Virus record (IMG/VR): IMGVR_UViG_3300027831_000001
Location: 3,952-67,951 of that record
DNA from: a virus
Direction: 5' to 3' (one strand)
Length of the DNA stretch: 64,000 nucleotides
Part shown: in pieces, positions 1 to 64,000 of the stretch
Numbering within the stretch: position 1 is the stretch's first letter
Layout: each line of letters starts with the position of its first letter
Notes under the pieces: generated by a model
Databases searched by the model: none
Seen by the model: the letters and a program-made list of their open reading frames with translations, nothing else
Told to the model about the DNA's origin: nothing
Made by a program: the position numbers and the translations under genes

Positions 1-9425: not shown

Positions 9426-9881
9426 ATGAACTCCACGAGCACGATCGCGGCCCTGCGCGAGATCGCCGACGCGATCGAGACCTACCCGAGCACGTCCCCA
9501 GGATCGGCCCTCCGCTTGCGCGACATCGCCACCACGCTGGAGCGGCAGGGCGGAGCGCTGGACACCGTGGCCCTGGCCGAACGCCTGGAGGCCGCGGCCG
9601 CAGCGATCAACGCGGCGGCGGAGCGCCTGGATGCCTTGACCGTGGCGACGCCGGACCTGGACGTCGCGCACGTTGAGGCGCTCCGCGGTTTGCACAACGC
9701 CCCGCCGCCGATCGTCACATCGCGCGCGGTGACCAAGCGCTATACGGGGTGGCCGCATGAGATCTATGCTGACGTCACGGCCTCGGGTGGGCAGGGCGGA
9801 GCCGCGCCTCGGTGCCCCGACGGCAAGCCCTGCGAGTCCTACGCGGCATGCGTCAACGCGGGCGGCTGCACGCGCGAGTGA
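9426..9881 (+). CDS. Hypothetical protein with a C-terminal Cys cluster
   Basis: Class B promoter (TAGCGA-17 nt-TAGTGT). Confidence 0.65.
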   Translation: MNSTSTIAALREIADAIETYPSTSPGSALRLRDIATTLERQGGALDTVALAERLEAAAAAINAAAERLDALTVATPDLDVAHVEALRGLHNAPPPIVTSRAVTKRYTGWPHEIYADVTASGGQGGAAPRCPDGKPCESYAACVNAGGCTRE

Positions 9882-9885
9882 AGCC

Positions 9886-10500
9886 ATGCCGGTTCCCCGC
9901 GACGGCGATCGGATCAGCCCCTCGGGCCGCGTGGTGCTCCGTGGTCGCCGGGGTGTGATCGTCGGTCCTGGCCGCCGGGGCGAGTGCACGTGGTGCGCCG
10001 GCAAGGTCACGGAGGCCCGGCGCTCCACGTGGTGCAGCCAGTGGTGCGTGGATGCCTACCAGGCCACCCAGCCGCAGCACCAGCGCGAGGCCCTGCGGGA
10101 GCGCGACCGCGAGCGCTGCGCCCTGTGCGGCCTTGACTGCCAGCGCTACCGGGCGATCGTCTTGGCGCTCTGGCGACGTCGCGGCGGCGGGATGCGCTGG
10201 TCGGGGCACGAGACCTGCGCGGCCGTGGGCCGGCTCCTGACCGCGCTCGGCCGGGCGACGGGTACCCGGCTGGCCTTCGACCTGTTGGAGCGGCGGCGCG
10301 ACTGGTGGGACGTGGACCACGTGGTGCCGATTTCGGAGGGCGGCCACCCGTACGACCCGCGCAACCTCAGGACCCTCTGCCCGTGGTGCCACCAAGACGA
10401 GAGCGCCGCAGGGGCAGCACGACGAGCGGAGCAGCGGCGAGGCCTGGAGGATCCGGGCGCTCAGGTTGCGCTGTTTGACCCCGGGGCGCCGTCGTGCTAG
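9886..10500 (+). CDS. HNH endonuclease
   Basis: RERDRERCALCG ... DVDHVVPISEGG...NLRTLCPWCH. Confidence 0.85.
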   Translation: MPVPRDGDRISPSGRVVLRGRRGVIVGPGRRGECTWCAGKVTEARRSTWCSQWCVDAYQATQPQHQREALRERDRERCALCGLDCQRYRAIVLALWRRRGGGMRWSGHETCAAVGRLLTALGRATGTRLAFDLLERRRDWWDVDHVVPISEGGHPYDPRNLRTLCPWCHQDESAAGAARRAEQRRGLEDPGAQVALFDPGAPSC

Positions 10501-10509
10501 GTGTGTTGA

Positions 10510-10863
10510 ATGAGCACGCGGGACGTGAGCGACGAGACCCTGGACGCGACGCTGCAAGACGCGCTCGCGAGCGCCAAGACCGAGCGCGAGCGCCTGTCGC
10601 TCGCGCTGTTGATCGAAGGGCTGCGACCTGTCCTGGTCCCCCGGCGCATCGCTCGGGGGATGCCCAAGACATGGATCCTGGTGGGGTGGGCCGGTCGTGC
10701 CATCGGCGGCAAGATCCCCATCTACTCCCCGTCAGGGCGGCGCATCGAAGGGCACGACCAGAATCGCCGTACCCTGATCCTGTTCTTGGCCACGCTCTCG
10801 TCCGCCGATGGCACGGCCAGGCCAGCCACCACCGAGGAGATTGCCCGGCGCTATGGCGGATAG
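10510..10863 (+). CDS. Hypothetical protein
   Basis: TTGACC-17 nt-TAGGTG promoter; ATGAGCAC start. Confidence 0.65.
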   Translation: MSTRDVSDETLDATLQDALASAKTERERLSLALLIEGLRPVLVPRRIARGMPKTWILVGWAGRAIGGKIPIYSPSGRRIEGHDQNRRTLILFLATLSSADGTARPATTEEIARRYGG

Positions 10864-11362
10864 CCTCGCCCGCTTGCTCGCCCGTCTGCCCCGCGTGGGC
10901 GAGGTCACGGCCGCTCGGCTCGCCGCTGCCATCGGGGCCCAGCCGGAGGACTACCGGCGAGCCCTGGCCTGCGCGGTGGAGCAAGAGGCCCAGGTCCTAC
11001 GGTGCTCGATCTGTGGCGACGACGTGGACGGCCCGACCTGTGGGTGCGAGCGCGGACCGGCCGAGACGATCCTGGTCGTCACGACGCCGGCCGCTCGCCG
11101 CTCGATCACCCGGGCTTGGCCCGGCCGTTACCACGTGCTGGGCGGGCTCGGTCTGGCGGCCGTCCCGGGCACCCGTGCGCTCCTGGAGCGGTGCCGCGAC
11201 GGGCAGGTGCGCGACGTCGTGCTGGCCCTGGGCGGCTCGCCCGAGGCACGGGAGACCGACGCCACGCTGGCCCGGGTCCTAGGCCCCGTGGGGCCCACCG
11301 GCGGCCCCTCTAGCCTCCGAGCGTGGCGGCCCTCCGACAGTACGACCGCGGGGTCGGGCTGA
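10853..11362 (+). CDS. recR: RecR-like recombination mediator
   Basis: HhH (LARLPRVGEVTAARLA), Zn finger (CSICG..CGC) and Toprim-like YHVLGG / VVLAL..SPEA, in RecR order. Confidence 0.8.
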   Translation: MADSLARLLARLPRVGEVTAARLAAAIGAQPEDYRRALACAVEQEAQVLRCSICGDDVDGPTCGCERGPAETILVVTTPAARRSITRAWPGRYHVLGGLGLAAVPGTRALLERCRDGQVRDVVLALGGSPEARETDATLARVLGPVGPTGGPSSLRAWRPSDSTTAGSG

Positions 11363-12318
11363 CCGTCTACCCGCCGCAGGACCTGGGCGGAGCTGCCACG
11401 CCGCCGATCGTGATCAATGCCCGGCCACCACTGCCGGGCGTGCCAGCCGAGCCCCAGCTGTGGATCCAGGCCAGCGTGACCAACACGCTCAGCCCGGCGC
11501 CCAAAACGGCCACGATCCGGATCCTGGGCCTCTCGCAGACGACCCGGGACACGATCGCCGGCACGGTGCGATCGGTCGCGCAGTGGCTCCCGCCGCAAGC
11601 GGTCGTCAATGTGGACGGCGTGCTGCGCCCTGGCGGCCAGATCGTGACGTCCACGCTGGCCGGCATGGCGGCCGTGATCCTGGAGGCCGGCTGGGGCGGC
11701 GCGCTGCAAGAGGTCTTCCGCGGGACGGCCACGAGCGTGCGATCGCGACGGCAGGGGCCCGACTGGATCACGGAGATCCAGGCCACCGATGGCGGGTTCC
11801 AGTTGGCCAAGGCCGTGGCGTCAAAGCAGTTCGCGCCCGGCACGACCAGCGGGGCCGTCCTGGCCTACCTGGCCACCACGCTGGGCCTCGATCTCGCGCC
11901 GACCCAGGGACTCGCCGCGCTCCAGGGATTTGTGCTCGTCGGGGGCCTGTCGTGCGTTGGCGACTGTGCGGCCGCGATCCAAGACATGTGCGACGCCCTC
12001 CGGCTCTTGTGGTGGGTGGAGGACGGCCAGATCTGGATCCTGGGCGAGGGCGAGAGCCTGCCGGGCCAGCCACTCGTCGTGTCGCCCGAGCCGCTGCCCA
12101 ACGCGATTCGGCTCTACCAAGAGGCCGAGCCGATCGACGGCCAGGGCCTGCGGATCCGGTGCGCCCTGGCCAGCGCGCTGCGGTGCGGGCACTTGGTCGC
12201 GCTGGCGTCCAGCGAGCAACGAGGGACCTACCGCGTGGAGGCCGTCGAGCACGCGATCGACAACCGCAGCGGCGACATGGCCAGCGCCGCGGTGCTGCGG
12301 TTGTCGAGCCCGATCTAG
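11323..12318 (+). CDS. Baseplate hub protein
   Basis: ATIRILGLS, ILEAGW, F.GT, D.ITEI..TDG, WWVEDGQI and G.YRVEAVEH motifs. Confidence 0.8.
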   Translation: MAALRQYDRGVGLTVYPPQDLGGAATPPIVINARPPLPGVPAEPQLWIQASVTNTLSPAPKTATIRILGLSQTTRDTIAGTVRSVAQWLPPQAVVNVDGVLRPGGQIVTSTLAGMAAVILEAGWGGALQEVFRGTATSVRSRRQGPDWITEIQATDGGFQLAKAVASKQFAPGTTSGAVLAYLATTLGLDLAPTQGLAALQGFVLVGGLSCVGDCAAAIQDMCDALRLLWWVEDGQIWILGEGESLPGQPLVVSPEPLPNAIRLYQEAEPIDGQGLRIRCALASALRCGHLVALASSEQRGTYRVEAVEHAIDNRSGDMASAAVLRLSSPI

Positions 12319-12719
12319 TCCTCCCACTCGTCGGTGTCCGACGGGAGCGGCACGTCAAGTGCCGCGAGCTCCGTTTCCTCCAAAGCCTGGAGCGTGACGT
12401 CGGCGTCGAGCGGGCAGGGCACCGGCGTGGTGGCCGGCAGCAGGACTTCGTAGACGCAGCCGTCGACCGCAAGCGCGTAGCATCCGGGCTCGCCGGCTAC
12501 CGCACGCGAGCGCGGGCCGCCCAACCCGCCGCCGCCACGCAGGCGGTAGGTGTGTCCGTCGATGTCGACGGACGCGGCCCAGCCACTGCCCATGTAGCCG
12601 GTGTACCCGCGCAAGGCGGCGCGCAGTGGTGCCGGGCCATCGACGTCGCGCCACGAGATGGGCCGGAACGCCGAACGAACCGCAAGAGGAGCAGGGGATG
12701 GGATCGTGAATCTGGACAT
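12315..12719 (-). CDS. Hypothetical protein (MSRFTIP...)
   Basis: Shares a CTAG stop with the hub gene; preceded by a long hairpin. Confidence 0.6.
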   Translation of the reverse strand: MSRFTIPSPAPLAVRSAFRPISWRDVDGPAPLRAALRGYTGYMGSGWAASVDIDGHTYRLRGGGGLGGPRSRAVAGEPGCYALAVDGCVYEVLLPATTPVPCPLDADVTLQALEETELAALDVPLPSDTDEWED

Positions 12720-12777
12720 GGCACCCCGAAAGCCCGCCCCTCGACTGGGAAGAGTCGAGGGAGCGGGCTGGGGTGCC
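12720..12777. other. Long imperfect hairpin (about 24 bp)
   Basis: GGCACCCC/GGGGTGCC, AGCCCGC/GCGGGCT, CCCTCGACT/AGTCGAGGG. Confidence 0.8.
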
Positions 12778-12790
12778 GGCCACGATGCGG

Positions 12791-13030
12791 CTAGGCGAGG
12801 GCGCCAAGCCCTCGTGCAGTGATGAGCACGCGCTGCTGCGCCCCCGAGGGGACGAGCCGCAGCAGCCCGCGGCGGGCGAGCCGGTGGACCCGGGCATACC
12901 CGGCCGCGTGCCCGCGGTCGCACCCGTCGACGCGGCGGACAATCTCGAGGATGCTCGCCGCGCCTGCAATCGGGCGAGCGGCGAGGTAGAGCAACACGGC
13001 GGACTGCTTGGGGGAGGTTCGGGTGCTCAC
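12791..13030 (-). CDS. Small winged-helix DNA-binding protein
   Basis: SPKQ.AVL..L ... V.RLARRGLL ... ITARG pattern; class C promoter. Confidence 0.65.
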   Translation of the reverse strand: MSTRTSPKQSAVLLYLAARPIAGAASILEIVRRVDGCDRGHAAGYARVHRLARRGLLRLVPSGAQQRVLITARGLGALA

Positions 13031-13080
13031 AAGAACTAAGCTAATACACGCGCGGCCGTCCGTCAACCGAAAAGCGACAC
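13031..13080 (-). promoter_or_regulatory. Class C sigma70-like promoter
   Basis: GTGTCGCTTTTCGG-TTGACG-17 nt-TAGCTT-7 nt-GTG. Confidence 0.75.
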
Positions 13081-13103
13081 GACCCGCGGGACCCCAACCC
13101 GAT

Positions 13104-13448
13104 CTAGCCGGACAGCGAGGCGATGCGACCAGCGATCGCCCGTGCCCGTTTGGCGTCTTCTCGCATGGACGCCGCCCGCTCGTCCATCGCCCTGGCTTCG
13201 GCCTGCACCGCAGCGACGACGGCCGCGCGCGCCGCAGGATCGGTCTTGTAGCTCAGCCGCGGGGCCCGGCGCTCGATCACCGTTCCGCAGCGGAGCCACC
13301 GAGCGTGGCAGGTGAGGCACTCGCGGGCGTCGATCCTCACCACCTCGTAGTCGTCGGGCGCGTCGAAGCCGACGTAATGCCCACGCTCCACGCCCTTGGC
13401 GCGGCCGCACGCGGGGCACTTGAGGTAGCTCGCTCGTCCGCCGCTCAT
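13104..13448 (-). CDS. Zn-ribbon protein
   Basis: CPAC...CLTC; ATGA coupling. Confidence 0.65.
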   Translation of the reverse strand: MSGGRASYLKCPACGRAKGVERGHYVGFDAPDDYEVVRIDARECLTCHARWLRCGTVIERRAPRLSYKTDPAARAAVVAAVQAEARAMDERAASMREDAKRARAIAGRIASLSG

Positions 13449-13609
13449 GGTTCACCTCGTCTCGGAAGCGGACGGTCCGGCACATGGCCGCGGCCGCTGC
13501 ACGGCTCGCACCCGCCCGGCTCCACGCCGTAGCCATCGCCACCGCAAGCGGGGCAGACCACGCGGCCACGCGGCGGCGCGGCGTCGGGGGTCTCGCGGCG
13601 GCGGGTCAT
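13445..13609 (-). CDS. Small DnaJ-type Zn-finger protein
   Basis: CPACGGDG and CEPCSGRG; ATGA overlaps at both ends. Confidence 0.6.
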   Translation of the reverse strand: MTRRRETPDAAPPRGRVVCPACGGDGYGVEPGGCEPCSGRGHVPDRPLPRRGEP

Positions 13610-13767
13610 GGCCCCACCGTGCTCGGGGCGATGTCCTCGCCACACGCCTCGCAATAGGAGCCATCGGTGGCCGGGGTGCAGTCGTCGCAGCCACACGGGC
13701 CAAGGGGCTCCGGGTCGCGCGGGTATGCCTGCCAGTCGCCTGGGAGCGTGCCGTTGTCGGTGCTCAT
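13606..13767 (-). CDS. 53-aa Cys-rich protein (MSTDNGTLP...)
   Basis: Translated by hand; CDDC/CEAC; ATGA overlaps. Confidence 0.55.
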   Translation of the reverse strand: MSTDNGTLPGDWQAYPRDPEPLGPCGCDDCTPATDGSYCEACGEDIAPSTVGP

Positions 13768-13865
13768 GGTGTCTCCGTGAGAGCGCGGCGAAGCGCTTCG
13801 GTGTCGCTGGTCGGGACGTTGCGGAAGTCCTGGGCCTTGCGGTCCAGGACGCGGTAGAGGCTCAC
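13764..13865 (-). CDS. 33-aa peptide (MSLYRVLDRK...)
   Basis: GTGA and ATGA overlaps with both neighbours. Confidence 0.5.
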   Translation of the reverse strand: MSLYRVLDRKAQDFRNVPTSDTEALRRALTETP

Positions 13866-13996
13866 GCTCCGCGGCCCCACGGTGGCCCGGCGGTCGGTGC
13901 CCGGAAGCTCGAAACGAGCGCGGCCTGCTGTAGCTCGCGCACGGTGTCGAGGGTGTGGAGTTGCTGAATGGCCAGCGGGCGGGTTGCGGTGTTCAC
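13862..13996 (-). CDS. 44-aa early peptide (MNTATRPLAI...)
   Basis: Starts directly after a class C promoter. Confidence 0.55.
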   Translation of the reverse strand: MNTATRPLAIQQLHTLDTVRELQQAALVSSFRAPTAGPPWGRGA

Positions 13997-14046
13997 AAGA
14001 ATCAAGCTAGTACGAACGCGGCATCCGGTCAACCGAAAAGCGACAT
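13997..14046 (-). promoter_or_regulatory. Class C sigma70-like promoter
   Basis: ATGTCGCTTTTCGG-TTGACC-17 nt-TAGCTT-7 nt-GTG. Confidence 0.75.
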
Positions 14047-14070
14047 GACCCCGAAGATAGCCTCCCAGGC

Positions 14071-14751
14071 ATGTCCCGCCGCCGCCGCGAGCAACCCGAG
14101 CCGCCCGAGCAAGACCAGCCCCCGGAGCCCACGCCGGACGACCTGCCGACCGTGGAGGTCATGCCGGCCACGCTGGTGCAGCCGGACGTCTTGCCGCCCG
14201 CCGCGATCGCTCGCCTGCTCGGCCGCCGCGACGTCGGGCTCCCGGAGCCCCGCGTGTCGGCTCGCCTGCCCCGGCGCGCCGGCATCGTGCTGCACTGCAC
14301 GGCCAGCGTCCGGCCAACCTCGCCCGAGCACGCCCTGGAGCGGGTCCGCAAGATCCACCGGGTCCACACGGCGCCGCGCCGCATGGTGGAGGTGACGGAC
14401 GAGCGCGGCACCCGGATGGTCAACAAGGGCGGGCGCGGCTGGCCAGCGGCCGGGTACCACTGGGCCGTGGATGAATGGGGCAACATCTACCAGCTGCTCG
14501 GCTGGGGCTTGCTCGGGCGTCATTGCAAGACGGCCCCACCGTCGCTCAACATGAGCACCCACGGGATCGTGCTCTTGGGCAAGGGCCTGGAGACCACGGA
14601 GGCCGAGCGCGCGGCCGTGCGGTGGCTGGTCGAGGACGCAGAGCAGCGCTTTGGCCCGCAGTGGGTGATCGGGCATGGCGAGGTGAGCGAGAAGGAATGC
14701 CCGGGCCCGGCCGGGCGCGCGCTGGTCCAGGCCCTGGCACGGCCCCGCTAG
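14071..14751 (+). CDS. N-acetylmuramoyl-L-alanine amidase (endolysin)
   Basis: IVLHCTA, GYHW.VD, G.HC and GHGEV..KECPG Amidase_2 motifs. Confidence 0.85.
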   Translation: MSRRRREQPEPPEQDQPPEPTPDDLPTVEVMPATLVQPDVLPPAAIARLLGRRDVGLPEPRVSARLPRRAGIVLHCTASVRPTSPEHALERVRKIHRVHTAPRRMVEVTDERGTRMVNKGGRGWPAAGYHWAVDEWGNIYQLLGWGLLGRHCKTAPPSLNMSTHGIVLLGKGLETTEAERAAVRWLVEDAEQRFGPQWVIGHGEVSEKECPGPAGRALVQALARPR

Positions 14752-15095
14752 GGCTGGTATCCGCCCGACTTCCAGGCCACACGGGCAACCTCGGCCGCCA
14801 CGGCGGACCCGAAGCGGAGCGCCCACACGGCCTCACGCTCGAAACACGGCCATTCGACATCAAGCCCCACGACCCCGTGGGCGAGCTCGTGCAGCGTGGC
14901 CTCCACGTCCCCGACGGTTTCGATCGTCTCCGCGTGGACCAGCAATGTGCCGTCACGCCCGCGGCATAGCTGGGCCCCCAGCGGGGCATCGCCCAGCGGG
15001 CGCGCTCCCTTGGGCCGCGCGCCTACCACGACCGGGATACCAAGCTCGTGCCCCAGGTCTTGCAGGCGCTCCCGGTGATCGTCGATTGTGCTCAT
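14748..15095 (-). CDS. Small HExxH metallopeptidase-like protein (ImmA/IrrE-like)
   Basis: ATLHELAH followed by a downstream E..A; class B promoter. Confidence 0.55.
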   Translation of the reverse strand: MSTIDDHRERLQDLGHELGIPVVVGARPKGARPLGDAPLGAQLCRGRDGTLLVHAETIETVGDVEATLHELAHGVVGLDVEWPCFEREAVWALRFGSAVAAEVARVAWKSGGYQP

Positions 15096-15134
15096 GTCTA
15101 CACACCTAGCACGGCGACCCGCTACCCTGCAAGC

Positions 15135-15917
15135 ATGCCTACCGCGCGCGCTATCGACGAGCCCGGGCCGCTGGACGTGCGAGCCTCGCTGATCCGCGGC
15201 GCCCTGGAGGCCATCACGGGGATCCGGGTGGCCAAGGTCCTGGCCTGGCACCCCGACCAGACGGCCGACCTCCAACTCGTGCGGCGGCGGCGGTTCTTCG
15301 CCGGGCGTGGCCGCGCCGGCACGATCGTGGACGAGCAGCCCCTACCCAGGGTGCCCGTGGGTTGGTGGCGTTTCGGCCGGATGCTCCTGGCCGGCGAACT
15401 GGAGGCCGGCGACGAAGTGATCGTGGTCGGCCTCGCCCGCGAGTTCCGGCAGTGGTGGACGACCGGGCAAGCGTTCGACCCGAGCAGCGAGGCCATGCAC
15501 AGCGGCCGCGATGTCTTCTGCCTGCCGTGGCTCTCCTCGCTGGCCCGCCCCATGGTGGCCCGAGCCGCGCGCACGTTCTACATGGGGCGCGAGGACGGTA
15601 CGGCATCGGTCTCGATCCCCATGGACGTGCCGGCCCGGATCGTGATCGATGGGGGACCGGCCGGCATCGTCCTGGGAGCAACGGCCGCCTCGCCCGTGGT
15701 GCTCTACACGCCGCACGCGGCCGCGATCGCCTCGTTCGTGGGCACGATGTCCACCGCGTTCACGACGTGGGCCACGGCCGCCGGCCCGCCGCCCTTCGCC
15801 GGAAACCTCCCGGCCGTGTCGGGCGCCTACATCACAAGCCTGGCCGGTGCCATCACGGCGCTGGGGGTCTCCGTCGCCCTGCCCGCGATGGCCACGACCA
15901 AGACGGTGGCCGAGTAG
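15135..15917 (+). CDS. Baseplate central spike (Gp138/GpV-like)
   Basis: RVAKVL...TADLQ, LPRVPV, LEAGDEV.VV...R and H...D motifs. Confidence 0.8.
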   Translation: MPTARAIDEPGPLDVRASLIRGALEAITGIRVAKVLAWHPDQTADLQLVRRRRFFAGRGRAGTIVDEQPLPRVPVGWWRFGRMLLAGELEAGDEVIVVGLAREFRQWWTTGQAFDPSSEAMHSGRDVFCLPWLSSLARPMVARAARTFYMGREDGTASVSIPMDVPARIVIDGGPAGIVLGATAASPVVLYTPHAAAIASFVGTMSTAFTTWATAAGPPPFAGNLPAVSGAYITSLAGAITALGVSVALPAMATTKTVAE

Positions 15918-16403
15918 CTACCCCTGGGGCGTGAGCGGCTGCGCCAGGATGACCTCGCCCGAGCGGCGCGGCCTCGCGTCGGCCACCAAGCCCCACCGCT
16001 CGCGGGTGGCCAGCCACGTCGTGAAGGCCTGGGAGTCCTCCGTGGTCGCGGGGCCGACCGAGGCCGGTGCTCCGCGGCGCCGGTCTAGGCCTACGATGGT
16101 GCGCCGCTCGGCCGGCGTGCGGATGAGCCGGCCGCCGGTCAACCGGGCCCACGTGCGCAGCTGCTGCCGGCGACGCGGCGAGCGGAGTTGACGGGAGCGG
16201 CGGGGGCGGATCGCGGCCAGGTAGGCGCGCAGGGTCTCCATGGCGTGGCGGAACATCAAGCCGGGTGGGAGACAGGGCAAGCCCTCGACCCGCTCCAGCG
16301 CGCGCGGGTCCAGCACGGTGGCTCGCGGCAGGTTGGGCGGGATGGAGTCCACCAAGGCCTGGACGTCGGCCAGGATCTCGTCGTTCGTTCGGGTGTCACT
16401 CAT
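15918..16403 (-). CDS. Hypothetical protein
   Basis: Class B promoter GTGTGCTAGCGT-7 nt-ATG. Confidence 0.65.
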   Translation of the reverse strand: MSDTRTNDEILADVQALVDSIPPNLPRATVLDPRALERVEGLPCLPPGLMFRHAMETLRAYLAAIRPRRSRQLRSPRRRQQLRTWARLTGGRLIRTPAERRTIVGLDRRRGAPASVGPATTEDSQAFTTWLATRERWGLVADARPRRSGEVILAQPLTPQG

Positions 16404-16446
16404 GGCCGCCACGCTAGCACACGCGACGCCGCCCTACCATCCCACC

Positions 16447-16821
16447 ATGCCTTCAACCTGGGCCGTCGATCCCACGACGCTTGATCTTGTGCTCGACGAC
16501 CAGGGCTTCACGCTCGTCGATGGCATCGAGGCCATCGAGCAGGACCTGCGGCTATACCTGGGGCTCCGGCAGGGCGAGATCCCAACGCGCCTGGATCTTG
16601 GCATCCCGTGGGGCCCGTTGCTCGAGAGCGGCGCGAGCCCGGGCGTGCTGGCTCAGGTCGTGGGAGAGCGCGGCGTCTTGTCGCGCCCCGGCATCGTGGC
16701 CCAGCAGACCACGGTGGAGATCGAGGACCGCACGGCGACGGTGAGCTACGCGGCCCAGGCGAGCCTGGCCGACCAGCGACGACGAGCTGCACTGCGCGGC
16801 TCGATCACGATCCTGGTGTAG
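16447..16821 (+). CDS. Baseplate wedge / sheath initiator (gp25-like)
   Basis: DL.LD....LVDG.EAIEQ.LR..L....GE....D.GIPW. Confidence 0.75.
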   Translation: MPSTWAVDPTTLDLVLDDQGFTLVDGIEAIEQDLRLYLGLRQGEIPTRLDLGIPWGPLLESGASPGVLAQVVGERGVLSRPGIVAQQTTVEIEDRTATVSYAAQASLADQRRRAALRGSITILV

Positions 16822-16831
16822 CCTTCGGGCC

Positions 16832-17035
16832 ATGCAAACCGACTCGCTCTCGATGGCCTTCGCTGACGCATCTCGCCTGGAAGCCCTGAGCCCCGGGGAC
16901 AGCACGGTCGTGCTCGTGCTCGACGGCCAGCACGGTGGCGCGCCGGCCACGATCACCATCGTGGCCACGCCGGCCGAGATCCTGGAGGCCATCACGGCCA
17001 TGGCCCAGCAGGCCCGCGCGGCGCTCCTGCCCTAG
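16832..17035 (+). CDS. Small hypothetical protein with a late-class promoter
   Basis: TAGCCT-7 nt-ATG; fills the gap exactly. Confidence 0.6.
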   Translation: MQTDSLSMAFADASRLEALSPGDSTVVLVLDGQHGGAPATITIVATPAEILEAITAMAQQARAALLP

Positions 17036-17044
17036 CCTCCCGCC

Positions 17045-18559
17045 ATGCCCGATCCGCTCGTCGTCGGAGAGACCGGCCTCCCGCTCTGGCGCTACGCGGA
17101 CTGGCGCGCGTTCTGGGAGACGCGATGGCGCGCCGCCTACGGGCCCGACGCCGACACGCGCGCCGAGACACCCTTCGGGCTCGTCGTCGACACGCTGACG
17201 CTGGGCCACACGCTCCAGAGCGACGCCCTCCAGAGCGTGTGGGCGAGCTCGTTCTTCCGCACCGCCAGCGGCGTGGCGCTCGACCAGCTGCTCGACATCT
17301 TCGGACGCGTGCGCCTGCCCGCCCTGCCGACCAGCGTGACGGCGATCTGGTACGGCGATGCGACGACGGTCGTGTGGGACGGCGTCGGCACGGGTCCAGC
17401 GGCGACCGTGTCATCGGCCGGCCCGACCGACGGCGATCGATACGTCGTGCAGGAAGCCGGCACGATCCCGGCGGCCGATGACGCCGCCGTAGTGGTCTAC
17501 GAGGTCCTGCGAGCTATCGACGGCGACACCTACGGGATCGAATTCGACGATGGCGGCGGTCCGGTGTCGCAGACGTTCGACGCCAGCAGCACCTCGGCCC
17601 AAGACGTGGCCGAGGGCCTGGCATCCGAGATCGTGTCGACTTGGCCCGACTACACGGTGACGACCCACCCGCACCCAAACGCCGACCGGTGGGTGATCGT
17701 GATCCAGGGAAGCTGGATCGCGGCCGCGATCTCACCTGCGTCGACCGACCCCGGCAGCGCGGCCGTCTACGGTGGTGTCGCGCTCGAGATGGCCGGCGCC
17801 GTCACGGGCCCGCGCGTCGTCTTGGCCGGCACGCTGATCGAGATCGCGGCGCCGGCCACCGGTCTCCAGGGCATCGTCAACCCGGCAGACGGCACGCCGG
17901 GCCGCGACCGCGAGACCGACGTGGACTTCAGGGCGCGGCACCTCGACACGATCAACGTGGGCGGACGCGGGACGCCGCAACGGATCCGGGCCGCCGTGCT
18001 GAGCGAGCTCCCCGACCCGCTGGTCGAATACTGCCGGGTGGACGAGAACGTCCAGGGCGTGACGATCGAAGGCCGTCCGGGCCATAGCTTCGAGGTCACG
18101 TGGATCGGGACCGCGACGGCCCAGCAGGTGGGCGAGGTGGTGTTCATCCAGAAGCCCGCCGGCATCCGGGCATGGGGCGGTACCGAGGTGACGGTCGAGG
18201 ACGAGGTGGGCGAACTCCACCGCGTGGGCGTGTCGCCCGGCACCGAGCTGTATCTGCACCTGGAGATCGAGGTCACGGCCGGTGAGGGCTTCCCCAGCAC
18301 GGGTGACCCCGAGGGCGCGATCCTGGAGGCCGTGGTGGACTACCTGGACGACGCGCTGGGGCTCGGCCAGGACTTCTACCGCGTCGCGGTCAACCTGCCG
18401 ATCTTGCTCACCGTGCCCGGCATCTCGGCCATCGTGATCACGGCCGACGCCACGGCGGCCCCGGGCGATCCTCCGACCCTCGCCGCCGCCGACATCACGG
18501 TGGCCAGCAATGAGATCCTCCGGGTGTCCAGCACGCGGATCACCGTCGCGGTCGTCTAG
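17045..18559 (+). CDS. Baseplate J-like protein with an inserted domain
   Basis: ASGVALD, GRDRETD.DFRAR, VDEN, PGHSFEV and KPAGI motifs. Confidence 0.85.
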   Translation: MPDPLVVGETGLPLWRYADWRAFWETRWRAAYGPDADTRAETPFGLVVDTLTLGHTLQSDALQSVWASSFFRTASGVALDQLLDIFGRVRLPALPTSVTAIWYGDATTVVWDGVGTGPAATVSSAGPTDGDRYVVQEAGTIPAADDAAVVVYEVLRAIDGDTYGIEFDDGGGPVSQTFDASSTSAQDVAEGLASEIVSTWPDYTVTTHPHPNADRWVIVIQGSWIAAAISPASTDPGSAAVYGGVALEMAGAVTGPRVVLAGTLIEIAAPATGLQGIVNPADGTPGRDRETDVDFRARHLDTINVGGRGTPQRIRAAVLSELPDPLVEYCRVDENVQGVTIEGRPGHSFEVTWIGTATAQQVGEVVFIQKPAGIRAWGGTEVTVEDEVGELHRVGVSPGTELYLHLEIEVTAGEGFPSTGDPEGAILEAVVDYLDDALGLGQDFYRVAVNLPILLTVPGISAIVITADATAAPGDPPTLAAADITVASNEILRVSSTRITVAVV

Positions 18560-18593
18560 CCGCCCGGGCGCCCGGCGTGCTACTTATGCACGA

Positions 18594-19424
18594 ATGAGTG
18601 CATTCGATGTCCAGCACCGCGACGCCTTCGATTCGCTCGTGGCCGCACGGGATGCCGGCGGGGCCGATCTGGTGCTCACGAGCCCGCCCTACCCGGACGC
18701 GCGGGAGAATCACGAGGGCTATGCGACGTTCGACACCACGCTTGAGGGCTACCACCGGCTGGGCCGCGCCGTGTTCGATGCGCTCAAGCCCGGGGGCGTG
18801 TGCGCGCTCAACGTCGATGGGCCCGTCAAGGTGTGGCGGCCCGAGCTTGGCGAGAGCGAACGGAGCTTGATCGCGTTCGAGGTGGCGCTTGATTGGGCCA
18901 AGGTGATCGGGTTCCGGTACCTAGAGCACTGCGCGTACGTGCGCGATGGTGCACCGGGTCGTTTCTGGGTGCGGTGGCGCAGCGGTTGGGAGCCAGTACA
19001 CGTGTTCGCTCGGCCCGGCGCAAACCCGCACTTTGACCACACGGCCTATCAGACCCCGGCTGTATCGGCGGGCGCACGACAGAAGACGACGACGCGCCAC
19101 CCGGACGGGCGAACGATCAAGAACCCCGCGCACGTACAAGCGGACACGCGACAGGTGACGACGGCTCTGTGGTGCAAGCCAGGGACCACGGAGCAAGAGC
19201 ACCACGCGCCATTCTCCCGCGTTCTCGCCGATGCCTACGTGCTTTGCTACTCCCCGCCCGACGGCCTCGTGTGCGACCCATTCGTTGGCTCCGGCACCGT
19301 AGCCCTGGCCTGCCATCGCCACGGCCGGCGCTTCGTGGGCGGCGACCTCGGCCACCGCGAGCGCGACGGCCGGCGCTGGGTCGACATCGTGAACGAGCAA
19401 CTCGGCCAGGGCCGGCTGTTCTAG
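18594..19424 (+). CDS. DNA methyltransferase (beta class, N4-C/N6-A)
   Basis: TSPPY ... H.APFS ... DPFVGSGT. Confidence 0.9.
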   Translation: MSAFDVQHRDAFDSLVAARDAGGADLVLTSPPYPDARENHEGYATFDTTLEGYHRLGRAVFDALKPGGVCALNVDGPVKVWRPELGESERSLIAFEVALDWAKVIGFRYLEHCAYVRDGAPGRFWVRWRSGWEPVHVFARPGANPHFDHTAYQTPAVSAGARQKTTTRHPDGRTIKNPAHVQADTRQVTTALWCKPGTTEQEHHAPFSRVLADAYVLCYSPPDGLVCDPFVGSGTVALACHRHGRRFVGGDLGHRERDGRRWVDIVNEQLGQGRLF

Positions 19425-19433
19425 CCTCCCGCC

Positions 19434-20129
19434 ATGGCCTTCGTCCCCCCGGTCACGTTCGGCACGATCCCCTGGGCCCAGCGCGAGGGCACGGACCAGA
19501 CGGACCGCGACGCGCCCCTGCTGCCGATCGGGCCGGGGGAGCTGGACGCCGAGACGACGGCCCGCCGCCGCCGGTGGTACCAGCTGAGCAACGCCCCGGG
19601 GTGGGACACCCTGCTGACCCTGATCGGCCAGGGCATGGCCCACATGGAGGCCGCCGTGGGCTCGGTCGATCAAGGCCGATGGCTCGTCAACGCCGAGGGG
19701 ACCGTGTTGGACGAGATCGGCGCGCTCGTGGGGCGCCCGCGGCAGGGCTTGAGCGATGCGCTCTACCGGCTGGCCATCCGGGCCGAGGCCGCGTCACTGC
19801 TCTCGAGCGGCACGATCCCCGAGCTCGTGGAGCTGACGCGATCGCTCCTTGGTGACGACGTGCGGGTGCGCGAGATCTGGCCGGCCACGATCGTGATCTC
19901 GGCGCCCGACGTCGCGACCGACGTGTTCCTTGTTTTGTTGGACGTCCTGGCCGACGTGCCGGCCGCGGGCGTCGGCGCCCTGCTGTCCACCTGGACCGCC
20001 GCCGACGTGGGCGGCTACGCGAGCACGACGGGCGCGACGACGCGCGAGCCTGGCCGCTACGGGAGCACCACGGGGGTCAGCGACTCTCGATCGTGGTACG
20101 CCACCGGGCAGCCGATCGGCGGCGAATAG
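19434..20129 (+). CDS. Baseplate protein (DUF2612/gpI-like)
   Basis: AEG.VLD.IG.LVG.PR.GLSD..YR and PAAGV motifs. Confidence 0.75.
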   Translation: MAFVPPVTFGTIPWAQREGTDQTDRDAPLLPIGPGELDAETTARRRRWYQLSNAPGWDTLLTLIGQGMAHMEAAVGSVDQGRWLVNAEGTVLDEIGALVGRPRQGLSDALYRLAIRAEAASLLSSGTIPELVELTRSLLGDDVRVREIWPATIVISAPDVATDVFLVLLDVLADVPAAGVGALLSTWTAADVGGYASTTGATTREPGRYGSTTGVSDSRSWYATGQPIGGE

Positions 20130-20138
20130 CCTCCCGGT

Positions 20139-21203
20139 GTGCCGACGTCCAGCGCCCCTCAGTACGACCTACCGGCCTACGCGACCGACGGCGTCTATGT
20201 CGTGCCCGGCACGCCAACATGGGACGGCGCGGCTCGCCGGGTCGCGACCGGGATCGAAGCATGGGCGGCCGCCGGAGCCACGCCTGTAGGCGAGCGGCTG
20301 GCCCAGTCGGAGAATGAGTGGCTGGCCCGCGCCCAGGAGTGGAGCCAGTTCTCGCGCGACGAGCAGGGGACGGCCGTCTATGGCGACGGCTCAGCCGGCG
20401 TCGTCACACTTGGCGCAGGTACGACCACGCTTGCCGCCGATACGTACTACGACGACTTGACGGTGCCGAACGGGTCGACGTTGGCCACCGCCGGATTCCG
20501 GGTGTTCGTGGCCGGCCTGCTCTCCGTGGCGGTCGGCGGGGTGATCCATGCCGATGGCGGAGCGGCGAGCGGGGCCACGGGCGGCGCAGGAGCGCCCGTC
20601 GGGAGCCTCGGCGGCGGTACGGCTGGCGCCAACGGTGCGACCGACACGGCGCCGGGCCGTGCGGGCACGGTCGGCACCAGCATCACGTTTGCCCTCGGCG
20701 CACAGGGTGGCGCAGGCGGGATCGATGAGCAGGGCAACGCCGGCGGCGCGGGCGGGACGTTCACGGCCCCGGCGGCGAGCGTTGGCGGCAGTCGGCACGC
20801 CGCGGCCGCGCTGGGCTATCCGACGGGCAGCATCACGGCTTGGCGCGGTGGCTCCGGCGGCGGCTCTGGTGCCGTGTACGACGGCGGCACGGCGGGCGGG
20901 GGCGGGGGCGGTGCGGGCGTCCTGGTCTTGTGGGCCCGCAGGATCGACAATCAGGGGACCATCCGGGCCAACGGTGGAGCCGGAGGAAACGCGGTCGTGC
21001 TCGGCTCTGACGGTGTGGGCGGAGGAGGCGGCGGCGGTGGTGGCCGCGTGTTCGTGGTCCATCGCGAGGCTGTAGGCGGCACCCTTGGCACGATCCAGGT
21101 CAACGGCGGGGCCGGTGGGCTTGGTGGAACGAACCAGGCCACGCCTCCAGGTCTGGATGGCGTGGCCGGCGGCACCGGATCGATCGTGCTGCTGGTGGCC
21201 TAG
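20139..21203 (+). CDS. Glycine-rich tail fibre-like protein
   Basis: N-terminal ENEWL...QEW anchor; GDGS and GGGGG repeats; follows the baseplate genes. Confidence 0.7.
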   Translation: MPTSSAPQYDLPAYATDGVYVVPGTPTWDGAARRVATGIEAWAAAGATPVGERLAQSENEWLARAQEWSQFSRDEQGTAVYGDGSAGVVTLGAGTTTLAADTYYDDLTVPNGSTLATAGFRVFVAGLLSVAVGGVIHADGGAASGATGGAGAPVGSLGGGTAGANGATDTAPGRAGTVGTSITFALGAQGGAGGIDEQGNAGGAGGTFTAPAASVGGSRHAAAALGYPTGSITAWRGGSGGGSGAVYDGGTAGGGGGGAGVLVLWARRIDNQGTIRANGGAGGNAVVLGSDGVGGGGGGGGGRVFVVHREAVGGTLGTIQVNGGAGGLGGTNQATPPGLDGVAGGTGSIVLLVA

Positions 21204-21688
21204 GAGCCGGCGAACGCAGCCGCGTCGTCCAGCATGCCGATCACCTGGTCGGCATCGGGTCCGCCTTGGCCGTCCGGCAGAAATCCGATCCGGCAGAAAT
21301 ACGGATTGACCTGCGCGGCCGCGTTGCCCGGGCCGTTGCTGGTGTATAGGTGCCGCACCCAGCCGCCGAGGAACTCGGATCCGACGCGGGCATAGTCGCC
21401 GCTGGTCAAGTCCATCTCCAGCAACACGGCCCCGGTCTCGCCATCGGCGAGCGCATCGGCGAGCGCGATCGTCTCGGCCGGGGTGGCGAAGGCCTCGCAC
21501 AAGGGATCGATCAGTCGCGGATTCACCCGCACCAGATCAGCGGTATTGTCGGCCACGACATACAGTGTGCCGATGCCCCAATTGTATGAGAAGCGCTGAA
21601 GCGACCTGAACTCCATATCGGGAGGCTCTGAGTCGCAGCCGACCACTACGGAAAGCGAAAGGAGGGCAAGGACGGCGAGGCGTTGCAT
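21200..21688 (-). CDS. Putative lipoprotein (moron-like)
   Basis: MQRLAVLALLSLSVVVG-C lipobox-like signal; visibly lower GC; own TTGACG-17 nt promoter. Confidence 0.65.
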   Translation of the reverse strand: MQRLAVLALLSLSVVVGCDSEPPDMEFRSLQRFSYNWGIGTLYVVADNTADLVRVNPRLIDPLCEAFATPAETIALADALADGETGAVLLEMDLTSGDYARVGSEFLGGWVRHLYTSNGPGNAAAQVNPYFCRIGFLPDGQGGPDADQVIGMLDDAAAFAGS

Positions 21689-21788
21689 GGGCGGCACCAT
21701 TGACGATCGCCCGCCCGCCGTCAACAAGTATTGCATTGACCGGCCGGCTGGTCAGAAAAGTTCCGGCTGGCTCACCGGTATATCGTGA

Positions 21789-23156
21789 TCAGAACAGGCT
21801 CCCCTGGACGGCCAGGCCGGCCACCGGCGGCGGCACGTCCTCCAGGGCCACGCCCAGGCCTTGCGCCCACCGGATGCGGGCTCGGGCCACCGCATGGGCC
21901 CAGGGCGTCATGTCGGAGCCGATGAACCGGAACCCCTCGCGCACGGCCGCAACCCCGGTGGTGCCCGAGCCCATGAAGGGGTCCAGGATCAAGCCGCCCG
22001 GCGGGGTCACCATGCGGGCGAGCCAGCGCATCAAGGCGAGCGGCTTGACCGTCGGGTGGGGGTTGCCGATGGGCTGGCCGTCCTTGTCGACCAGCAGCAC
22101 CATGCCGGGCTCCCAGGGCACGAAGCCACCGCCGGGGCCCTTGGCCCACCGCAGGTGCTCGCAGCCCTGCTCACGCTCCCGGGTCGCGGCCTTGGGGGTG
22201 TAGAAGAACTCGGACACGGCCCCGGTTCCACCACGGTGGATGTCCTCCTGCTGTTGCGATCGTGGCGCGCAGCCAATGCGGCCGGGCGAGCCACCGTCCG
22301 GGCCCAGGTTGCGCTTGACCGCGGTACCGATCGTCCGCTTCCCCACCAAGGCATCAAGCCTCGCCGCCGCGGCCTCGCTCAGGGTGAGGTTCGGGGGCCA
22401 GCGGCCGGTCGACACGTTTGGCCAGCCGGGCGGTGGGCTGCCGTGGTTCGTGGCGCCCGACTGTGCGCGCTCGTTCCCGGTGCCGTGCCCCTGGCACTTC
22501 GCGGGCCACCACGAGCACCGCGTGCCACCGCCGGCACCCTCCAGCCGGCACGCTCCTACGTTCAGCCCACCCACGCCCCACCGCTGGACGTTGGCCGCGA
22601 TGGTGCGCTCCGAGCAGGGCTTCTGGGCCAGCACGGCCGGCTCATGCCCGGGGGCCAGTTGGGTGTTCCACCCTTCCCATTGGGCGGCCTCGGGAGTCGC
22701 CGGGGCGGTGATGACCGGCGCGTCCTGCCAGGCTCCACCGAGCGCGAGCGTGCCCGCCTTGCCGTTGCTGGCCGGGCGAGGATGCTTGCCCACCACGGGC
22801 CGCACCGCTCCCGCGTCCTTGTCGATGCGCTTTGAGATGTCATCCCCGTGGGGCATGCCCTGGCCTTGCAGCCACGGCACCATGTCCCGGATCTCGAACC
22901 CGGCAAGCTCCACCGCGCAGGCGAGCCAGTGGTACGTGCGAGCGGCCCCGTAGGCGATGACGTGACCGCCGGGTTTGAGGACCCGCAGGACCTCGCGCCA
23001 CACCTCGCGGTCGAACGCGATCCCGGTGACGTCCCACCCGTGGCCCATGAAGCCGATCTCGTAGGGCGGGTCACATATGACGGCGTCCACCGAGCAGTCC
23101 GGGAGCCACCGCAGGAGCTCGCGGCAGTCTCCGAGGTACAGCGCGGCGGACCTCAT
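21789..23156 (-). CDS. DNA adenine methyltransferase (beta class)
   Basis: CDPPY, RVLKPGG, HPTVKP and LDPFMGSGTT. Confidence 0.9.
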   Translation of the reverse strand: MRSAALYLGDCRELLRWLPDCSVDAVICDPPYEIGFMGHGWDVTGIAFDREVWREVLRVLKPGGHVIAYGAARTYHWLACAVELAGFEIRDMVPWLQGQGMPHGDDISKRIDKDAGAVRPVVGKHPRPASNGKAGTLALGGAWQDAPVITAPATPEAAQWEGWNTQLAPGHEPAVLAQKPCSERTIAANVQRWGVGGLNVGACRLEGAGGGTRCSWWPAKCQGHGTGNERAQSGATNHGSPPPGWPNVSTGRWPPNLTLSEAAAARLDALVGKRTIGTAVKRNLGPDGGSPGRIGCAPRSQQQEDIHRGGTGAVSEFFYTPKAATREREQGCEHLRWAKGPGGGFVPWEPGMVLLVDKDGQPIGNPHPTVKPLALMRWLARMVTPPGGLILDPFMGSGTTGVAAVREGFRFIGSDMTPWAHAVARARIRWAQGLGVALEDVPPPVAGLAVQGSLF

Positions 23157-23199
23157 GGCAGCACGACCCCAACGGCGGAGGTCGGCGGGCCGAGCTGGG

Positions 23200-23394
23200 T
23201 CACAGGCCGAGCACCTTTCGCACGCGGTCGCGCTCGGCCGCCGTCCCGACATCGCACCCGTAGCGAAAAGCCCGCTCGATCAGATCGGCGATCTCGGCGC
23301 GAAGGTTGTGCCTCTGGTCGGGCTCCAGCGAACGGCGGCGCTCCCATGCGGCGAGTACGTCCGGCGCGTCGGCCCCTCGGATCTTGGACGTCAT
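23200..23394 (-). CDS. Hypothetical protein (MTSKIRG...)
   Basis: Part of an ATGA-coupled chain. Confidence 0.55.
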   Translation of the reverse strand: MTSKIRGADAPDVLAAWERRRSLEPDQRHNLRAEIADLIERAFRYGCDVGTAAERDRVRKVLGL

Positions 23395-23627
23395 GGCCAC
23401 ACCTGCCGCCCGCCGAGCAGCACCCACCGGCCATCAATGACCGAGCCGGGCCGCACCGCCGGATCCTGGGTCGTGGCCTCGCCGGGCTCCTGGCGATCGA
23501 AGGCCTCGATGACATCGGGCCCGACGCGGCGCTGGGCAAGCTCGGAGCCACCGCGGCGCCGAGGGACCGAGCGGAGCCGCAGGGTCTGGCCGTCGGAGAC
23601 GATCCAGCCGTGGAGCGGGCGCGTCAT
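23391..23627 (-). CDS. Hypothetical protein
   Basis: Part of an ATGA-coupled chain. Confidence 0.55.
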   Translation of the reverse strand: MTRPLHGWIVSDGQTLRLRSVPRRRGGSELAQRRVGPDVIEAFDRQEPGEATTQDPAVRPGSVIDGRWVLLGGRQVWP

Positions 23628-23818
23628 GCCTGGGGCCTCCGGCGCTCGCGGTCCAGCATGGCAGCCGCGCGCTCACATCCCAGGGCCGCCAGGTCCTCCA
23701 GGACGTCCAGGAGCGTGCACGTCGGGGCCAGGCCCGGCGTGGCGAGCCATCGATCGTGGAGCCGGTCGCGGAGGTCATCGATCCGGACCAGGACGTGGCC
23801 CGTGGTAGCGCGGCTCAT
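23624..23818 (-). CDS. Hypothetical protein (MSRATTG...)
   Basis: Part of an ATGA-coupled chain. Confidence 0.55.
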   Translation of the reverse strand: MSRATTGHVLVRIDDLRDRLHDRWLATPGLAPTCTLLDVLEDLAALGCERAAAMLDRERRRPQA

Positions 23819-24003
23819 CGGGCACCCCCAAGCAGGGCGGCGCCCCGGTAGAGCGCCGCGGCCGAGCGAGCGTGCTGCTCGCGGCGAGCTCGGTCGCGCT
23901 CCGCCAACGCATCGGCTTCTCGCTGGAGTCGGGCGAGCCGCTCGCGCTCCAGGCCGTAGGGCTCGGTCGTCGGGCGGGGACGGGATACGGGTGCATCGGT
24001 CAT
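23815..24003 (-). CDS. Hypothetical protein (MTDAPVS...)
   Basis: Part of an ATGA-coupled chain. Confidence 0.55.
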   Translation of the reverse strand: MTDAPVSRPRPTTEPYGLERERLARLQREADALAERDRARREQHARSAAALYRGAALLGGAR

Positions 24004-24269
24004 GCGGCACCGCCGATCTGGGCGCGCAGCCACGGGCCGGGCCGGACCATGACGGCCACTTCCCATGGCCACCGGTCAGCCGTCTCCGTGGCCCAGGCCT
24101 CGGAGACGGCATGGGCCGCGGCGTCCAAGGCGTCATGGCTGCGCTCGGCTTCATCCCACGGCGGAGCGTCCGGCAGGGCCTGGAGCCACGCATGGAAGGC
24201 CGCGTCCTCTTCGTCATAGGCCGCGAGGGCAGCCTGGGTCAGCGGGTAGGACGGTGCGGGGCTACCCAT
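24000..24269 (-). CDS. Hypothetical protein
   Basis: Overlap-coupled chain. Confidence 0.55.
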   Translation of the reverse strand: MGSPAPSYPLTQAALAAYDEEDAAFHAWLQALPDAPPWDEAERSHDALDAAAHAVSEAWATETADRWPWEVAVMVRPGPWLRAQIGGAA

Positions 24270-24351
24270 GGCGGCCCCCGGTGGTCTCGCGGACGAATCC
24301 CAGGACGGCCACGACGGCCAGCCAGACGATCACCATGAAGGCGGAGCTCAT
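24262..24351 (-). CDS. 29-aa single-pass membrane peptide
   Basis: MSSAFMVIVWLAVVAVLGFVRE; ATGA overlap. Confidence 0.5.
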   Translation of the reverse strand: MSSAFMVIVWLAVVAVLGFVRETTGGRHG

Positions 24352-24539
24352 CCGACCACCGCCCGCCCGATGAGGTAGAGCACCACGGCAAGGACCACCA
24401 CAAGGCCCGCCTGGATGGCCAGGCCGAGCCCGACGCCCAAGAGGTCGCCCACACTCGCGCCGCTGGCCGGCGGGGGACCCATGACCTCGATCTCGCGCTC
24501 CCGGTCTAGTACCCACTGCGGTTTTGCGGTTTTGCTCAT
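24348..24539 (-). CDS. Small membrane protein
   Basis: Hydrophobic C-terminal half; class B promoter GTGCTACCTA. Confidence 0.6.
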   Translation of the reverse strand: MSKTAKPQWVLDREREIEVMGPPPASGASVGDLLGVGLGLAIQAGLVVVLAVVLYLIGRAVVG

Positions 24540-24568
24540 GCCTGCATAGGTAGCACTATCATCCCTGC

Positions 24569-25177
24569 ATGGCTAGTACGAAGCCCCGCAAGCGTCGCGG
24601 AGACCCGACGAAGCCCCGAGAGGGCGGTGCTCTCGGTCAACCGACGGCATGGACACCGGGTCAGCGCCCCGCATGGCTCGACGTCGCGCTTGCGTCCGTG
24701 CTGCCGAACCCGCGCCGCAAGGGACCGGGTGCATGGTGCCAAGGAATTCGCGATCTGCTGGTCGGGCAGGTCGCCGGGACGGGCTCGGTCGATCGCGCGT
24801 GCGACATGGCGGGCGTCCACCCCGTGACGGTGAAGGAATGGCTACAGCGCGGCCACGTGGAGCAACAGGCCTGGGAAAAGGCCAACGCGGCAGGTGAGGA
24901 CCCGGGACCGGTCACGGAGCACATGCGTTTCGTGCGCGAGATCCGGATCGCTCACGGCTGGTGGGCGGGGCGACACGTGGCCCGACTGGAAGCGGCGGCC
25001 GAGGCCGGCGACCTGGCCGTGACTCAATGGCTTCTGACCCACATGGGCCCGAAGATCGCGGCCGAGCGGGTCGAGCACTCGATGGTGGATCATCGTCAAA
25101 GGCTTGACGAGTGCGCGGACGACGTCGACGCCATGCTGGACGCCATGGTGGAGCGGCGAGCCAAGGCCAGGGCATGA
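24569..25177 (+). CDS. terS: Terminase small subunit
   Basis: HTH ACDMAGVHPVTVKEWL.RG; ATGA-coupled to TerL. Confidence 0.7.
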   Translation: MASTKPRKRRGDPTKPREGGALGQPTAWTPGQRPAWLDVALASVLPNPRRKGPGAWCQGIRDLLVGQVAGTGSVDRACDMAGVHPVTVKEWLQRGHVEQQAWEKANAAGEDPGPVTEHMRFVREIRIAHGWWAGRHVARLEAAAEAGDLAVTQWLLTHMGPKIAAERVEHSMVDHRQRLDECADDVDAMLDAMVERRAKARA

Positions 25178-26751
25178 CGGCGAGCAGGGCCGAGCGGTGG
25201 GCCGACCTACCGGCTGACCTGCGGGCCGAGTTCATGGCCCGGCTGTACCCGACCAGGGAGGCCCGGGCGCGCCTGCGGTGGGACTGGTCATGGTGGGGCC
25301 GGCCCGAGCAGATCTGGCGGCCGGGGCCCGAGACCTACACGCTCATGACGGCCGGGCGCGGGTTCGGCAAGACAAGCGCCGGGGCCCATGCCGTGCACTA
25401 CGTGGCCCAGCACCCGGAGCTATGCGGGGGCCGGGTTGCCCGTGGGCCAGACGACCGAGCGGCCGGGCGCGGCGGCATGATCGGGATCGCGGGCCGCACG
25501 GCGAACGACGTCAACGAGACGATGGTGGACGGCGACACGGGCATCATGGCCTCGTGCCCGCCCGAGCTCCGGCCCGTGTGGAACAAGCAACGGATGACGC
25601 TTACCTGGGCCAACGGGGTCAAGGCGCGGCTCATGACCGGCGACGTGCCGGCCTCGTTCAGAGGCCCAAACTTCGGGTTCATCTGGGCCGACGAGCTGCC
25701 CCACTGGTCCAAGGCCGAAAAGAGCTGGAGCGCGGCCGAGGATGCCTTGCGCAAGTCCTCGGCCGGCCACCACCCCCGGGGCCTGATCACCAGCACGCCG
25801 CTGGGCACGTCGCTGATCCTCCGGCTGGCCTTTCAACTCGCCGACGGCCAACCCATCAAGGCGCCGCTGGGCACGCCCGAGCACGAGACCGTCATGGCGG
25901 CCGACCACTGCCGCTACCTGCGAAACCCTGACTCGAGGGTGATCGGCGGCTCGACCTACGAGAACGCCAGCAATCTGTCGGACCGCTTCATGACCCGCAC
26001 GGTGGCCAAGTACGCGGGCACCCGGGACGGCGATCAGGAGATCGAGGGCCTGATCCGGCTCGGGACCCCCGGGGCCCTGTGGGTGCAGGACTGGATCCAG
26101 CGGTGCGAGGACGAGCAGATCCCGGCCGACGCCGATCGCCGCGCCGTGGTGGTGGACCCGTCGGTCTCGGACGGCCAGCGCGTCAAAGGCTCGGACGACG
26201 TGTGCGAGTGCGGGATCATCGGCACGGCCTACTCGGTCAAGCGGCGCCGGCTCTGGCTCACCCGGGATGCCTCGCTGGTGGCGCGCCCGCGCGACTGGGC
26301 CGATCGCGTCGTGGCCCTCGCGCTCGAGATCGACGCACACGAGATCGTGGCCGAGGACAACAATGGCGGCGGCATGGTGCGCGAGAACGTGGAAGCCGCA
26401 TGGCTCCGCGCTCGCGCTCAGGGCCGGCGCAAGCCCAAGATCGTCTTGGTCACGGCCCACCGCAACAAGGCCGAGCGGGCAGCCTTCGCGGCCCCGGCCT
26501 GGGAGGCCGGCAAGGTCACGCACGTTGGGCCAGCGCGGCGCTGGGTCGCGCTCGAGAGGCAGCTGACCACCTACGACCCCAACCGCCCGCACGACCGGCA
26601 GCAAGCCGATCGCATGGACGCTGCGGTCTGGGCCGCCCTGCACCACCTGGGCGACGGCACGGACCGGGCCCGCGTCTCCCCGCTCACGACGGCCGAGGCC
26701 TGGACCAGGATCGCGGCCGGCATGGGGCGCGCGGCCCAGGGGCGGGGCTAG
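25174..26751 (+). CDS. terL: Terminase large subunit
   Basis: RPEQ, AGRGFGKT Walker A, WADE Walker B, TSTP, VDP, E.NNGG and DRMDA. Confidence 0.95.
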   Translation: MTASRAERWADLPADLRAEFMARLYPTREARARLRWDWSWWGRPEQIWRPGPETYTLMTAGRGFGKTSAGAHAVHYVAQHPELCGGRVARGPDDRAAGRGGMIGIAGRTANDVNETMVDGDTGIMASCPPELRPVWNKQRMTLTWANGVKARLMTGDVPASFRGPNFGFIWADELPHWSKAEKSWSAAEDALRKSSAGHHPRGLITSTPLGTSLILRLAFQLADGQPIKAPLGTPEHETVMAADHCRYLRNPDSRVIGGSTYENASNLSDRFMTRTVAKYAGTRDGDQEIEGLIRLGTPGALWVQDWIQRCEDEQIPADADRRAVVVDPSVSDGQRVKGSDDVCECGIIGTAYSVKRRRLWLTRDASLVARPRDWADRVVALALEIDAHEIVAEDNNGGGMVRENVEAAWLRARAQGRRKPKIVLVTAHRNKAERAAFAAPAWEAGKVTHVGPARRWVALERQLTTYDPNRPHDRQQADRMDAAVWAALHHLGDGTDRARVSPLTTAEAWTRIAAGMGRAAQGRG

Positions 26752-27065
26752 GGCTCGCCCCTGGCTACCGCGATCACGGACTGGAGCCACGGCGGCAGAT
26801 CGTGATCTCCGTGCGCCTCCACGCGCACCAGCACGGCCCGCCCTATGCCTCGCTCCGCTTGCTCGCGCCGGTCCTTCCGGGCCTGCTCGTCGTACTCAGC
26901 TTCCCACTTCGCGCGCCGTGCTGTCCTGGCCGCAGCCACCTTCGCCGGGCTGTGCTGCGTGCAATAGAACTTCCCGCCCTCTTGGACCGTTGCCCGCCGC
27001 GAGCATTGAACGTAGTGGTAATCCCGCATGCGCTTCACGCAGCACCGATCGACCGACGCACTCAT
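26748..27065 (-). CDS. Hypothetical protein with a C..C..CTQH Zn motif
   Basis: Class B promoter; shares a CTAG stop with TerL. Confidence 0.65.
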   Translation of the reverse strand: MSASVDRCCVKRMRDYHYVQCSRRATVQEGGKFYCTQHSPAKVAAARTARRAKWEAEYDEQARKDRREQAERGIGRAVLVRVEAHGDHDLPPWLQSVIAVARGEP

Positions 27066-27121
27066 GCAACACACCTAGCACACTGGACCATCACGCGCAA
27101 CCCGCCCCGTAGGCTCCCGCC

Positions 27122-28786
27122 GTGGGCCTGCTCTCCCGACTGCTCCGCCGCCAAGACTCCCGGCCCCTCGCCGCCCTGGCCCGGCGCGACCACTGGGGGA
27201 CGGCCTCGCCGGGCGGCCGTTGGGTTGGCCCCGGTGGCCAGGGCGGAGCCACCGATCGCACGGCCCAGACGAGCTGGGATCCCGGCTACCCGGTGGACCA
27301 GTGGCTGGCCGATGCGCTGCTGAGCGCCAACCCGTTGGCCCGTCGGATCGCGTCCCAAGAGCCCGAAGACGCGACGCGCGAGGGCTACGACCTCGTAGGC
27401 CTAGACCCCGGGGCGGCCGATGCCGTCGAACAGGCATGCGAGGGGGGCGAGCACGGCCGCGGCCTGGGCCTCTTGTCCGTCCTGGCCAAGGCCCGCACGT
27501 GGGCCCGGGCCTACGGCGGCGGCGCCCTGGTGCTCCTGGTGGACGACGGCCGGCCGTACGACCAGCCGATCGACCGCTCGAACATCCGGGCCGTGCGCGG
27601 GATCTTGGACGCCGATCGCTACGAGCTCACGGTGCAGCGGATCGGGATGGACCGCGACGAGCCGCAGACGTGGGGCAAGCCGCAACTCTACCGGTTGAAC
27701 CTCAACCGCGGCGGCGGGGTGGGCCAGGTTGCGACCGTCCACGCCGATCGGGTCGTGCGGCTCGACGGCGTGCCGCTACCTCGCCGGTTGAAGCTCCAGC
27801 GGCAAGGCTGGGACGGCTCGATCTTTGACCAGTGCTTCTCGGCCCTGCGCAACTACGGCGCGACGCTCGACCAGGTGGCCGAGGCCGTGTCGATGCTGAA
27901 CCAGGGCACGCTCACCTCTGAAGGCCTGGCCGAAGGCCTCGAGACCGAGCAAGGCCCGGCGATCTGGGACGCCCGCATGCTGGCCCTTCGGCGCTCCGCC
28001 GGCATGTACAACGACATCGCGCTCGGGCCCGGCGAGACCTACCAGGTGCACAATCGCAGCATGGCCGGCTTGGGCGAGGCCGTGCTCGCGCTCGAGGACG
28101 CCTTGATCGCCGCGGCGGACGGCATGCCCCGCTTGGTGCTCTTGGGCAAGCTCACCGCGGGCTTCAGCAACGGCTCCAACGGCGAGCTCCGGGCCTGGTA
28201 CGACACCGTCGCGGCTCGCCAGCCCCGCCACTACACGCCAGCGATCCAGGCCGTGGTGGACCTGGTGATGCTGTCCCACGAAGGCCCGACGGGAGGCCAG
28301 CGCCTGCCCTACACGGTGGAGTGGCGCCCGCTCTGGTCGCTCAGCGAGACCGAGCAGGCCCAGCGCGACCTCGCCCGAGCCCAGCGCCGCGCCACCGATC
28401 TGGGCGCCCGTGTGATCGACCGAGCCGAGGCCCGCCGCGAGCCCGCGGTGCTCGAGCTCTACGGCCCCCTGGATCCGGACGCGCCCGAGGAGGGACCGCC
28501 GGGCTCCGAGCCGCTGGACAGCGACGCTCCGCTGGCCGACGCGCCGGACGACGGCGTGATGCCGGAGGGCGTGGTGTCGCTCGTGTCCACGCCGCCCAGC
28601 ACGGCCCGACCGCCGGCCGACTTGCTGACCGAGGAAGAGGCCTGCGCGGCCGCCCGGATCAACGTGCGCCGGCTCCGACGGCTCATGCGCTCCGGGGCCC
28701 TGCCCTACTGGGATTTCGGCGGGGAGTGGAAGGTCTCGGCGGCCGACCTGGCCGCCCTGGGATCTAGCCACCACGTGGCCCCCTAG
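27122..28786 (+). CDS. Portal protein (DUF1073-type) with a C-terminal Xis-like HTH
   Basis: LARRI....EDATREG, WARAYGGG, VHADRV, MP..VLLG and W.PLW motifs; follows TerL. Confidence 0.9.
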   Translation: MGLLSRLLRRQDSRPLAALARRDHWGTASPGGRWVGPGGQGGATDRTAQTSWDPGYPVDQWLADALLSANPLARRIASQEPEDATREGYDLVGLDPGAADAVEQACEGGEHGRGLGLLSVLAKARTWARAYGGGALVLLVDDGRPYDQPIDRSNIRAVRGILDADRYELTVQRIGMDRDEPQTWGKPQLYRLNLNRGGGVGQVATVHADRVVRLDGVPLPRRLKLQRQGWDGSIFDQCFSALRNYGATLDQVAEAVSMLNQGTLTSEGLAEGLETEQGPAIWDARMLALRRSAGMYNDIALGPGETYQVHNRSMAGLGEAVLALEDALIAAADGMPRLVLLGKLTAGFSNGSNGELRAWYDTVAARQPRHYTPAIQAVVDLVMLSHEGPTGGQRLPYTVEWRPLWSLSETEQAQRDLARAQRRATDLGARVIDRAEARREPAVLELYGPLDPDAPEEGPPGSEPLDSDAPLADAPDDGVMPEGVVSLVSTPPSTARPPADLLTEEEACAAARINVRRLRRLMRSGALPYWDFGGEWKVSAADLAALGSSHHVAP

Positions 28787-29048
28787 TGGCCAACGCTCCG
28801 CCGAACGTGAGCAGTGCGCGCTCGCGCAAATCGGCGTCGGTCCCCTCGGGCTCCGTGTCCGTTGCGGGGCGCCGCAGGATGGACGGGCCGCTGAGCCAAT
28901 CGGCCGGGCCCCTGAACGACTCGCCCGTAGCCGCGAGATCCAACGTCGCCCGGACGCCCGTGGGGAAGGTGAGCGTCTGCGTGAGCACGGACGGAGCGAC
29001 CACGAGCGTGGCAGCACCGGCGAGGAAGCGGCGGCGGGTGGCCTTCAT
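28764..29048 (-). CDS. Small protein with a twin-arginine-like signal
   Basis: MKATRRRFLAGAATLVVAP; ATGA overlap. Confidence 0.55.
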   Translation of the reverse strand: MKATRRRFLAGAATLVVAPSVLTQTLTFPTGVRATLDLAATGESFRGPADWLSGPSILRRPATDTEPEGTDADLRERALLTFGGALATRGPRGG

Positions 29049-29401
29049 GGCTTCACCCCCGGCAAGTGCGAGCGGCGCCACGATGCCACCGATGCGCGAG
29101 ACGAACACCCGGCCATCCCGGGCCAAGTGCTCCGGGCGGGGCCGGGGGCACCGCGACGTGCCAGACGTACGCATGCGAGGGCCACGCGATCTTGACCCCG
29201 CCGCCGCAGCTTCTCGCCCATGACCGTCCAGGGGCACCCCGGGCAGCGCTGCAAGACGTCCACGGCGTGACCCAGGCGCCGTGCCTCACGGGCCAGCCGG
29301 CGCGCCCGCTTGCGTGACCGCGTGCGGTGGATGCTGGCTAGCCGCGAGCGCCTAGGGCCGATCCGGTGGCTCACGGCAATGAGCCATTCGGTGGCCTTCA
29401 T
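29045..29401 (-). CDS. Basic hypothetical protein
   Basis: ATGA coupling. Confidence 0.55.
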   Translation of the reverse strand: MKATEWLIAVSHRIGPRRSRLASIHRTRSRKRARRLAREARRLGHAVDVLQRCPGCPWTVMGEKLRRRGQDRVALACVRLARRGAPGPARSTWPGMAGCSSRASVASWRRSHLPGVKP

Positions 29402-29616
29402 GGCTCCACCCCCGGCTCGTCTGGCGAAGGCACGTACGGCCCCCACTGGGTCACGGCCTCCGCGATGTAGCTCCCACCGTAGATGCGGATGTATCGCTGG
29501 CAGGCATCCGGCGTGGTGGCCGTAGGCCGGTCAACGGTCACCAGCTCGCCGCACACCCAACGGCCGCCGCCGCCACGCAGGCGCACCCACCAAAACCCGT
29601 CTTGTCGATCGCTCAT
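29398..29616 (-). CDS. Hypothetical protein (MSDRQDGFWWV...)
   Basis: Class B promoter ATGCTAGCGT-7 nt-ATG. Confidence 0.65.
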   Translation of the reverse strand: MSDRQDGFWWVRLRGGGGRWVCGELVTVDRPTATTPDACQRYIRIYGGSYIAEAVTQWGPYVPSPDEPGVEP

Positions 29617-29664
29617 GCCTACCCACGCTAGCATGCCGGTCGCGTCTGTGCTAGCGTATTGCGA

Positions 29665-31572
29665 ATGAACACGTACGCGAAGCTTCTTGATCACCTGCGG
29701 TCCGGCCCGGTGGGTCTAACCTTTCTCCGCGACGCCCTGGAGGATCTGCTAGAAGCCCTGGCCCGCGACCTAGGCCGCACGGTCGATCCGGCGACCCCTG
29801 AGGCCGAGGTTGCCCGGGCCGCCGCCGAGATCGACCGCTTGGCCCGGGCCGGCACGTCTTGCTTGGTCGTCGCCGCAGAGCCGCCCGCCCAGGCCATGGA
29901 GTCCCTGGTGGCGCTTGGCTGGTCCTGGGTCCCGATGCGCTCGGAGATGGTGCGCGACGGCGCGATGCCGATCCGGGTGGCCTGGACGTCCTCCGCGATC
30001 CGCGGTCCCAGCTGCGGGGCCCTCTGGCTTGTCGGCGCCACGCAAGCGATGGCCGCGGAGGCGCGCCGGGGCCTTCGCCGCCCGCCCGGGGTGACGATCA
30101 CGACCGGCATGGTGGATCGGTCGGTTCCGGCGGGTGTCGAGCCCGTGATCCGGGACACCGACACGACCGATCCGCCAAGCGATCCCGAGCCCGTGCTGCC
30201 TCCGGGGTGCTCGATGCGGCCGGCTACCAGCCCGCCGTCATGGTGGGTCGTGCACGGGCTGGGCCACATGGTTGGGAGCGGATCGTCGCCAGATGCGGCT
30301 GCGCATGACGCGTGGGCGCTGTTCGGACGCTTCATGTCCCGGGAGGACTACGAGGCCCTGGTGGCCGCGGATCTCCGCGAGCTCGCCACAGCACGACGGC
30401 TCGACGACGCGCGCTTTGCCTTGGACGCCGCCGGGGTTGGGGACGGCGACATCGCGGCGAGGATCGGTGTTCTCGCATCGGATGCGACGCACTTCCAGGC
30501 CACGGCCGCACGGCTGCGCAAGGACGTAGCCGATGCCCAGGAGCGCGAGCGGCTGGCCTGGGCAGAGCGCGACCGAGCCTCGGAGCTTGCCAACGAAGCC
30601 GAGCGCCGCGTGGCCGCCATGGAGGCCGAGCGGGATGCACGAGCGCGCGACCGGCTCGGCCTTGAACAGCAGGCCCAGCGAGGACGCGAGGCGGAGCGCG
30701 AGCTGGCCGACGCGCGCGAGGGTTGGCTCAGGGCTGAGCGACGGGCCGAGCGGGTGGCCGACCTGGAGCGCCGCCTGGAGGCCGAGCACGACGCGACCCA
30801 TGCGGCGGAGCTCCGAGCCGAGGCCGCGGAAGACCGTGTCCTGGAGTTGACGGCCGCGCGCGGCCATGCCCGCGAGGAAGCCGATCGTCTGCGCCTCCTG
30901 GCGAAGTCGCGAGCGGCCGAGATCCTCGCCCTACTCGACCAGGTCCGCGCCGCGGAGGGCGAGGCCGACCGAGCGAAGGCCGACGAACTCGTGGCCCGGC
31001 AGCGGCATGCTGCCCTGGGAGACCTGTACAACGCTGAGCGGGCCAGGTTGATCGCCGAGCGGGACGCGTATGCCCGCGACTGGGCGGAAGCCGTGGGCGA
31101 GTGCGACGCGGCCCGGGCCATGACCGAGCGGACCAACGAGCTCTTGGCCACGATCGAGCTGCGCGAGCGCGACGGATTGGCCCGCCTGACCGCCGAGCGC
31201 GACGAAGCCCTGGGCAAGCTCACCGCCGTGACCCAGGAGCGTGACAAGGCCTGGGCCACGGCCAAGCGGGCGGCCGCCATGCTGCCCCCGATCAAGATCT
31301 TCCGCTCGCCGGAGCCGGGCGTACGCGAGCGCGTCGTGTTCCCCGACGGCTCGGTATGCGTGGAGCGAGAGACCATGGACGACCATCGACGGCAGGGGCA
31401 GCCGTGGGTTGTCCTCTGGGAGGTCTCGCCGCCGTACCCGGCCGAGTCGATGGCGGCCGACTGGTCGCACGAGCGGCGGCGCGGCTGGGATCAGGCCCTC
31501 GCCGCGCTGACCCAGTCCCGCGATCGCGCGGGCGTCATGCTCCTGGGGCCCGAGGATCCCGACCATGACTAG
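29665..31572 (+). CDS. Large coiled-coil protein
   Basis: Long A/E/R heptad region; class B promoter. Confidence 0.75.
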   Translation: MNTYAKLLDHLRSGPVGLTFLRDALEDLLEALARDLGRTVDPATPEAEVARAAAEIDRLARAGTSCLVVAAEPPAQAMESLVALGWSWVPMRSEMVRDGAMPIRVAWTSSAIRGPSCGALWLVGATQAMAAEARRGLRRPPGVTITTGMVDRSVPAGVEPVIRDTDTTDPPSDPEPVLPPGCSMRPATSPPSWWVVHGLGHMVGSGSSPDAAAHDAWALFGRFMSREDYEALVAADLRELATARRLDDARFALDAAGVGDGDIAARIGVLASDATHFQATAARLRKDVADAQERERLAWAERDRASELANEAERRVAAMEAERDARARDRLGLEQQAQRGREAERELADAREGWLRAERRAERVADLERRLEAEHDATHAAELRAEAAEDRVLELTAARGHAREEADRLRLLAKSRAAEILALLDQVRAAEGEADRAKADELVARQRHAALGDLYNAERARLIAERDAYARDWAEAVGECDAARAMTERTNELLATIELRERDGLARLTAERDEALGKLTAVTQERDKAWATAKRAAAMLPPIKIFRSPEPGVRERVVFPDGSVCVERETMDDHRRQGQPWVVLWEVSPPYPAESMAADWSHERRRGWDQALAALTQSRDRAGVMLLGPEDPDHD

Positions 31573-31744
31573 CCCATGCCCGCTCTGCGGCTGCCCTGCC
31601 CCGGGCGGCCATGCCTGCTCGACCGTCCCGGCGCTCCCGCCCGTGCCGCTTGTGGTGGACCACCGGGGACGCCGGGCCCTGGTGGTGGCCGAGCCACCGG
31701 CCCCGCGTGAGCAGCGGGGTGAGCCGGTGCGCCGTCGCGGGTAG
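31565..31744 (+). CDS. 59-aa protein (MTSPCPLCG...)
   Basis: Translated by hand; overlaps the upstream stop. Confidence 0.5.
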   Translation: MTSPCPLCGCPAPGGHACSTVPALPPVPLVVDHRGRRALVVAEPPAPREQRGEPVRRRG

Positions 31745-31761
31745 TGTGCTAGGGTGGTCGC

Positions 31762-31858
31762 GCTTGTAGCGGTGCCCTGGTCCGCTGGTAGATGGGGCGC
31801 GCAACACAGGCCAGCCTGTGCGCGATGGGTTCGACTCCGAAAAGCCGGACAAGCAAGC
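31762..31858 (+). ncRNA. Structured tRNA-like RNA 1 (canonical T-loop motif)
   Basis: GTGTGCTAGGGT promoter; GCTTGT/ACAAGC terminal stem; GGGTTCGACTCC at 31827-31838; terminator downstream. Confidence 0.6.
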
Positions 31859-31894
31859 AAGGGCGGGACTCGCAAGGGTTCCGCCCTTCTCTTT
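31859..31894 (+). terminator. Intrinsic terminator
   Basis: AAGGGCGGGAC...GTTCCGCCCTT followed by CTCTTT. Confidence 0.75.
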
Positions 31895-31920
31895 GGTGCC
31901 GGGTAGTGTGCTAGAGTGGC

Positions 31921-32040
31921 CGCGCTGGGGAGCCAGCGCGAAGGTGGCCACCGGGCAGCGATCCAGCCGCGTCGTAGCTCAGCCGGGGAGAGCACCGAGA
32001 TGATCGGAGGACGGCCGCACACCCAAGCGGCCCAGCGCGT
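31921..32040 (+). ncRNA. Structured tRNA-like RNA 2 (canonical D-arm motif)
   Basis: GTGTGCTAGAGT promoter; TAGCTCAGCCGGGGAGAGC at 31975-31993; cloverleaf-like fold with a shortened anticodon arm and a non-canonical T-loop. Confidence 0.6.
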
Positions 32041-32077
32041 GAAGGGCGGGACTTGTAAGGGTTCCGCCCTTCTTTTT
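32041..32077 (+). terminator. Intrinsic terminator (near copy of 31859-31894)
   Basis: GAAGGGCGGGAC...GTTCCGCCCTTC followed by TTTTT. Confidence 0.8.
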
Positions 32078-32098
32078 GGTGCCGGTAGCCTCGCGCCC

Positions 32099-32863
32099 AT
32101 GCTGGCCCTGCTGCTCTGGCTCCTAGCCCTGTCGCCCCGCGAGGCCGTGGCGTTCGTGACCCCGGTGGAGCACGAGCGCCAGGCCTTGCTGGCCATCGGC
32201 TGGCGAGAGTCACGGCTCCGCCGGGTCGGCCGCCACAAGGCCGATGACCGGCCCCGAGGGTGGACGGGCGACGGCAACACGGCGGCCCGGCGCGTCGGCT
32301 CCCGAGCCTGGGCCCGAGCCGTCCAGCGCGGGATCGTCCGGCCGTGGTGTCAGCCCCTGGGCGACGCTCGAGACTGGAGCACCCGCGGGCCGTGGGGCCA
32401 GGTGGCGGCCTATGCCGTGCCCTACCTGCCGGCCTGCTCGCCCCCGTGGGTCTTGGATCTGCCCGTCGTGTCGGCCTGGGCAGCCGTCCAGCGCCTGCGG
32501 GTGGCCCGGGGATCCGGGGCTCCGCCGGCCCTGCGCAGGTGGGCCCGGGAGGAAATCGACACGGGTGCACAATATCGGTTGACCGCGGAACGGATTAGGA
32601 CTAGCTTACTTTTCATGAGCACCGCAACCGCCAGCCACTACGCCATCAAGACCGGCCGCACCTTCACCGTCGTCAGCGTCTACGCCGACCGCAACCAGTG
32701 CGCGGTGGATGCCACGGCCGGCGGGCGGATCGTCCACCCCTTCACGACCGACCGCGACATCAAGGCCGCCGCGCGCGACGGTGCCGGGGTCGGCTTCAAG
32801 ACCCTGCGCGACGCCTTGGAGAGCCGCGAGGGCGTGACCCGTCGTCGCGACCTGGACTGTTGA
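32099..32863 (+). CDS. Signal-peptide-bearing lytic transglycosylase-like protein, reading in frame into the 32615 gene
   Basis: Hydrophobic N-terminus; AIGWRES (catalytic Glu-like), GPWGQ and LDLP..SAWAA..RL; class A promoter. Confidence 0.6.
   Translation: MLALLLWLLALSPREAVAFVTPVEHERQALLAIGWRESRLRRVGRHKADDRPRGWTGDGNTAARRVGSRAWARAVQRGIVRPWCQPLGDARDWSTRGPWGQVAAYAVPYLPACSPPWVLDLPVVSAWAAVQRLRVARGSGAPPALRRWAREEIDTGAQYRLTAERIRTSLLFMSTATASHYAIKTGRTFTVVSVYADRNQCAVDATAGGRIVHPFTTDRDIKAAARDGAGVGFKTLRDALESREGVTRRRDLDC
32576..32614 (+). promoter_or_regulatory. Class C-like promoter inside a coding frame
   Basis: CGG-TTGACC-17 nt-TAGCTT-7 nt-ATGAGCACCGCAACC. Confidence 0.7.
32615..32863 (+). CDS. Early hypothetical protein (MSTATASHY...)
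   Basis: Own promoter; MSTAT start shared with other class C genes. Confidence 0.7.
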   Translation: MSTATASHYAIKTGRTFTVVSVYADRNQCAVDATAGGRIVHPFTTDRDIKAAARDGAGVGFKTLRDALESREGVTRRRDLDC

Positions 32864-32879
32864 GCGCCATGCTCCCCCA

Positions 32880-34586
32880 GTGATCCTCGCCCCCGATGAC
32901 CTGCTGCCGAGCGGTCCAGCTCGCTGGACCCGGGAAGCCGTGGGCGAGGCCTGGGCCACATGCCGCCGCGCGCTCCGGGCCGCCTTGGCCGATCCGACGA
33001 TCGAGACCGTGGTGTGCCTCGCCGGGGCGCCGGCCTCGGGCAAGAGCACGTGGACGCGCGACCACGACGAGCCGGGCCTGGTGGTCTTTGATGCGTGCTG
33101 GGCCGAGCCGGGACGGCGGCGCGCGCTGGCCCAGCAGATCCGGCAGGCCGGCAAGGTCGCGATCGCCGTGTGGGTCGTGACCCCGTTGGAGGTCTGCCGG
33201 GAACGCAACGCCGCACGCCCGCCCGATCGCCACGTGCCCGACGGGGCCCTGACGCGCTCCTGGCTGGCCCTGCGCGAGTGCCCGCCCTCGCTGGCCGAGG
33301 GGTGGAGCCGGGTGCTCGTGCAGGACGGCACGGCCCCGCGGGTGCACGACGACGCGCTCCCGCCTGAGCGGCAGCTGGAGCGGCTCGGGCAGGCGCCGGC
33401 CAACCAGGCTTGGGCGCTCGCGCGCGGGCGCGTGCTACCGGCCTACCGGGAGGCCATGGCGCGCCTGGGAGAGCGCCGCGGGGCCGAGCCGCCGCCCCGG
33501 GTGGCCCAGTCGCTGCGGTCGCTCGCCAGGGCGTTGGAGCGCGGGCAGGCCGGCGACGACCAGGTGGGCCGGAGCCTGGGCCGGATCGGAGCTCGGGTGG
33601 AGCGGGCAGCTGTGCGCGAGGTCCAGACCCTGGTGGGCGAGCTCGTGCCGGGGTGGACGGCTGAGCCGCAAGACGAAGCGGTCTCGGACTGGGCCGAGCG
33701 GGTGGGCCAGCAGGTGGCCGACGTGCGGCGCCGGCTCGCGCCCGGGATCGATGCCGCGGTGGCCGAAGCATGGCGCAAGGGCTGGACCGCGGCGGAGCTC
33801 GAGCGCCACTGGAAGGAGCACGGCTTGCCGCTTGACGGCGGCGGGACGGCGGAGGGCCAAGGATCCGTGCTGGCCCACGACGCCCACGCGGGCCTGGTCC
33901 AGGAAGCGACGCGCGCGCACCAGGAAAGCGCGGGCCTCGACTGGTACGAATGGGAGCACAACCCCAGCGCGCACCCACGGCCCGAGCATGTGGCCCGCCA
34001 CGGCCAGGCCTTCCAGTGGAGCAAGCCGCCGGCCGACGGGCACCCCGGGACGCTGCGCAACTGCCGGTGTCGCGCCGTGCCGCTCGTCCGGCCCCAGGAT
34101 GTGGAGCGGCTGCGCGCCGTCGAGCGCCCGGCGATCTCAAGCGCTCCGCCGCCGACGGCGAAGATCGAACCCGGGAGCCGCGGCAACACGCGCGACCCGA
34201 TCCCGTTGGAGCTCGACGCCCCGACAAAAGAGGCTGCCGTTGCGGCGCTGGGCCGCGTGGGCCTGCGGGGTGTCGACATCATCGCGACCCGCAAGGGGCG
34301 ATCGGGCGTTGGCCGCTACCAGGGCACGGACCCCGCGCGAGCCTCTCGGATCGCCTTGGGCCAAGAGGGCCAGGCTGACGACGGGAAGCCCGTCGAGCCT
34401 CTGCGGATCCTGATCGAGATCGAGCACGACGGGACGACGAGCATGCACCTGCGGGACGGCAACCACAGGGCGATCGGCGCGCGCGAGGCCGGGGCAACGC
34501 ATCATGTGGCCGAGGTCGTGATCGCGCGCGAGACCGCCGGGGGCTGGACCGAGCAGAAACCATTCACGGCCGCCGTGGCCCTCTAG
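32880..34586 (+). CDS. MuF-type minor head protein with an N-terminal P-loop kinase and a C-terminal ParB/Srx-like domain
   Basis: GAPASGKS, VFDA and CRERNAAR; YEW...PRPEH...F.W..PP..GHPG...NCRC; LRDGNHRA. Confidence 0.8.
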   Translation: MILAPDDLLPSGPARWTREAVGEAWATCRRALRAALADPTIETVVCLAGAPASGKSTWTRDHDEPGLVVFDACWAEPGRRRALAQQIRQAGKVAIAVWVVTPLEVCRERNAARPPDRHVPDGALTRSWLALRECPPSLAEGWSRVLVQDGTAPRVHDDALPPERQLERLGQAPANQAWALARGRVLPAYREAMARLGERRGAEPPPRVAQSLRSLARALERGQAGDDQVGRSLGRIGARVERAAVREVQTLVGELVPGWTAEPQDEAVSDWAERVGQQVADVRRRLAPGIDAAVAEAWRKGWTAAELERHWKEHGLPLDGGGTAEGQGSVLAHDAHAGLVQEATRAHQESAGLDWYEWEHNPSAHPRPEHVARHGQAFQWSKPPADGHPGTLRNCRCRAVPLVRPQDVERLRAVERPAISSAPPPTAKIEPGSRGNTRDPIPLELDAPTKEAAVAALGRVGLRGVDIIATRKGRSGVGRYQGTDPARASRIALGQEGQADDGKPVEPLRILIEIEHDGTTSMHLRDGNHRAIGAREAGATHHVAEVVIARETAGGWTEQKPFTAAVAL

Positions 34587-34595
34587 GCTCCGGGC

Positions 34596-34784
34596 ATGCC
34601 CGACAGGTCACGCGCTCGGCCCCGACGTGTCACCCACGCCCATGCCGGCTACGCGCTGGCCAGCGCGGCCCTGACGGCCTCGATCGTGCTGGCCGAACAA
34701 GGTCAGTGGTACGGCGCCGCCGCGGCGCTCGTCGTCGCCACCCTGCTGGGCGAAGTGGGACGCCGCCAGCGGAGGCGCGCGTGA
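34596..34784 (+). CDS. Holin-like small membrane protein
   Basis: Two hydrophobic segments and a basic C-terminus; class A promoter. Confidence 0.5.
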   Translation: MPDRSRARPRRVTHAHAGYALASAALTASIVLAEQGQWYGAAAALVVATLLGEVGRRQRRRA

Positions 34785-35323
34785 GCTCCCCGCAGCGGCC
34801 CACGCTGGTGGACGTCGCGGCGCCGAGCCCCGACGTGTCGGGCGTGCAGCCGATCGCCCACGAGTCCACGCTGCTGCGCGACCTGGCCCGCGAAGCCCTC
34901 GCCGAGGTCAGGGGGCAAGCGGCCGCGCCTGCTCCAGCTGGTGGCGGTCCGGTGGCGCCCCGCATCGGATCCGCGACGCTTCTCGTCTTGGCCCTCGGCG
35001 GAGCCTTCCTGGTGCAGCGCGGCGAGGCGACGCGCGACTTGGTGGCCACGGCCACGGCCGAGCAGGCCAAGGTGATCGCCACCATGGAGGCCCGGCTGGC
35101 TACCGTGGAGCAGGACCGCAGCGCCGACCGAGGACGCGAGATCAAGCGTGATGACGCACTGCGCGAAGCCCTGTTCGTCCTGGCCGAGGACTCGCGCGCC
35201 GTCTGGGATGCGCTTGAGGTCCTGCACGGCAACACGGCGCCGGCCGGCGCCGCACCGCTGCGCAAGCCCACGACGTCAAGCCGGCTCACGGGGCTGCGCG
35301 ACACCGTGGGTCGCGTGGAGTAG
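34781..35323 (+). CDS. Membrane-anchored coiled-coil protein (possible lysis accessory)
   Basis: GTGA overlap; one TM segment followed by a coiled coil. Confidence 0.5.
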   Translation: MSSPQRPTLVDVAAPSPDVSGVQPIAHESTLLRDLAREALAEVRGQAAAPAPAGGGPVAPRIGSATLLVLALGGAFLVQRGEATRDLVATATAEQAKVIATMEARLATVEQDRSADRGREIKRDDALREALFVLAEDSRAVWDALEVLHGNTAPAGAAPLRKPTTSSRLTGLRDTVGRVE

Positions 35324-35332
35324 CCTCGCGCC

Positions 35333-35554
35333 ATGACCCGCTCCCGCAAGGTGATCCTGGCCTCGGGCCTCTCGCTCTCGCTCGCGACCGGCTACGCGAT
35401 CGCCCAGTGGTGGCCGATCTTGATCTGCTGTCGCACCGACGGGACGGACTGCTACCCGATCGAGCAAGCCCAGTCGTGCCCCGGTGATCACCTGGTCTAC
35501 GAGTGCACGTGCCCGACGACACTGCCCGACGGCACGACCGACTGCGGGTGCTAG
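35333..35554 (+). CDS. Secreted Cys-rich mini-protein
   Basis: Signal peptide ending AIA; 8 Cys in the mature part; class A promoter. Confidence 0.65.
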   Translation: MTRSRKVILASGLSLSLATGYAIAQWWPILICCRTDGTDCYPIEQAQSCPGDHLVYECTCPTTLPDGTTDCGC

Positions 35555-36144
35555 CCCCAGTCGATCCCTTGCTGCTCATACGCGTTGACGTACCAGCGGG
35601 GCAGCGTCGTGGGGTCGATGCGAGCGTGATCACCGTCCGGCGAATACTGGATCGTGACGCCCAGCGCGTCGGCCAGATCGCCCACGACCTCGGCCGAGCT
35701 CATGACCGGCCAACCCCCGAGCGAGCTCGCCACGATGTCGAGGAGCTTCGTCTCTCGCTCCTCCCACGGCCCGCGGAGCTCCGCCAAGGTCTGGCAGAGC
35801 CGATGCACCAAGCCGGCCGTGGGTGCATTGCGGTCGTGCGGCAGGCCATCGAGGTAGCGCTGGGCCATGGCTCGGATCCGCTTGTTCTCGGCCAGCAACA
35901 GTCGTCGGCCCTGCCGCTCTTCGTCTGGCTCGCGCGGGTTTTCGAGCGCGATCCAGGAGTCCTGCTCGGCCCGGGCCCGCATCGCTTCAGCGTGCTCCAG
36001 GCTCTCGTGCAGCGCTTGGATCTCGTCCAGCAGCACCGCCGCGCATGCTCGAGCGGCGGTCAGCTTCTCGCGCAGGTCCGCCACGTCGTCGGCGTCGTGC
36101 GGCTCCGTGGCCTTGATGATCTCTGCCGCCTGATCCGTGTTCAT
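35551..36144 (-). CDS. Hypothetical protein
   Basis: Class B promoter; shared CTAG stop. Confidence 0.65.
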   Translation of the reverse strand: MNTDQAAEIIKATEPHDADDVADLREKLTAARACAAVLLDEIQALHESLEHAEAMRARAEQDSWIALENPREPDEERQGRRLLLAENKRIRAMAQRYLDGLPHDRNAPTAGLVHRLCQTLAELRGPWEERETKLLDIVASSLGGWPVMSSAEVVGDLADALGVTIQYSPDGDHARIDPTTLPRWYVNAYEQQGIDWG

Positions 36145-36162
36145 GCGGCACACCTAGCACGT

Positions 36163-36882
36163 CTAGCCCAGGCCCGGCAGCCCCAGCGTCACGCCCGACG
36201 GCACGCCCACCATGGCCTCCGCGCGCGCGAGGTGTGGCCGTGCCCGGTCCTGCGCAGCCTGCCAGACCTCGCGCTCCAGCTCGGCGCCGACGAAGCGCCG
36301 GCCCTCCAGGATGGCCGCGATCCCGGTCGTGCCCTCGCCGGCATGGGTGTCCAGCACCAGGTCGCCGGGGCGGCTGTAGTCCCGCACGATGGCCCTCATG
36401 ACCCCCAACGGCTTGCCCCCGCGCCGTGGGCTCCGCTCGTCGCCGGGCCGACGCACGTAGGCACCGGGGTTCGACCAGCCGCCTAGCCAGGCCTTGGCCT
36501 TGGGGCGCGAGGCGATCAGGTAGCAGGCCCAGGACGCCGGGCCGTCGCCTTGCTGCCTGACCGTCATACCCATGTCGACGATGGGCACCGGGGCGAACAC
36601 GTACCGGCCCGCGCGCTCTAGGGCCGCGCTCCAAACCGGCGCCAAGATGTGGCAGGTGATCGAACAGAACCACCCGCACACGCGGGGAGACCAGTGCTCC
36701 ACGTGCTCGTCCACCATCGCGGGCGTCATCGCCTCGTAGCCCAGCGACCCGCTCACCTCCAGGCCATCGTTCCCGTCGTGCACCTTGGCCGAGTAGGGCG
36801 CATCGAAGATCGCTGCGTCGACATCCTGGATGTCGGCCAAGGCGGTCTGCCATGGGCCGTGGCGTAGGTCGAAGATCGCCAC
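36163..36882 (-). CDS. DNA methyltransferase-like protein with variant motifs
   Basis: FDAPY (for DPPY), KP and PGDLVLDTHAGEGTT. Confidence 0.8.
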   Translation of the reverse strand: MAIFDLRHGPWQTALADIQDVDAAIFDAPYSAKVHDGNDGLEVSGSLGYEAMTPAMVDEHVEHWSPRVCGWFCSITCHILAPVWSAALERAGRYVFAPVPIVDMGMTVRQQGDGPASWACYLIASRPKAKAWLGGWSNPGAYVRRPGDERSPRRGGKPLGVMRAIVRDYSRPGDLVLDTHAGEGTTGIAAILEGRRFVGAELEREVWQAAQDRARPHLARAEAMVGVPSGVTLGLPGLG

Positions 36883-37074
36883 CTAGCGGTACTCCACGGG
36901 CACGAGACGATCGGCCTCTCCGTCCATGTCGCAGGCCGTCCGGCGCAGCGCTGCTCGGCGCTCGCGGTCCTGCTCGTCGTCAGCCTGCCGGTGCAACGCC
37001 TCGGCCCGACGGGCGAGCGCGCGTGCTTCGTCCACGGTGGCGAAGTTGAAGGGCGGGCGCTGGTCGTGGCTCAT
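36883..37074 (-). CDS. Hypothetical protein (MSHDQRPP...)
   Basis: ATGA coupling. Confidence 0.55.
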   Translation of the reverse strand: MSHDQRPPFNFATVDEARALARRAEALHRQADDEQDRERRAALRRTACDMDGEADRLVPVEYR

Positions 37075-37271
37075 GTCGTCGCGTCCTCGCGCGCTCGCCC
37101 GACGGCGTGCCCCCGCTTCCATGCGCGCAGGCACGGCGGGTGCCACATGCCGACGCCGGGCGCCCCCATCGTGAAGGCCTCTTCGTCCTCGACCCCCTCG
37201 GTGCGCAGGTCCATCAAGCCAAGGCAGCCGCAACAAGAGTCGGCGGGTTCGTGCTCATGCGCGACCATCAC
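37071..37271 (-). CDS. Small Cys/His protein
   Basis: CCGC...HPPC; overlap coupling. Confidence 0.55.
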   Translation of the reverse strand: MMVAHEHEPADSCCGCLGLMDLRTEGVEDEEAFTMGAPGVGMWHPPCLRAWKRGHAVGRAREDATT

Positions 37272-37474
37272 TCACCCCCGATCCCGCTCGGAAGCGGGGC
37301 CAGCACGGCCAGCACCACACGAGCCGGTGCCATGTTGGCCGCGCCCGGCGGCGTCGTGATGTACAACTCGCCTTCATGGCTGAGCCACACCTCAGCCCGC
37401 CCGTCCGTGGCGAGCCTGACCACGTTTGCGCCCTGGCCCTTTGCCCACTTCCACCCGCGGGGAAGCCGGTACAT
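37268..37474 (-). CDS. Hypothetical protein
   Basis: TGATG coupling to the ERF gene. Confidence 0.6.
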   Translation of the reverse strand: MYRLPRGWKWAKGQGANVVRLATDGRAEVWLSHEGELYITTPPGAANMAPARVVLAVLAPLPSGIGGE

Positions 37475-38472
37475 CAGGCACCCCCGGCGGCTTGCTGCCG
37501 CATCGCCAGGGCCTCGCGGAGCTGCGACGCTGCCAGCCTGTACTGCTCAGCTGTGCCGGTCGTCTGGGGAAACTGGCCCGGCTCCACACCGATCGCTCGC
37601 TCACTCACCCCCCTGACCTCGGCGCGGAAAGTATCCAGTGTCGTGCGGGGCGGGTTCTCGCCGTTGGCCCGCCGGTAGTCCTCGGCTCGCCAGTTCATCA
37701 GTGCCTGGCCGGCCGCGAGCCAGTGCGCGTGCGCTTCCGTGGTCTCCAGATCCGCCGCGGGCTTGGTCTTGCCTCTCTTGGCGGGTACCGGCTCAGGCGT
37801 AGAGACCGCGGGTTGCGTCTTGGTCTCGCGCGGCGGGTCCAGTAGGCGGCGGGCCGCGGCGGTCATGGCCTGTACCTGCGCGTCCGTGGGTTGGTCGTCG
37901 TACACGACGCCCGCGGCCTCGCGGATCTCCGCGTGGGCCTTGGCCGTCGTGATCCGCTGAGTTTGCGCGTAGGCGTCCCGTGCGGCCTCGTAGGCCTCCC
38001 AGAGCGGATCGGCCTTGGGCTCAGGCTCCCGATCCGGTCGGCGGTCGTGTCCTCGCGGTGCCTTGCTGGCCGCGTTGCCGTCGTCATCATCGTCGTCGGG
38101 ACACACGGCGAGCGTGGCCGAGAGGCTGTAGCGGCGCGCGTAGGTGAAGGCCGATCCGATCTGCTGCGCCGTGGCGTTGCGGGCCAGCGGGATCGTGACC
38201 TTGCCGCTGCGGTATTCGTGCCCCTTCCAGAGCAGGACCGTCTCCACCACGCACTCCACGGCCGACTCGGTGATCACCGTGTGGGCCTCTTGCGGGTACG
38301 CGAACTCTTGTTCGTTCAGCGCGTCCTCGCAGGCGTCGCACACCGCGGCGAGCGTGGCGTATCGCGACTTGAATGCCGGGTTATTTCTATCTTTGCTCGC
38401 TCGCTTTACCTTTGCGAAGACGCGCGCGAGCGCGTCGTGGAACTCGGCCTTGCTTGGTGGTACCGTGCTCAT
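37474..38472 (-). CDS. erf: ERF-family single-strand annealing protein
   Basis: K...NPAFKSRYATL, QQIGSAFTYARRYSL and DDDGN. Confidence 0.9.
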   Translation of the reverse strand: MSTVPPSKAEFHDALARVFAKVKRASKDRNNPAFKSRYATLAAVCDACEDALNEQEFAYPQEAHTVITESAVECVVETVLLWKGHEYRSGKVTIPLARNATAQQIGSAFTYARRYSLSATLAVCPDDDDDDGNAASKAPRGHDRRPDREPEPKADPLWEAYEAARDAYAQTQRITTAKAHAEIREAAGVVYDDQPTDAQVQAMTAAARRLLDPPRETKTQPAVSTPEPVPAKRGKTKPAADLETTEAHAHWLAAGQALMNWRAEDYRRANGENPPRTTLDTFRAEVRGVSERAIGVEPGQFPQTTGTAEQYRLAASQLREALAMRQQAAGGA

Positions 38473-38504
38473 GCCAACACATCTAGCACGGCCGTCTGCC
38501 GGGG

Positions 38505-39455
38505 TCAACCGACCTTCACGTGGCACCGGCGGACGAGCGAGACCCCGGGGGGCGAGGGCTTCCAGCGCAGGACGTCAAGCCCGGGCCGCGGCTCGATCGA
38601 CAAGCCGGCCTCATCAAGCGGTGCGCCGATCTGACCCGGGGCCAAGGCGAGCCTCCACGCCCAGCCGCCGTGCGCCGGCTCCCGGCTCATCCACACGCGC
38701 CCGTGCCCCTCCACGTCGTACCGCCCCGCGCAAGGCGGCTCACCCTCCCGGTACCCGAGCAGCATGTCCGCGCCCGCGGCCTTGCGGTCGATCTCCACGC
38801 GAGCCGGCGTGATCTTCTCGGGCACTACGCGTTGCCACGCGGGCGGCAGGACCTGGACGTCGAAGCCCTCGCCGGTCTCCACCGCCGTGGAGCGCCGGAC
38901 CGACAGCGTGAACGTACCCACGGTGGCCTTGGACTTCCCGGGCGCCAGGGTCTCCAGGAGCGTTAGGGCGTGACCCTCGGCCCACTGGCGCCGCTTGGCC
39001 AGCCGTTGCTCCACGCCGGCCAGGCGCTCGCGCTCGCGCACCACCGCGGCCTCCTGGTCGTCCAGCCATCGCAGGTAGCGGGCCACGTGCTCGGCGGCAT
39101 CGCGGGCCGAGACGTCGCGCGCCGCTTCGGCGGCCTCGGTCTCATCCGTGACCTCGCCCGCGTGTTGGAGGTACAGGGCATCCACATGGTCTACGGCCTC
39201 GCCGTGGACGTGCAGAGCTTGGCCCACGGCGGAGCGGGGGCGAGCGTTGGCGCGGGCCTGTAGTGTGCGGTTGTCGGTCGTGGGCTTGGCCGCGGGTCGG
39301 CCGTGGAGATCGTCATGGTCTTGGCGTGACATGGCTCGTGCCTCGTGTCTCTTGCATGTGTGGCGGCGCGCGATCAAGGCCCCGCGCGCGTAGGTACTCC
39401 AGTGGCGGGTGGCCGATTCGGGGCACCCGGGCTCGTCGCACCTGACGGTGGTCAT
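38505..39455 (-). CDS. Siphovirus gp157/Gam-like protein with extra domains
   Basis: Coiled coil, then K..VGTFTLSVRRS.AVE, LP..W and IDRK; adjacent to ERF. Confidence 0.7.
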   Translation of the reverse strand: MTTVRCDEPGCPESATRHWSTYARGALIARRHTCKRHEARAMSRQDHDDLHGRPAAKPTTDNRTLQARANARPRSAVGQALHVHGEAVDHVDALYLQHAGEVTDETEAAEAARDVSARDAAEHVARYLRWLDDQEAAVVRERERLAGVEQRLAKRRQWAEGHALTLLETLAPGKSKATVGTFTLSVRRSTAVETGEGFDVQVLPPAWQRVVPEKITPARVEIDRKAAGADMLLGYREGEPPCAGRYDVEGHGRVWMSREPAHGGWAWRLALAPGQIGAPLDEAGLSIEPRPGLDVLRWKPSPPGVSLVRRCHVKVG

Positions 39456-40162
39456 CGTGAGGTCTCCACGTGGTATGAAATGCACCACGTCCAAGGGTGG
39501 TCGGCCCAGGCCGCACCGGGGCGCTTGCCGTTGATTTGGTCCCACAAGCCGGCGAAGCCCCACCGGTGTGTGGAGCCGCTGGCCTGCGCCACGCCCTCGG
39601 CTCGCGCGTCTTCTTCGGTGATGGCCTGCACCCGCTGGACCCGTACATCATCGATCACGAGAGTGAGCCGCGAGGCCCAGCGGGGCATGTGGATCCCACG
39701 GCGCTCGCGTCCCCACTGGTCGCCGAACGACCCGCAGAGCAGGGCGCCGTGGGTCGTGTGGCCGTCCGCCGGGTACCGCAGCGGTGCCCACGGCTCCGGG
39801 TAGCCGGCATCCAGCGCCGCCTGGCCGATGGCCGTGGGGCTCTTGTCGTCCAGTTTGATCCCGGTCTGCCAGGCCTCGCGCACAACCAGGCGATCGCCGG
39901 GCACGCCGTACGGGCAGGCGGCCGCGTAGCTCTTGCCGCTCTTGCTGTAGCTCGGGCCGTGGTACGGCGGCGCCTCGCGGTCCAGCACGACCCACGCGCC
40001 CGACGGGCACGACCATCCCCAGCTCGCCGGGTCATCCTCTTGGCCCCGGCCGCCGATGAAGTCTGGCCAAGGCTGCACGACCCGGCGCGTCTGGGTCTTG
40101 CGGCCCTCCAGGCTCGCGACCACCAAGGGGCCGCGCATGAGGATCGGGCGCTCGCGGGTCAT
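39452..40162 (-). CDS. ASCH/PUA-like phage protein
   Basis: ERPILM...GRKTQTRR, CPYG.PGDRL.VRE, IHMPRWASRL and ITEEDARAEG. Confidence 0.85.
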   Translation of the reverse strand: MTRERPILMRGPLVVASLEGRKTQTRRVVQPWPDFIGGRGQEDDPASWGWSCPSGAWVVLDREAPPYHGPSYSKSGKSYAAACPYGVPGDRLVVREAWQTGIKLDDKSPTAIGQAALDAGYPEPWAPLRYPADGHTTHGALLCGSFGDQWGRERRGIHMPRWASRLTLVIDDVRVQRVQAITEEDARAEGVAQASGSTHRWGFAGLWDQINGKRPGAAWADHPWTWCISYHVETSR

Positions 40163-40179
40163 CGCGTCACCTCGCTCGG

Positions 40180-40671
40180 CTACTGCTGCCAGGGGAGGGA
40201 GGCCCATTCGGGAGAGGCGAGCATCGCACGCGTCTCCGCTTCGACGTCCACGGGCTCCCGAAACGCCGCTCGCCAGCGACTATGGAGCACGCGCGTAGCC
40301 AGCCATTGCAACCCGCAGAGCGAGCCCGCACGGACCGCGCTTTCGGGCGCAATGCCCGACATCAGAGCGGCACGCTCCGCGCAGGCGTTGTAATCCGAGA
40401 GCCACGCCCTGAACCGCCGCATCCTCACTCTCGCCTTGGCGTGGCACATGGCGATGCCGAAGGTGAGCGCCGGAGTCGTCCGGCTGGGTGTCCACAGCCA
40501 CGTGCCGCCGTTGGGCCCCTTCGCTTCCACAAAGTGCGTGCCTGCGGCGAGCACCGGCGCGATGTGAATGGCGTCGCCGCGGCGATCCAAGAATACCACG
40601 AGTTCGCCCGCGCGTGGCCAAGGCTTGCTCTTGAGGCACTCGGGCCCCGGCCAGATCGGTTTCGTGCTCAT
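40180..40671 (-). CDS. Hypothetical protein
   Basis: Class B promoter; ATGAGCAC start. Confidence 0.65.
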   Translation of the reverse strand: MSTKPIWPGPECLKSKPWPRAGELVVFLDRRGDAIHIAPVLAAGTHFVEAKGPNGGTWLWTPSRTTPALTFGIAMCHAKARVRMRRFRAWLSDYNACAERAALMSGIAPESAVRAGSLCGLQWLATRVLHSRWRAAFREPVDVEAETRAMLASPEWASLPWQQ

Positions 40672-40717
40672 GCCGGCTATGTAGCACAGCTCGCCGGTGC
40701 CGTGCTAGCATATTCGC

Positions 40718-41680
40718 GTGAGTGCCCACGACGATCTACTGACCGAAGCGCAGGCCGCCGCCCTGGTGGGCTGGACGCCGGCCAACATCCGCAGTCATCG
40801 CGAGCGCTGGGCCGCGGGCGTCCTGGCCGAGAGCCTTTCGGCCCAGCAGCGGCGCGACGTCTTGGCCGTGCGCCGCGGCGAGCTCCACGGCGCCCAGGGT
40901 GTCGTGGTGCTCGAGCCCGTCTCGCTGCGAGGCCTGCGGCTCGTCCGGGAGGTCGACGTGCCGGGCCCGGGCGACCTGCTGTTTCCGGCATGGGAGCTGA
41001 CCTCCCTGGGCCTGGAGGTCGCGCGCCGGCTCCACCGAGGCCAGCGGGGCCAAGAGCCGCCGCCGCACTGCCTGACCGCGCAGGGGATCCGCTACCGCCG
41101 GGCCGACGTCGTGGCCTGGCTCTCGCGCCGGGCCGACGTGCGCGAAGCCGACCGGATCATCGCCACCACGATCCCGACCGTCGACGCCGCGGCCGTGCTG
41201 GGTCTCGCCCCGACGACGCTCCGATCCCTTCGCAGCCGTGCCCTGCGCGCCCAGGCCAGGATCGACGCCGGACGAGCTCGCCCCGACGATCCGGCGATCG
41301 CCAGCGCGTGCCCCCGGGGCCAGCGCGTCGGAGGCCAGTACCGCTACCGCCGGGCCGACCTGGATCGGTGGCTCGCCGATCATGGTCGCGCCCGTGGCCC
41401 CGACCCCCTCGAGGAGCCGCTGCCCGCGAAGCCGGGCCGGCTACTCACTGACCAGCAGGCGGCCAAGCTCATGGGCCTCGCAGCCTCGTGCCTGCCCGGC
41501 TACCGGTCGCGCGCCCGCAAAGCCCTGCGCTGGCTCGCCCAGCACCCCGAAGCCAGCGGCGACGAGCTCGACCGCCAGCGACGACGCGCCCGCGCGTGCC
41601 CGCCCCACGTGGTGACCCGTGGACGTCGGCGCTACCGGCTGGAGACCGTGCGGGCCTGGGTAGTTGCTCGTAACGCCTGA
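40718..41680 (+). CDS. DNA-binding protein with three tandem Xis/MerR-like winged HTH domains
   Basis: Three LT..QAA..LG....L...R and RYR..D...W units. Confidence 0.8.
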   Translation: MSAHDDLLTEAQAAALVGWTPANIRSHRERWAAGVLAESLSAQQRRDVLAVRRGELHGAQGVVVLEPVSLRGLRLVREVDVPGPGDLLFPAWELTSLGLEVARRLHRGQRGQEPPPHCLTAQGIRYRRADVVAWLSRRADVREADRIIATTIPTVDAAAVLGLAPTTLRSLRSRALRAQARIDAGRARPDDPAIASACPRGQRVGGQYRYRRADLDRWLADHGRARGPDPLEEPLPAKPGRLLTDQQAAKLMGLAASCLPGYRSRARKALRWLAQHPEASGDELDRQRRRARACPPHVVTRGRRRYRLETVRAWVVARNA

Positions 41681-41731
41681 CCGGCCGATTCTACTTGCCT
41701 GGGAATACCCGACGACGTATGGTCCGCCGGC

Positions 41732-41911
41732 ATGGCCGAGATCGTGATCACCCTGCCGGGGTATCGGTGCGAGCGGTGCGGGCACCAATGGGTCGCCCGC
41801 GGTTCGCGTTGTCCGTCTTCTGACACTCGCCCGCGGCTCTGTCCGAAGTGCAAGAGCGCTTGGTGGGACACGCCGCGCCCCGCTCGCGCCGGGAGCACGG
41901 CCGGTGGCTGA
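41732..41911 (+). CDS. 59-aa Zn-ribbon protein
   Basis: CERCGHQW...CPKCKSAWWD; TTGCCT-17 nt-TATGGT promoter. Confidence 0.7.
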   Translation: MAEIVITLPGYRCERCGHQWVARGSRCPSSDTRPRLCPKCKSAWWDTPRPARAGSTAGG

Positions 41912-42878
41912 CGCGCCCGATGCGATCTTTGGCCTTCCGTTGTCACCCGGCGAGCGCTTGGTGCTTGTCCTGCTTTGGCGCTACGCCCCGGCCGGAACCG
42001 AGCGGCCGATCGTGTGGCCCGGCGCCGCGCGCTTGGCCGACGTGACCGGCTTCAGCGAGCGCGCGGTGCGGCGCATGCTGGCCGACCTTCGGCGCGCAGG
42101 TGCGATCGAGCGCTGCACGCGACCGGCCGCCGCGATGGCGAGCGGCAAGGCGTGGCGGTTGAACCCTGACCCGTCGGTCACCCTGACCGAGCGGTCCCCT
42201 GACCCACCGGCCCCCCCTACCGTGACCGACGGGTCACGTTCACCCTGTCCCGTCGGTCACCCTGACCCGTCGGTCACCCTGACCAAGCGGCCCCCCCTAC
42301 CCGGACCGAGCGGCCCTCCCCCCCCTGACCCACCGGTCCGGTTGACCCTGACCGAGCGGCCCCCCAGAAGCCCCATTGAAGCCCCAGAAGAATCCCCAGG
42401 TGAAGCCCCACCGGTGACCGCCGGGTTCGCGCTCCACCCCGCCCCGGTCAAAGCCGCCAACGGCGCACGCGCTCGCGGCAAGCCGCCGACGGGATGCACT
42501 GATCACCAGTGGGCGCAGGTCGCACAGGCCTACGCGGCGATCCGGGAGATCGGGGGCCTCGCGCCTCAGTGGGGGCGGTACCTCGACAACGCGACGAACC
42601 GCGCGATCGTCGGCAGGATCTACCGCGACGGGTACACGGACCAGGATGTCGCGGCGGTGGCCCAGCACATCGGCGAGCGCTTGCGCGATGGCTCCTTCGG
42701 AGATCCCAAGTGGGCAGGGCTCGAATACGTGGCCCGCGCGGTGCGGCGCTACCTGGACGAGATCGCGACCCGACCGACGGCAACGCTTGCGGCCCCACGG
42801 CAACGCACCGCCGCCACTGCGAGCGCCCCTGCCCCGTTGACCTACTACCCCGAACCTGAGGACGACTGCCCCGCATGA
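41904..42878 (+). CDS. Replication initiator (N-terminal winged HTH)
   Basis: LSPGERLVL..L, WPG..RLA..TGFSERAVRR.L..L...G.I; internal direct repeats; precedes a DnaC-like gene. Confidence 0.8.
   Translation: MADAPDAIFGLPLSPGERLVLVLLWRYAPAGTERPIVWPGAARLADVTGFSERAVRRMLADLRRAGAIERCTRPAAAMASGKAWRLNPDPSVTLTERSPDPPAPPTVTDGSRSPCPVGHPDPSVTLTKRPPLPGPSGPPPPDPPVRLTLTERPPRSPIEAPEESPGEAPPVTAGFALHPAPVKAANGARARGKPPTGCTDHQWAQVAQAYAAIREIGGLAPQWGRYLDNATNRAIVGRIYRDGYTDQDVAAVAQHIGERLRDGSFGDPKWAGLEYVARAVRRYLDEIATRPTATLAAPRQRTAATASAPAPLTYYPEPEDDCPA
42163..42365. repeat. Iteron-like repeat cluster (putative origin)
   Basis: Multiple CCCTGACC-N2-3-CGG units; CCCTGACCCGTCGGTCACCCTGACC occurs twice; one inverted copy. 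Confidence 0.75.
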
Positions 42879-44023
42879 GACACGAGATCACCCAGTGGAA
42901 CCGCCGAGCCCGCTATTTGCTGCTGGTGCTCGATACGAAGGCCCCCGATTCGCCGGTGGCCAAGGCGGGAGCACGGCTTCAACGTTGGCGGGAACTACAG
43001 GCCCAACTCGGCCCAGCCGCGCGCGAACTCCGGGCGGTCGCGCACCCGCCGGGGCTCGCCCGCGGTCCAGTGGGCGACGCGGTGTCGAGCCACGAGAGCG
43101 GGTGCCTGGTCCTGTCCTCGCCCGTGGGGGACGGCAAGACCAGCGGCGCGGCGTGGAGGGCCTACCACGCGCGCGGAGCCGTGCTCTGGCTCGACGCCGC
43201 CCGTGTAGGGCAGTGCCGCCAAGAGCAGCAACACACGACGTGGCTAGCACAGTGCCGCACCGCCGACCTGGTGGTGCTGGACGATCTGGGGGCTCCGGGG
43301 TCGTTCGGCCTGTACGAAACGCCCCGCGTGGTCTCGATCCTGACCGCGCTTGCGGCTCGGCCAGAACGTTCGATCGTGACGACGAACCAGACCCGCGAAG
43401 TGTTCCTGCGGATCTACGATGGAATCGCGAAGCCGCGGCCCGGAGAGCCTGCGCAGGCCGAGGGACGGCTGACCGATCGCCTGCGCGCGCGCCCGAATCG
43501 GTGGGTCGACATCCCGCCCGGCGAGGAGAGCCGCCGCGCGCAGGCCGAGCCGCCACCCGATGGACTCCCACCACGGGAGCAACGCGCCCAGGAGTACGTG
43601 CGGGCCGTCGGGGCCCTGACCGACACCGCGCAGGCGTACGTGATGGCCGACGTGGACCATGCGGCGGTGCTGCTCGTGGCTCGCGGTCTGGGCATGCTGG
43701 ACGCCGTCGCCCTTGATGCTCGCGTGGCCGAGCATGAGGCCGGCCGGGCGAGAATCGACGAGTTGATCCAGGGCATCGGGAGCGACATGGACGCGGCCAA
43801 TCGCTGGGCCGAGGTGGTCAAGCCCGCGGCAGACAAGCCGCCCGAAGAGGAACCCGGGGCAGCGCAGCGCCGCCGCGTGGCGCTGCTGGACCTACTGGAC
43901 TACACGGCCAACCAACTAGGTCGCGACCCCGCGGAAGTCCTGGCCGAGCTCGGCCGCACCCGCCGGACCCTCGCACCCGAGGACGAGCCGCGCCTGCTAG
44001 CCCTCGCGCCTGCGGTGTGCTAA
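42875..44023 (+). CDS. DnaC/IstB-like ATPase (helicase loader)
   Basis: SPVGDGKT, LVVLDDLG, IVTTN and R.TDRL. Confidence 0.8.
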   Translation: MRHEITQWNRRARYLLLVLDTKAPDSPVAKAGARLQRWRELQAQLGPAARELRAVAHPPGLARGPVGDAVSSHESGCLVLSSPVGDGKTSGAAWRAYHARGAVLWLDAARVGQCRQEQQHTTWLAQCRTADLVVLDDLGAPGSFGLYETPRVVSILTALAARPERSIVTTNQTREVFLRIYDGIAKPRPGEPAQAEGRLTDRLRARPNRWVDIPPGEESRRAQAEPPPDGLPPREQRAQEYVRAVGALTDTAQAYVMADVDHAAVLLVARGLGMLDAVALDARVAEHEAGRARIDELIQGIGSDMDAANRWAEVVKPAADKPPEEEPGAAQRRRVALLDLLDYTANQLGRDPAEVLAELGRTRRTLAPEDEPRLLALAPAVC

Positions 44024-44032
44024 CGTGGCCGC

Positions 44033-44335
44033 ATGAGCGACGACAAGCCCTTCCACGAGTGCGGCCAGCAAGTCGCGGACGCGACAACCCGCATGGGCGA
44101 GCCGGGCCACGACCCCACGGCCGACTGGTGGTGCGCGACATGCAAGGCCTACCTGGGCGACCAGGAGATCGGGTACCACGATCCGGACGACGTCGCACGA
44201 TGGCTAGAGCAGCGCGACGATCCGCTGTGCGCCCCACTCACGGAGGAGGGGCGGGCGCGCCTCTTGGCTGACTATGACCCGCCCACCGCAGCCCAAGGGG
44301 TGGACGACGAGCAGGGCGAGGATGGGCGCTTCTAG
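44033..44335 (+). CDS. Hypothetical protein
   Basis: Class B promoter (TAGCCC-17 nt-TAACGT). Confidence 0.65.
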   Translation: MSDDKPFHECGQQVADATTRMGEPGHDPTADWWCATCKAYLGDQEIGYHDPDDVARWLEQRDDPLCAPLTEEGRARLLADYDPPTAAQGVDDEQGEDGRF

Positions 44336-44338
44336 GCC

Positions 44339-44722
44339 ATGCGTCTGGTCGTGGAGATCCCAGGCAACCCCTGGGCGGGCGCGATCAACCGCCGCGACCG
44401 AGCCGGGGTGACACGAGGGGGCCGGCTCTTCAACCGCAAGCAACCCGGGTTCAAGGCCTACCAGGCCACGGTGGAGCAATGGGCCCGGCAGGCCGCGCGG
44501 CTCCAGGGCGTGCGGTTCGGCCCCGCGCTGGTCCGGGTCGCGATCGTCCTGGGCGTGCCGGACCGCCGCCGCCGCGACCTGGACGGCCCGATCAAGGCGA
44601 TCCTGGACGGCTGCACGAAGGCCGGGATCTGGGCCGACGACTCGCAGGTGTGGCGGCTCGCGGTGGAGAAGGCGCTGGGCGAGCCCCGGGCCGTGCTGAC
44701 CGTGCGAGCGTGGCAAGGTTGA
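44339..44722 (+). CDS. rusA: RusA-family Holliday junction resolvase
   Basis: PDRRRRDLDG.IKAILD...G.W.DDSQV. Confidence 0.9.
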   Translation: MRLVVEIPGNPWAGAINRRDRAGVTRGGRLFNRKQPGFKAYQATVEQWARQAARLQGVRFGPALVRVAIVLGVPDRRRRDLDGPIKAILDGCTKAGIWADDSQVWRLAVEKALGEPRAVLTVRAWQG

Positions 44723-44754
44723 CCGCTTGGCCGGCATGTGCTAGCTAGGTTGGC

Positions 44755-45093
44755 ATGAGTGCGCTACGCCCGAGCAACGCCGACGTGCGCCGAGCCGTGC
44801 AGGTCGGATGGCGCGGCGTGGAGCTCGGTCTGGACACCGTGCCGGGCGTGGTGCTGGCTGACGTCAGGGCGTCCGGTGACGACGGAGAGCCGTGGACGAG
44901 CCCCACGGCTCTCGTGGTCCATGTGTGGGGCGGAGAGCCAGCGCGAGTCTGGGCACGCATGCTAGAGCACCGGGTCCACGGGTGGACGCTCGTTGCCCAG
45001 GTGTGGCCCGTGTCGCGGTGGGCGCGGCTGCGGGCCTGGTGGCGGTGGGCAACGTGGCCGCTTGTGCGGTGGCTGGATCGGGGGCAGGGATGA
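44755..45093 (+). CDS. Hypothetical protein
   Basis: TTGACC-17 nt-TAGCTA promoter. Confidence 0.65.
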   Translation: MSALRPSNADVRRAVQVGWRGVELGLDTVPGVVLADVRASGDDGEPWTSPTALVVHVWGGEPARVWARMLEHRVHGWTLVAQVWPVSRWARLRAWWRWATWPLVRWLDRGQG

Positions 45094-45338
45094 TCGATCC
45101 GCGGGACAGGACCGATGCGCAGTTGAGCGCGGCGATCGATCGGGCCTACGTGTTTCACGTGTACCGCGATATGGATGGGCGGACTCGCCCGGTTGCACGG
45201 GAAGCCGCACCGCTGAAAGCGCACGCAGTGGCACGCGAAGCGCTGCGCAAGTCTCCAGACGCATATCAGATCGCCGTGCGGCCAAACTTGACCCCTCCGA
45301 CTTGGACAGCATGGATCTTGCCCGGGGGCCGCCGATGA
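45090..45338 (+). CDS. Hypothetical protein (MIDPRDRT...)
   Basis: ATGA overlaps at both ends. Confidence 0.6.
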   Translation: MIDPRDRTDAQLSAAIDRAYVFHVYRDMDGRTRPVAREAAPLKAHAVAREALRKSPDAYQIAVRPNLTPPTWTAWILPGGRR

Positions 45339-46621
45339 CGCGCGGCAAGACCACGCCCCGCGGCGAAGCCATCGCGGTACGGACCCGCGTGCTCGCGCAG
45401 TCGCTGGGCCAGGCCCGGGTGGACTACTGGGCGGCCCTGCTCGCGCGCCCGCAACTCGCCGCGCCGATCGTCCACGCCGTGCGGCTGGACGTGGAGACGG
45501 GCGGCTGGGAGCGACGCCTGGGCCGGCTGGTCGCGCACGCCCGGACGCTCGTGCAGACCCGGCGGCGCGGCGACGAGATCCGCTACGCCAAGGCATGCCG
45601 GCGCGCGGCCGAGTGGCTGGCCCAGCAGGACCGCGGGTGCGACGTCGCCAATGGTGTCGCCGATGCGATCGCGCTCTGGGCCGGGCGCCGGCTACCGGGC
45701 GATCACCGGTGGGCGGGCCACCGGCTCTACCCGGCCCGCACCCAGAGCCAGCGGTGGCGCCAATACTGGCACGCCGTGGACCACGGACGACGCGAGCGCG
45801 AGCGGCTGCGCAACGAGATCGTGGTGGTCAACGAAGGCCTGGTGATCACGCTGTGCAACCGGTGGATCCCGTGGGCCGAGGGGCACTTGAGCCGCGAGGA
45901 CATCCAGCAGGCCGGGCGGGAGGGGCTGTTCCGAGCCGCAGACCTGTTCGAGCCAGAGCGCGGCTTCCGGTTCTCCACCTACGCGGGCGGGTGGATCCGC
46001 CATCGGGTGTTCCGGCTCCACCAAGAGGGCCGCTCCGACGTCAGGGCCCCAACGGGCGTCCAGATGGTGGCGCTCGCGATCTCGGATCTGGCCGAACGGG
46101 GCGAGCGCGACCCGGCGACGATCCGCGCCGCTCTCCGCCGGCGTGCAGCCGAGAAGCGCGAGGCCGCGATCCGTCTCGCCCGCACGCCCGCGGCCCAGGC
46201 CAAGCTCCGCGCCGCACGGGTGAAGGAGCCGCCGACCGAGGACGCGATCGCGTCGGCGCTCGAGTACCTGGCGAGCCGCACGATCTCAATGGACGCGCGG
46301 CTAGGACGGAGTGAGGAGGGCCGCCCGCAGACCCTGGCCGACCTGCTGCCCGACACGTCGCCGCTGGCCGACGAGGTGATCGATCTGTGCCGACTCGAGG
46401 AGAGGCTGGCCGCCGTGGACACCGAGCGCGTGACGGCGCGGCTGCTCCAGGCCGTGGCGGGACTCGACCCCCGCGACCGAGACCACGTGCGAGCTCGCTA
46501 CTACCGGGGCCGCACGCTGCACAGCCTGGCGGGCGAGCGCGGGACGTCAGCGCGAGACCTAGAGCGACACGAGCAGGCGATCCTGGATCGGCTCCGCGCC
46601 GACGTGGGGATCACGGCATGA
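45335..46621 (+). CDS. Sigma-70-family RNA polymerase sigma factor
   Basis: Region 2 NEGLV...EDIQQAG.EGL.RAAD.FEPERGFRFSTYA..WIR; region 3 ISMDA..G...TLADLLPD; divergent region 4. Confidence 0.9.
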   Translation: MTRGKTTPRGEAIAVRTRVLAQSLGQARVDYWAALLARPQLAAPIVHAVRLDVETGGWERRLGRLVAHARTLVQTRRRGDEIRYAKACRRAAEWLAQQDRGCDVANGVADAIALWAGRRLPGDHRWAGHRLYPARTQSQRWRQYWHAVDHGRRERERLRNEIVVVNEGLVITLCNRWIPWAEGHLSREDIQQAGREGLFRAADLFEPERGFRFSTYAGGWIRHRVFRLHQEGRSDVRAPTGVQMVALAISDLAERGERDPATIRAALRRRAAEKREAAIRLARTPAAQAKLRAARVKEPPTEDAIASALEYLASRTISMDARLGRSEEGRPQTLADLLPDTSPLADEVIDLCRLEERLAAVDTERVTARLLQAVAGLDPRDRDHVRARYYRGRTLHSLAGERGTSARDLERHEQAILDRLRADVGITA

Positions 46622-46818
46622 GAGGAACGGAGCACATGGGACGACAACGCAAGGGAATCAAGCAGCCGGTCCTGGGACGAATCGAGTACGTCAAGGACAG
46701 CACGATCACGATCAGTTGGCACGGAAGCGCCAAGGACCTGCACCGACTATTGAACGTCATGGAAAACCGGCAAGACGTGGAGATCACGATCGCGCCGGCG
46801 CGAGAGGAGATGACGTGA
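46618..46818 (+). CDS. Hypothetical protein
   Basis: ATGA overlap with the sigma gene. Confidence 0.55.
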   Translation: MRGTEHMGRQRKGIKQPVLGRIEYVKDSTITISWHGSAKDLHRLLNVMENRQDVEITIAPAREEMT

Positions 46819-47834
46819 TGATGACTCAATATCAAGACGGCCGGTTGAAGGCCAAGATCGAAGAGTGGACGCCCAGCGCAGGCCAGCAGATCGCTTTGGG
46901 CCAGTCGCACGGGATGGTCGTGCGGGTGTACGACCATGGCCCCGCCGACGGGCAAGCCCAGGCGCCGCGGATGATCTTCGATTCCGAGCAGCGCCACGCC
47001 ACGGCGGGGATCTTCGGCGACACGGCCGAGGCCGCCGACTACGCGGGCCGGATCGAGATAGCGCTGCTGATCGCCGCGCGATGGCGCGAGACGATCCAGC
47101 ACGAGCGCCGCGAAGCCTGTCCGGCTCGCCAGCGCGAGCACTGGCATCGCCGCGACCTGGCCAAGGCGGAGGCCAGCGAGGCCAACAAGCGGGCCAAGCA
47201 GCACGGCGAGGACGCGGAGCGGTTGGCCAAGGAAGCCGACGATCCCGAGGTGCAGGTGGATGTGCCGCTGAGGGCAGGCGGCTACGCGGTAAAACTCGGC
47301 CCATCGCTGACCGATGGCACGGCCGAGACCGAGGAATGGCGCGTCCTGGTTTCGCACGAGGGCGCACCGATACGGCCGCAGAGCAGGGATCGCCGCCGCC
47401 ACGGGCCGCCTGCCAAGAAGGCAGCGGAGCCCGACGAGCCCAGCACGCTCGTCGACGAGGCACTGGCCGAGACGGCGGCCAAGCGCCCCGGCCGTGATCC
47501 CGCGGCCGACCGCGCGGCGTTTGACGAGCCGGCCGAGCCCAAGAGCAAGGGCCGCAAAGGGCGGAGCAAGGCGCCTGCTCTGCCCGACCATGTGCCGGAT
47601 GCCGCCGGCCTGCCGATCAAGATCGGCAGCAAGGTGGAGCTCGAAGACCACCGAGGCGACGGCTACACGGCCGAAGTGGCGTCGATCGATCGATACGACG
47701 CCAAGATCGGACAGTGGGTGATCACCGTGGAGGACCTGCATAGCGGCGCCCCGGCCGAGGTCCTGTCCAGGGAGTGCCGTCGCCTAGATCCGCCACCCGA
47801 GCCCACGGAGGAGGACCCGGACGACGCGGCTTGA
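46818..47834 (+). CDS. Hypothetical protein
   Basis: TGATG coupling; long open frame. Confidence 0.65.
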   Translation: MMTQYQDGRLKAKIEEWTPSAGQQIALGQSHGMVVRVYDHGPADGQAQAPRMIFDSEQRHATAGIFGDTAEAADYAGRIEIALLIAARWRETIQHERREACPARQREHWHRRDLAKAEASEANKRAKQHGEDAERLAKEADDPEVQVDVPLRAGGYAVKLGPSLTDGTAETEEWRVLVSHEGAPIRPQSRDRRRHGPPAKKAAEPDEPSTLVDEALAETAAKRPGRDPAADRAAFDEPAEPKSKGRKGRSKAPALPDHVPDAAGLPIKIGSKVELEDHRGDGYTAEVASIDRYDAKIGQWVITVEDLHSGAPAEVLSRECRRLDPPPEPTEEDPDDAA

Positions 47835-47865
47835 GTGGCCGGGTCAGCCGTGCTAGCTTGGCGGA

Positions 47866-48201
47866 ATGAGCACGACGAACAAAGTGAAAGCCGTGAGTGA
47901 CAGGCTCCGGCCCGAGATGGTGCATGCGATGAGGGTCGGGTTCGCCAACAGCGGACCGACCAGTAAGGGCTTGGTGGCGCGGCGTCTGGCCTGCCCGGGT
48001 AGCCGGGCCCACGATCTGCGGTTCACCCCGATGGGTCGGCAGTGGGCCTCCATGCTGTGCATGATGGCCCGGGTCCACGCGACGCTGTACGCAGCGCGCG
48101 AGTTGCTCCAAAGCGAGCACTTCGATCGCAAGGCCCAGGCCGACGTGGAATCGGCCCTGGCCGGGTGCATGACCGCGATCCGCCCGGTGGTGTGGCCATG
48201 A
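47866..48201 (+). CDS. Hypothetical protein
   Basis: TTGAGT-17 nt-TAGCTT promoter; ATGAGCAC start. Confidence 0.65.
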   Translation: MSTTNKVKAVSDRLRPEMVHAMRVGFANSGPTSKGLVARRLACPGSRAHDLRFTPMGRQWASMLCMMARVHATLYAARELLQSEHFDRKAQADVESALAGCMTAIRPVVWP

Positions 48202-48716
48202 CGCGCCGAGTCGAGGCACTCGTGGTCCTGCAAGACCACGACGAAGGAGACGAAGACTTCGGTCCTCGCCCAGCGACGCGCGGAGAGTGCCGCGAAGGCG
48301 AGAGACCATGTCCTTGGGTCGCATGCCGCTATCACCTAGCGGTGGAGATCGGCGTTGACGGATCGCTGAGGCAGCGCCGAGATCCCGATCCGATCGAGTC
48401 GTCGACGCTGCCGACATGCGCGCTGGACGTAGCGGCCGAAGGGGAGCACACCCTAGGGGAGATCGGCGCCGTCATGACGCTGGCGCGCGAGCGGGTGCGC
48501 CAGATCGAGCTGTTGGCGACCCGGAAGTTCCGGGCCGCTGCAAAGCGCATGGGCTTCGACCTGGTGGCTTTGCTACCGCCGGAGCTACCGGCAGGCCACG
48601 CATGGGCGGCCGCTGGTGATGAGTGGATCAGGGGCGAGGCGACCCCGGCCCACATGAAGCGCTACCAGGCTAAGCGCTACCAGGCCAAACGGGCGCGCAA
48701 GGCAGGTGCCGCTTGA
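48198..48716 (+). CDS. Stand-alone sigma-70 region-4 protein with an N-terminal Cys/His motif
   Basis: C....RPCPWVACRYHL, TCALD and HTLGEIG.VM.LARERVRQIE..A.RK. Confidence 0.85.
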   Translation: MTRRVEALVVLQDHDEGDEDFGPRPATRGECREGERPCPWVACRYHLAVEIGVDGSLRQRRDPDPIESSTLPTCALDVAAEGEHTLGEIGAVMTLARERVRQIELLATRKFRAAAKRMGFDLVALLPPELPAGHAWAAAGDEWIRGEATPAHMKRYQAKRYQAKRARKAGAA

Positions 48717-48973
48717 CCTGGACCGCAGCCCCACCACGCTGGCGACTCGCTCCTGTGCCCCGCCCGCCCGCGTGGATAGGCGACACGCCGGGCGAGCGCG
48801 TGGCGTCGATCGTGGCCGACGATCGACGGTGGGCCGCGGCCCTGCGGTGGACCCGGCGCAATCGGGCCCTGTACGTGGCGACCCAACAGATCGCCAAGGG
48901 CCTGCACGTCGTGGTCATGCGCGGCACGGCCCGTGCTCGGTTCCGGTTCGTGGAGCCGGCGCGGTGGTGCTAG
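48713..48973 (+). CDS. Hypothetical protein
   Basis: TTGA overlap. Confidence 0.5.
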   Translation: MTWTAAPPRWRLAPVPRPPAWIGDTPGERVASIVADDRRWAAALRWTRRNRALYVATQQIAKGLHVVVMRGTARARFRFVEPARWC

Positions 48974-49482
48974 GGCGGCGGCCCAGCACGTGCCCCCAGG
49001 GCCACGCGGTGCGGCGCAATGGCAAGCGCTGGTGGTGCTGGGTCTGCGATCGCGAAGTGGAGCCGCGCGCCCACCCGACGGCCAAGCTTGCCCGCCGCCG
49101 GGTCAAGCCGCTGGGCAGCGCGGAGAAGAGGGCCCGGACGCGCGCGCGGGCGTTCGGCGAGTCGGAGCGCATGGCATGGCTCCACTCGCTCCCATGCGTG
49201 GCCGCCGGGCGACCGGGTCACGTATGCGGCCCGTGGGACATGGAGCGCGGCGGGCCGCACATTCAGGCCGTACACGTGCGAGCGCGCGGGGCCGGTGGCA
49301 CGGCGGATGATGTCGTGCCGGGCTGCTGGGTCCTGCACGAGCAGGCGGGCGAGCGCGGCACGGAGCAGCGCCGACGGTGCGAGGCCGAGCTGGGCCTGGA
49401 TCTCGAGGCCGAAGCGGCGAGGCTTGCCCAGGAGTGGCGCGACTTGTGCCAGGCCGGCGAGTGTGCTAGCGTGGCGGAATGA
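48967..49482 (+). CDS. HNH-like (DUF968/Ref-type) nuclease with an N-terminal Zn ribbon
   Basis: WLHSLPCVA.G...AVHVRARGAGG..DDVVPGC..LH. Confidence 0.6.
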   Translation: MLGRRPSTCPQGHAVRRNGKRWWCWVCDREVEPRAHPTAKLARRRVKPLGSAEKRARTRARAFGESERMAWLHSLPCVAAGRPGHVCGPWDMERGGPHIQAVHVRARGAGGTADDVVPGCWVLHEQAGERGTEQRRRCEAELGLDLEAEAARLAQEWRDLCQAGECASVAE

Positions 49483-52400
49483 GCACGAAAGTTCTATTCC
49501 AACACGCGGACGGCCAGAGCGCCATGATGCTCGTCCAAGAAGGCGACGGCCTGATGATCGAGATCGCGAGCGGCCACCGGATCCTGAGCGTCGCGCTGCC
49601 GGAGGAGCGAAGACGGGAAGTCGCGGCGATCCTGGATCCAGCGCCCGACAGGGGAGTCGAAGATCACGGCATCAAGTGGGAGCCGGCCAGCATGGAGACT
49701 GACGGGTTCGGAGTGGCGCGCGTGACACACTGGCGCACCAAGCCCGACATTGACAAGTCAGACGATCGAGAAGACAGGACGAAGCCCGCGCCCAAGACCT
49801 ACCTATGGCGGCCCGCGGGCGGGGCCTGGTCCTGGGGGATCTGGGTAGGAGGGCGTGGGCTTCCGGTGGGTGTACGGTGCGCGACTGAGGCCGAAGCGCT
49901 TGCCATCACTTGGCAGCACCACGACGAGCAGGTGGCCGACGTGAAGCGCCACGCCGCATGGCTCGCGGACCTGCACCGCGCGGCCGAGCGGGACATCGAC
50001 CGACTGGCCGCCGCTCGTGAGCAGACCGCGGCAGCCGAGCAGGTGGTCGCCACCCTCCAGGCCACGCTCCGCCGAGAGAGGGAGTCGCGAGCCGACGCCC
50101 GAGCCGATGGGGCCGCAGCGCTCGCGCTGGAGATCGACCAAGCCGTGGCCACCCACGCCCCCGACGCCTTCCATGGCGACACCTGGACCACGGTATCGCG
50201 CGTGGAAGCGCTGGCCCAGTGGTGGCACGAGAGCGCCGACGTGCGCGACGAATGGAACGGGTCGCTGGAGGAGCTACGCGCCGCCGCCCGAGCTGAGGAG
50301 CGGGCGGCCGTCGAGCGCGAGCTCGAGTCGGGCCTGCGCGCGCTCGGTCTGCGCCCCCACGGCACCGAGCTCCTCGACCTGGTGCGCACCGTGGCCGAGG
50401 CGCTCGAGGAGCGGCGAGCCGAGGGGCGCCGCGACGTGCTGAAGCGGCTGTTCGTCCACCGGGCCCCAGTCGACTACGTGGCCGACGACGAGACCCATGC
50501 GCTCGTGTACGCCACATACCCGACGTGGGCCGCGGCGGTTGACGCCCGCGATGCCATCGTCGCCCCGGCCTCCCCCAAGGCGGCACCGCCCGCCTCCCAC
50601 GCCGTCCAGCCCGATGTGTGCGCCGCGGAAGCCAAGCGGCAGGTTGCCCGTTTTCATGCGTGGGCCAATGATGTCGCCGACATCCTGGATCGACCGCCCC
50701 GCACCACGGATCCGCTCGAGGACATCAAGACCGAGGTGGTGCGCCTCAAGATCAGCATCGCCGACGCCCGAGCCGAGGGGGTGGAGCAGGGGCGCGCGCA
50801 GGCGCTGTCCGAGACGATGGCCGCGCTCGCCTCGCTACGTTGGGTGCAGGAGTGGTGCCGCGGTCTGCTGGCGTCCGACGACTGGGCCCGCCGAGCGCTC
50901 GACAAGCTCGACGACGTGGAGCGCCGACTCGTGGCCTCGCCACCGGTGAAGGGAGAGTGGCAGCCCGAACACGGGCCCGACCAGCGCGGCCCCGACTACT
51001 ACGCCGCGCGAGCGTGCGCGGAGAGCCGCGGCGAGCTCGTGGAAGAACACGAGCTCGGGCAGGTCACCCGCTACCGGTGCAGCTGCGCTGACTGCCCCGG
51101 GCTGCCTTGGGCGCCGTCCAGCAAGCAGCCGCACCCGTGCGGGAAGACCCCGGCGGCCCCTCTCCAGGGAGGGACGGACGCCGACCTGAGCGATGAGGCT
51201 TGTCCGTGCTGCGAAGAAGAGGTTGATGACCGGAAGAACTTCTGCCCAGACTGCGACCTGGACGTCTGCGACGAATGCTTCGACGGGCAGCGTTGCGGCG
51301 CATGTGCCTCATCAGTGGCCGCGCCCGTCGCCACTCCCACGGCTCCCAAGGAGCCCGAGCGGTACGTCACCGGGGCCGAGCTCGAGCGCGACATGGCGAA
51401 CGCCGACGCCATCGGAGACGCGGCGCGAAGCTACGCCGAGGCCTACGACACCGCTGGTGGCGACGATTTCGACCCGCGAGCCCACGCCGCCTTCTCGCGC
51501 CTACTCGACGCAGCTCGGCGGTGGATGACCGCGGATCCCAAGGGGCCCGAGCCCGACGAAAAGCACGTGGCGCACACGCCCACGGGCAGGTACTGCAAAG
51601 CCTGCTACTCGCCGCTGTACGGGCCCGACGACATGCCGACCGACCTCGCCATCAAGTTGCGGTGGGCAACCGCGCTGGGCATGGCGACCCAAGGGCTCCG
51701 GGCGGGGCACGAGTCCGGCGAGATGCGGAGCTACCCCACGTCGACCGAGCGGTGGGGGCTCCCGCTCCCCTTCACGTGGGCGGTCGAGGATGGCCGCTGG
51801 TGCGTGAAGCGTCCCCACCCGCACGCGCCATGGCCCGTAGACGTGGGAGCCATCATCGACCGTCGCAACGCAGAGGACCCGGCCCCAAGCGCTCCCCAGG
51901 GAGAGCCGGACGCCGGGAGACTGCGCGCGCTCACCAATGCCGCGGAGGCGTACGGGCAGGCTCGACACTACGGCGCGCCGACGGAACACGCCGAAGCGCT
52001 TCTCGTCGAAGCCTCCCGAGCCTTCGCCACCCCCACGGCTCCCCAGGAGCCCGAGCCCGAGACCCCCGACGAGCGCGAGGCGGCCATCGTACGACGGCTG
52101 GCCGGCGAGTGGGGGGAGATCGAGGTGGGGCCCACCGAGTCGATCGACGACGTGGTGAGCCACATCCACGGCGCAGGGACGGTCATCATGCGCATGGTGA
52201 ACGAGGTTGGCGACTGGCGTGACTGGGCTCTTCGCCTCGCCGGCCGCAAGATGTCAGACTGGCGCAGCGACAAGGCGACGCGCGAGGCCGTGGAGAAGCT
52301 GCTGGCCGCCGCTGTGAAGCGCGGCCGCACCCCCGAGGACGTCGAGCGCGACTATGCAGCAGGCCCCGAGGATTTCGGCGGCGAGGACTACTCGGCCGAG

Positions 52401-52715
52401 GCGCCCGACGAGACTACCCGCCCCGCCCCGCTCGCGGCCGTGCCCAGGGTGGGCGCCCCTCCCGAGCCGTGGACCGTGGTCGAAGGCGGCGGGCTCGGTC
52501 GTGATGACCTGCGGCTCATCTCGCGCCCGTGGCACTCGGGCACCATGTACGCCGGAGTCTCGTACAAGGGCTGGCTGACGTGCTTCGTGGACGACGCGAG
52601 CATGCCCACAGCGATGCCCCCCGAGGCCGCGGCGTGGCTGCTCGCCAAGACCAGCGGACGCGACCCACGTGAACCGGTGCGCCCCATGAGCGACGAGCCC
52701 GGGGGTGCCCCGTGA
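49479..52715 (+). CDS. Large (1078 aa) mosaic non-structural protein
   Basis: Class B promoter; coiled coils, Zn fingers and repeated Pro-rich linkers. Confidence 0.8.
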   Translation: MSTKVLFQHADGQSAMMLVQEGDGLMIEIASGHRILSVALPEERRREVAAILDPAPDRGVEDHGIKWEPASMETDGFGVARVTHWRTKPDIDKSDDREDRTKPAPKTYLWRPAGGAWSWGIWVGGRGLPVGVRCATEAEALAITWQHHDEQVADVKRHAAWLADLHRAAERDIDRLAAAREQTAAAEQVVATLQATLRRERESRADARADGAAALALEIDQAVATHAPDAFHGDTWTTVSRVEALAQWWHESADVRDEWNGSLEELRAAARAEERAAVERELESGLRALGLRPHGTELLDLVRTVAEALEERRAEGRRDVLKRLFVHRAPVDYVADDETHALVYATYPTWAAAVDARDAIVAPASPKAAPPASHAVQPDVCAAEAKRQVARFHAWANDVADILDRPPRTTDPLEDIKTEVVRLKISIADARAEGVEQGRAQALSETMAALASLRWVQEWCRGLLASDDWARRALDKLDDVERRLVASPPVKGEWQPEHGPDQRGPDYYAARACAESRGELVEEHELGQVTRYRCSCADCPGLPWAPSSKQPHPCGKTPAAPLQGGTDADLSDEACPCCEEEVDDRKNFCPDCDLDVCDECFDGQRCGACASSVAAPVATPTAPKEPERYVTGAELERDMANADAIGDAARSYAEAYDTAGGDDFDPRAHAAFSRLLDAARRWMTADPKGPEPDEKHVAHTPTGRYCKACYSPLYGPDDMPTDLAIKLRWATALGMATQGLRAGHESGEMRSYPTSTERWGLPLPFTWAVEDGRWCVKRPHPHAPWPVDVGAIIDRRNAEDPAPSAPQGEPDAGRLRALTNAAEAYGQARHYGAPTEHAEALLVEASRAFATPTAPQEPEPETPDEREAAIVRRLAGEWGEIEVGPTESIDDVVSHIHGAGTVIMRMVNEVGDWRDWALRLAGRKMSDWRSDKATREAVEKLLAAAVKRGRTPEDVERDYAAGPEDFGGEDYSAEAPDETTRPAPLAAVPRVGAPPEPWTVVEGGGLGRDDLRLISRPWHSGTMYAGVSYKGWLTCFVDDASMPTAMPPEAAAWLLAKTSGRDPREPVRPMSDEPGGAP

Positions 52716-53212
52716 GCGTCGAAGAGTTCGCCGAGAGCATCGGCCGGGCCCGAGCCGCGCTTCCGGGCGGCACCCGCACTCTCGCCGGTGCCTGCCGCTT
52801 CTACGCGCCCACGGCCGCGGTGGAGATCGTGGGGGGCCGCGTGCAGGTGACCGCGAGCCGCGGCGTGCTCACGCTGCGCCGCGAGAGCACGGCCGCCCCG
52901 TGGACGATGAGGGTCGCGCTCGACGGCGTGGCGTGGCCCGACGACGGCGACGCCCCGACCGACGAGCCCTCGCTCGTGGCCGCCCTTGCTGCGGTCACCG
53001 GATGCCCGAGCAGCGCTCTCGAAAGCACTGCCGCGAGCCTGCGGTGGCTGGGCTCGCTCGGCGCAGACGTGGGCGACGAGCCGGAGCCACACGAAACCGA
53101 CATGTGTTGCGTCTGCGATGGCGAAGGCGACGTCACAGAAGGCCACACGACGTGGACGTGCACCGGCTGCGGAGGCTGCGGCTACAAAAGCGCGGCACCC
53201 CTGCGCCGGTAG
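52712..53212 (+). CDS. Protein with a C-terminal DnaJ-type Zn finger
   Basis: CVCDGEG and CTGCGGCG; GTGA overlap. Confidence 0.65.
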   Translation: MSVEEFAESIGRARAALPGGTRTLAGACRFYAPTAAVEIVGGRVQVTASRGVLTLRRESTAAPWTMRVALDGVAWPDDGDAPTDEPSLVAALAAVTGCPSSALESTAASLRWLGSLGADVGDEPEPHETDMCCVCDGEGDVTEGHTTWTCTGCGGCGYKSAAPLRR

Positions 53213-53221
53213 GCTCCAGGC

Positions 53222-53656
53222 ATGCCCTGGATGCTCGCCCGGCTGACCGATGATCTGACCGCCGACGGGGCCTGGCACGGCCTCGATCGCTACGACTCCG
53301 CGGCACCCGATAGCCAGGGCGCGGGGTCGATCTTCTTTCCCGTAGGGGGCCAGGGGGCCCTGGTGACCCGCGACCAGGAGGTCCTGATCCGGGTCGTGTG
53401 GTGCACGGCCACCGGCGGTTTCGTCAGCGGGGCCGGGACGTCCTGCACGGTGGAGCCGGTGACGATCGATCGCTTGCCCCACCCGATCAGCGGCTCGGTC
53501 CAGGAGCGGCTCAGCGTGGGCGAGGCACGAGAGAACGCGGCTTGGCAGCCCCTGTTCTTGTCCGTCGGTCCCTCGGCGCTGGCCAGCGTGCGGCTCAGCG
53601 ACATGGTCTACGCCAGCGCGGCCCGGGTCGCGGTCTACTACTGGACGGCGGCATGA
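53222..53656 (+). CDS. Putative virion protein
   Basis: Class A promoter; beta-rich. Confidence 0.6.
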   Translation: MPWMLARLTDDLTADGAWHGLDRYDSAAPDSQGAGSIFFPVGGQGALVTRDQEVLIRVVWCTATGGFVSGAGTSCTVEPVTIDRLPHPISGSVQERLSVGEARENAAWQPLFLSVGPSALASVRLSDMVYASAARVAVYYWTAA

Positions 53657-55323
53657 CATTGCGCGCGGCAGGGTGGAGCGCGGCCCGAGCTCGGGCCAGT
53701 GGGGCCGCGGCGGCCAGCATCACGGCCGCCGGCGAGGGCGTGGCCGCGTCAGGTGTCCGCACCCTTTTGGCGCTCGCGCCTGCGTCCACGCTCGCCGCGG
53801 GGACCGACGTGCCCTCCTACTGGGCCGCGCGCTCGGGTCGGGCGCTCTCCACCTACTGGGGTGCCTACGCGCCCCTGGGGGCCACTGCTTACCTCTGGTG
53901 GGCACATGAGGGCAGCACCGACCCCGGCGCTTGGGTGGCCGCGCTCGCGGGCCTTACGGGGCACGAGGTCACCCTTGCCGCCGGCAACCGCACGGCGGAG
54001 CAGGTCGCCACCGAGACGGCCGCGGTCGTGGCCGGAATCACGGGCTGGAGCGCGACTCAGTCGGTTGGCGATCTCACCATCACTGGCCCCGCCGCCGTGA
54101 CGGTTGGCCCGGGTTGGGATGCTGGCGCCGCGGGGTCAATGGTCGGCATGCGCTCGATCACCGTCGCGGACCCGCCGACCGAAGGCCCGATAACGACCGT
54201 GCTGGCCCAGCACTTGCCGAATCCCGGAATCGCACGACCGATCATCGCCGTGGACGTGTTCATCGGCACGACGGCCAACGCGGCCGACCGCTGGCGCGTG
54301 GCCCTCTGGACCGCCGTTGGCGGCACTGACACGCCGGTAGGTGAGACGCTGCTGGTCGATCTGGGCCAGGTGCCAGCGTCGCAGATCGTCTCGCGCTCGT
54401 GGGCTCGGATCCCGATGCCGCCCGGCCAGGTGGTCACCGCGGACCAGGACATGTGGTGCAGCCTCAAGTCGGGGCTGGGCCTCACGGACGTTGGCGGCCG
54501 ACTCACGGGCGACCCGTTGATCGGCGACTGGACGGCCCAGAGCCTGGAGCAGGACTCCGGAACCCAGGACATCGACCCGGACGCCACGGTGGCCTGGCCC
54601 GCGACGTGGCCGGGTGACACCGGCCCGCAAAACCCCTTCGTGTGCGGCGTCCGACTGGTGATCGCTCGAACGGTGCACGACGGCTCCCACCACTCGGAGG
54701 CCGACCCCGCGATCTTCGGTACCCACGTGGCCGTCGGAGCACTCGCGAGCACGACCGACCTCGACTCCCACCTGCTCATGGTGGCCCCCTCGCCCGCGTT
54801 CCTCGGCATGATCATCGGCGGCGAGGGCTGGGCCGTCGGAGCCACGCGCGGGACTCAGCCGCGCCTCGGGGTGATGATCGGTGGCAGCGCGGTGGAGCCT
54901 GTAGATCCCGACGGCGCGACGCTCCTGGTGGACGGTGGGCAGCTCGTCGGGAGCAGCACGACCGCGTGGGAAGATCGGACTCATGCTCCCGTCGCGTGGG
55001 CGGCCAACGCCGCGACCACGTGGATCGCGAAGTGCGACGACGCCACGGCGGGTACCAACATCGCTTTTGCTCAGACGCCCGACCAGGTGGCCGCAAGCCC
55101 GGCGGACACGCCCGCGGACTGGCTCCCCGCCGTGAATGGAGGCATGCCGTTCGGCTCGGAATACGAGGTCTTCCCCGCCGACTCGGCGGTTTATAACGAC
55201 ACAGATCCGACGACGGCTTTTCAGTCGCCTTTTGTGGCCGATCCAGACGACGCGCGCCCGACCAATATCCCGGGGGCGCGCATCCTGTGGTGGATCCCGG
55301 GCATCACGGCGACGCCGCTCTAG
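53653..55323 (+). CDS. Putative virion appendage / receptor-binding protein
   Basis: A/G/T/W-rich with two similar beta modules; coupled to a late-class gene. Confidence 0.6.
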   Translation: MTLRAAGWSAARARASGAAAASITAAGEGVAASGVRTLLALAPASTLAAGTDVPSYWAARSGRALSTYWGAYAPLGATAYLWWAHEGSTDPGAWVAALAGLTGHEVTLAAGNRTAEQVATETAAVVAGITGWSATQSVGDLTITGPAAVTVGPGWDAGAAGSMVGMRSITVADPPTEGPITTVLAQHLPNPGIARPIIAVDVFIGTTANAADRWRVALWTAVGGTDTPVGETLLVDLGQVPASQIVSRSWARIPMPPGQVVTADQDMWCSLKSGLGLTDVGGRLTGDPLIGDWTAQSLEQDSGTQDIDPDATVAWPATWPGDTGPQNPFVCGVRLVIARTVHDGSHHSEADPAIFGTHVAVGALASTTDLDSHLLMVAPSPAFLGMIIGGEGWAVGATRGTQPRLGVMIGGSAVEPVDPDGATLLVDGGQLVGSSTTAWEDRTHAPVAWAANAATTWIAKCDDATAGTNIAFAQTPDQVAASPADTPADWLPAVNGGMPFGSEYEVFPADSAVYNDTDPTTAFQSPFVADPDDARPTNIPGARILWWIPGITATPL

Positions 55324-55349
55324 CCGTCTCGGGCGAGCCGTGCTAGCGT
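55321..55349 (+). promoter_or_regulatory. Class B promoter with no start codon at the usual position
   Basis: TAGCCG-17 nt (ending GTGC)-TAGCGT. Confidence 0.65.
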
Positions 55350-55355
55350 GGCATC

Positions 55356-55435
55356 ACCCAGGCGGGTCGGAATGGTCCGTGCTCGTGTGCTCATCAAGGG
55401 GCTGTCCGGGGAGACCCGGGTGGCCCCTTGTCTTT
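55356..55435 (+). ncRNA. Candidate antisense sRNA with a tandem GTGCTCGT-GTGCTCAT seed
   Basis: Promoter, two small 5' hairpins, unpaired seed, then hairpin 55395-55430 followed by TCTTT. Confidence 0.55.
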
Positions 55436-55560
55436 CAGCGCTCCAGCGACGCGTCCCACTCACGCTCCGCGCGTTGACGCTCCAGCGGGGTCATGCCGGC
55501 ACGAAGCCGCCGCGAGTCGCCCAGATCCTCGCGGTCGCGGTTGAAGCCCGGGCGCCTCAC
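55435..55560 (-). CDS. 41-aa peptide (MRRPGFNRD...)
   Basis: GTGA overlap; translated by hand. Confidence 0.45.
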   Translation of the reverse strand: MRRPGFNRDREDLGDSRRLRAGMTPLERQRAEREWDASLER

Positions 55561-55811
55561 GGATCACCCCGCAGCAAGGCGACCACGTGGTCCGGCGTGG
55601 GCGGCAAGGGGCGGACGCGGGCGCGCTCGGCCTCACCGGCGGGCGTCCACTCCACGGCGGCCCACTCCTCGCCGGTCTCGCGCTTGCGGCCTGCGCTGGT
55701 CTGCGCCGGCAGGGCAACGATCCATCCGCGAGCCAGCAAGGCCTTCGCGGTGCTGAGCGAGCGGGCGCGGCCGGTGGCCAGGGCGGAACGGATTGGCTTG
55801 GACAACGTCAT
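55557..55811 (-). CDS. Hypothetical protein (winged-helix-like)
   Basis: AL.ARGWI...WTPAG; ATGA overlap. Confidence 0.55.
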   Translation of the reverse strand: MTLSKPIRSALATGRARSLSTAKALLARGWIVALPAQTSAGRKRETGEEWAAVEWTPAGEAERARVRPLPPTPDHVVALLRGDP

Positions 55812-55906
55812 GGCAGCACCGCCCAGGTCAAGCCGGCCATGATGGCCAGGGTGAGCAACAGCGCGAGGACGAGCAGGCCAAGATCGGTGAAGAGTTGACG
55901 GACCAT
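55808..55906 (-). CDS. 32-aa membrane peptide
   Basis: MVRQLFTDLGLLVLALLLTLAIMAGLTWAVLP; fills the gap exactly. Confidence 0.55.
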   Translation of the reverse strand: MVRQLFTDLGLLVLALLLTLAIMAGLTWAVLP

Positions 55907-56248
55907 CTACCCCTCCTCCCATCCTGGTAGGCCGGAGGCGATGTAGTCGTGCACGAGACGTACCGTGCTGGCCTGCTCCATGGTCCACGCATGCGGGACG
56001 GGGCACCCGGATTCATGCCACCGGGCTACGCGGGCCCATTCGACCATCGCACGCTCGGCCGCCCGCAAGGCCGCGTCGTCCCGCTCCCGCCGCATCGTGG
56101 CCGCGTCCGCCTCCGCCATGAGGGCCCGCTGCTCCGCTCTCGCCGCGGTCTCGCTAGCGGCGCGCAGACGGACCGCCAAGTCGCGCACCTGCTCGCGAAG
56201 CTCCGTGATCCTGCCGGCCAGCGCGGAAAACTTCTCTTTTGTGCTCAT
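55907..56248 (-). CDS. Coiled-coil hypothetical protein
   Basis: Class B promoter; ATGAGCAC start. Confidence 0.65.
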   Translation of the reverse strand: MSTKEKFSALAGRITELREQVRDLAVRLRAASETAARAEQRALMAEADAATMRRERDDAALRAAERAMVEWARVARWHESGCPVPHAWTMEQASTVRLVHDYIASGLPGWEEG

Positions 56249-56312
56249 GCTGCATAGGTAGCACGCTAGACCGCCGCAGACAACCGCTCACTACGCTCAC
56301 TACGCTCCGGTC

Positions 56313-57797
56313 GTGCCCTACGGCCGCCCGATCACCTCTGCCGCACTGGCCCAGGCCGTGGCTCGCCACGACCGCGGACCGGGCCCGGTGCAGCGGTGCG
56401 ATCGGATGGCTTGGCGCGCCGACGCGAGCCGCAAGATCGTCCACCCCAACGGCATGGTGGATGTGCCGGGCGTGGCCTGTCGGACCGGCGTGCAGGTGTA
56501 CGACGAGCAGGGCCCCGACGGCCGCCCGGTCGTGACCCGCGAGCTCCGGCCGCCGTCGGAGGTCTTCGACCCCGCAAGCCTTGCGACGTTGAACGGCTCG
56601 CCGGTGACGATCGAGCACCCGGGCCAAGGCCCCGATCACGACGCTGGCCTGGGCGAGGTCACGACGGCCAACGCCCGCGAGCTCACCCACGGCTGGGTGC
56701 TGAGCGTGGAGCCGCACGAGGCCGACGGCCTGGTCTGGGTATGGCTGCGGCTTGCGAGCGAGGACGTCTTGGCCGCCGTGTCGGGCGGCAAGGTCGAGCT
56801 GAGCTGCGGCTACACGGCCACGCTGGCCGACCCGGCCGATCCCCAGTGGGCCGCGCTGGTGGCCTTGATCGGGCCCGAGCCCGGACTGGCCGCGAACGGC
56901 GACCGGTACGACCTGATCCAGACCTCGATTCGCTACAACCACCTGGCGATCGTCGATGCCGCGCGCGCGGGACCGATCGCTAGGCTCCACCTCGACAGCA
57001 AGGGCCGATCCATGAAGACCAAGATCACGATCAAGCGCGACGGCAAGACCACCACGGGCGAGCTACCGACGTGGATCGTCGATGCGGCGGCCAAGCATGC
57101 CGTGGATCGCAAGGATGCCGACGGCGTGCTGGGGGTCGCGATCGAGGGCAAGCCCGAGATGATGCTTCCCGAGGAGATGGTCAACACCATGCTGGCCGCG
57201 ATCGGCATGGGCGGCAGCGGAGGCCCGAGCGCGCCCGAGCCCCAGATCACGCCCGACGCTGACCCGATGGCCGAGCCGCCCGCCATGGTGGCTGACGCCG
57301 ACGAAGAGGAGCCCGCGGCCATGAGGGCCGACGCGATCCGCAAGCTCGTGCAGGCCGAGATCAAGGCCGCGTTGCCGACCGTTCAGGCCCAGGTGCGTGA
57401 CAGCGTCACCGCGTCGGCCCGCGAGCGGCAGGCCGTCGAGCGCCTGGCCCTCCCGGTGCTGGGCCACCGGTTCGACTACGCGGCCCACGACCTGCACGGG
57501 ATCGCCGTGGAGGTCATCAAGGTCGACGGCTCGCCCAAGCTCGAGCAGGCCAAGGCCCTGGCCGAGCGCGCCCGCAAGGGCGACCAGGCCGCGGGAGGGC
57601 GCCTCGCTCAGCTCATGGAAGACGCGCTTGATCGGCGGCGCGACGCGGAGGACACGAGCGGCGCGCTCGGGGCCGCGATGTTCGACGTTGCGGCCAGCTT
57701 GCGGCAGGACGCGGAGGAGCCGGGCGAGAGCCTGGACGATCTGCGGGCCCGCAAGCGCGACACGGCCACCCGAGCCAAGCCCAAGAACGCGGCCTAG
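56313..57797 (+). CDS. Prohead protease/scaffold (DUF2213-type)
   Basis: RTGVQ.Y, RPP.EVF, PVT.EHP, ELSCGY and NHLAIV..ARAG. Confidence 0.9.
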   Translation: MPYGRPITSAALAQAVARHDRGPGPVQRCDRMAWRADASRKIVHPNGMVDVPGVACRTGVQVYDEQGPDGRPVVTRELRPPSEVFDPASLATLNGSPVTIEHPGQGPDHDAGLGEVTTANARELTHGWVLSVEPHEADGLVWVWLRLASEDVLAAVSGGKVELSCGYTATLADPADPQWAALVALIGPEPGLAANGDRYDLIQTSIRYNHLAIVDAARAGPIARLHLDSKGRSMKTKITIKRDGKTTTGELPTWIVDAAAKHAVDRKDADGVLGVAIEGKPEMMLPEEMVNTMLAAIGMGGSGGPSAPEPQITPDADPMAEPPAMVADADEEEPAAMRADAIRKLVQAEIKAALPTVQAQVRDSVTASARERQAVERLALPVLGHRFDYAAHDLHGIAVEVIKVDGSPKLEQAKALAERARKGDQAAGGRLAQLMEDALDRRRDAEDTSGALGAAMFDVAASLRQDAEEPGESLDDLRARKRDTATRAKPKNAA

Positions 57798-57837
57798 TCG
57801 CCCGATCGCCAACCCCCCACGAATCCACGAGATCACC

Positions 57838-59058
57838 ATGACCACGATCCGCACCGGCCGAGGCATTTCCTCAGTACAGCGCACCCAAGACGCCCGAGTG
57901 GCCGGCGAGCCCAGCGGGCCCGGCTTCGATAGGCCGTACGAGAATCCGTTTCTGGCCCAGATCTCCACCCTGACGCTCGCGGCCCAGTCCGACGTCAGCG
58001 ATGAGATCGTGGCCGACCAGGTCTGGACCATCACGCTGACGGACCCGGACGGCGTGGCCTATGCCACGACCTACACGGTCACGGCGGCCGACAATACGGC
58101 CGGCACCGACGGGGCGGGCTTGGCCCACATGGCGACCCAGTTGGCCGCCGCGATCGAGGCCAACGGCGACCTGATCAACGTCGTGAGCGCGAGCGCGGCC
58201 TCGGCCGTCATCACGATCACCTGGCTGGCCCCCAACCGCGGAGCCTGGACCGTCGCGGGCGTGTGTGCTCCGGCGGCGGCCGAGACCGTCCTGCTCGCCA
58301 CCGCGGCGACGAGCCAAAGCGCGGGCGGGAGCGTGCTGCCCATGGCTCGCTTCGTCCGCATGGCCGCGCCCTTCGGTGCGGGTATCCGCCGCGCGCGGCT
58401 GCCGACCAGCACAAGCGACATCTTGGCCGGTGTCGCGCTCCGCGATATCACCCAGGTGCGCCTGTACGACACGAGCGTCGACGCCGTGGACTCGTACCCG
58501 ATCGGCAGCATGGTGGGCGTGCGCGAAGAGGGGGACGTCCACGTGCGCAACACGAGCGCGACGGCGGCCGCGATCGGCGATCCCGTGCACGTCGTGATCG
58601 CGACCACGGGCGGCGATCTGCTGGGCGAGGTACGGCCCGACCGCGACGGTACGGCCGACGTCTGGACCATCACGCCCACTGCGGTCAACGACGCCGTGTA
58701 CGGGCTGAGCATCCACTTTCCGGCATGGGAGGACCAGCCGGCCATGACGTTCGTGGTGCCGCCTGTGACGGCCGACGGCTCCGCGACCGCGACCGAGATC
58801 GTCACGCTACTGGCCGCATCGATCGCCACCGTGTCGGAGCTTCCGAGCCTGCTCACCACGTCGGGCACGACCACGCTGATCCTGACCGGTGACCAGGAGG
58901 GCCGCCCCTTCACCGTGTACGACTCTGCCGAGGCCGGCGACTACGCATCGATCACCCACACGACCACGGCCGCGGCCTACACGATGCTGGCCCCGCGGTG
59001 CCGGTGGGTCCGCGGCGCCGCCGCTGGTGCCGTCGGTACGATCCGTATCGCCCGCTAG
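57838..59058 (+). CDS. Capsid decoration/cement protein with two inserted domains
   Basis: Between protease and capsid genes; LAGVALR, Y..G.MVGV.EEG.V.V and RW...AAAG motifs. Confidence 0.7.
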   Translation: MTTIRTGRGISSVQRTQDARVAGEPSGPGFDRPYENPFLAQISTLTLAAQSDVSDEIVADQVWTITLTDPDGVAYATTYTVTAADNTAGTDGAGLAHMATQLAAAIEANGDLINVVSASAASAVITITWLAPNRGAWTVAGVCAPAAAETVLLATAATSQSAGGSVLPMARFVRMAAPFGAGIRRARLPTSTSDILAGVALRDITQVRLYDTSVDAVDSYPIGSMVGVREEGDVHVRNTSATAAAIGDPVHVVIATTGGDLLGEVRPDRDGTADVWTITPTAVNDAVYGLSIHFPAWEDQPAMTFVVPPVTADGSATATEIVTLLAASIATVSELPSLLTTSGTTTLILTGDQEGRPFTVYDSAEAGDYASITHTTTAAAYTMLAPRCRWVRGAAAGAVGTIRIAR

Positions 59059-59100
59059 TGCGACTCCACTTCCAACGCTGACCCACTGAGGATCACGACC

Positions 59101-60231
59101 ATGCAGACCGCCGCCCTCATCCGCGCACTCGATCCGATCCGCCGCCGCATCGACTCCATTACGGCAGACCCGGGCGAACGGAAGCGTACCCGAAAGCGCT
59201 TCGATCAGCTGATCGAAGCGAGCGCCACCGTGCGCAGCTGGGCCGAGAAGGCCATCCGTGGCGACGCGGTCAATCTGCCGTACGCGGCCCGCCAGCTCGA
59301 ATACGTCTACGAGCAGGCGATCGAGGTGGAGTTCGCCCACCTGGTATTCGCCGACCAGAGCGACCCGCTGGTCCCGTGGGACAGCCAGGTTCCGGTTGGC
59401 GCCCGCACGTTCACCTGGTACTACTCGGAAGGCGCGGGATCGGCAGAATTCTTCGCCGCCATGGGGTCCGACGGGCTGCCCAGCCCGACCGTGATGGGGG
59501 CCGAGCAGGTCGGCAAAGTCGAGCCGTTCGGGTCCGAGATCAAGGTTCGGATCGACCAGCTCCAGGCCGCGGCCTTCGCCGGCCAGAACCTGGACGCTCA
59601 GCTGGCCCTCGCGGACAAGCGAGCGCACGCCGAGCTGCTCAATGCCACGGCGGCATGGGGGCGCCCCGACATCGGCCTGCCGGGCTTGCTCAACAATGAG
59701 CAGATCGGGAACTCGGTCGCGGCCGAGGGCGCGGGCAACAGCACGGCCTGGGCCGACAAGACGCCGGGCGAGATCATCGCCGATGTGCTCAGCATCGTGA
59801 ATGGGATCCAGGAGGCCAGCCAAGAGCTGTATGCGCCGACCGTGATCGCTATGCCGGCCCGGCGCCTCCGAGTGCTCCGGCAGACCCGGATCACCGACGG
59901 CGCCTCGACCGACTCGGGCACCACCACGGTCATGGAATACTTGGAGAAAGCCTTGCGTGATGACGGCAAGACGATCCGCTTCCGGGCCTGCGAGGATCTC
60001 TTGGCGGCCAACGCGGCCGACTATACGGACATGTTCGATGGGCTCGACGGCGATGCCGGCATGCTCGCGTTCAACGACGATCCGCGCTTCGTCAGCCTCG
60101 TCGTACCGGACTACTACCGGGTGTTGGCCGTGCAGGAAAGCGGCCACTGGCTGAACACCCCAACGATGTCGTACATGGGCGGCATCAAGCTCCCCTACCC
60201 GATCACGGTCGCGATCGTGGTCGGCATCTAG
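59101..60231 (+). CDS. Major capsid protein (DUF2184-type)
   Basis: RQLEYV, L.AA..AG.NLD, G.PGLLN, W..KT..EI..D and GGI...YP. Confidence 0.9.
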   Translation: MQTAALIRALDPIRRRIDSITADPGERKRTRKRFDQLIEASATVRSWAEKAIRGDAVNLPYAARQLEYVYEQAIEVEFAHLVFADQSDPLVPWDSQVPVGARTFTWYYSEGAGSAEFFAAMGSDGLPSPTVMGAEQVGKVEPFGSEIKVRIDQLQAAAFAGQNLDAQLALADKRAHAELLNATAAWGRPDIGLPGLLNNEQIGNSVAAEGAGNSTAWADKTPGEIIADVLSIVNGIQEASQELYAPTVIAMPARRLRVLRQTRITDGASTDSGTTTVMEYLEKALRDDGKTIRFRACEDLLAANAADYTDMFDGLDGDAGMLAFNDDPRFVSLVVPDYYRVLAVQESGHWLNTPTMSYMGGIKLPYPITVAIVVGI

Positions 60232-60341
60232 CCCTCGCTCCGCGGGTCCAACGGTGCGGCGATCCAGCAATGGGTCGCCGCTTTTCGTTGTGCGATACGC
60301 TTCATGGGCAGAATAGGGCCCGACGGCCCGGATAGGACACG

Positions 60342-60908
60342 ATGGCGGCGAAGCGAGAAGATCAAGCGGTGGCGGACGAGCAAGCACCCGAGACCAAGCC
60401 GGCCCGGGGCGAAGCGAAGGCCGAGTCCAAGGCGCAGAGCGATGTGCTGGTCTACATCGACAGGGAAGGGGCGATCACCTGCCAATGGTACGACAAGCCC
60501 AAGGGCGAGGCCGATCGGCGAGCTCAGATCCCGCAGGCGATCCGCGTGCGGCTGGAGCCCGGGATGAGCTTTTGCCCGGGCCAGCACTGGGCCCAGGTGA
60601 GCTCTAGCCCCAGCTACCGGCAGGGCCTGGAGGCTGGCCGGATCATCCCGATGGCCGGCCACCGCGGTACGCTGGCCGACGAATGGGGGCGCTGCAAGGC
60701 GCCGGCGATCGCCGAGCGGATCCGCAAGACGTTCGGCGTCGAGGTCTTGCTGCGGCTCCAGGATCTGGAGCGCGAGGGGCAGGGCCGCGACGCCGTGATG
60801 GACGCGATCGCGGGCCGACTGGACGACCTGAAGGTCAGGGTCGCCCAGCACGATCAAAAGCGCCGGGCAGCTCGTCGCGGACACCGGCGACCCCGGCCCC
60901 GCGCCTAG
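60342..60908 (+). CDS. Hypothetical head-module protein
   Basis: Follows the capsid gene; C-terminal E....R..V.DAI..RL motif. Confidence 0.6.
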   Translation: MAAKREDQAVADEQAPETKPARGEAKAESKAQSDVLVYIDREGAITCQWYDKPKGEADRRAQIPQAIRVRLEPGMSFCPGQHWAQVSSSPSYRQGLEAGRIIPMAGHRGTLADEWGRCKAPAIAERIRKTFGVEVLLRLQDLEREGQGRDAVMDAIAGRLDDLKVRVAQHDQKRRAARRGHRRPRPRA

Positions 60909-61162
60909 GCCAGCCGGTGGCGCCCGCGCTTGGGCAGACGGGCGCGGGCGAGCGGGCAGGTCCGACGGATCGTGCGCAGGCGAGCGCAGCCCTGGGGCGT
61001 CAAGTCCCACCACCAGCCCACGATGCGCCCCTGGTCCACCACGTGGGCCGGGGTCACAAGGCCCAGCGAGAGGCACCGCAGGACATCGGGCGGGGCCATG
61101 CCGTGGCCCAGGGGCTTACGGGCGGCCCAACGGAGGGCCCGGGCTTGGTCGAGCGGGCTCAT
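60905..61162 (-). CDS. Hypothetical protein (MSPLDQ...)
   Basis: ATGA overlap; shared CTAG stop. Confidence 0.55.
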   Translation of the reverse strand: MSPLDQARALRWAARKPLGHGMAPPDVLRCLSLGLVTPAHVVDQGRIVGWWWDLTPQGCARLRTIRRTCPLARARLPKRGRHRLA

Positions 61163-61497
61163 GGGGTCGCCTTTCCCGTCAACTCCGTCAACAACCGGTG
61201 CATCATCGCGGTCAGGTTGTCGATCTTTTTCTCCACGGTGGCCAGCCGGGTCAGGTGGCGCGGCGATTCGGCGTCGATCTCCGCGGCCGGCAGCACGGCC
61301 TCGCGATGACCGGACGCAAGCCACCACTCGCGGTGCTCTCGTTGCAGGCGAGCCATGATGCCCCGACGGCTCCGCTTGAAGACCTGGGCCACAAGGGCGG
61401 TCGGCGTGCCCATCATCAAGAGCGTCCGCAGCTGGTGATCCGACTCCGGCGTCCAAGGGCGATTCTCGTTTTCGTTCAGTCCGGTGGCTTTTGCCAT
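61159..61497 (-). CDS. Myb/GcrA-like HTH protein
   Basis: PWTPE.D..L..L...G.....VA..F.RS...I.ARL; AGGAG RBS. Confidence 0.65.
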   Translation of the reverse strand: MAKATGLNENENRPWTPESDHQLRTLLMMGTPTALVAQVFKRSRRGIMARLQREHREWWLASGHREAVLPAAEIDAESPRHLTRLATVEKKIDNLTAMMHRLLTELTGKATP

Positions 61498-61572
61498 GAT
61501 CTTGTGTGCTCCTACGCCCAAAGCCCCCGACGGCGGACCGGCGGAGGCGTTGGGCCCGGGTGGGTGTGCGGG

Positions 61573-61953
61573 CTAGGAGCCGATGATCTCCACCTCGCGA
61601 GCGGGCACGTAGGACTCGGCCCCGTCCTCGCCGTCCCAGAGTCCCCAGACTACGCGGCCGTATTGGTCGTGGTCCTCCACCCGCAGGACCTCGCACACCG
61701 CGTCGTTCTCAGCCCAGCGCACCCGCTCGCCCGGCATCGGCTCGCGCTCGCTGGGCGGCGGAGGCACCGGAGCCTGCGGCTCGTCGCCCAGGGCCTTGGC
61801 CACCGTCTTCTCTGGGACACCAGCCACCCGCAGGGCAGCCGCGGCCTCGCGGTGGAGGATCTCGCCGCCGCGCAGTCGCAGGGCCACTCTCAGGACGTAT
61901 TCGGCGCGCTCTTGCTGGGCGTGCCACTCGCGGATCGGATCGTGTTCGCTCAT
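61573..61953 (-). CDS. Hypothetical protein
   Basis: Open frame; SH3-like C-terminus. Confidence 0.6.
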   Translation of the reverse strand: MSEHDPIREWHAQQERAEYVLRVALRLRGGEILHREAAAALRVAGVPEKTVAKALGDEPQAPVPPPPSEREPMPGERVRWAENDAVCEVLRVEDHDQYGRVVWGLWDGEDGAESYVPAREVEIIGS

Positions 61954-62020
61954 GGAGTCGGGTTCCTTGCACGCCCGAACCCCGCGGCGATGGCCAACGG
62001 GGTCAGGGGTAGGCAGGTAG

Positions 62021-62106
62021 TGGAGCTGCCAGGAATCGAACCCGGCCATCCGGCGCGTGACGCAAATACCAAAACCGTCGAAGCGCTCGGGCCACCGAGG
62101 AGCCCC
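62021..62106 (-). ncRNA. tmRNA-like tRNA-like domain without an mRNA-like domain (86 nt)
   Basis: 5' GGGGCT...TTCGACGG and 3' CCGGAT-GGCCGGG-TTCGATT-CCTGG-CAGCTCC-A; G3-U wobble pair. Confidence 0.7.
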
Positions 62107-62112
62107 CGGGTG

Positions 62113-62316
62113 TCAGCGGGACCGCGGGCGCAGTTCCGCCATGGGCGGGTGCGCCTCGTAGGCGCGCGAGACCGCGCGACGGCAGAGCCACCCACGGAGC
62201 GGGCGAGCGAGTCGGTAGAAAAGCCCAGTCACGCGGATCCGCAGCAAACTCTCGGGGCCGCGGTGACGGGTCGACGGGGTGACAAGGGCGAGGATGCGAT
62301 CTTCGGTGGTCTTCAT
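62113..62316 (-). CDS. Hypothetical protein
   Basis: GGAG RBS; lies in an early operon. Confidence 0.55.
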   Translation of the reverse strand: MKTTEDRILALVTPSTRHRGPESLLRIRVTGLFYRLARPLRGWLCRRAVSRAYEAHPPMAELRPRSR

Positions 62317-62349
62317 GGTGTGTGGTCTCCAGGGTGGGTGGTCGGCGGC

Positions 62350-62532
62350 TCAGGCCCGCACTGCGTGGGCTTCGGTGAAGGACTCCACCGGCATGGCCAG
62401 GATGGCGGCCAGGGCCACGATGGCGCGTACTGGCGAGGCGGCCTGCACGGTGTGGGTCAGCGGCCGGCCGTCATAGCGAACGGTCACGGTCCAGAGGGGG
62501 GCGGAAGCGGCGGGCTTGGTGGCGGTGCTCAC
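62350..62532 (-). CDS. Early hypothetical protein (MSTATKP...)
   Basis: Directly after a class C promoter. Confidence 0.65.
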   Translation of the reverse strand: MSTATKPAASAPLWTVTVRYDGRPLTHTVQAASPVRAIVALAAILAMPVESFTEAHAVRA

Positions 62533-62582
62533 GAATAGATATATAGTACGACCGCGGGCGCCGGTCAACCGAAAATCGACAC
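62533..62582 (-). promoter_or_regulatory. Class C sigma70-like promoter
   Basis: GTGTCGATTTTCGG-TTGACC-17 nt-TATATA-7 nt-GTG. Confidence 0.75.
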
Positions 62583-62605
62583 GAGGCCGAAGATAGCCTC
62601 CCAGC

Positions 62606-63025
62606 ATGCCCGCACGAGCTGCTACGGTCGCTGACGTCCTGGCCCTCCCCGGACTCACGGAGGCCACGGAGGGCCAGATCCAGACGGCCCTCACCCAGAC
62701 GGCGCCGCTCGTGGCCGTGCAGCGCTTCCGGGCCCTCACGAGCGAAGCTCATGCCTACCGGGCGGCGCACTGGCTCTGGAGCATGCCGGGACTTGGCTTG
62801 GCTGGCGATGGGCTGGACACCGGCGAGGCCCTGGGCCCGCTGGCGAGCGAGTCAGACGGGCCGGCGGCGCGCTCCTTCGGGGCCGTGGCGTCCAGCGAGG
62901 CCGTACCGGGGAGCGACGCGGATCTACTGCGCAGCCCCTACGGCCGGGCGTTCCTCGACGTGCGCCGGGCCGTGCGGGGTTGGGGCATGGCCCGGGTCGG
63001 CGGCGATCCGTACCAGCCCGTCTAG
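62606..63025 (+). CDS. Head-tail adaptor (DUF4054-type)
   Basis: AYRAAHWL, ASES.G..ARSF and L.SPYGR.F...RR. Confidence 0.8.
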   Translation: MPARAATVADVLALPGLTEATEGQIQTALTQTAPLVAVQRFRALTSEAHAYRAAHWLWSMPGLGLAGDGLDTGEALGPLASESDGPAARSFGAVASSEAVPGSDADLLRSPYGRAFLDVRRAVRGWGMARVGGDPYQPV

Positions 63026-63417
63026 TACAGGTTCGCCCCTTCCTTCGTCACGAAGGAGAGGAACCGCGGCCCGGGCCACGGCACGCCGTCGAGCCGCGCG
63101 CGTATGGCCTCGCGCAGATCGTACTGCGCCGACTCAGCCGCCTCGCTGGGGGAGCGCCAGATCCCACGCGCGCCCATGCGACCATGCTGCACCGCCTCAT
63201 CGATCTCTTCCGGTGTCGCATGCTCCGCGACAACTGGACACGACGTGATAATCCGGCGGGCGTATCCGTCAGGATCTTCAAGGGCGGCGGTCCAGTCGGC
63301 CGCCCATTCGGGCACGATGCCGAGTCGCATGAGCCGCAGTGGCCCGCCGTAGCGGGCGCAGATCACGGCATTCGTCAAGGCAACATGAGGTTTTCTTCCG
63401 TCCAGAGCTGTGTGCAT
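63022..63417 (-). CDS. Hypothetical protein
   Basis: GGAG RBS; shared CTAG stop. Confidence 0.6.
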   Translation of the reverse strand: MHTALDGRKPHVALTNAVICARYGGPLRLMRLGIVPEWAADWTAALEDPDGYARRIITSCPVVAEHATPEEIDEAVQHGRMGARGIWRSPSEAAESAQYDLREAIRARLDGVPWPGPRFLSFVTKEGANLY

Positions 63418-63546
63418 TGTTGGTTCTCCACTGGCCCACCCCCTCGGGCGTGAGCCGTCGGGGGTCGGGGGTCGGGGCTATTTGCCGTGGTACGGGCCCG
63501 GCGACAGTGTCCTCGCGTAGAACGTTGATGAGCAGGGTTGGGTCGG

Positions 63547-63777
63547 TCAGGCGGCAGACTTGCGCTCGCCCACGATTCGACCCGCGGGCGTTGGGGTAAA
63601 GCGGCAGTTCTTGACGACCACCATTCCGCTGCGGAAAAGCGCGCGCATGGTGTCGCGTCGGACGATGCGACCATCGACCATCGTTCGGAACCCGGAAAGC
63701 ACCGGTGTCGAGGCGACGCAGATCGCGGAAAGCACGTGCTTTTGCGCATCGGTGAGTGGTTTGGGCTCGGTCGTCAT
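63547..63777 (-). CDS. Small winged-helix-like protein
   Basis: LTDAQK.VL ... T.RAL.R.GMV ... TPAGR. Confidence 0.6.
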   Translation of the reverse strand: MTTEPKPLTDAQKHVLSAICVASTPVLSGFRTMVDGRIVRRDTMRALFRSGMVVVKNCRFTPTPAGRIVGERKSAA

Positions 63778-63823
63778 GGTGGCGGGTCTCGGTGAGGGAA
63801 GCGGGCGAAGGGGCCCCGGTGGG

Positions 63824-63997
63824 CTAGGCGCTCAGCCGGGCAGCCTCGGCGAGCAGCCGGCGGCGGATGTCGTGGCGGCTGGAGCTGGGCGTCCCGAAGT
63901 CGCACGCGGCGTCTAGTGCCGCGTGCTCGCCGGGGTAGTGCTCGAGCAGCTGCTCGGCGCGAGCGCGGAGGGTGGCGGGGGTCTCGGTGGCGGGCAT
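63824..63997 (-). CDS. 57-aa hypothetical protein (MPATETP...)
   Basis: Translated by hand; TAG stop. Confidence 0.5.
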   Translation of the reverse strand: MPATETPATLRARAEQLLEHYPGEHAALDAACDFGTPSSSRHDIRRRLLAEAARLSA

Positions 63998-64000
63998 GAT

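Follow-up and report, generated by a model that had tools for sequence, protein, structure and literature searches.

Introduction

Small RNAs of phages are, to our knowledge, much less explored than phage proteins, and we know of almost nothing for phages of high-GC hosts. Among the closest described systems are RNAC and RNAD of phage T4 ("species 1 and 2"), stable tRNA-like RNAs without a decoding role, which are encoded inside a tRNA gene cluster and excised from tRNA precursors. Also relevant are the phage elements called "morons" (Juhala et al. 2000, cited by PMC4104026). In lambdoid prophages, anti-sRNA genes at moron sites combine conserved 3' parts with variable 5' parts (PMC4104026). 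Finally, some phage tRNAs resist or buffer tRNA-cleaving defences, these being tRNAs that function in decoding and whose anticodon loops are altered (PMC10264068).

In this report, we focused on a locus in the complete genome of an uncultured phage (67,951 bp, 71% GC), of which a stretch of 64,000 nucleotides, hereafter the window, provides all coordinates. Two RNA units occupy positions 31738-32085, within a 354-nt gap separating two head-module genes, and both (n = 2) consist of a 27-nt promoter repeat, a body unrelated to that of the other unit and a 44-nt terminator repeat. The reading that we favor, with a probability of roughly 55%, is that the gap contains two stand-alone non-coding RNA genes, i.e., RNA "morons", one of which specifies a tRNA-derived mimic.

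Results

Two tandem units between head-module genes

The initial annotation had described a tandem pair of tRNA-like RNAs in this gap. As an observation this is confirmed, since both units are present where it had placed them, while the interpretation that came with it is supported in part. The features of the locus, and of a third unit found elsewhere in the window, are as follows.

31565-31744, plus strand: small upstream gene, 59 aa (MTSPCPLCGC...), from translation
31738-31764, plus strand: promoter repeat copy 1 with predicted extended -10 TGC-TAGGGT (31747-31755), from the 27-nt repeat and the motif family GTGCTAGNGT
31762-31858, plus strand: unit 1 RNA body, 97 nt, from folding; body also present in a second phage (run X6)
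31859-31896, plus strand: predicted intrinsic terminator 1, with CTCTTTGG after a stem-loop of 13 pairs (31859-31888)
31900-31926, plus strand: promoter repeat copy 2 with predicted extended -10 TGC-TAGAGT (31909-31917), from the 27-nt repeat and the motif family
31924-31967, plus strand: unit 2 5' leader, 44 nt, a hairpin that folds alone and contains the 10-nt palindrome GGTGGCCACC, from minimum-free-energy and centroid folds
31968-32040, plus strand: unit 2 tRNA-shaped domain, 73 nt, from the unconstrained minimum-free-energy and centroid fold
32041-32079, plus strand: predicted intrinsic terminator 2, with TTTTTGG after a stem-loop of 14 pairs (32041-32072)
32086-32098, plus strand: weaker -10-like TAGCCT (32086-32091), 7 nt, then ATG, with the spacing of the calibrated leaderless set
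32099-32863, plus strand: downstream gene, 254 aa, start confirmed by 20 homologues
55340-55436, plus strand: third promoter-body-terminator unit, with GTGCTAGCGT, a body of ~40 nt and a 16-pair terminator hairpin; start predicted near 55356

The TAG stop of the upstream 59-aa gene lies inside the first GTAGTG of promoter repeat copy 1. Its product matches no family in Pfam or PHROG, and seven of the nine differences from a ~94% identical relative, counted from the alignment, fall at third codon positions. The downstream 254-aa protein, which has a signal-peptide-like N-terminus and belongs to a family of ~155-aa proteins without assigned function, has no relative in Pfam, PHROG or PDB; the TAGCCT at 32086-32091 is likely to be its own leaderless promoter, judging from sequence and spacing. 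Spurious ORF translations across the gap have no exact match in the collection, and a 115-aa antisense translation found only three low-complexity matches with HMMER. As for the phage as a whole, ARAGORN found no tRNA gene, no gene for a tRNA-handling enzyme was found among the 29 ORFs scanned, and no integrase was found, so that a role in lysogenic conversion is not evident.

A leaderless-type promoter family and strong terminators frame each body

The two copies of the 27-nt direct repeat (31738-31764 and 31900-31926) are 93% identical. Within them lie, at positions 31741 and 31903, the window's sole copies of GTAGTGTGCTAGRGT, a string that occurs on average 0.05 times in shuffled sequence and twice in none of 100 shuffles. 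The shorter motif GTGCTAGNGT has eight exact copies in the window and 21 sites when one mismatch is allowed, vs 8.1 +/- 2.4 in shuffles. Fourteen of these 21 sites were inspected. At ten, an ATG or GTG lies 6-8 nt past the hexamer, and seven of these ten start codons are the exact starts of ORFs supported by G+C content at third codon positions (GC3); the remaining four comprise the three RNA units and the site at 48967. The motif is a phage-wide promoter family serving leaderless genes, and it is this spacing that places the 5' ends of the RNAs at about G31762 and G31924. No start codon is found at either position and coding potential is absent at these predicted starts, i.e., both units are non-coding.

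At the other end of the units, the two copies of the 44-nt direct repeat (31859-31902 and 32042-32085) are also 93% identical and end with TTTGGTGCCGG. A 2-kb scan found four terminator-like sites, vs 0.4 +/- 0.6 in shuffles, and terminators 1 and 2 are by far the strongest such sites in the 60 kb scanned. Promoters and terminators are called here by sequence prediction. On these grounds, the two units would be transcribed independently, as originally proposed, each having its own promoter of the leaderless family and its own strong terminator.

Unit 2 is predicted to fold into a tRNA-shaped domain with a canonical core

The 73-nt domain of unit 2 is predicted to form the following elements.

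31968-31974 with 32033-32039, plus strand: acceptor stem, six of seven pairs including one G.U
Between acceptor stem and D-arm: U8 and A9
31977-31993, plus strand: D-arm, textbook
31995-32007, plus strand: anticodon-like arm, a 4-bp stem and a 5-nt loop (GAUGA)
32008-32012, plus strand: variable loop AGGAC
32013-32032, plus strand: T-like arm, 6 bp, with the loop ACACCCAA
32040, plus strand: discriminator position, U32040

This cloverleaf is the predicted fold of unit 2 from G31924 and also of the 73-nt part alone (ensemble frequency 0.26). With TAGCTCAGCCGGGGAGAGC at 31975-31993, the D-arm is an exact consensus match, where 0.13 matches are expected even if two mismatches are allowed, and the nucleotides of the tRNA core are in place (U8, A14, G15, the GG corresponding to G18G19, A21 and the G15-C48 pair). 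The shape is rare: it is adopted by two of 3000 shuffles and, unit 2 itself included, by 17 of 19394 genome windows. Its folding energy is ordinary for its G+C content (z-score -1.01). The D-arm, the core and the rarity of the predicted shape uphold the earlier view that unit 2 is tRNA-shaped, and the departures from a tRNA described at the same time are also there, namely the shortened anticodon arm (CCGA/TCGG with a 5-nt loop) and the non-canonical T-loop on a 6-bp arm.

According to the folding model, the cloverleaf hinges on the exact 5' end. The probability of the acceptor stem is 0.00 for a start at 31922, 0.33 at 31923, 0.67 at 31924, 0.47 at 31925 and 0.19 at 31926. The alternative pairing suggested for the 3' strand CCCAGCGCG is real, with an acceptor stem that ranges from 0.00 to 0.67 depending on the start.

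Likeness to genuine tRNAs can also be seen by BLAST. Unit 2 shares 43 of 76 positions with tRNA-Ile(GAT) of Sphingobium phage Lacusarx, 22 of them among the first 27, and other matches to its D-arm are tRNA-Val and tRNA-Phe genes; E values range from 0.2 to 9, each match alone being at chance level. Since it has a 5-nt anticodon loop, no U33 and a foreign T-loop, the RNA cannot decode.

Neither unit belongs to a described RNA family

Membership of the tRNA, YrlA, C4 or tmRNA families, for which checks had been suggested, found no support from ARAGORN or from Rfam at E <= 10. ARAGORN reported no tRNA gene and no tmRNA in the window, and at thresholds of 70-95% it returned only artefacts with "introns" of 20-150 nt. 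Neither unit matches the tRNA model RF00005 at E <= 10, even when scanned singly, and the sole match to it in the genome (62029-62045, minus strand) scores 8.1 bits, below the family threshold of 29 bits. A cloverleaf with D-arm, U8 and Y48 is found in unit 2 only (6/7 acceptor pairs). In place of the anticodon arm of a tRNA (5-bp stem, 7-nt loop, U33), unit 2 has 4 bp and the 5-nt GAUGA, and both units lack a T-arm with a 5-bp stem and TTCRANY. More generally, no Rfam family is matched by either unit at E <= 10 save for junk matches, in a release (Rfam 15) that presumably includes the models for YrlA and for the C4 antisense RNA of P1/P7-type phages. Several other candidates were rejected. 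For tmRNA, including its two-piece form, RF00023 gave no match at E <= 10, and a tmRNA-like 3' end at 62020-62060 had no exact match in the genome contig collection searched for a host. A ToxI-like RNA of a type III toxin-antitoxin system would not fit units whose bodies are unrelated and whose flanks alone repeat, next to a downstream protein without a toxin family. Homologues of the RNA bodies were not found by blastn at E <= 1e-5 against 50,697 phage records, nor in IMG/VR by exact-pattern scans for the promoter, the terminator, the unit 2 arm and the unit 1 T-region.

These searches bear on the idea that the RNAs are Y-RNA-like (YrlA/YrlB) partners of a host Ro60/Rsr, with a tRNA-like domain that would recruit tRNA enzymes or PNPase. 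Y RNAs of bacteria and phages mimic tRNA and sometimes come as two adjacent RNAs, and YrlA of M. smegmatis is processed by RNase P and has CCA added (PMC4201824); options for a closing stem between 5' and 3' ends exist in both units. However, there is no Rfam match at E <= 10, and no Ro60 (TROVE) gene was found in the 67,951-bp genome by a search with positive controls in Deinococcus and Bacteroides, whereas described YrlA genes adjoin Ro60 (PMC4201824). Moreover, the arms of unit 2 follow the order of a tRNA, whereas the order described for YrlA is a permuted T-acceptor-D (PMC4201824). We consider a Y-RNA identity extremely improbable.

Unit 1 has a closing stem and an ordinary fold

In unit 1, the closing stem GCTTGT/ACAAGC noted initially (31762-31767 with 31849-31854) is predicted with a pair probability of ~0.82, and the predicted start, G31762, coincides with its first base. 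The stem would enclose a hairpin CACAGG/CCTGTG (31805-31810 with 31815-31820) of probability ~1.0 and an imperfect hairpin at 31769-31802, with AAGC as a 3' tail. An anticodon-type arm is absent from the predicted fold, and the folding energy is ordinary for the G+C content (z-score +0.21). The T-loop ascribed to this unit is there as sequence, with TTCGACT in the T-loop-like motif GGGTTCGACTCC at 31827-31838, but the motif can be accounted for by chance, the window having two exact copies of GGTTCGANTCC and six sites with at most one mismatch, vs 4.0 expected. Only three of five T-stem pairs are possible and the T arm lies outside the predicted ensemble. Likewise, the reported lack of a D-arm needs some qualification, as a D-like hairpin GCGG/CCGC is possible, yet with a probability of only 0.01. 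No Rfam family is matched at E <= 10, and a BLAST match of unit 1 (H41) was discarded as chance because it lies within a coding sequence. Taken with the z-score, the incomplete T-stem and the chance-level T-loop, this argues against the proposal that unit 1 is a tRNA mimic, and its likeness to tRNA is not established.

The bodies are exchanged between relatives while the flanks are kept

In three wastewater runs (X2, X3 and X4, one contig each), positions 31760 and 32042 are linked through 61 different letters, and the flanks on both sides are ~94-95% identical; these runs are labelled as RNA-Seq cDNA, flagged as possibly DNA and used as contigs, and are silent on expression and RNA ends. This close relative (~94%) has kept promoter and terminator around one different body of 61 nt, and the exchange is bounded on one side no more than ~2 nt from the predicted start and on the other exactly where the terminator stem begins. 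In a fourth run (X6), a 551-nt contig spans 31314-31855 with 28 letters changed, which means that the unit 1 body exists in a second phage. More distant kin have the same -10 motif at the slot, where it leads straight into the homologous gene in one locus (L007) and into small leaderless ORFs in two others (L008, L009). Profile searches with the downstream protein recovered two viral and eight metagenome loci, none of which has RNA units, and no locus in the genome contig collection; the neighbouring proteins, searched singly against IMG/VR, had no relatives.

The characteristics of a moron are found here, i.e., a promoter and a terminator of its own (both predicted), insertion between genes that are adjacent in relatives, and variable content. 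Since the handles are kept while the bodies are exchanged, the slot behaves as a swappable accessory-RNA site. The early proposal that the flanks form a reusable cassette is borne out by the different 61-nt body in the ~94% relative and by the third unit at 55340-55436.

Two other explanations can be judged against this variation. First, unit 2 or both units could be a cis-acting leader (attenuator or riboswitch) controlling read-through into 32099-32863, considering that promoter, structured leader, terminator and gene follow one another as in an attenuator and that the 3' strand of unit 2 has two alternative partners. However, these pairings lie upstream of the terminator stem, for which the folds contain no competitor, and no riboswitch or leader family, nor any Rfam cis-regulatory model, was matched above noise. 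In addition, the two bodies, though unrelated, are followed by the same terminator, as is the different body of the relative; the gene downstream is preceded by a -10-like TAGCCT of its own, spaced as in leaderless genes, and in distant kin the promoter drives the gene without any leader. We consider this reading highly improbable.

Second, the bodies could be decaying, functionless tRNA pseudogenes caught between an active promoter and a terminator. This would account for the rejection of both units by ARAGORN and Rfam, for the shortened anticodon loop and lost T-loop of unit 2, and for the single motif that unit 1 retains; tRNA fragments and odd tRNA-like genes are found in other phages (L015, L016). 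But the phage has no tRNA genes, and hence no obvious source cluster, and the bodies each lie between an intact promoter and one of the two strongest terminators of the 60 kb scanned. The coincidence of the unit 1 start with its closing stem, and the retention of unit 1 in a second phage, speak against decay as well, and a 68-kb phage would presumably seldom retain 350 nt of useless sequence within a late operon. Random decay is in our view improbable.

Base-pairing among the units and with targets in the phage is at chance level

The third unit at 55340-55436 has a fold z-score of -2.90. Cofold and duplex energies were no better than those of 100 shuffles, whether unit 1 was paired with unit 2 or each of them with the third unit. 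Consequently, the "complementary defects" of the tandem pair do not amount to functional pairing, and a split or permuted tRNA distributed over both units was rejected on the same energies. A link by a "seed" between GAGCACCGAG in unit 2 and 55379 also falls away, this being a 6-10 nt match without significance.

Both RNAs might nevertheless be trans-acting sRNAs that base-pair with host or phage mRNAs or with host sRNAs, in which case the tRNA likeness would be a relic. Each is of typical phage sRNA design (short, with its own promoter and an intrinsic terminator), the third short unit at 55340 adds to the pattern, and replacement of the body in a close relative would be expected of arms-race regulators; the anti-sRNAs at moron sites are a precedent (PMC4104026). 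On the other hand, antisense matches in the whole 67,951-bp phage are 9-17 nt long, a chance length, with none above 12-17 nt, and the tertiary-contact nucleotides of unit 2 (U8, A14, G15-C48, A21) would be needless for pure base-pairing. This reading we regard as unlikely, albeit one to be taken seriously.

Discussion

The preferred reading, that of two RNA morons of which one is tRNA-derived, suggests the following scenario. The host RNA polymerase would transcribe each RNA from an extended -10 promoter, the type used for leaderless phage mRNAs, starting at G31762 and G31924 and ending at the strong intrinsic terminators. Unit 1 would give an RNA of ~135 nt whose 5' and 3' ends pair in a closing stem around a multibranched body. 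The primary transcript of unit 2, of ~155 nt, would consist of the 44-nt leader hairpin, the 73-nt tRNA-derived cloverleaf and the terminator hairpin, with the tRNA core retained and both business ends (anticodon loop and T-loop) disabled. Enzymes that recognize the tRNA body might process it, by RNase P cleavage at 31967/31968, 3' trimming and CCA addition, and the resulting mimic might bind or divert a host factor that binds tRNA, the most plausible candidates being factors with a link to defence. A more specific version, in which promoter and terminator are fixed "handles", actinophage-like relatives recombine the RNA bodies, and unit 2, a tRNA deprived of anticodon loop and elbow, is a decoy or sponge for a host immune factor recognizing either the body or the 3' end of tRNAs, with the leader freed by RNase P possibly a second product, is speculative and on the whole doubtful. 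Candidate targets in that version are tRNA-cleaving or tRNA-3'-end-modifying toxins belonging to an abortive-infection or toxin-antitoxin system.

There are several reasons why this locus deserves attention. It is a clean, testable case of three self-contained RNA genes; with the promoter calibrated on leaderless genes of the same phage, their 5' ends can be predicted at single-base precision. A tRNA that has lost both tips but retains its core is what one might predict for a mimic directed against proteins binding the body of a tRNA, and a difference in cargo between phages ~94% identical is typical of host-conflict loci. If the decoy idea is true, this would be an RNA-based counter-defence acting on tRNA-directed immunity. 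If it is false, the locus is still an example of RNA "morons", together with a promoter family of leaderless type, in an uncultured phage.

Comparison with known systems highlights important similarities and differences. As for T4 RNAC and RNAD, unit 2 would be a small phage RNA with a tRNA-like shape and no decoding function, but here tRNA genes are absent from the phage, and the RNAs are each provided with a predicted promoter and terminator. With the YrlA/YrlB Y RNAs (PMC4201824), the locus would share tRNA mimicry with D- and T-like arms, the presence of two adjacent RNAs and a possible handling by RNase P and CCA addition; it differs by the absence of a Ro60 gene and of a covariance-model match, and by the order of the arms. 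The phage tRNAs that withstand tRNA-cleaving defences share with unit 2 the idea that tRNA-type phage RNAs answer host attack on tRNAs, although, unlike those decoding tRNAs (PMC10264068), unit 2 has a 5-nt loop and no U33. The closest parallel in layout is with morons and anti-sRNAs. Like these (PMC4104026), the units are independent promoter-cargo-terminator segments between conserved late-operon genes that are absent or different in relatives, and a conserved part is combined with a variable one. Unlike in the anti-sRNAs described there, however, it is the promoter and terminator that are conserved here while the entire transcribed body is replaced (PMC4104026). Finally, the locus stands apart from the moron sRNAs of lambdoid phages, in that no integrase was found, the predicted promoter is a host-type promoter of the leaderless class and one of the cargoes is, judging by its core, probably tRNA-derived.

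Results

Units 1 and 2 (31738-32085), tandem candidate small-RNA genes, are of one design, in which a repeat of 27 nt opens each unit, a body follows and a repeat of 44 nt closes it; no relation exists between the two bodies. This confirms the like build that the initial annotation had seen.

Repeats framing the two units
31738-64 and 31900-26: 27-nt repeat, 93% identical, opens each unit
31859-902 and 32042-85: 44-nt repeat, 93% identical, closes each unit

Each 44-nt repeat is an intrinsic-terminator hairpin followed by a T-run, with 13 pairs in the first copy and 14 in the second. Terminator-like sites number four in a 2-kb scan, against 0.4 +/- 0.6 in shuffles, while in three 20-kb scans all other candidates had only 5-6 pairs and their counts were at chance. 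A gap of 354 nt separates a 59-aa gene (31565-31744) from the gene at 32099, and both flanking genes are real: 20 homologues, all beginning MLALLL, set the start of the downstream gene, and seven of the nine differences listed for the upstream gene in comparison with a ~94% relative fall at third codon positions (manual count). The gap could be read as a cis-acting leader of the gene that it precedes; this gene has a weaker -10-like TAGCCT 7 nt before its ATG, which suggests that it need not depend on read-through, and we regard a leader as very improbable. The downstream gene (32099-32863) is a member of a protein family, ~155 aa in length, that has an N terminus like a signal peptide and, in our family alignment (A1), the invariant motifs RE, H.D, W..RG..G..AAY and C.PPW.LD. 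No Pfam, PHROG or PDB relative of this family was found, and the protein in this phage has an extra tail of ~100 aa.

GTGCTAGRGT, which forms the core of the 27-nt repeat, is found beyond the two-unit locus too. GTGCTAGNGT has 8 exact matches, and with at most one mismatch there are 21 matches, versus 8.1 +/- 2.4 in shuffles (maximum 15). We inspected 14 of these 21, namely the 8 exact sites and those 6 with one mismatch in which the hexamer retains its TA, leaving out the 7 whose mismatch breaks it. Ten of the 14 are followed, 6-8 nt after the hexamer, by an ATG or GTG, and 7 of these 10 codons coincide exactly with ORF starts that third-position G+C had identified independently.

Putative phage-wide promoters, GTGCTAGNGT 6-8 nt before ATG/GTG
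4628, 8588, 9410, 16411(-), 29625(-)
29648, 40702, 44017, 47850, 49463

Two of these sites, 29625(-) and 29648(+), are divergent and lie back to back. Of the other four inspected sites, two belong to units 1 and 2 and one to a third unit at 55340; the last, at 48967, has C instead of the final T of the hexamer. Because the start codons keep this spacing and seven of them coincide with independent ORF starts, we take the ten GTGCTAGNGT sites to be promoters of leaderless mRNAs, and on this calibration transcription starts at the 7th to 9th base following the hexamer. With the commonest spacing (6 nt) and a purine start, unit 1 is predicted to begin at G31762, where its closing stem GCUUGU/ACAAGC also begins, and unit 2 at G31924. 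Neither predicted 5' end has a start codon, which argues that both units are non-coding. The third unit is of the same design (55340-55436 (+); GTGCTAGCGT, predicted start near 55356), with a ~40-nt body containing a hairpin, a 16-pair terminator hairpin, a fold z-score of -2.90 and a predicted 5' end without a start codon; probably this too is a small RNA gene.

Contigs from other sequencing runs suggest that the body can be exchanged. Three wastewater runs of one study (X2, X3 and X4) yielded one contig each (6024, 8886 and 899 nt), matching both flanks at ~94-95% identity, in which 61 other letters replace everything between 31760 and 32042. This replacement points to a relative with the same promoter and terminator around a single different body, and bears out the earlier proposal that the flanks are a reusable cassette; one break point lies ~2 nt ahead of the predicted start, and the other coincides with the base that opens the terminator stem. 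A 551-nt contig from a different study (X6) spans 31314-31855 with 28 changed letters, which indicates that unit 1 exists in a second phage. Distant kin, found via the downstream protein (36-45% identity), have the same -10 motif at the slot.

Slots of distant relatives
L007: -10 motif runs straight into the gene
L008, 967-1235: small leaderless ORF, acidic, ~80 aa
L009, 391-510: leaderless mini-ORF, Cys-rich, zinc-ribbon-like peptide of ~35 aa

Varied cargo behind one -10 motif thus suggests that the slot is a hot spot for self-expressed accessory cargo, by definition a moron, and the cargo in this phage and its nearest relative would be RNA.

When unit 2 is folded without constraints from G31924 up to its terminator, the MFE and centroid structures consist of a 44-nt leader hairpin and a cloverleaf, and this cloverleaf is also obtained from the 73-nt part by itself (ensemble frequency 0.26).

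Predicted cloverleaf of unit 2
Acceptor stem, 31968-74 with 32033-39: C-G, G-C, C-G, G-C, U.G, C x A, G-C
Single positions: U8, A9, A26
D-arm: stem GCUC/GAGC, loop AGCCGGGGA
Anticodon-like arm: 4-bp stem CCGA/UCGG, 5-nt loop GAUGA
Variable loop: AGGAC
T-like arm: 6-bp stem GGCCGC/GCGGCC, loop ACACCCAA

The discriminator position is U, with the terminator directly after. In standard tRNA numbering, U8-A14, G15-C48, G18G19, A21 and G46 have roles in the tRNA core, and unit 2 keeps all of them. Its D-arm, previously called canonical, is indeed the sole exact match in the window to the consensus TAGCTCAGNNNGGNAGAGC, for which the expectation is 0.13 even with 2 mismatches. Cloverleaf-shaped MFE folds with tRNA-like connectors arose in 2 of 3000 dinucleotide shuffles and in 17 of 19,394 73-nt genome windows, unit 2 itself included. 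Aligned with a true phage tRNA-Ile(GAT), unit 2 agrees at 43/76 positions (22/27 at the 5' end); by eye, the two have the CCGA/UCGG anticodon stem in common, and GAU is retained in the shortened loop. The D-arm region further matches tRNA-Val (called by ARAGORN) and tRNA-Phe genes in BLAST, with E-values of unit 2 to tRNAs of 0.2 to 9, which one by one are at chance level. The energy z-score is only -1.01, and the check suggested earlier went against a tRNA, since neither ARAGORN nor the Rfam tRNA covariance model accepts unit 2. The alternative folds that had been suspected are real, because the fold depends on the 5' end: for starts at 31922, 31923, 31924, 31925 and 31926 the acceptor-stem probability is 0.00, 0.33, 0.67, 0.47 and 0.19, and a start at 31922 makes the 5' end the pairing partner of the 3' strand. 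The E-values, the z-score, the rejection by ARAGORN and Rfam and this dependence on the 5' end speak against a tRNA; the D-arm match, the rarity of the fold and the tRNA-Ile alignment speak for a tRNA shape. We read unit 2 as the descendant of a tRNA gene, with the body kept, both functional tips lost and decoding impossible. Functionless tRNA remnants seem to us decidedly improbable.

Two loci in other phages were noted alongside. Xanthomonas phage 10KY502B (L015; OQ622092.1 ~20690-20720) has, directly after a tRNA-Thr, a 5' tRNA fragment (acceptor strand and D-arm, without the 3' half) with 18 bases identical to unit 2. Streptomyces phage phiSAJS1 (L016; KT989433.2 ~37800-37980, reverse strand) has an unannotated tRNA-like gene, on which ARAGORN makes no call, with canonical acceptor stem, D-arm and T-arm and ~70 nt inserted in place of the anticodon arm.

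Unit 1 was likewise proposed as a tRNA mimic. Its ensemble from G31762 has the closing stem (P ~0.82), the hairpin CACAGG/CCUGUG (P ~1.0), a long imperfect hairpin at 31769-31802 and weak small hairpins; a D-like hairpin GCGG/CCGC has P 0.01, and the z-score is +0.21. The T-loop sequence is present, yet only 3/5 T-stem pairs are possible; the motif has another copy in the window (62032, minus strand), and one mismatch gives 6 matches versus 4.0 expected. Rfam holds no match and the best BLAST match falls in a coding region, and on these grounds we reject the tRNA-mimic reading for unit 1, which we class as a structured RNA of unassigned kind. Neither the pairing between units 1 and 2 nor that of either one to the third unit exceeds shuffles, which leaves complementary defects unsupported as a mechanism. 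That the units are ordinary base-pairing sRNAs we consider unlikely.

The IMG/VR virus record (67,951 bp, direct terminal repeats, rated 100% complete; G+C ~71%), of which the window covers bases 3952-67951, places the two-unit locus in the head-morphogenesis region.

Landmark genes
25111: terminase
27122: portal
32880-34586: MuF-like head protein
59101: major capsid protein

The MuF-like protein has an AAA_33 (kinase-like P-loop) domain at its N terminus, an unusual fusion. No isolated phage is close, and no record exceeds 29% identity to the portal or capsid protein. Actinobacterial promoters are known to have -10 elements of the type TANNNT preceded by TGN, and four weak hints (G+C, amidase kin, leaderless starts and -10 type) suggest an actinobacterial host. 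The phage relatives of the amidase, at ~38% identity over 45% of the protein, are only Streptomyces phage endolysins (48/65 records) and Clostridium phages (17/65). We found no tyrosine or serine recombinase and no tRNA gene (ARAGORN) in the phage, and saw no tRNA-handling enzyme among 29 ORFs scanned. At 62020-62060 (-), CCGGGTTCGATTCCTGGCAGCTCCAC resembles tmRNA ends and looks like a T-arm joined to the acceptor 3' strand of a tRNA or tmRNA gene; it holds the genome's only RF00005 match (8.1 bits), has no exact match in 185,579 species genomes and could be an attachment-site relic, though no integrase was found.

Discussion

The reading that we prefer, at a probability of roughly 55%, is that the units are stand-alone RNA morons and that unit 2 is a tRNA-derived mimic. 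The units would be transcribed on their own, unit 2 would be processed by tRNA-recognising enzymes, and as a decoy it might divert a host tRNA-binding factor. Y-RNA-like partners of a host Ro60 would be tRNA-shaped as well; the phage has no Ro60 gene, and we think this reading extremely unlikely. A non-exhaustive keyword search of the literature returned no description of RNA cassettes that are framed by promoter and terminator and swap their bodies, nor, for phages of high-GC hosts, of tRNA mimics lacking an anticodon. Non-decoding tRNA-like phage RNAs are known, such as T4 RNAC and RNAD. Phage YrlA is a tRNA-like non-decoding RNA (PMC4201824), sRNA genes are described at moron sites (PMC4104026), and a large survey lists many tRNA-like candidates in IMG/VR (PMC10690425). 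Both kinds of element to which we would assign these units, tRNA-like non-decoding phage RNAs and sRNA genes at moron sites, have thus already been described.

What the first reader, a model, noticed from the sequence alone, without database searches (positions are those of the whole stretch)
45335..48716. Phage sigma factor with degenerate region 4, plus a separate canonical region-4 protein
Seen: the 45335 sigma has an RpoD-like region 2, but its region-4 recognition helix reads TLHSLAGERGTSARDLERHE rather than T.ERVRQIE. Nearby, 48198 encodes only a Cys/His motif plus a near-consensus region 4 (TLGEIG...RERVRQIE). Established: region 2 reads the -10 element; region 4.2 reads the -35 element and binds the beta flap. 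Inference: the sigma serves the late promoters that lack a -35. The free region-4 protein may occlude TTGAC -35 elements, displace host sigma region 4, or complement the phage sigma in trans.
Basis: partly seen in the sequence, partly recalled or inferred. Interest (0 to 1): 0.72.

Follow-up and report, generated by a model that had tools for sequence, protein, structure and literature searches.

The report
Phage sigma factor plus AsgB-like regulator
An uncultured high-GC phage carries an ordinary, complete sigma factor and, nearby, a phage copy of a myxobacterial regulator type (AsgB-like) that joins four cysteines to a near-perfect copy of the sigma part that reads the -35 promoter box.

Summary
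Both genes are real. 45335-46621 encodes a 428-aa sigma-70-family factor with region 2 and a full-length region 4. Region 4 is divergent, not degenerate: 16 of 17 family members match Pfam Sigma70_r4, and its dN/dS (0.10) is as low as the rest of the gene (0.13). 48198-48716 encodes a 172-aa protein with four invariant cysteines and a helix-turn-helix whose recognition helix (RERVRQIE) equals primary-sigma region 4.2.

This second protein belongs to a very large family. It is a mostly single-copy gene in 92 of 151 sampled Myxococcota genomes, in conserved non-phage gene order in the six Polyangium and Labilithrix-type loci annotated. Its nearest named cluster is "putative DNA-binding protein AsgB". 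It is also common in uncultured phages; only 3 of 29 near-complete ones also encode a recognisable sigma, so it does not generally complete a phage sigma.

My best reading is a free-standing regulator that binds -35-like TTGAC boxes. A direct partnership with sigma factors remains a live rival, because the module is fused to, or translationally coupled with, complete sigmas in a few phages. The complex prediction could not be run. Overall: a new (phage-borne) member of a known but mechanistically unsolved family.

The parts
44738..44757 (+). Promoter-like motif GTGCTAG-N10-ATG with TTGACC 17 nt upstream of the TAG hexamer. It heads ORF 44755-45093 and possibly the sigma gene downstream.
   Evidence: The motif is kept in the related contig L246 at position 525.
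44755..45093 (+). ORF of 112 aa, no family match.
45335..46621 (+). Sigma-70-family RNA polymerase sigma factor (P0001, 428 aa), complete. It has a conserved N-terminal helical extension (1-150), region 2, a middle helical part and region 4.
45836..46015 (+). Sigma region 2 (residues 168-227).
   Evidence: Pfam PF04542, 35.6 bits, E 8.3e-9
46454..46597 (+). Sigma region 4 (residues 374-421), with regions 4.1 and 4.2 both present. Its recognition helix is of a family-specific type (R-x-[DE]-[LI]-E-x-x-E). It has a 4-residue deletion in the 4.1/4.2 turn relative to 15 of its 16 relatives; the exception is the 96%-identical P0022.
46716..47834 (+). ORF of unknown function (372 aa from the first start codon; GC3 0.80).
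47850..47868 (+). Promoter-like motif GTGCTAG-N9-ATG with TTGAGT 17 nt upstream. It heads the two-gene unit that contains the region-4.2 protein.
47866..48201 (+). ORF of 111 aa, no family match. Its stop overlaps the next start (ATGA at 48198-48201).
48198..48716 (+). AsgB-like protein (P0002, 172 aa): a four-cysteine module, a sigma-region-4.2-type HTH, and a subfamily-specific basic C-terminal tail.
48267..48338 (+). Conserved motif RPxTRGxC-x6-C-P-W-x2-C-R-Y-H-L (residues 24-47; Cys31, Cys38, Cys43, His46).
   Evidence: Pro25, Cys31, Pro37, Cys38 and Cys43 are invariant in 91 of 91 sequences; His46 is kept in 84 of 91.
48414..48533 (+). Fourth invariant cysteine (Cys74, in TCALDVA) followed by the HTH. 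The recognition helix is A-R-E-R-V-R-Q-I-E (residues 96-104).
   Evidence: Cys74 and Asp77 are in 91 of 91 sequences; R97, E98, R99, R101 and Q102 are in 78-81 of 91. Pfam r4 match. PDB sigma region 4 alignments.
49463..49481 (+). Next GTGCTAG-N9-ATG motif (TTGTGC 17 nt upstream). It heads the 1078-aa ORF 49479-52715 and so bounds the unit.

Best explanation
The interval holds two separate transcription genes of a complete, roughly 68-kb uncultured tailed phage. The host is probably a member of Myxococcota; this is inferred from 71% GC and from where the second family lives.

(1) 45335-46621 is a complete sigma-70-family factor. Its region 4 is intact, folded and selectively maintained, but has its own recognition-helix type, so it should direct host core RNA polymerase to phage-specific promoters. 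The best candidates are the phage-specific GTGCTAG-type extended -10 elements placed 6-7 nt before the start codons of 15 GC3-supported genes, which would give leaderless mRNAs (inferred).

(2) 48198-48716 is a phage-borne member of the AsgB-like family. A four-cysteine (probably metal-binding) module is stapled onto a three-helix HTH whose recognition helix is that of primary-sigma region 4.2. It most likely acts as a free-standing, sequence-specific DNA-binding regulator that recognises -35-like TTGAC(A/C) hexamers. It would thereby occlude or re-route promoters read by the host primary sigma, for example the phage's own TTGACC-17-TAGCTT promoters.

It is not a spare part needed to complete the phage sigma. 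Shown here: domain content, family membership, distribution and selection. Inferred: DNA target, direction of regulation, metal binding, and which promoters the sigma reads.
For: Sigma is complete:
- Pfam r2 and r4, TIGR02937 and PHROG 351 all match.
- 16 of 17 relatives match r4 and 16 of 17 match r2.
- Region-4 dN/dS is 0.10.
- The model (pLDDT 81) matches sigma-70 chains in holoenzyme structures, E down to 1e-7.

P0002 family:
- Invariant Pro25, Cys31, Pro37, Cys38, Cys43, Cys74 and Asp77 in 91 of 91 sequences. The recognition helix [TS]RER[VI]RQ[ILV]E has each position kept in 78-81 of 91, counting the listed alternatives where given.
- It aligns to TRERIRQIE of SigA region 4 in PDB chains, including the -35 DNA complex 1ku7.
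- 87 of 91 members match Sigma70_r4, and no Pfam family covers the Cys module.
- Family size: 3337 cluster representatives at E<=1e-30.

Chromosomal gene of Myxococcota:
- 547 of 600 pattern hits in genomes are relatives. 61 of the 80 listed titles name Myxococcota-lineage taxa (my count).
- 92 of 151 sampled genomes of the phylum carry it, mostly as one copy.
- In the six Polyangium and Labilithrix-type loci annotated it sits among non-phage genes: an alpha/beta hydrolase in five of them, with Opp permease, purH and ParA-like genes recurring.

AsgB link:
- The ESM Atlas structure search puts P0002 nearest the cluster 'putative DNA-binding protein AsgB' (TM 0.63, 143 residues aligned, Myxococcota).
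- AsgB is described as a 163-aa DNA-binding protein with a C-terminal similarity to sigma-70 region 4 (PMC3986340, passages). It is still called 'likely a transcription factor' in 2026 (bioRxiv 10.64898/2026.08.28.747804, passages).

Independence from phage sigmas:
- Sigma70_r2 was found in 9 of 79 phage records carrying the family (6 of 79 over the cut-off), and in 3 of 29 records that are at least 90% complete.
- Where a phage has both genes, the sigma has its own region 4 (L029; L003 = P0187 and P0188; L035).

Candidate targets in this phage: CGGTTGAC occurs 11 times against 2.4 expected, including five conserved TTGAC[CG]-17-TA[GC][CTA][TA][TA] promoter-like regions.
Against: - No DNA-binding, metal or expression data exist for any phage member.
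- I could not align P0002 directly to M. xanthus AsgB (MXAN_2913), because its sequence could not be fetched. The link rests on an automatically named Atlas cluster and on homology to unnamed Myxococcota chromosomal members (40% identity over 104 aa, E 1e-26).
- The module is physically tied to sigma factors in several phages. It is fused in frame behind a complete sigma in L003/P0187 and P0188. It is translationally coupled (ATGA) to a sigma gene in L035. It is followed 305 nt downstream by a sigma gene in L029.
- Earlier notes of this scan (unchecked) describe Cys4/region-4.2 proteins paired with sigmas that stop before region 4.2.
- P0002 sits on a long branch, more than 2 substitutions per site from every other member sampled, so its function may have drifted.
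- That the GTGCTAG motif is read by this sigma is only correlative: 16 copies here against 2 in 1,100 kb of other phage loci.
Confidence: 0.5

Rival explanations
1. P0002 docks onto a sigma factor or the holoenzyme (the phage sigma P0001, the host primary sigma, or both) as an auxiliary or alternative region-4.2 module. It would give the holoenzyme a second or different -35-type reading head. This is an 'augmented' rather than a split sigma.
For: - One fusion lineage: a complete sigma plus the AsgB-like module in one frame (L003 ORF 7098-8396 = P0187, and P0188 of 610 aa).
- ATGA-coupled sigma and AsgB-like genes in L035; adjacent genes in L029/L030.
- ECF-type region-4 repeats fused to the module in P0274 and P0297.
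- In this window the two genes lie 1.6 kb apart on one strand.
- Earlier unchecked notes e1-6086385, e1-5632560, e1-5734183 and e1-5734198 report Cys4/region-4.2 proteins alongside 4.2-less phage sigmas.
Against: - 26 of 29 near-complete phages with the family have no recognisable sigma.
- The family is a mostly single-copy chromosomal gene in Myxococcota, whose sigmas are complete.
- All sigmas found next to it, and P0001 itself, keep their own region 4.
- Regulatory genes cluster in phage early regions anyway, so adjacency is weak evidence.
- The two fusion proteins belong to one related lineage, not several independent events.
- Whether the small proteins in the earlier notes are homologous to this family was not testable.
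Confidence: 0.25
2. P0002 is a region-4 mimic that competes with the host primary sigma for the beta-flap of RNA polymerase. This would be host shut-off or sigma appropriation, with DNA binding secondary or absent.
For: The HTH is nearly identical to primary-sigma region 4.2. The gene sits in the early/middle region and is headed by its own promoter-like motif.
Against: - Region 4.1, which forms much of the flap-binding surface in sigma (recalled knowledge), is replaced by the Cys module. Pfam matches only profile positions 19-49.
- The residues kept best are those of the DNA-reading helix.
- A conserved single-copy host gene is hard to reconcile with a pure polymerase poison.
- The fold search found no flap-bound analogue beyond sigma itself.
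Confidence: 0.1
3. P0002 is a DNA-binding protein of another process, such as a small-terminase-like packaging recognition factor or a replication/partition factor, and only looks like a transcription protein.
For: In some phages the family gene lies directly upstream of the large terminase: L004/L008/L016 and L071, L075, L076. One family member gave a weak TerS_N match (E 0.098, 1 of 91).
Against: - In this phage it is 23 kb from the terminase gene at 25111.
- In most loci its neighbours are replication, nucleotide-metabolism and regulatory genes.
- The chromosomal orthologues sit in non-phage context.
- AsgB mutants change transcription of many genes (PMC3986340 passages).
Confidence: 0.05

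Closest known systems
AsgB (MXAN_2913) of Myxococcus xanthus and the NCBI-named 'sigma factor-like helix-turn-helix DNA-binding protein' family
   Same: A small protein (AsgB 163 aa; P0002 172 aa) whose C-terminal HTH resembles sigma-70 region 4 (PMC3986340 passages). It has the Myxococcota distribution. The Atlas structural neighbour is the cluster named AsgB. The NCBI family name appears on a close relative, P0072.
   Different: P0002 is encoded by a phage, sits on a long branch and has its own basic C-terminal tail. No GenBank phage has a relative by tblastn. No direct alignment to MXAN_2913 was possible. The four-cysteine motif is shown here for the family, and I could not check whether it has been described for AsgB. 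AsgB's own mechanism is unsolved.
Phage-encoded sigma-70-family factors (PHROG 351)
   Same: P0001 matches PHROG 351 at E 3.7e-28 over residues 155-423. It has regions 2 and 4 and a sigma-70-like predicted fold.
   Different: It has a conserved 150-residue N-terminal helical extension and a family-specific region-4 recognition helix. Only 16 full-length relatives were found, all from metagenomes, and no close relative in IMG/VR or GenBank phages.
Two-subunit (split) sigma factors: B. subtilis SigO-RsoA, T4 gp55/gp33 (recalled)
   Same: Promoter recognition is shared between a sigma-like protein and a small separate protein. The module here is found fused or coupled to sigmas in a few phages.
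   Different: In this case the sigma lacks nothing: region 4 is complete. Most carriers of the small protein have no phage sigma.
WhiB-like (Wbl) proteins of Actinobacteria (recalled)
   Same: Small four-cysteine proteins that act at the region 4 / -35 corner of the holoenzyme.
   Different: Wbl proteins bind sigma region 4 and carry no sigma-like HTH. Here the protein itself carries the region-4.2 HTH, and the Cys spacing is C-x6-C-x4-C-x30-C. PDB rows with WhiB complexes were hit only through their sigma region 4 chain.

Membership tests
Sigma-70 family (P0001) | Region 2 (core binding, -10 recognition) | tested here: met
   PF04542, 35.6 bits against cut-off 24, residues 168-227; 16 of 17 relatives match.
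Sigma-70 family (P0001) | Region 4 with HTH (4.1 + 4.2) | tested here: met
   PF04545 aligned over profile positions 2-49 of 50, E 8.7e-5, 22.4 bits (1.7 below Pfam's cut-off). TIGR02937 scores 50.7 against 42.9 and spans 159-421. 16 of 17 relatives match. dN/dS is 0.10. Helices have block pLDDT 87-90.
Sigma-70 family (P0001) | Region 3 | tested here: inconclusive
   No Pfam Sigma70_r3 match. The model has helices at 240-311 and aligns over its length to sigma-70 chains.
Sigma-70 family (P0001) | Overall fold like solved sigma factors | tested here: met
   Foldseek gave 149 PDB matches at E<=0.001. The best are E. coli sigma-70 in holoenzyme, E 1e-7, probability 1.00.
Sigma-70 family (P0001) | Binds core RNA polymerase and directs promoter-specific initiation | not testable with these tools
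   Needs in vitro transcription.
AsgB-like family (P0002) | C-terminal HTH similar to sigma-70 region 4.2 | tested here: met
   PF04545, 24.2 bits, residues 82-112. The profile hits SigA region 4 chains at E 4e-9. 87 of 91 family members match.
AsgB-like family (P0002) | Homology over the whole core to the Myxococcota chromosomal members | tested here: met
   40% identity over 104 aa, E 1e-26, to P0178 (NCBI MCK6569859.1). The profile hits cover positions 8-129 in Labilithrix and Polyangium genomes.
AsgB-like family (P0002) | Direct sequence homology to M. xanthus AsgB (MXAN_2913) itself | not testable with these tools
   The sequence could not be fetched: the original paper is not held and no named cluster member was found. 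The only link is the Atlas cluster 'putative DNA-binding protein AsgB', TM 0.63 over 143 aligned residues.
AsgB-like family (P0002) | Four invariant cysteines (C-x6-C-x4-C-x30-C), as defined from the family here | tested here: met
   Cys31, Cys38, Cys43 and Cys74 are in 91 of 91 sequences.
AsgB-like family (P0002) | Sequence-specific DNA binding / transcriptional regulation | not testable with these tools
   Needs EMSA, footprinting or ChIP.
Split (two-subunit) sigma factor | The sigma polypeptide lacks the part carried by the small partner | tested here: not met
   P0001 has a complete region 4 including the 4.2 HTH.
Split (two-subunit) sigma factor | The two polypeptides bind each other | not tested
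   The complex-prediction job (A2 + A3) was never accepted because the queue was full.
Split (two-subunit) sigma factor | The two genes co-occur across relatives | tested here: not met
   Sigma70_r2 was found in 9 of 79 records with the small protein, and in 3 of 29 near-complete ones. Close relatives of this particular phage could not be examined; only 2 short contigs were found.

The most novel reading that the evidence does not exclude
The Cys4 + region-4.2 module is a portable 'second -35 reader'. It docks onto sigma-70-type factors, either the host primary sigma or a phage sigma, and re-targets the holoenzyme. AsgB would be the cellular founder of this class. Phages of Myxococcota would have captured it repeatedly, sometimes fusing it to their own sigma. 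Here P0002 and P0001 would work as one promoter-recognition unit although both look complete.
Probability: 0.2. Interest if true: 0.75.

Novelty: new member of a known kind. Interest (0 to 1): 0.42.

Why it matters
AsgB has been known genetically since 1989-1994 as a key early regulator of Myxococcus development, yet in 2026 it is still only 'likely a transcription factor'. This work shows three things. It belongs to a very large family defined by four invariant cysteines plus a primary-sigma-type -35 reading helix. The family is a mostly single-copy chromosomal gene across Myxococcota. Many uncultured phages carry their own copies, occasionally fused to a sigma factor.

That gives concrete handles for solving the mechanism: test for metal binding, test TTGAC binding, test sigma contact. 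It also suggests how these phages may tamper with host promoter recognition. The sigma gene itself is ordinary.

Tried and rejected
- **GenBank phages.** blastn of 44000-49500, and tblastn of P0002 and of a typical family member (L033), found nothing.
- **Viral contigs with P0002 alone** gave no relatives. The alignment-based scan was needed.
- **Close relatives of the sigma with context.** The viral-contig scan with A2 returned only generic sigmas at 46% identity or less. The metagenome scan returned 2 short contigs of 3.3 and 2.0 kb. Co-occurrence of the two genes in this phage's own lineage therefore could not be tested.
- **Naming AsgB by exact look-up.** Neither look-up gave any member named AsgB: 6 ORF versions, which fell into one cluster, and then 10 representatives.
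- **Papers.** Plamann et al. 1994 (PMC205307) is not held (one search was a malformed term).
- **Fold searches of the P0002 model.** Foldseek against PDB gave only local sigma region 4 matches (E above 0.5, probability up to 0.98). VIA-align wide gave a best Z of 2.8. BFVD gave a best E of 0.24, to small 'Sigma70_r4 domain' proteins of uncultured phages. No solved counterpart of the Cys module was found, which does not show that the fold is new.
- **Sequencing runs.** No RNA holder is listed. One DNA run holds the stretch and may be its source.
- **Earlier-findings look-ups** by sequence and by place gave nothing.
- **Tree.** It used 145 distinct core sequences. Six near-duplicate loci were left out beforehand, and 2 viral and 1 genomic loci were dropped because the motif pattern failed. 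P0002 sits on a long branch and its 7 nearest tips are viral. Resolution is too low to name a donor.
- **Considered and rejected.** A WhiB-like Fe-S protein: the Cys spacing differs and the protein carries its own HTH. An Ogr/Delta-type zinc-finger late activator: no similarity was found in Pfam or PHROGs.
- **Not consulted.** No supplementary file of any paper was read.

Full report
**Setting.** The window is bases 3952-67951 of a 67,951-bp IMG/VR virus record with direct terminal repeats, rated 100% complete. GC content is about 71% throughout. It is a tailed phage. Pfam finds the large terminase (25111-26751), portal (27122-28786), major capsid protein (59101-60231), tail and baseplate proteins, an ERF recombinase (37474-38526, minus strand), RusA (44339-44722), an RP-C-like replication protein (41904-42878) and three DNA methylases. 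The finding lies in the replication/regulation part of the genome. Nothing similar exists among 50,697 GenBank phage records by blastn or tblastn.

**The sigma gene.** ORF 45335-46621 gives 428 aa. The start is supported by a sharp switch of the high-GC3 frame at about 45300: GC3 is 0.90 in the gene and 0.61 in the in-frame upstream stretch.
- Pfam finds Sigma70_r2 at residues 168-227 (35.6 bits, cut-off 24).
- Pfam also finds Sigma70_r4 at residues 374-421, aligned to positions 2-49 of the 50-position profile (E 8.7e-5; 22.4 bits, just under the 24.1 cut-off).
- NCBIfam TIGR02937 passes its cut-off (50.7 against 42.9) over residues 159-421.
- PHROG 351, 'RNA polymerase sigma factor', matches at E 3.7e-28.

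Sixteen full-length relatives (45-96% identity), all from metagenomes, share the whole architecture, including a conserved 150-residue N-terminal extension.

However, it aligns with a family-wide pattern (T..A.IA..RG..R.EIE..E..L..LR) and not with random sequence.
- 16 of 17 family members match Sigma70_r4 (best E 4.1e-12) and 16 of 17 match Sigma70_r2.
- Against the 95%-identical copy on contig L246, dN/dS is 0.10 for codons 345-428, 0.145 for region 2 and 0.13 overall.
- The AlphaFold model (pLDDT 81) has confident helices through region 4.
- As a whole the model matches sigma-70 chains in holoenzyme structures (149 PDB matches at E<=0.001, best 1e-7).

So region 4 is complete, folded and under purifying selection. 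It is divergent in specificity, not degenerate.

**The small protein.** ORF 48198-48716 gives 172 aa. Its ATG overlaps the stop of the preceding 111-aa ORF (ATGA), so the two are probably co-translated. Pfam sees only the second half of region 4 (profile positions 19-49, residues 82-112).

Homologues define a family with the motif RPxTRGxC-x6-CPWxxCRYHL ... TCALDVAxxGxxTLEE.G....TRER.RQIE. In a 91-sequence alignment:
- Pro25, Cys31, Pro37, Cys38, Cys43, Cys74 and Asp77 are invariant, and His46 is kept in 84 of 91.
- The recognition-helix residues R97, E98, R99, R101, Q102 and E104 are kept in 78-81 of 91.
- That helix is the TRERIRQIE of primary-sigma region 4.2, as the HMM alignments to PDB SigA chains show.
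- 87 of 91 members match Sigma70_r4, and no Pfam family covers the Cys part.

The model (pLDDT 77; 83-97 over residues 20-130) shows a short helix, a beta hairpin and a three-helix HTH. The fourth cysteine lies at the start of the first HTH helix. Structure searches find only local matches to sigma region 4 and nothing for the whole protein.

**What the family is.** It is very large: 809 proteins at E<=1e-5 among the 8000 candidates scored, and 3337 cluster representatives at E<=1e-30. NCBI calls members 'sigma factor-like helix-turn-helix DNA-binding protein'.
- In one genome per species, 547 of 600 pattern matches encode a relative. Of the 80 loci listed, 61 titles name Myxococcota-lineage taxa by my count, 8 say 'delta proteobacterium', 8 give an unspecific Proteobacteria name, and 3 name other taxa.
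- In the six Polyangium and Labilithrix-type loci annotated, the gene lies among non-phage genes: an alpha/beta hydrolase in five of them, with Opp permease, purH and ParA-like genes recurring.
- It is the single full-length copy in each of 4 genomes searched whole.
- 92 of 151 sampled genomes of that phylum have it at E<=1e-20, mostly as one copy.

The ESM Atlas places P0002's structure nearest a Myxococcota cluster named 'putative DNA-binding protein AsgB' (TM 0.63, 143 residues aligned). AsgB (MXAN_2913) is described as a 163-aa DNA-binding protein whose C-terminus resembles sigma-70 region 4 (PMC3986340, passages read). It is listed as a delta-proteobacterial DNA-binding protein (PMC2129111, one table row). 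It is still called 'likely a transcription factor' in 2026 (bioRxiv 10.64898/2026.08.28.747804, passages).

From memory only: the 1994 paper (not held) proposed that AsgB binds -35-like hexamers.

I could not fetch MXAN_2913 itself, so the AsgB assignment is well supported but indirect. P0002 is 40% identical over 104 residues (E 1e-26) to a chromosomal Myxococcota member.

**The family in phages.** A pattern scan of IMG/VR found 153 relatives among 184 pattern matches, and 79 loci were kept. These include six near-duplicate pairs.
- Neighbours are mostly replication, nucleotide-metabolism and regulatory genes: family A DNA polymerase, DnaB, D5 primase, helicases, methylases and integrases.
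- In a few phages the next large gene is the terminase.
- None of this window's neighbouring genes travels with it.
- Sigma70_r2 was found in 9 of 79 of these records (6 of 79 over the cut-off), and in 3 of the 29 that are at least 90% complete.

The family therefore does not depend on a phage sigma.

**Links to sigma factors that do exist.**
- In L003 a complete sigma (regions 2 to 4) continues in frame into a full AsgB-like module (ORF 7098-8396). The same protein is in the database as P0187. A related 610-aa protein, P0188, adds CCHC zinc knuckles at the N-terminus.
- In L035 the sigma stop and the AsgB-like start overlap as ATGA.
- In L029/L030 a complete sigma gene follows 305 nt downstream.
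- P0274 and P0297 fuse ECF-type region-4 repeats to the module, and P0186 is a tandem duplicate of the module.
- Earlier, unchecked notes of this scan describe Cys4/region-4.2 proteins next to phage sigmas that stop before region 4.2. I could not test whether those proteins are homologous to this family. I did show that here, and in L003, L029 and L035, the sigma keeps its own region 4.

**Promoter-like motifs.** CGTGCTAG occurs 10 times against 1.5 expected. The looser form GTGCTAG-N8-11-[AG]TG occurs 16 times. Fifteen of these sit at the start codon of a GC3-supported ORF on either strand, in early and late regions alike.
- The geometry fits an extended -10 element (TGcTAGnnT) 6-7 nt before the A of the start codon, which implies leaderless mRNAs.
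- 8 of these 15 have TTGnnn 17-18 nt upstream, including the ones heading the ORF before the sigma gene (44738), the P0002 unit (47850) and ERF (38489).
- 7 of these 15 have none. Four of those precede genes in the structural-gene part of the genome: 4644, 8605, 9426 and 29665.
- The motif is phage-specific: 16 copies in 64 kb here against 2 in 1,100 kb of the other 79 phage loci. It is kept in the related contig L246.
- A second family of five 75-nt regions on the minus strand carries GTGTCGCTTTTCGG-TTGACC-17-TAGCTT-7-GTGAGCACC in its commonest form; the five copies vary (TTGACC or TTGACG; TAGCTT, TACATA or TATATA). CGGTTGAC is enriched overall, 11 against 2.4 expected.

They do not test it.

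**Verdict.** The sigma is an ordinary complete phage sigma. The small protein is a phage-borne member of the AsgB-like family. It is most likely a free-standing TTGAC-type DNA-binding regulator (confidence 0.5). Direct docking on sigma factors is a serious rival (0.25). Trans-completion of this sigma's region 4 is not supported.

Noticed in passing
window, 16 sites: 2123(-), 4628, 8588, 9410, 10494, 15112(-), 16420(-), 27081(-), 29648, 36160(-), 38489(-), 40702, 44738, 47850, 49463 (plus a doubtful one at 43250(-)): GTGCTAG-N9-10-ATG/GTG sits directly at gene starts, often followed by ATGAGCAC (Met-Ser-Thr). It looks like an extended -10 promoter for leaderless mRNAs. In the late region it sits in 23-33-nt gaps right after the previous gene's stop codon. 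It is half-palindromic (GTGCT...AGCAC). It is phage-specific: 16 copies here against 2 in 1,100 kb of other phage loci.
   Followed up: partly
window 164-238, 1260-1334, 13011-13085, 13977-14051, 62513-62587 (read on the minus strand): Five copies of a 75-nt promoter-like region. In its commonest form it reads GTGTCGCTTTTCGG-TTGACC-17-TAGCTT-7-GTGAGCACC; the copies vary at the -35 and -10 boxes. It heads small minus-strand ORFs inside the plus-strand structural gene block, with a divergent plus-strand gene start on the other side.
   Followed up: partly
window 42163-42371: An array of short direct repeats (CCCTGACCCGTCGGTCACCCTGACC-like), iteron-like, inside the RP-C/HTH_36 replication-protein gene 41904-42878. 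It is possibly the replication origin.
   Followed up: no
L003:7098-8396; proteins P0187, P0188; L037:3818-5308: One lineage of uncultured phages encodes CCHC zinc knuckles (one in L003, several in P0188), then a complete sigma factor, then an AsgB-like module, all in one polypeptide. A relative (L037) has the knuckles and the module but no sigma part.
   Followed up: partly
proteins P0186, P0274, P0297: Other architectures of the AsgB-like module: a tandem duplication (P0186), and fusions behind two or three ECF-type region-4/GerE-like HTH repeats (P0274, P0297).
   Followed up: no
window 27122-28786 and 32880-34586: The portal protein carries a C-terminal HTH_17 domain (residues 501-545). 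The Mu-F-like head protein carries an N-terminal AAA_33 kinase-like domain.
   Followed up: no
window 31859-31902 and 32042-32085: Two 93%-identical 44-nt copies of a GC-rich hairpin followed by a T-run (AAGGGCGGGAC...GTTCCGCCCTTCTCTTTGG). It looks like an intrinsic terminator. The copies are 183 nt apart, and the second lies inside the called ORF 31916-32863, so that ORF's start may be miscalled.
   Followed up: no
window 18510-19424, 21789-23252(-), 36163-36882(-): Three separate N6/N4 DNA methylase genes in one 68-kb phage.
   Followed up: no
L151, L154, L092, L093, L132, L150 (Polyangium, Labilithrix and related genomes): The chromosomal AsgB-like gene is 240-330 aa here. It has an acidic N-terminal region, a conserved basic stretch (TREQRRSRRKREVRARTISVKRMTKRELE) before the Cys motif, and an acidic tail. 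The basic stretch recurs in many phage copies but not in P0002.
   Followed up: no

What the first reader, a model, noticed from the sequence alone, without database searches (positions are those of the whole stretch)
55321..55435. Candidate master-switch sRNA antisense to the shared start octamer of about 17 non-structural genes
Seen: a class B promoter (TAGCCG-17 nt-TAGCGT) with no start codon at the usual +6/7 position. It is followed by two tiny hairpins (ACCC/GGGT, CGGA/TCCG), the tandem 8-mers GTGCTCGT-GTGCTCAT (55379-55394), and a strong hairpin plus TCTTT. GUGCUCAU is the exact complement of AUGAGCAC; GUGCUCGU pairs with it through one G-U. Genes starting ATGAGCAC: 1867, 2106, 8605, 10510, 13767, 15095, 32615, 38472, 40671, 47866, 49479, 56248. 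Genes starting GTGAGCAC: 183, 933, 1279, 13030, 62532. No late-class gene starts this way. Inference: on leaderless mRNAs the start codon is the 5' end, so one RNA could block initiation on a whole regulon (early shut-off or RNA-based immunity). This is conceptually like the P4 CI and P1 C4 RNAs but with many dispersed targets. Alternative: the seed is only the reverse strand of a 24-codon ORF (55394-55320, MSTRART...).
Basis: partly seen in the sequence, partly recalled or inferred. Interest (0 to 1): 0.88.

Follow-up and report, generated by a model that had tools for sequence, protein, structure and literature searches.

The report
Orphan promoter-terminator small RNA gene in phage
A metagenomic phage carries a short promoter-to-terminator unit with no protein-coding frame, probably a small RNA of about 80 bases, and one exposed stretch of it is the exact complement of the first eight bases shared by many of the phage's leaderless early messages; whether it regulates them is untested.

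Summary
At 55321-55349 there is a full member of this phage's "class B" promoter family (cTAGCCg, 17 nt, GTGCTAGCGT). No start codon lies 6-8 nt downstream. The tandem 8-mers sit at 55379-55394, followed by a 16-bp hairpin.

ATGAGCAC occurs 17 times in the window against 1.7 expected. All 12 listed ATG starts and all 5 listed GTG starts exist.

The unit most likely makes a non-coding RNA of about 81 nt:
- Two other class B promoters without a start codon drive short terminated units (31.7-32.1 kb).
- Contigs from four metagenome runs (two studies) align to the module, in three of them exactly from 55320 to 55435.
- Their 4-nt or 2-nt insertions break the rival 24-codon minus ORF.

The "master switch" role is unproven:
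- The first 8-mer is buried in a hairpin and interrupted in relatives.
- Only 9 of 23 class B starts carry the exact octamer.
- The RNA shares its promoter class with its proposed targets.
- One orthologue in a relative starts ATGAGCGA.
- Only the second 8-mer is partly exposed, and it shows no listed change in relatives.

This is a new member of a known kind. The regulon idea has a probability of about 0.15.

The parts
53653..55323 (+). Upstream protein gene (556 aa, no Pfam or PHROG family). Its TAG stop (55321-55323) is the first half of the -35-like hexamer.
   Evidence: GC3 frame plot; ORF list; family scans empty
55321..55326 (+). -35-like hexamer TAGCCG (cTAGCCg), 17 nt upstream of the -10
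   Evidence: The same cTAGCC element stands 17-18 nt upstream of the -10 at class B promoters 8605, 18594, 24539 and 44033.
55340..55349 (+). Extended -10 element GTGCTAGCGT of the class B family
   Evidence: 13 nt (55340-55352) are identical to the promoters of genes 16403 and 49479. TGCTAGCGT also precedes the leaderless starts 8605, 29616 and 29665.
55356..55436 (+). Predicted non-coding RNA of about 81 nt. The start is inferred from the 6-7 nt spacing of the family, the end from the T-rich tail.
   Evidence: Spacing in 23 class B units. Fold -45.3 kcal/mol. For 55358-55442: -47.7 kcal/mol, z = -4.4. No Rfam family.
55362..55386 (+). Hairpin 1; its 3' arm is 8-mer 1 (GTGCTCGT, 55379-55386)
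   Evidence: MFE and pairing probabilities. Relatives differ here by 4 of the listed substitutions plus 4 inserted bases, yet the variant still folds into a hairpin.
55387..55394 (+). 8-mer 2, GTGCTCAT, the exact complement of ATGAGCAC, in the linker between hairpin 1 and the terminator
   Evidence: Unpaired probabilities 0.98, 0.10, 0.03, 0.56, 0.59, 1.0, 0.93, 1.0. No change listed here in relatives (6 of 12 substitutions were not displayed).
55395..55436 (+). Terminator: 16-bp stem with three G-U pairs, GAGA loop, tail TCTTTC. Shared with the convergent minus-strand cassette.
   Evidence: + strand -30.3 kcal/mol with a continuous stem. - strand -25.2 kcal/mol with a 3x3 internal loop and no T tail. 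Not listed by the simple terminator scan, which needs 5 T in 8.
55435..55560 (-). Last ORF (41 codons) of the convergent minus-strand cassette 56248->55435; it ends at the foot of the hairpin
   Evidence: GTGA start/stop overlap with the preceding ORF. Relatives carry a 3-nt, in-frame insertion.
55320..55394 (-).
   Evidence: GC3 0.62; no promoter or Shine-Dalgarno sequence upstream. Insertions of 4 nt (X2, X3, X5) or 2 nt (one X4 contig) inside it in relatives.

Best explanation
The segment is an independent small-RNA transcription unit placed in the 3' untranslated region of the upstream gene.

How it is built:
- A class B promoter (cTAGCCg, 17 nt, GTGCTAGCGT) overlaps the stop codon of gene 53653..55323.
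- By the family's fixed 6-7 nt spacing, it should start an RNA at about A55356.
- No start codon is there, and no frame closes before the terminator.
- The RNA would run about 81 nt: a variable 5' hairpin, a short linker, and a strong hairpin with a T-rich tail. That hairpin also ends the upstream operon and, less well, the convergent minus-strand cassette.

What is shown and what is inferred:
- Shown by sequence: the promoter match, the absence of an ORF, the hairpins and the retention of the module in relatives.
- Inferred: that the promoter fires and that the RNA ends at the hairpin.
- Not established: its function.

The single most specific hypothesis is that the partly exposed linker GUGCUCAU pairs with the 5'-terminal AUGAGCAC (or AUGAGUGC through G-U pairs) of leaderless class B and C messages and lowers their translation. 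I rate that at about 0.15-0.2. I rate an unrelated or absent function as more likely in sum.
For: Promoter:
- TGCTAnnn[T/A] occurs 24 times in the whole 67,951-bp genome.
- 17 of the 24 have ATG or GTG 6-8 nt downstream opening a gene-like ORF (16 from the ORF filter, plus 44755 by inspection); the filtered set lists 23 class B units under the wider pattern TGCTAnnnn.
- The copy at 55341 carries both the -35-like element and 13 nt identical to two working-type copies.

Analogy:
- Three of the seven copies without such a start, 31747, 31909 and 55341, have the full promoter context and sit between genes; the other four are overlapping or reverse-strand matches around the 8605 promoter or lack that context.
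- The first two drive tandem units of about 110-150 nt that end in hairpin-plus-T-tract terminators.

Non-coding:
- There is no start codon at +6 to +8.
- The minus ORF has GC3 of 0.62.
- Relatives carry indels that are not multiples of three.

Strand:
- The hairpin has three G-U pairs, so it is continuous only as + strand RNA (-30.3 against -25.2 kcal/mol).
- Only the + strand has a T-rich tail.

Conservation:
- In Logan contigs of runs X2, X3 and X5 (one study), a piece aligns exactly to 55320-55435 with 12 substitutions and 4 inserted bases. In X4 (a second study), two contigs cover at least 55353-55380.
- In X2, X3 and X5 the upstream gene aligns only in islands.
- All listed changes fall between 55352 and 55380. 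None is listed at 55381-55404.
- The variant rebuilt from those changes still folds as hairpin 1, linker and terminator (-44.5 kcal/mol).
Against: - No RNA evidence of any kind: no listed run holding this DNA is on record as RNA.
- The T tail is weak (4 T in the 8 bases after the full stem), and the simple terminator scan did not list the site.
- The promoter could be a relic of a gene displaced by the convergent cassette. If so, the transcript would have no function.
- Conservation in relatives (about 86-90%) is no higher than in the neighbouring coding pieces at 55441-55842 (86-92%).
- 6 of the 12 substitutions in the module were not displayed, so conservation of the promoter, 8-mer 2 and the stem is an inference.
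- Only about three variant sequences from two studies were seen.
Confidence: 0.62

Rival explanations
1. The RNA is a class-wide translational regulator. GUGCUCAU (and perhaps GUGCUCGU) pairs with the 5'-terminal AUGAGCAC or GUGAGCAC of about 14 leaderless early messages. This blocks 70S binding and gives shut-off, feedback or immunity.
For: - 8-mer 2 is the exact complement of the class B consensus at +1 to +8.
- It lies in the linker before the terminator, and its 3' half is unpaired.
- No change is listed in it in relatives, while the 30 nt before it changed heavily.
- The chance of the exact 8-mer in a 40-nt body is about 5e-4.
- By inspection of the 23 starts, 18 can form at least 7 contiguous pairs from the 5' end if G-U pairs are allowed. 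The commonest variant, AGUGC, pairs through two G-U pairs.
- The three ORF-less class B units lack AGCAC at +4 to +8. The octamer is therefore a feature of the messages, not a requirement of the promoter.
- Structure at a leaderless 5' end hinders its translation (PMC8459731, passages read).
Against: - 8-mer 1 is fully paired and interrupted by insertions in relatives.
- Only 9 of 23 class B starts are exact. Information content is 2.5 bits at +4 but only about 0.8 bits at each of +5 to +8. That looks like a translation or initiation context rather than a fixed target.
- The late class has its own start context (ATG C/G C), with no cognate RNA proposed.
- +6 and +7 covary as CA or TG (p = 0.0025). 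That gives GCAC or GTGC, the same duplex DNA word in either orientation, so a DNA-level reading also fits.
- CA-rich sequence after the start enhances leaderless translation (PMC9031893, passages read).
- The five GTGAGCAC/ATGAGCACCGCAACC starts are paralogues that share a promoter and N-terminus.
- 3 of the 17 listed starts are not at a 5' end.
- The L096 orthologue of gene 56248 starts ATGAGCGA.
- The RNA is driven by the same promoter class as its targets.
- An unconstrained duplex scan is uninformative at 71% GC: mean -25 kcal/mol, and no gene that starts with the octamer is among the 40 best windows; the only octamer copies there are 37258, which is not a gene start, and the RNA's own antisense.
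Confidence: 0.15
2. There is no independent RNA. The region is only the 3' untranslated region and terminator of the 49479-55323 operon and of the convergent cassette. The promoter-like sequence is inactive or a relic of a displaced gene. The anti-octamer is chance, or the decayed start of a former minus-strand class B gene.
For: - The site lies at a junction between a + operon and a minus-strand cassette whose content varies in relatives. In X3 and X5, 202 nt at 55875-56076 are replaced by 662 other letters.
- The minus-strand sequence TTGATGAGCAC resembles the TTGAATGAGCAC just before and at the start of gene 10510.
- About 0.2 anti-octamers are expected by chance in all uncovered DNA.
- GTGCT, part of both 8-mers, is also the core of the class B -10.
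Against: - The promoter match is complete: -35-like element, 17-nt spacer, and 13 identical bases with two gene-driving copies.
- From base composition I estimate about 0.3 chance copies of TGCTAGCGT in the genome (my arithmetic, no call), against six seen.
- The module, promoter included, aligns in relatives.
- Two other ORF-less class B units show that the phage uses this design.
- No -10 element lies upstream of the minus-strand ATG.
Confidence: 0.17
3. The RNA is made but acts locally. Its 3' hairpin is fully complementary to the 3' end of the convergent cassette's message (56248->55435, which includes a 32-codon hydrophobic ORF at 55808-55906). Duplex formation or convergent transcription would tune that cassette, as with 3'-overlapping antitoxin RNAs.
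For: - The two transcription units converge on one hairpin, with an overlap of about 36 nt.
- The cassette has its own class B promoter at 56263 and a small membrane-type ORF.
Against: - The overlap is only the terminator stem, which is internally paired in both RNAs.
- The hydrophobic ORF lies about 370 nt away.
- No family match for any cassette protein tested: 84 aa and 113 aa.
- Nothing here tests the idea.
Confidence: 0.05
4. The minus-strand 24-codon ORF (55394..55320, MSTRART...) is a real small protein gene, and the 8-mers are simply its first codons.
For: It begins with the favoured ATGAGCAC.
Against: - GC3 is 0.62 against 0.82-0.93 for the genes.
- The ORF sits directly after a hairpin with no -10 or Shine-Dalgarno sequence.
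- Relatives have +4 nt or +2 nt inside it.
Confidence: 0.01

Closest known systems
sRNAs embedded in a gene's 3' end with their own promoter and the gene's terminator (DapZ and MicL type; recalled, no call)
   Same: The promoter sits at the very end of the upstream coding sequence. The short RNA shares the parent message's terminator. A single-stranded stretch lies just before the terminator hairpin.
   Different: This one is phage-borne, uses a phage-specific leaderless-type promoter, and shares its terminator with a convergent cassette. Expression and targets are unknown.
Phage lambda OOP RNA (recalled, no call)
   Same: A phage RNA of about 80 nt with its own promoter and terminator, placed at the end of a gene.
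   Different: OOP is antisense in cis to cII. Here nothing is encoded opposite, apart from a rejected 24-codon ORF.
P4 CI and P1/P7 C4 immunity RNAs
   Same: A small phage RNA proposed to pair with repeated short target sites and block expression of several genes.
   Different: As I recall, those RNAs are cut out of a longer transcript and act on sites within one operon. Here there is an own promoter, the proposed targets are dispersed 5' ends, and no Rfam family matches.
Mycobacterial sRNA B11 with a putative leaderless target (PMC10470900, passages read)
   Same: An sRNA with short complementarity (6 nt) early in the coding sequence of a leaderless message (sigM).
   Different: B11 uses C-rich loops mainly against ribosome-binding sites. 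That leaderless case is a single predicted site, shown in a supplementary figure I could not open. It is not a 5'-terminal class-wide seed.

Membership tests
Class B leaderless-type promoter family of this phage (sigma-70-like, TGn-extended -10) | GTGC + TAnnnT -10 element | tested here: met
   GTGCTAGCGT at 55340-55349. It is identical to the copies upstream of 8605, 16403, 29616, 29665 and 49479.
Class B leaderless-type promoter family of this phage (sigma-70-like, TGn-extended -10) | -35-like element (cTAGCc or TTGAC) 17-18 nt upstream | tested here: met
   cTAGCCg with a 17-nt spacer, as at 8605, 18594, 24539 and 44033.
Class B leaderless-type promoter family of this phage (sigma-70-like, TGn-extended -10) | ATG or GTG 6-8 nt after the -10 | tested here: not met
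   ACC/CCC at that position. The same holds for the two units at 31747 and 31909.
Class B leaderless-type promoter family of this phage (sigma-70-like, TGn-extended -10) | Transcription actually starts there | not testable with these tools
   No listed run is on record as RNA.
Intrinsic (Rho-independent) terminator | GC-rich stem-loop | tested here: met
   16-bp stem, -30.3 kcal/mol, 0 of 200 shuffles as stable.
Intrinsic (Rho-independent) terminator | U tract directly after the stem | tested here: inconclusive
   The tail is UCUUUC, and UUG of the stem foot adds two more U. The consensus scan (5 T in 8) did not list the site. The phage's other small units end in UUCUCUUU and UUCUUUUU.
Trans-acting base-pairing sRNA | Single-stranded seed | tested here: inconclusive
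   8-mer 2 has unpaired probabilities of 0.03-1.0, with its 3' half open. 8-mer 1 is closed at 7 of 8 positions.
Trans-acting base-pairing sRNA | Seed conserved, or covarying with targets, in relatives | tested here: inconclusive
   No change is listed at 55381-55404 in contigs of 4 runs, but 6 of 12 substitutions were not displayed.
Trans-acting base-pairing sRNA | Target expression depends on the seed | not testable with these tools
   Needs reporters or an infection system. The host is unknown.
Any curated RNA family (Rfam 15, which as I recall includes the phage C4 antisense RNA) | Covariance-model match | tested here: not met
   0 matches at gathering score in the whole window. At E up to 10, the 11 weak hits mostly cover the terminator hairpin; the best is 17.1 bits against a cut-off of 75.
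Small protein gene (24 codons, minus strand) | Reading frame kept in relatives, gene-like codon bias, and a start signal | tested here: not met
   +4 or +2 nt inside it in relatives. GC3 is 0.62, and there is no -10 or Shine-Dalgarno sequence.

The most novel reading that the evidence does not exclude
A phage small RNA whose exposed GUGCUCAU pairs with the extreme 5' end (start codon plus five bases) of a whole class of leaderless phage messages. This would give class-wide translational damping or shut-off. It would be the first RNA regulator shown to act on the 5' terminus of leaderless mRNAs, and the early-class start context AUGAGCAC would be a shared address label.
Probability: 0.15. Interest if true: 0.85.

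Novelty: new member of a known kind. Interest (0 to 1): 0.48.

Why it matters
Regulation of leaderless messages is poorly understood. A 2022 review (PMC9031893, passages read) lists the effect of sRNAs on leaderless initiation as "Unknown" and knows of no report of RNAs or proteins binding such messages. Of the papers listed by my two literature searches, the two I opened gave only one predicted case, B11 and sigM.

This phage is an unusually clean system:
- It has dozens of promoter-adjacent, apparently leaderless genes in two or three promoter classes, each with its own start context.
- It has one short RNA that is complementary to the early-class 5' end.

Even if the RNA proves irrelevant, two findings are testable and bear on how leaderless messages are selected. 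One is the class-specific start context (ATGAGCAC against ATG C/G C). The other is the covariation at +6 and +7.

If only the modest reading is true, this is one more uncharacterised phage sRNA.

Tried and rejected
Relatives:
- megablast and tblastn against GenBank phages found nothing close. For the protease, all 1210 matching records were below 60% identity and the best listed was 37%.
- Protein-guided scans of viral contigs found nothing.
- With alignment A1, the best viral-contig hit was 38% identical.
- In genome contigs, 15 loci were found at 34-38%, most of them titled as alphaproteobacteria. This is only a weak hint at the host.
- In metagenome contigs, the useful hit was L096 at 77%. 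It stops about 500 nt short of the module.
- Exact-pattern scans for the linker and for the promoter plus 8-mer 2 found nothing.
- The promoter-plus-octamer pattern gave 18 single hits in viral contigs, at 36-72% GC and one copy each. I judged these to be chance.
- The class B and late motifs are absent from the 95 loci fetched up to that point, apart from one stray match.

Expression: no RNA holder was listed. I did not use this as evidence either way.

Target prediction: a duplex-energy scan of the RNA's 5' part against the whole genome does not discriminate at 71% GC. The mean is -25 kcal/mol (sd 4.6), and the leaderless 5' ends do not stand out.

Antitermination leader (lambda 6S type) feeding the head genes: rejected.
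- The protease gene has its own conserved late-type -10 (TACGCT + 6 nt + GTG), in the window and in L096.
- Four minus-strand genes lie in between.

Other negatives:
- tRNA or tmRNA: ARAGORN found none in the window.
- A + strand small ORF: the only ATG (55372) opens a frame that runs through the terminator.
- Paralogues of the RNA body in the genome: none; only the promoter recurs.

Limits on what I could see:
- Papers: PMC9031893, PMC10470900 and PMC8459731 were read as passages only. All other papers appeared in search listings only.
Full report
CONTEXT

The window is bases 3952-67951 of a single 67,951-bp contig, with about 71% G+C.
- It encodes a DUF2213 head protease, a cement protein, a PF09950 major capsid protein, a tape-measure protein and its own sigma factor.
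- It is therefore a tailed phage. The only run holding the full stretch is a wetland metagenome.
- It has no close relative in GenBank phages or IMG/VR.

Yes. One search shows, on the + strand:
- the stop codon TAG of gene 53653..55323 (reading frame confirmed by the GC3 frame plot) inside cTAGCCg (55321-55326);
- a 17-nt spacer;
- GTGCTAGCGT (55340-55349);
- no ATG or GTG at the +6/+7 position (ACC, CCC);
- the small hairpins;
- GTGCTCGT-GTGCTCAT at 55379-55394;
- a 16-bp hairpin (55395-55430) followed by TCTTTC.

Octamer counts:
- ATGAGCAC occurs 17 times against 1.71 expected; 0 of 100 shuffles reach 17.
- GTGAGCAC occurs 8 times against 2.97 expected; 3 of 100 shuffles reach 8.
- All 17 listed gene starts exist and open ORFs with gene-like GC3.

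THE PROMOTER FAMILY

Scanning the whole genome for TGCTAnnn[T/A] gives 24 sites.
- With the wider definition TGCTAnnnn, followed 5-8 nt later by ATG or GTG opening an ORF of at least 40 codons with GC3 of at least 0.78, there are 23 class B units.
- The spacing is 6 or 7 nt in 22 of them, so the start codon should be the 5' end of the message.
- The copy at 55341 shares 13 identical bases with the promoters of genes 16403 and 49479.
- It has the same cTAGCC -35-like element at 17 nt as four other members.
- Only three well-formed class B promoters lack a start codon: 31747, 31909 and 55341.
- The first two head tandem short units that end in hairpin-plus-T-tract terminators.

So the phage demonstrably couples this promoter class to short non-coding units. 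The finding is a third such unit.

THE PREDICTED RNA

From A55356 to the T-rich tail is about 81 nt.
- It folds into hairpin 1 (55362-55386), a short linker and the terminator hairpin: -45.3 kcal/mol. For 55358-55442 the values are -47.7 kcal/mol and z = -4.4.
- The terminator stem contains three G-U pairs. As + strand RNA it is therefore continuous (-30.3 kcal/mol). As - strand RNA it has a 3x3 internal loop (-25.2 kcal/mol) and no T tail.
- This asymmetry favours a + strand role, although the consensus terminator scan did not list the site.
- No Rfam family matches, and there is no tRNA or tmRNA.

RELATIVES

Four metagenome runs from two studies hold diverged copies. I laid their Logan contigs on 54900-57800 at 80% or better likeness.
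- In X2, X3 and X5 one contig piece aligns to exactly 55320-55435, with 12 substitutions and 4 inserted bases. The end of the upstream gene aligns only in islands.
- X4 holds two further contigs across the module.
- The displayed changes are 55352, 55353, 55367, 55371, 55374 and 55375, plus insertions after 55376, 55377, 55379 and 55380.
- The RNA's 5' hairpin is therefore plastic, and 8-mer 1 is interrupted.
- Nothing is listed for 55381-55404, which covers 8-mer 2 and the 5' arm of the stem.
- Six substitutions were not displayed. They may lie near the ends of the piece (my inference from the from_end column), so conservation of the promoter and the 3' arm is not shown.
- The variant rebuilt by coordinate still folds into the same three-part shape (-44.5 kcal/mol).
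- The insertions total 4 nt or 2 nt inside the 24-codon minus ORF, which therefore does not keep its frame.
- By contrast, the neighbouring 41-codon minus ORF has a 3-nt insertion.

WHAT EXPLAINS THE SHARED OCTAMER?

It is the consensus of the class B start context.
- Counts in the 23 class B units: A at +4 in 22; G at +5 in 18; C at +6 in 16 (T in 6); A at +7 in 13 (G in 7); C at +8 in 17. Nothing is conserved from +9 on.
- The exact octamer is present in 9 of 23 class B starts against 0 of 19 late-class starts (p = 0.002).
- The late class has its own context: TAG(C/G)CT, a C-rich 6-7 nt, then ATG(C/G)C.
- The five GTGAGCAC/ATGAGCACCGCAACC genes are paralogues with a common TTGAC-type promoter.
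- The three ORF-less class B units lack AGCAC at +4 to +8. The octamer therefore belongs to the messages, not to the promoter.
- A translation-level cause is plausible. CA-rich sequence after the start enhances leaderless translation, and 5' structure hinders it (PMC9031893 and PMC8459731, passages read).
- Positions +6 and +7 covary (CA 11, TG 5, CG 2, TA 0; p = 0.0025). GCAC and GTGC are the same duplex word in opposite orientation, which suggests a DNA-level element. Both also pair with GUGCUCAU if G-U pairs are allowed, which fits the RNA model. The data cannot separate the two readings.

THE MASTER-SWITCH IDEA

For:
- exact complementarity of the partly exposed 8-mer 2;
- its location in the linker;
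- no listed change in relatives;
- a chance probability of about 5e-4 for this RNA body;
- 18 of 23 class B 5' ends able to form at least 7 pairs (inspection).

Against:
- 8-mer 1 is buried and not conserved.
- The consensus is degenerate.
- The RNA is wired to the same promoter class as its targets.
- The orthologue of gene 56248 in L096 (protease 77% identical) starts ATGAGCGA behind a conserved class B promoter.
- About 0.2 anti-octamers are expected by chance across all uncovered DNA.
- GTGCT is also the core of the class B -10, so a decayed promoter or gene-start copy at this cassette junction is possible.
- Energy-based target ranking is uninformative at this G+C content.

I put the model at about 0.15.

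VERDICT

- An independent small-RNA gene is the best reading (about 0.6). It resembles sRNAs embedded in a 3' end with their own promoter.
- The regulon-wide antisense function is an attractive, testable but unproven hypothesis.
- Two literature searches and the passages read turned up no demonstrated RNA regulator of leaderless 5' ends. The idea would be new if true.
- Decisive data are missing: transcript ends, and seed-target covariation in the 57-89% relatives.

Noticed in passing
window 31720-32090 (+): Two tandem short units. Each has a class B promoter (GGGTAGTGTGCTAG.GTGG) without a start codon and a near-identical hairpin-plus-T-tract terminator. Unit 1 contains a T-arm-like GGGTTCGACTCC and unit 2 a D-arm-like GTAGCTCAGCC..GGAGAGCAC. 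ARAGORN calls no tRNA, and Rfam gives only sub-threshold terminator-type hits.
   Followed up: partly
window, 19 sites, e.g. 5558-5572, 6017-6031, 17033-17047, 19422-19436: Late-class start context TAG(C/G)CT + C-rich 6-7 nt (often CCCGCC) + ATG(C/G)C, with no Shine-Dalgarno sequence. Often the TAG directly follows the end of the preceding gene (its stop codon, as read from the gene calls). CCUCC equals the anti-Shine-Dalgarno sequence rather than its complement, so either each late gene is separately transcribed as a leaderless message or this is a re-initiation signal.
   Followed up: partly
class B starts, positions +6 and +7 (one search list): Covariation CA (11), TG (5), CG (2), TA (0), p = 0.0025. 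So +5 to +8 reads GCAC or GTGC. In the GCAC form it makes an inverted repeat GTGCT-N14/15-AGCAC with the extended -10, spanning the -10 to +8. This could be an operator-like element.
   Followed up: partly
window 183-, 1279-, 13030-, 13996-, 32615+, 62532- and genome positions before the window: A family of paralogous small genes (44-98 codons, N-terminus MSTAT-like). Each has the same AT-richer promoter, ttttcGGTTGAC..N..TAGCTT + 7 nt + GTG/ATG, often back to back with a late-class start (gtcaaccgaaaa on the other strand).
   Followed up: no
window 55435-56248 (-): A four-ORF minus-strand cassette (113, 32, 84 and 41 codons) with its own class B promoter. The 32-codon ORF is strongly hydrophobic. 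In runs X3 and X5, 202 nt at 55875-56076 are replaced by 662 other letters, so the cassette is mosaic among relatives. No family matches for the 113- and 84-aa products.
   Followed up: partly
window 45335-46621 (+): A phage-encoded sigma factor: Sigma70 region 2 above and region 4 just below the Pfam cut-off; PHROG 351. It is a candidate reader of one of the phage-specific promoter classes.
   Followed up: no
window 12495-12530 (+): The best non-self duplex partner of the RNA's 5' part in the unconstrained scan (-51.2 kcal/mol against a genome mean of -25). It lies antisense to or within the ORF 12315..12614. Probably a high-GC artefact.
   Followed up: no

What the first reader, a model, noticed from the sequence alone, without database searches (positions are those of the whole stretch)
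62021..62106. Mini-tmRNA: tRNA-like domain with the tag-encoding region absent
Seen (minus strand): GGGGCTCCTCGGTGGCCCGAGCGCTTCGACGGTTTTGGTATTTGCGTCACGCGCCGGATGGCCGGGTTCGATTCCTGGCAGCTCCA. It has both conserved tmRNA ends: 5' GGGGCT...TTCGACGG, and 3' CCGGA plus T-arm plus CAGCTCCA. The alanine-identity G3-U pair and the A discriminator are kept. Only about 20 nt lie where tmRNA has several hundred nt of pseudoknots and tag ORF. There is an extra hairpin (CTCGG/CCGAG), one acceptor mismatch at position 7 and no encoded CCA. It sits intergenically in an early operon. Inference: an SmpB/EF-Tu decoy that blocks trans-translation, or a tag-free ribosome-rescue RNA. Either could matter for a phage relying on leaderless initiation by 70S ribosomes.
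Basis: partly seen in the sequence, partly recalled or inferred. Interest (0 to 1): 0.85.

Follow-up and report, generated by a model that had tools for sequence, protein, structure and literature searches.

The report
Aberrant tag-less mini-tmRNA in a phage
This phage carries an 86-base RNA-like element built from the two ends of the bacterial ribosome-rescue RNA (tmRNA); the type is already known from phages, and this copy has an unusually altered middle, so it may no longer work.

Summary
The sequence is at 62021-62106 (-) exactly as described. It lies between two minus-strand ORFs in a complete 67.9-kb, 71% GC myovirus genome.

It resembles tmRNA at both ends, and this is not chance. The two-ended pattern matched 0 of 100 shuffles of the window. 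All 19 other matches (18 viral contigs, 1 genome contig) are bona fide members of one RNA family.

That family is the tag-less "TLD-only" tmRNA, already published for mycobacteriophage DS6A. There it is reported to inhibit host tmRNA, perhaps by titrating SmpB. I found it in well over 100 viral contigs and unannotated in Streptomyces phages. This scan has noted it many times on other DNA.

The window's copy is an outlier:
- The Rfam tmRNA model aligns only its 3' end (11.8 bits). DS6A gets a two-ended 43 bits.
- My family model gives 23 bits, below ordinary tRNA-Ala (26-27.5) and members (about 37-105).
- It has a C.C acceptor mismatch, a D region of 23 nt (family 11-15) and almost no P2 helix in the canonical register.
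- Contigs about 95-97% identical in the downstream gene diverge 13 nt past it.

There is no integrase and no exact match to any host ssrA 3' end, so it is not an attP remnant.

Verdict: a divergent, possibly decaying member of a known kind. Modest interest.

The parts
62021..62106 (-). The 86-nt tRNA-like element (nt 1 = 62106, nt 86 = 62021)
   Evidence: Sequence. Unique pattern match. Top hit of model R2 in the window, 23.2 bits, E 0.0034.
62100..62106 (-). Acceptor 5' strand GGGGCUC, with G3 of the G3.U pair. C7 faces C79, a mismatch.
   Evidence: Pair probabilities for nt 1-6 with nt 80-85 are 0.88-0.97. In the family 96 of 99 members have 7 of 7 pairs.
62077..62099 (-). D region, nt 8-30: CUCGGUGG, then about 10 extra nt, then UUCGAC.
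   Evidence: The family D-loop is 11-15 nt in 97 of 99 members, and 69 of 99 end in UUCGAC. Hairpin pair probabilities (nt 8-21 to 11-18) are 0.01-0.04.
62050..62090 (-). Predicted long central arm, nt 17-57: CCG.GCGC pairs with GCGCCGG, plus an inner GACG/CGUC stem with a 13-nt loop. This is an alternative P2-like helix.
   Evidence: MFE. Pair probabilities 0.86-0.95. No relatives are available to test covariation.
62029..62045 (-). T arm: CCGGG, loop UUCGAUU, CCUGG (one G.U pair)
   Evidence: The family T-loop is UUCGAUU in 84 of 99 members.
62021..62028 (-). Acceptor 3' strand CAGCUCC plus discriminator A. The next bases are CUA, so no CCA is encoded.
62113..62316 (-). Upstream ORF of 67 aa, no family match. 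Its stop codon lies 6 nt before nt 1 of the element. Whether it is a real gene is uncertain.
   Evidence: The GC-phase signal is only moderate.
61573..61953 (-). Downstream ORF of 126 aa, no family match. It has strong codon-phase GC and is conserved at about 95-97% identity in contigs of four other runs.
62008..62009 (.). Mosaic junction. Contigs of runs X2 and X5 match 61713-62008 and 61787-62008, then continue with the same unlike sequence.
   Evidence: tables 7 and 8

Best explanation
The element descends from a tmRNA tRNA-like domain (TLD). It is an aberrant copy of the phage 'TLD-only' (tag-less, CDS-less) tmRNA type known from mycobacteriophage DS6A.

Inferred mechanism, none of it shown here:
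1. It is transcribed with the flanking minus-strand cassette genes.
2. RNase P cuts it at the 5' end, and it is trimmed and given CCA at the 3' end.
3. Because it keeps G3.U70, A73 and a consensus T arm, host AlaRS can charge it with alanine.
4. Like the DS6A RNA, it would compete with host tmRNA for SmpB (and EF-Tu) and so dampen trans-translation and tagging.

Its core is rearranged, so this activity is probably weakened or altered.
For: Shown here:
- The two-ended pattern is unique in the window and absent from 100 shuffles.
- The same pattern found 18 viral loci, and one locus in 596 billion bases of prokaryote genomes. All 19 are family members (54.7-105 bits with R1; L173 scores 64.8 bits with R2).
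- The family is real. In A6, 96% of cells pair, 18 of 22 pairs have compensatory changes, and slid controls pair at 40-53%.
- DS6A's published copy, which was not in the seed, scores 60.8 bits with R1 and 70.6 with R2 at JN698994 28478-28557.
- The window shares collinear motifs with DS6A and the family. These are GGGGCU, GGUGG then UCGAC, a small hairpin containing CACGCG, GGA, the T arm, CAGCUCCA, and CUAC after the discriminator.
- No integrase is present, and the 3' 25-mer matches no genome exactly.
- The element has the same strand as its neighbours and starts 6 nt after a stop codon.

From papers (passages read):
- The DS6A form is 'little more than the TLD', and a similar molecule strongly inhibits tmRNA, perhaps by titrating SmpB (PMC4131195).
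- G3.U70 and A73 are the AlaRS keys, RNase P makes the 5' end, and D-loop/T-loop contacts are needed for SmpB binding (PMC3968760).
Against: - Rfam tmRNA RF00023 gives no hit at E<=10 in 451 nt. It gives only 11.8 bits, 3' end only, in 104 nt. DS6A gets 43.2 bits two-ended.
- R2 gives 23.2 bits. That is below ordinary phage tRNA-Ala genes (27.5 and 26.0 bits) and far below family members (about 37-105 bits).
- The R2 alignment deletes the UUCGAC motif.
- There are four structural departures at once: a C.C mismatch at pair 7 (96 of 99 members have 7 of 7 pairs); a D region of 23 nt (family range 9-17); P2 of 2-3 bp in the canonical register (98 of 99 members have 4 or more); and a junction of GGAUGG, 6 nt (96 of 99 have 4 nt).
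- No look-alike copy turned up in IMG/VR or in earlier scan notes.
- Close relatives of the neighbouring gene lack the element at this place.
- ARAGORN at default settings finds nothing.
- Expression, processing, charging and SmpB binding are all untested.
Confidence: 0.45

Rival explanations
1. It is a decaying remnant (pseudogene) of a TLD-only tmRNA gene. It has the same origin but no longer works as a decoy or rescue RNA, and is carried along in a variable cassette.
For: - It has four core lesions relative to 99 members.
- It fails Rfam tmRNA where DS6A nearly passes.
- Its R2 score is no better than a tRNA-Ala.
- It is absent from contigs about 95-97% identical in the adjacent gene.
- It is a singleton.
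- Its MFE is no better than shuffles.
Against: - Conserved single positions are almost untouched: T-loop 7 of 7, UUCGAC 6 of 6, GG, GGA, and acceptor 6 of 7. The differences are insertions and deletions, which neutral decay alone would not produce.
- An alternative register gives a TLD-shaped fold with a 9-nt D-loop and a 7-bp arm, at high pair probability.
- Phage genomes rarely keep dead DNA for long (general knowledge).
Confidence: 0.3
2. It is a tRNA-like processing signal. The acceptor/T-arm minihelix serves mainly as an RNase P (and 3'-end) cleavage site. This would separate the upstream and downstream messages of the cassette, whatever becomes of the released RNA.
For: - It sits 6 nt after a stop codon and 67 nt before the next start, on the same strand.
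- No promoter-like site was found in 61000-64000.
- The acceptor and T arm are the best-kept parts.
- RNase P matures tmRNA at the 5' end (PMC3968760, passage).
Against: - This does not explain why UUCGAC, GGA and G3.U/A73 are kept.
- No data on transcript ends exist.
- Relatives manage without the element.
- It is not exclusive of the best explanation.
Confidence: 0.12
3. It is an aberrant long-variable-arm (class II) tRNA. UUCGACG would be the anticodon loop (anticodon CGA) and the tRNA would carry alanine identity.
For: ARAGORN with thresholds lowered to 90% calls tRNA-Ser(cga), 87 nt, over this element. The tmRNA H2 helix is known to mimic a long variable arm (PMC3968760, passage).
Against: - There is no call at default thresholds, and no Rfam tRNA hit at E<=10.
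- The proposed anticodon stem has 2 Watson-Crick pairs, 2 G.U pairs and a mismatch. The D-loop is 4 nt and position 37 is C.
- That cloverleaf scores -15.5 kcal/mol against -34.9 for the MFE.
- A Ser-to-Ala missense tRNA would be harmful (inference).
Confidence: 0.04
4. It is an attP or recombination-site remnant that copies the 3' end of a host ssrA, with the 5' resemblance arising by chance.
For: BLAST matches only the 3' third (27-37 nt, 86-93% identity, E 0.07-3) to unannotated stretches of Mycobacterium and Gordonia phage genomes. That these stretches are attP sites of tmRNA-integrating phages is my recollection, not a tool result. A mosaic junction lies 13 nt past the 3' end.
Against: - There is no tyrosine or serine recombinase in the complete genome.
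- The 3' 25-mer has 0 exact matches in 185,579 species genomes.
- The 5' acceptor strand and UUCGAC are present. My estimate of their joint chance is about 2e-4 (my arithmetic from base composition, not a tool result).
- The two-ended pattern matched 0 of 100 shuffles.
Confidence: 0.04

Closest known systems
TLD-only (CDS-less) tmRNA of Mycobacterium phage DS6A (JN698994 28478-28557; tmRNA Website tmID 11587)
   Same: - Both are phage-borne and about 80 nt.
- Both have a G3.U acceptor with discriminator A and a D region with GGUGG then UCGAC.
- Both have a small CACGCG hairpin and a UUCGAUU T-loop.
- Neither has a tag ORF, pseudoknots or an encoded CCA, and both have CUAC after the discriminator.
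   Different: - DS6A has a 7 of 7 acceptor, a 14-nt D-loop, a 5-bp P2 directly after GAC and a 4-nt junction.
- DS6A scores 43.2 bits two-ended on Rfam tmRNA and 70.6 on R2.
- The window has a C.C mismatch, a 23-nt D region, P2 of 2-3 bp and a 6-nt junction. It scores 11.8 bits (3' end only) and 23.2 bits.
- DS6A encodes an integrase and an RtcB-like ligase. The window's phage encodes neither.
The wider phage TLD-only family: IMG/VR contigs plus Streptomyces phages pSt2308 and BRock, where it is unannotated inside tRNA arrays
   Same: Same order of elements and the same literal end motifs.
   Different: Members score about 37-105 bits and show covariation in all four helices. In pSt2308 and BRock the gene sits among tRNA genes near RNA ligase genes. 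The window's phage has no ARAGORN-detectable tRNA, and its copy scores like a tRNA-Ala.
Full-length tmRNA (Rfam RF00023), including those of phages such as Bxz1 (PMC4131195, passages)
   Same: Acceptor with G3.U and A73, the UUCGAC and GGA motifs, and the T arm.
   Different: No pseudoknots and no tag reading frame. The model aligns only the 3' end. There is no full tmRNA anywhere in the phage genome.
CDS-less organellar tmRNAs: mitochondrial forms and the ~65-bp plastid forms of Mallomonadaceae (PMC11915505, passage)
   Same: Natural tmRNAs reduced to roughly the tRNA-like domain.
   Different: These are organellar and co-occur with SmpB, and are thought to assist rescue rather than block it. 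I made no sequence comparison here.
Bacterial or phage tRNA-Ala
   Same: GGGGCU acceptor, G3.U70, A73 and a T arm. tRNA-Ala genes score 26-27.5 bits on R2, similar to the window.
   Different: No anticodon arm. ARAGORN at default settings and Rfam tRNA do not call it.

Membership tests
tmRNA (Rfam RF00023) | Two-ended match to the covariance model at or near the 47-bit gathering score | tested here: not met
   No hit at E<=10 in a 451-nt search. In a 104-nt search, 11.8 bits, 5'-truncated, 3' end only. Control: DS6A's TLD-only copy scores 43.2 bits aligned at both ends.
tmRNA (Rfam RF00023) | mRNA-like domain with a tag reading frame and pseudoknots | tested here: not met
   The element is only 86 nt in all. 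No full tmRNA is present in the 67,951-bp genome.
tmRNA / TLD | Alanine identity: a G3.U70 pair and an A discriminator | tested here: met
   Read directly. The identity rule comes from PMC3968760 (passage). Actual charging was not tested.
DS6A-type TLD-only tmRNA | Score within the family range on a family covariance model | tested here: not met
   R1 gives 18.5 bits and R2 gives 23.2 bits. Members score about 37-105 bits. Ordinary tRNA-Ala genes score 27.5 and 26.0 bits.
DS6A-type TLD-only tmRNA | Literal two-ended signature: GGGGCU ... UUCGAC ... GGUUCGAWUCC NNN CAGCUCCA within about 90 nt | tested here: met
   1 match in the window and 0 in 100 shuffles. All 19 other matches in the viral and genome collections are family members.
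DS6A-type TLD-only tmRNA | Unpaired D-loop of 11-15 nt ending in UCGAC, followed directly by a P2 helix of at least 4 bp | tested here: not met
   The window has 23 nt before P2, and 2-3 bp (GG(U)/(G)CC) in that register. In the family, 97 of 99 have a D-loop of 11-15 nt and 98 of 99 have P2 of 4 bp or more. An alternative register gives a 9-nt loop and a 7-bp arm, but without UCGAC in place.
DS6A-type TLD-only tmRNA | Four-nt junction (GGAC in 78 of 99) between P2 and the T stem, and a 7-bp acceptor | tested here: not met
   The junction is GGAUGG (6 nt) and pair 7 is C.C. In the family, 96 of 99 have 4 nt and 96 of 99 have 7 of 7 pairs.
DS6A-type TLD-only tmRNA | Helices supported by covariation among homologues of this copy | not testable with these tools
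DS6A-type TLD-only tmRNA | Binds SmpB and inhibits trans-translation | not testable with these tools
   Known only for the DS6A-type RNA, from passages in PMC4131195 and PMC11915505. The original paper (Mao et al. 2009) is not in the library.
Canonical tRNA | Cloverleaf with an anticodon arm, detected by ARAGORN or Rfam tRNA | tested here: not met
   ARAGORN at default settings finds 0 genes. No Rfam tRNA hit. Only at 90% thresholds is there a weak tRNA-Ser(cga) call.
Phage attP in ssrA | An integrase gene in the genome, and exact identity with a host ssrA 3' end | tested here: not met
   PF00589 and PF00239 have 0 matches at E<=1 in the complete genome. The 25-mer has 0 exact matches in genome contigs.

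The most novel reading that the evidence does not exclude
The RNA is not decaying but is a functional, re-wired TLD. In the thermodynamically favoured fold it keeps the tmRNA-TLD shape: acceptor, a 9-nt GG-containing D-loop, a long H2-like arm and a T arm. The conserved GAC/GGA junction is replaced by Watson-Crick CCG/CGG pairs. It would then be an alanine-accepting tRNA-like RNA with changed or lost SmpB dependence, for example a decoy tuned to a particular host SmpB, or an Ala-minihelix with a different target. That would make it a second structural solution within phage mini-tmRNAs.
Probability: 0.15. Interest if true: 0.6.

Novelty: new variant of a known kind. Interest (0 to 1): 0.3.

Why it matters
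Tag-less mini-tmRNAs are a plausible phage tool against the host's ribosome-rescue and protein-tagging system. Only one (DS6A) has been described in print, yet the family is common and invisible to standard annotation.

This copy adds little to that picture on its own. It shows how far the core can drift while the alanine-identity acceptor and T arm stay intact. If it proves active, it would mark which TLD features are dispensable for the phage function. If it proves inactive, it is an example of loss of this accessory gene in a mosaic cassette.

Tried and rejected
- Standard detectors. ARAGORN at default settings found 0 genes in the window. Rfam at gathering thresholds found 0.
- Relatives of the phage. 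megablast against 50,697 phage records found no match. The downstream 126-aa protein has no relative in IMG/VR. The major head protein has one relative at 24% identity in IMG/VR (L024).
- Metagenome scan with the head-protein alignment A5. It gave 3 loci. None reaches the element's position: L025 ends at about window 61158, and L026 loses similarity after about 60865.
- Pattern for copies with a long D region. It gave 59 loci. Most of the matches scored by R2 are canonical members that happen to have a GGGG upstream. None resembles the window's copy.
- Earlier notes searched by sequence returned 0 look-alikes.
- Sequencing runs. No RNA holder was listed. The four runs laid are contigs and leave 62018-62239 uncovered. 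This says nothing about expression.
- Other genes in the genome. SmpB (PF01668) and RtcB (PF01139) have 0 matches. There is no second R2 match in the 67,951-bp genome.
- Single-sequence folding is a weak guide. MFE recovers the consensus P2 in only 47 of 99 family members and the T arm in 58 of 99. The favoured central arm is therefore not proof.
- Rfam on 31600-32200, where another note reports a tRNA-like pair, gave only chance-level hits.
- Mao et al. 2009 is not in the library. I know it only through citing passages. Supplements were not opened, and those of PMC11915505 may list more phage forms.
- Paper searches for a description of the wider family. Searches found only the DS6A mentions. 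'TLD-only', 'mini-tmRNA', 'tmRNA-like', 'truncated tmRNA' and 'minimal tmRNA' gave 6 papers, none on phages.

Full report
**What is there.**
The quoted 86 nt are on the minus strand at 62021-62106. The window is bases 3952-67951 of a 67,951-bp IMG/VR virus record that is rated complete, and my script found a 22-bp exact terminal repeat in it. The window's GC content is about 71%.

PHROG matches show a myovirus-type phage. They include tail sheath, tape measure, baseplate wedge, large terminase, portal, head protease and major head protein. The element lies between a 67-aa ORF (62113-62316) and a 126-aa ORF (61573-61953). Both ORFs are on the minus strand and neither has a family match.

This small reverse-oriented cassette sits between the major head gene (59101-60231, +) and a DUF4054 virion gene (62606-63025, +). 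'Early operon' is therefore not shown.

**Is it more than chance?**
The two-ended pattern is GGGGCT, gap, TTCGAC, gap, GGTTCGAWTCC NNN CAGCTCCA. It matches once in the window and in none of 100 shuffles.

The same pattern found 18 stretches in IMG/VR, and one stretch in 596 billion bases of prokaryote genomes. All 19 are 74-81 nt RNAs of one family. The resemblance to both tmRNA ends is therefore real homology, not coincidence.

**The family.**
I built a four-sequence seed model, R1.
- It found all 18 pattern loci and the copies in Streptomyces phages pSt2308 and BRock at 54.7-105 bits.
- It found a sequence that was not in the seed: JN698994 28478-28557 of mycobacteriophage DS6A, at 60.8 bits.

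- 98 of the first 100 new loci carry a match of 38-92 bits.
- 12 of 13 further loci carry a match of 43-76 bits.

On 99 aligned members (A6):
- 96% of cells form standard pairs, against 40-53% when partners are slid.
- 18 of 22 pairs show changes on both sides.
- The alignment was fitted to the model. The search patterns fix GGGG, TCGAC, the T-loop and TCCA, so invariance at those positions is by construction.

In pSt2308 and BRock the gene lies unannotated inside tRNA arrays near RNA ligase genes.

The type is in print.
- Hudson, Lau and Williams list DS6A as 'TLD only'. They note that a similar molecule strongly inhibits tmRNA, perhaps by titrating SmpB (PMC4131195, passages).
- A 2025 database paper repeats that the DS6A form inhibits endogenous tmRNA in E. 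coli (PMC11915505, passages).

This scan has already noted the family many times on other DNA. 484 notes hold the search words, and 7 of the 8 shown follow-ups file a TLD-only mini-tmRNA.

**How the window's copy compares.**
It is an outlier on every quantitative test.
- Rfam tmRNA: no hit at E<=10 in 451 nt. In 104 nt there is only an 11.8-bit, 5'-truncated alignment of the 3' end. DS6A in the same kind of search gets 43.2 bits aligned at both ends.
- R1 gives 18.5 bits.
- The 99-sequence model R2 gives 23.2 bits, E 0.0034. This is the best score in the window (next 14.4), but the alignment deletes UUCGAC.
- Ordinary phage tRNA-Ala genes score 27.5 and 26.0 bits on R2. The score therefore reflects only the alanine-type acceptor and T arm.

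Against the 99 members, the window departs in four ways.

| Feature | Window | Family |
|---|---|---|
| Acceptor pair 7 | C.C mismatch | 7 of 7 pairs in 96 of 99 |
| D region before P2 | 23 nt | 11-15 nt in 97 of 99 |
| P2 directly after GAC | 2-3 bp | 4 bp or more in 98 of 99 |
| Junction before T stem | 6 nt (GGAUGG) | 4 nt in 96 of 99 |

What it keeps is the conserved single positions: GG, UUCGAC, a CACGCG hairpin, GGA, the T-loop, G3.U and A73.

**Fold.**
That structure has the acceptor, a 9-nt GG-containing loop, a long arm (nt 17-57) and the T arm. Its pair probabilities are 0.86-0.95, against 0.01-0.04 for the tested hairpin pairs and 0.00 for the canonical P2.

This shape is still TLD-like, but UUCGAC and GGA end up inside the arm. 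Single-sequence folding recovers the consensus P2 in only 47 of 99 true members. The MFE is no better than shuffles. The fold is therefore open.

ARAGORN at 90% thresholds reads the element as a weak class II tRNA-Ser(cga). That cloverleaf is poor: -15.5 kcal/mol, a mismatched anticodon stem and C at position 37.

**Rivals tested.**
- attP remnant. There is no tyrosine or serine recombinase in the complete genome. The 3' 25-mer has no exact copy in 185,579 species genomes. BLAST similarity to unannotated stretches of Mycobacterium and Gordonia phage genomes covers only 27-37 nt at the 3' end.
- Canonical tRNA: not called.
- The phage has no SmpB, no RtcB, no full tmRNA and no second family copy.

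**Relatives.**
No copy of this variant was found elsewhere.

Contigs from four other runs match the downstream gene and its leader at about 95-97% identity.
- In X2 and X5 the match stops at 62008, 13 nt beyond the element's 3' end.
- Both contigs then continue with the same unlike sequence.

Close relatives therefore lack the element at this place. It is dispensable and sits at a mosaic junction.

**Reading.**
Most likely (about 0.8 in total) the element descends from a tmRNA TLD of the DS6A type.

Whether it still works is open. I put a functional but divergent RNA at 0.45 and a remnant at 0.30. The mechanism is inferred from the DS6A precedent and from textbook tmRNA biology (PMC3968760, passages): RNase P and CCA maturation, alanylation through G3.U70/A73, then competition for SmpB and EF-Tu. 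It is not shown here.

**Verdict.**
The kind is already known, and this is an aberrant variant of modest interest.

Noticed in passing
L022 4001-4078 (Streptomyces phage pSt2308, PV588686) and L023 3992-4069 (Streptomyces phage BRock, KX925554): Canonical TLD-only mini-tmRNA genes (86.7 and 85.2 bits on R2). They lie unannotated inside the tRNA arrays of cultured Streptomyces phages, on the tRNA strand and near RNA ligase genes. BRock's acceptor is GGGUUUG/CAAAUCC, which keeps G3.U through compensatory changes. BLAST also hit phages LuckySocke, GiJojo and Alone3.
   Followed up: partly
The strict pattern hit only one of 32 million prokaryote genome contigs, in a cyanobacterial MAG. The gene is therefore essentially phage-specific.
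   Followed up: partly
L144 3517-3601: An 85-nt family member (47.4 bits on R2) with an irregular, enlarged core. The locus has 35% GC but the element has 66%. This is another structurally deviant copy.
   Followed up: no
window 60905-62600, minus strand: A reverse-oriented cassette of small unnamed ORFs is wedged between the major head gene and a DUF4054 virion gene. One ORF (61159-61521) weakly matches a 'D5-like transcriptional regulator' PHROG (E 5.6e-6). A terminator-like hairpin lies on the minus strand at 62590-62576.
   Followed up: partly
window 62248-62282: A 35-nt patch inside the 67-aa ORF recurs, with 3 differences, in contigs of runs X2 and X5. Both contigs are unlike the window on either side of the patch. 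Unexplained.
   Followed up: no
window 31741-32085: Another note on this genome reports two tRNA-like units here. Rfam at E<=1 gave only chance-level sRNA hits, and ARAGORN and R2 find nothing.
   Followed up: partly
L020/L021 (DS6A, JN698994): DS6A's TLD-only gene (28478-28557) lies between gp33 and the DNA polymerase III gene gp34, and is not annotated in the record. The phage also encodes a tyrosine integrase (gp56) and an RtcB-like RNA ligase (gp76).
   Followed up: no
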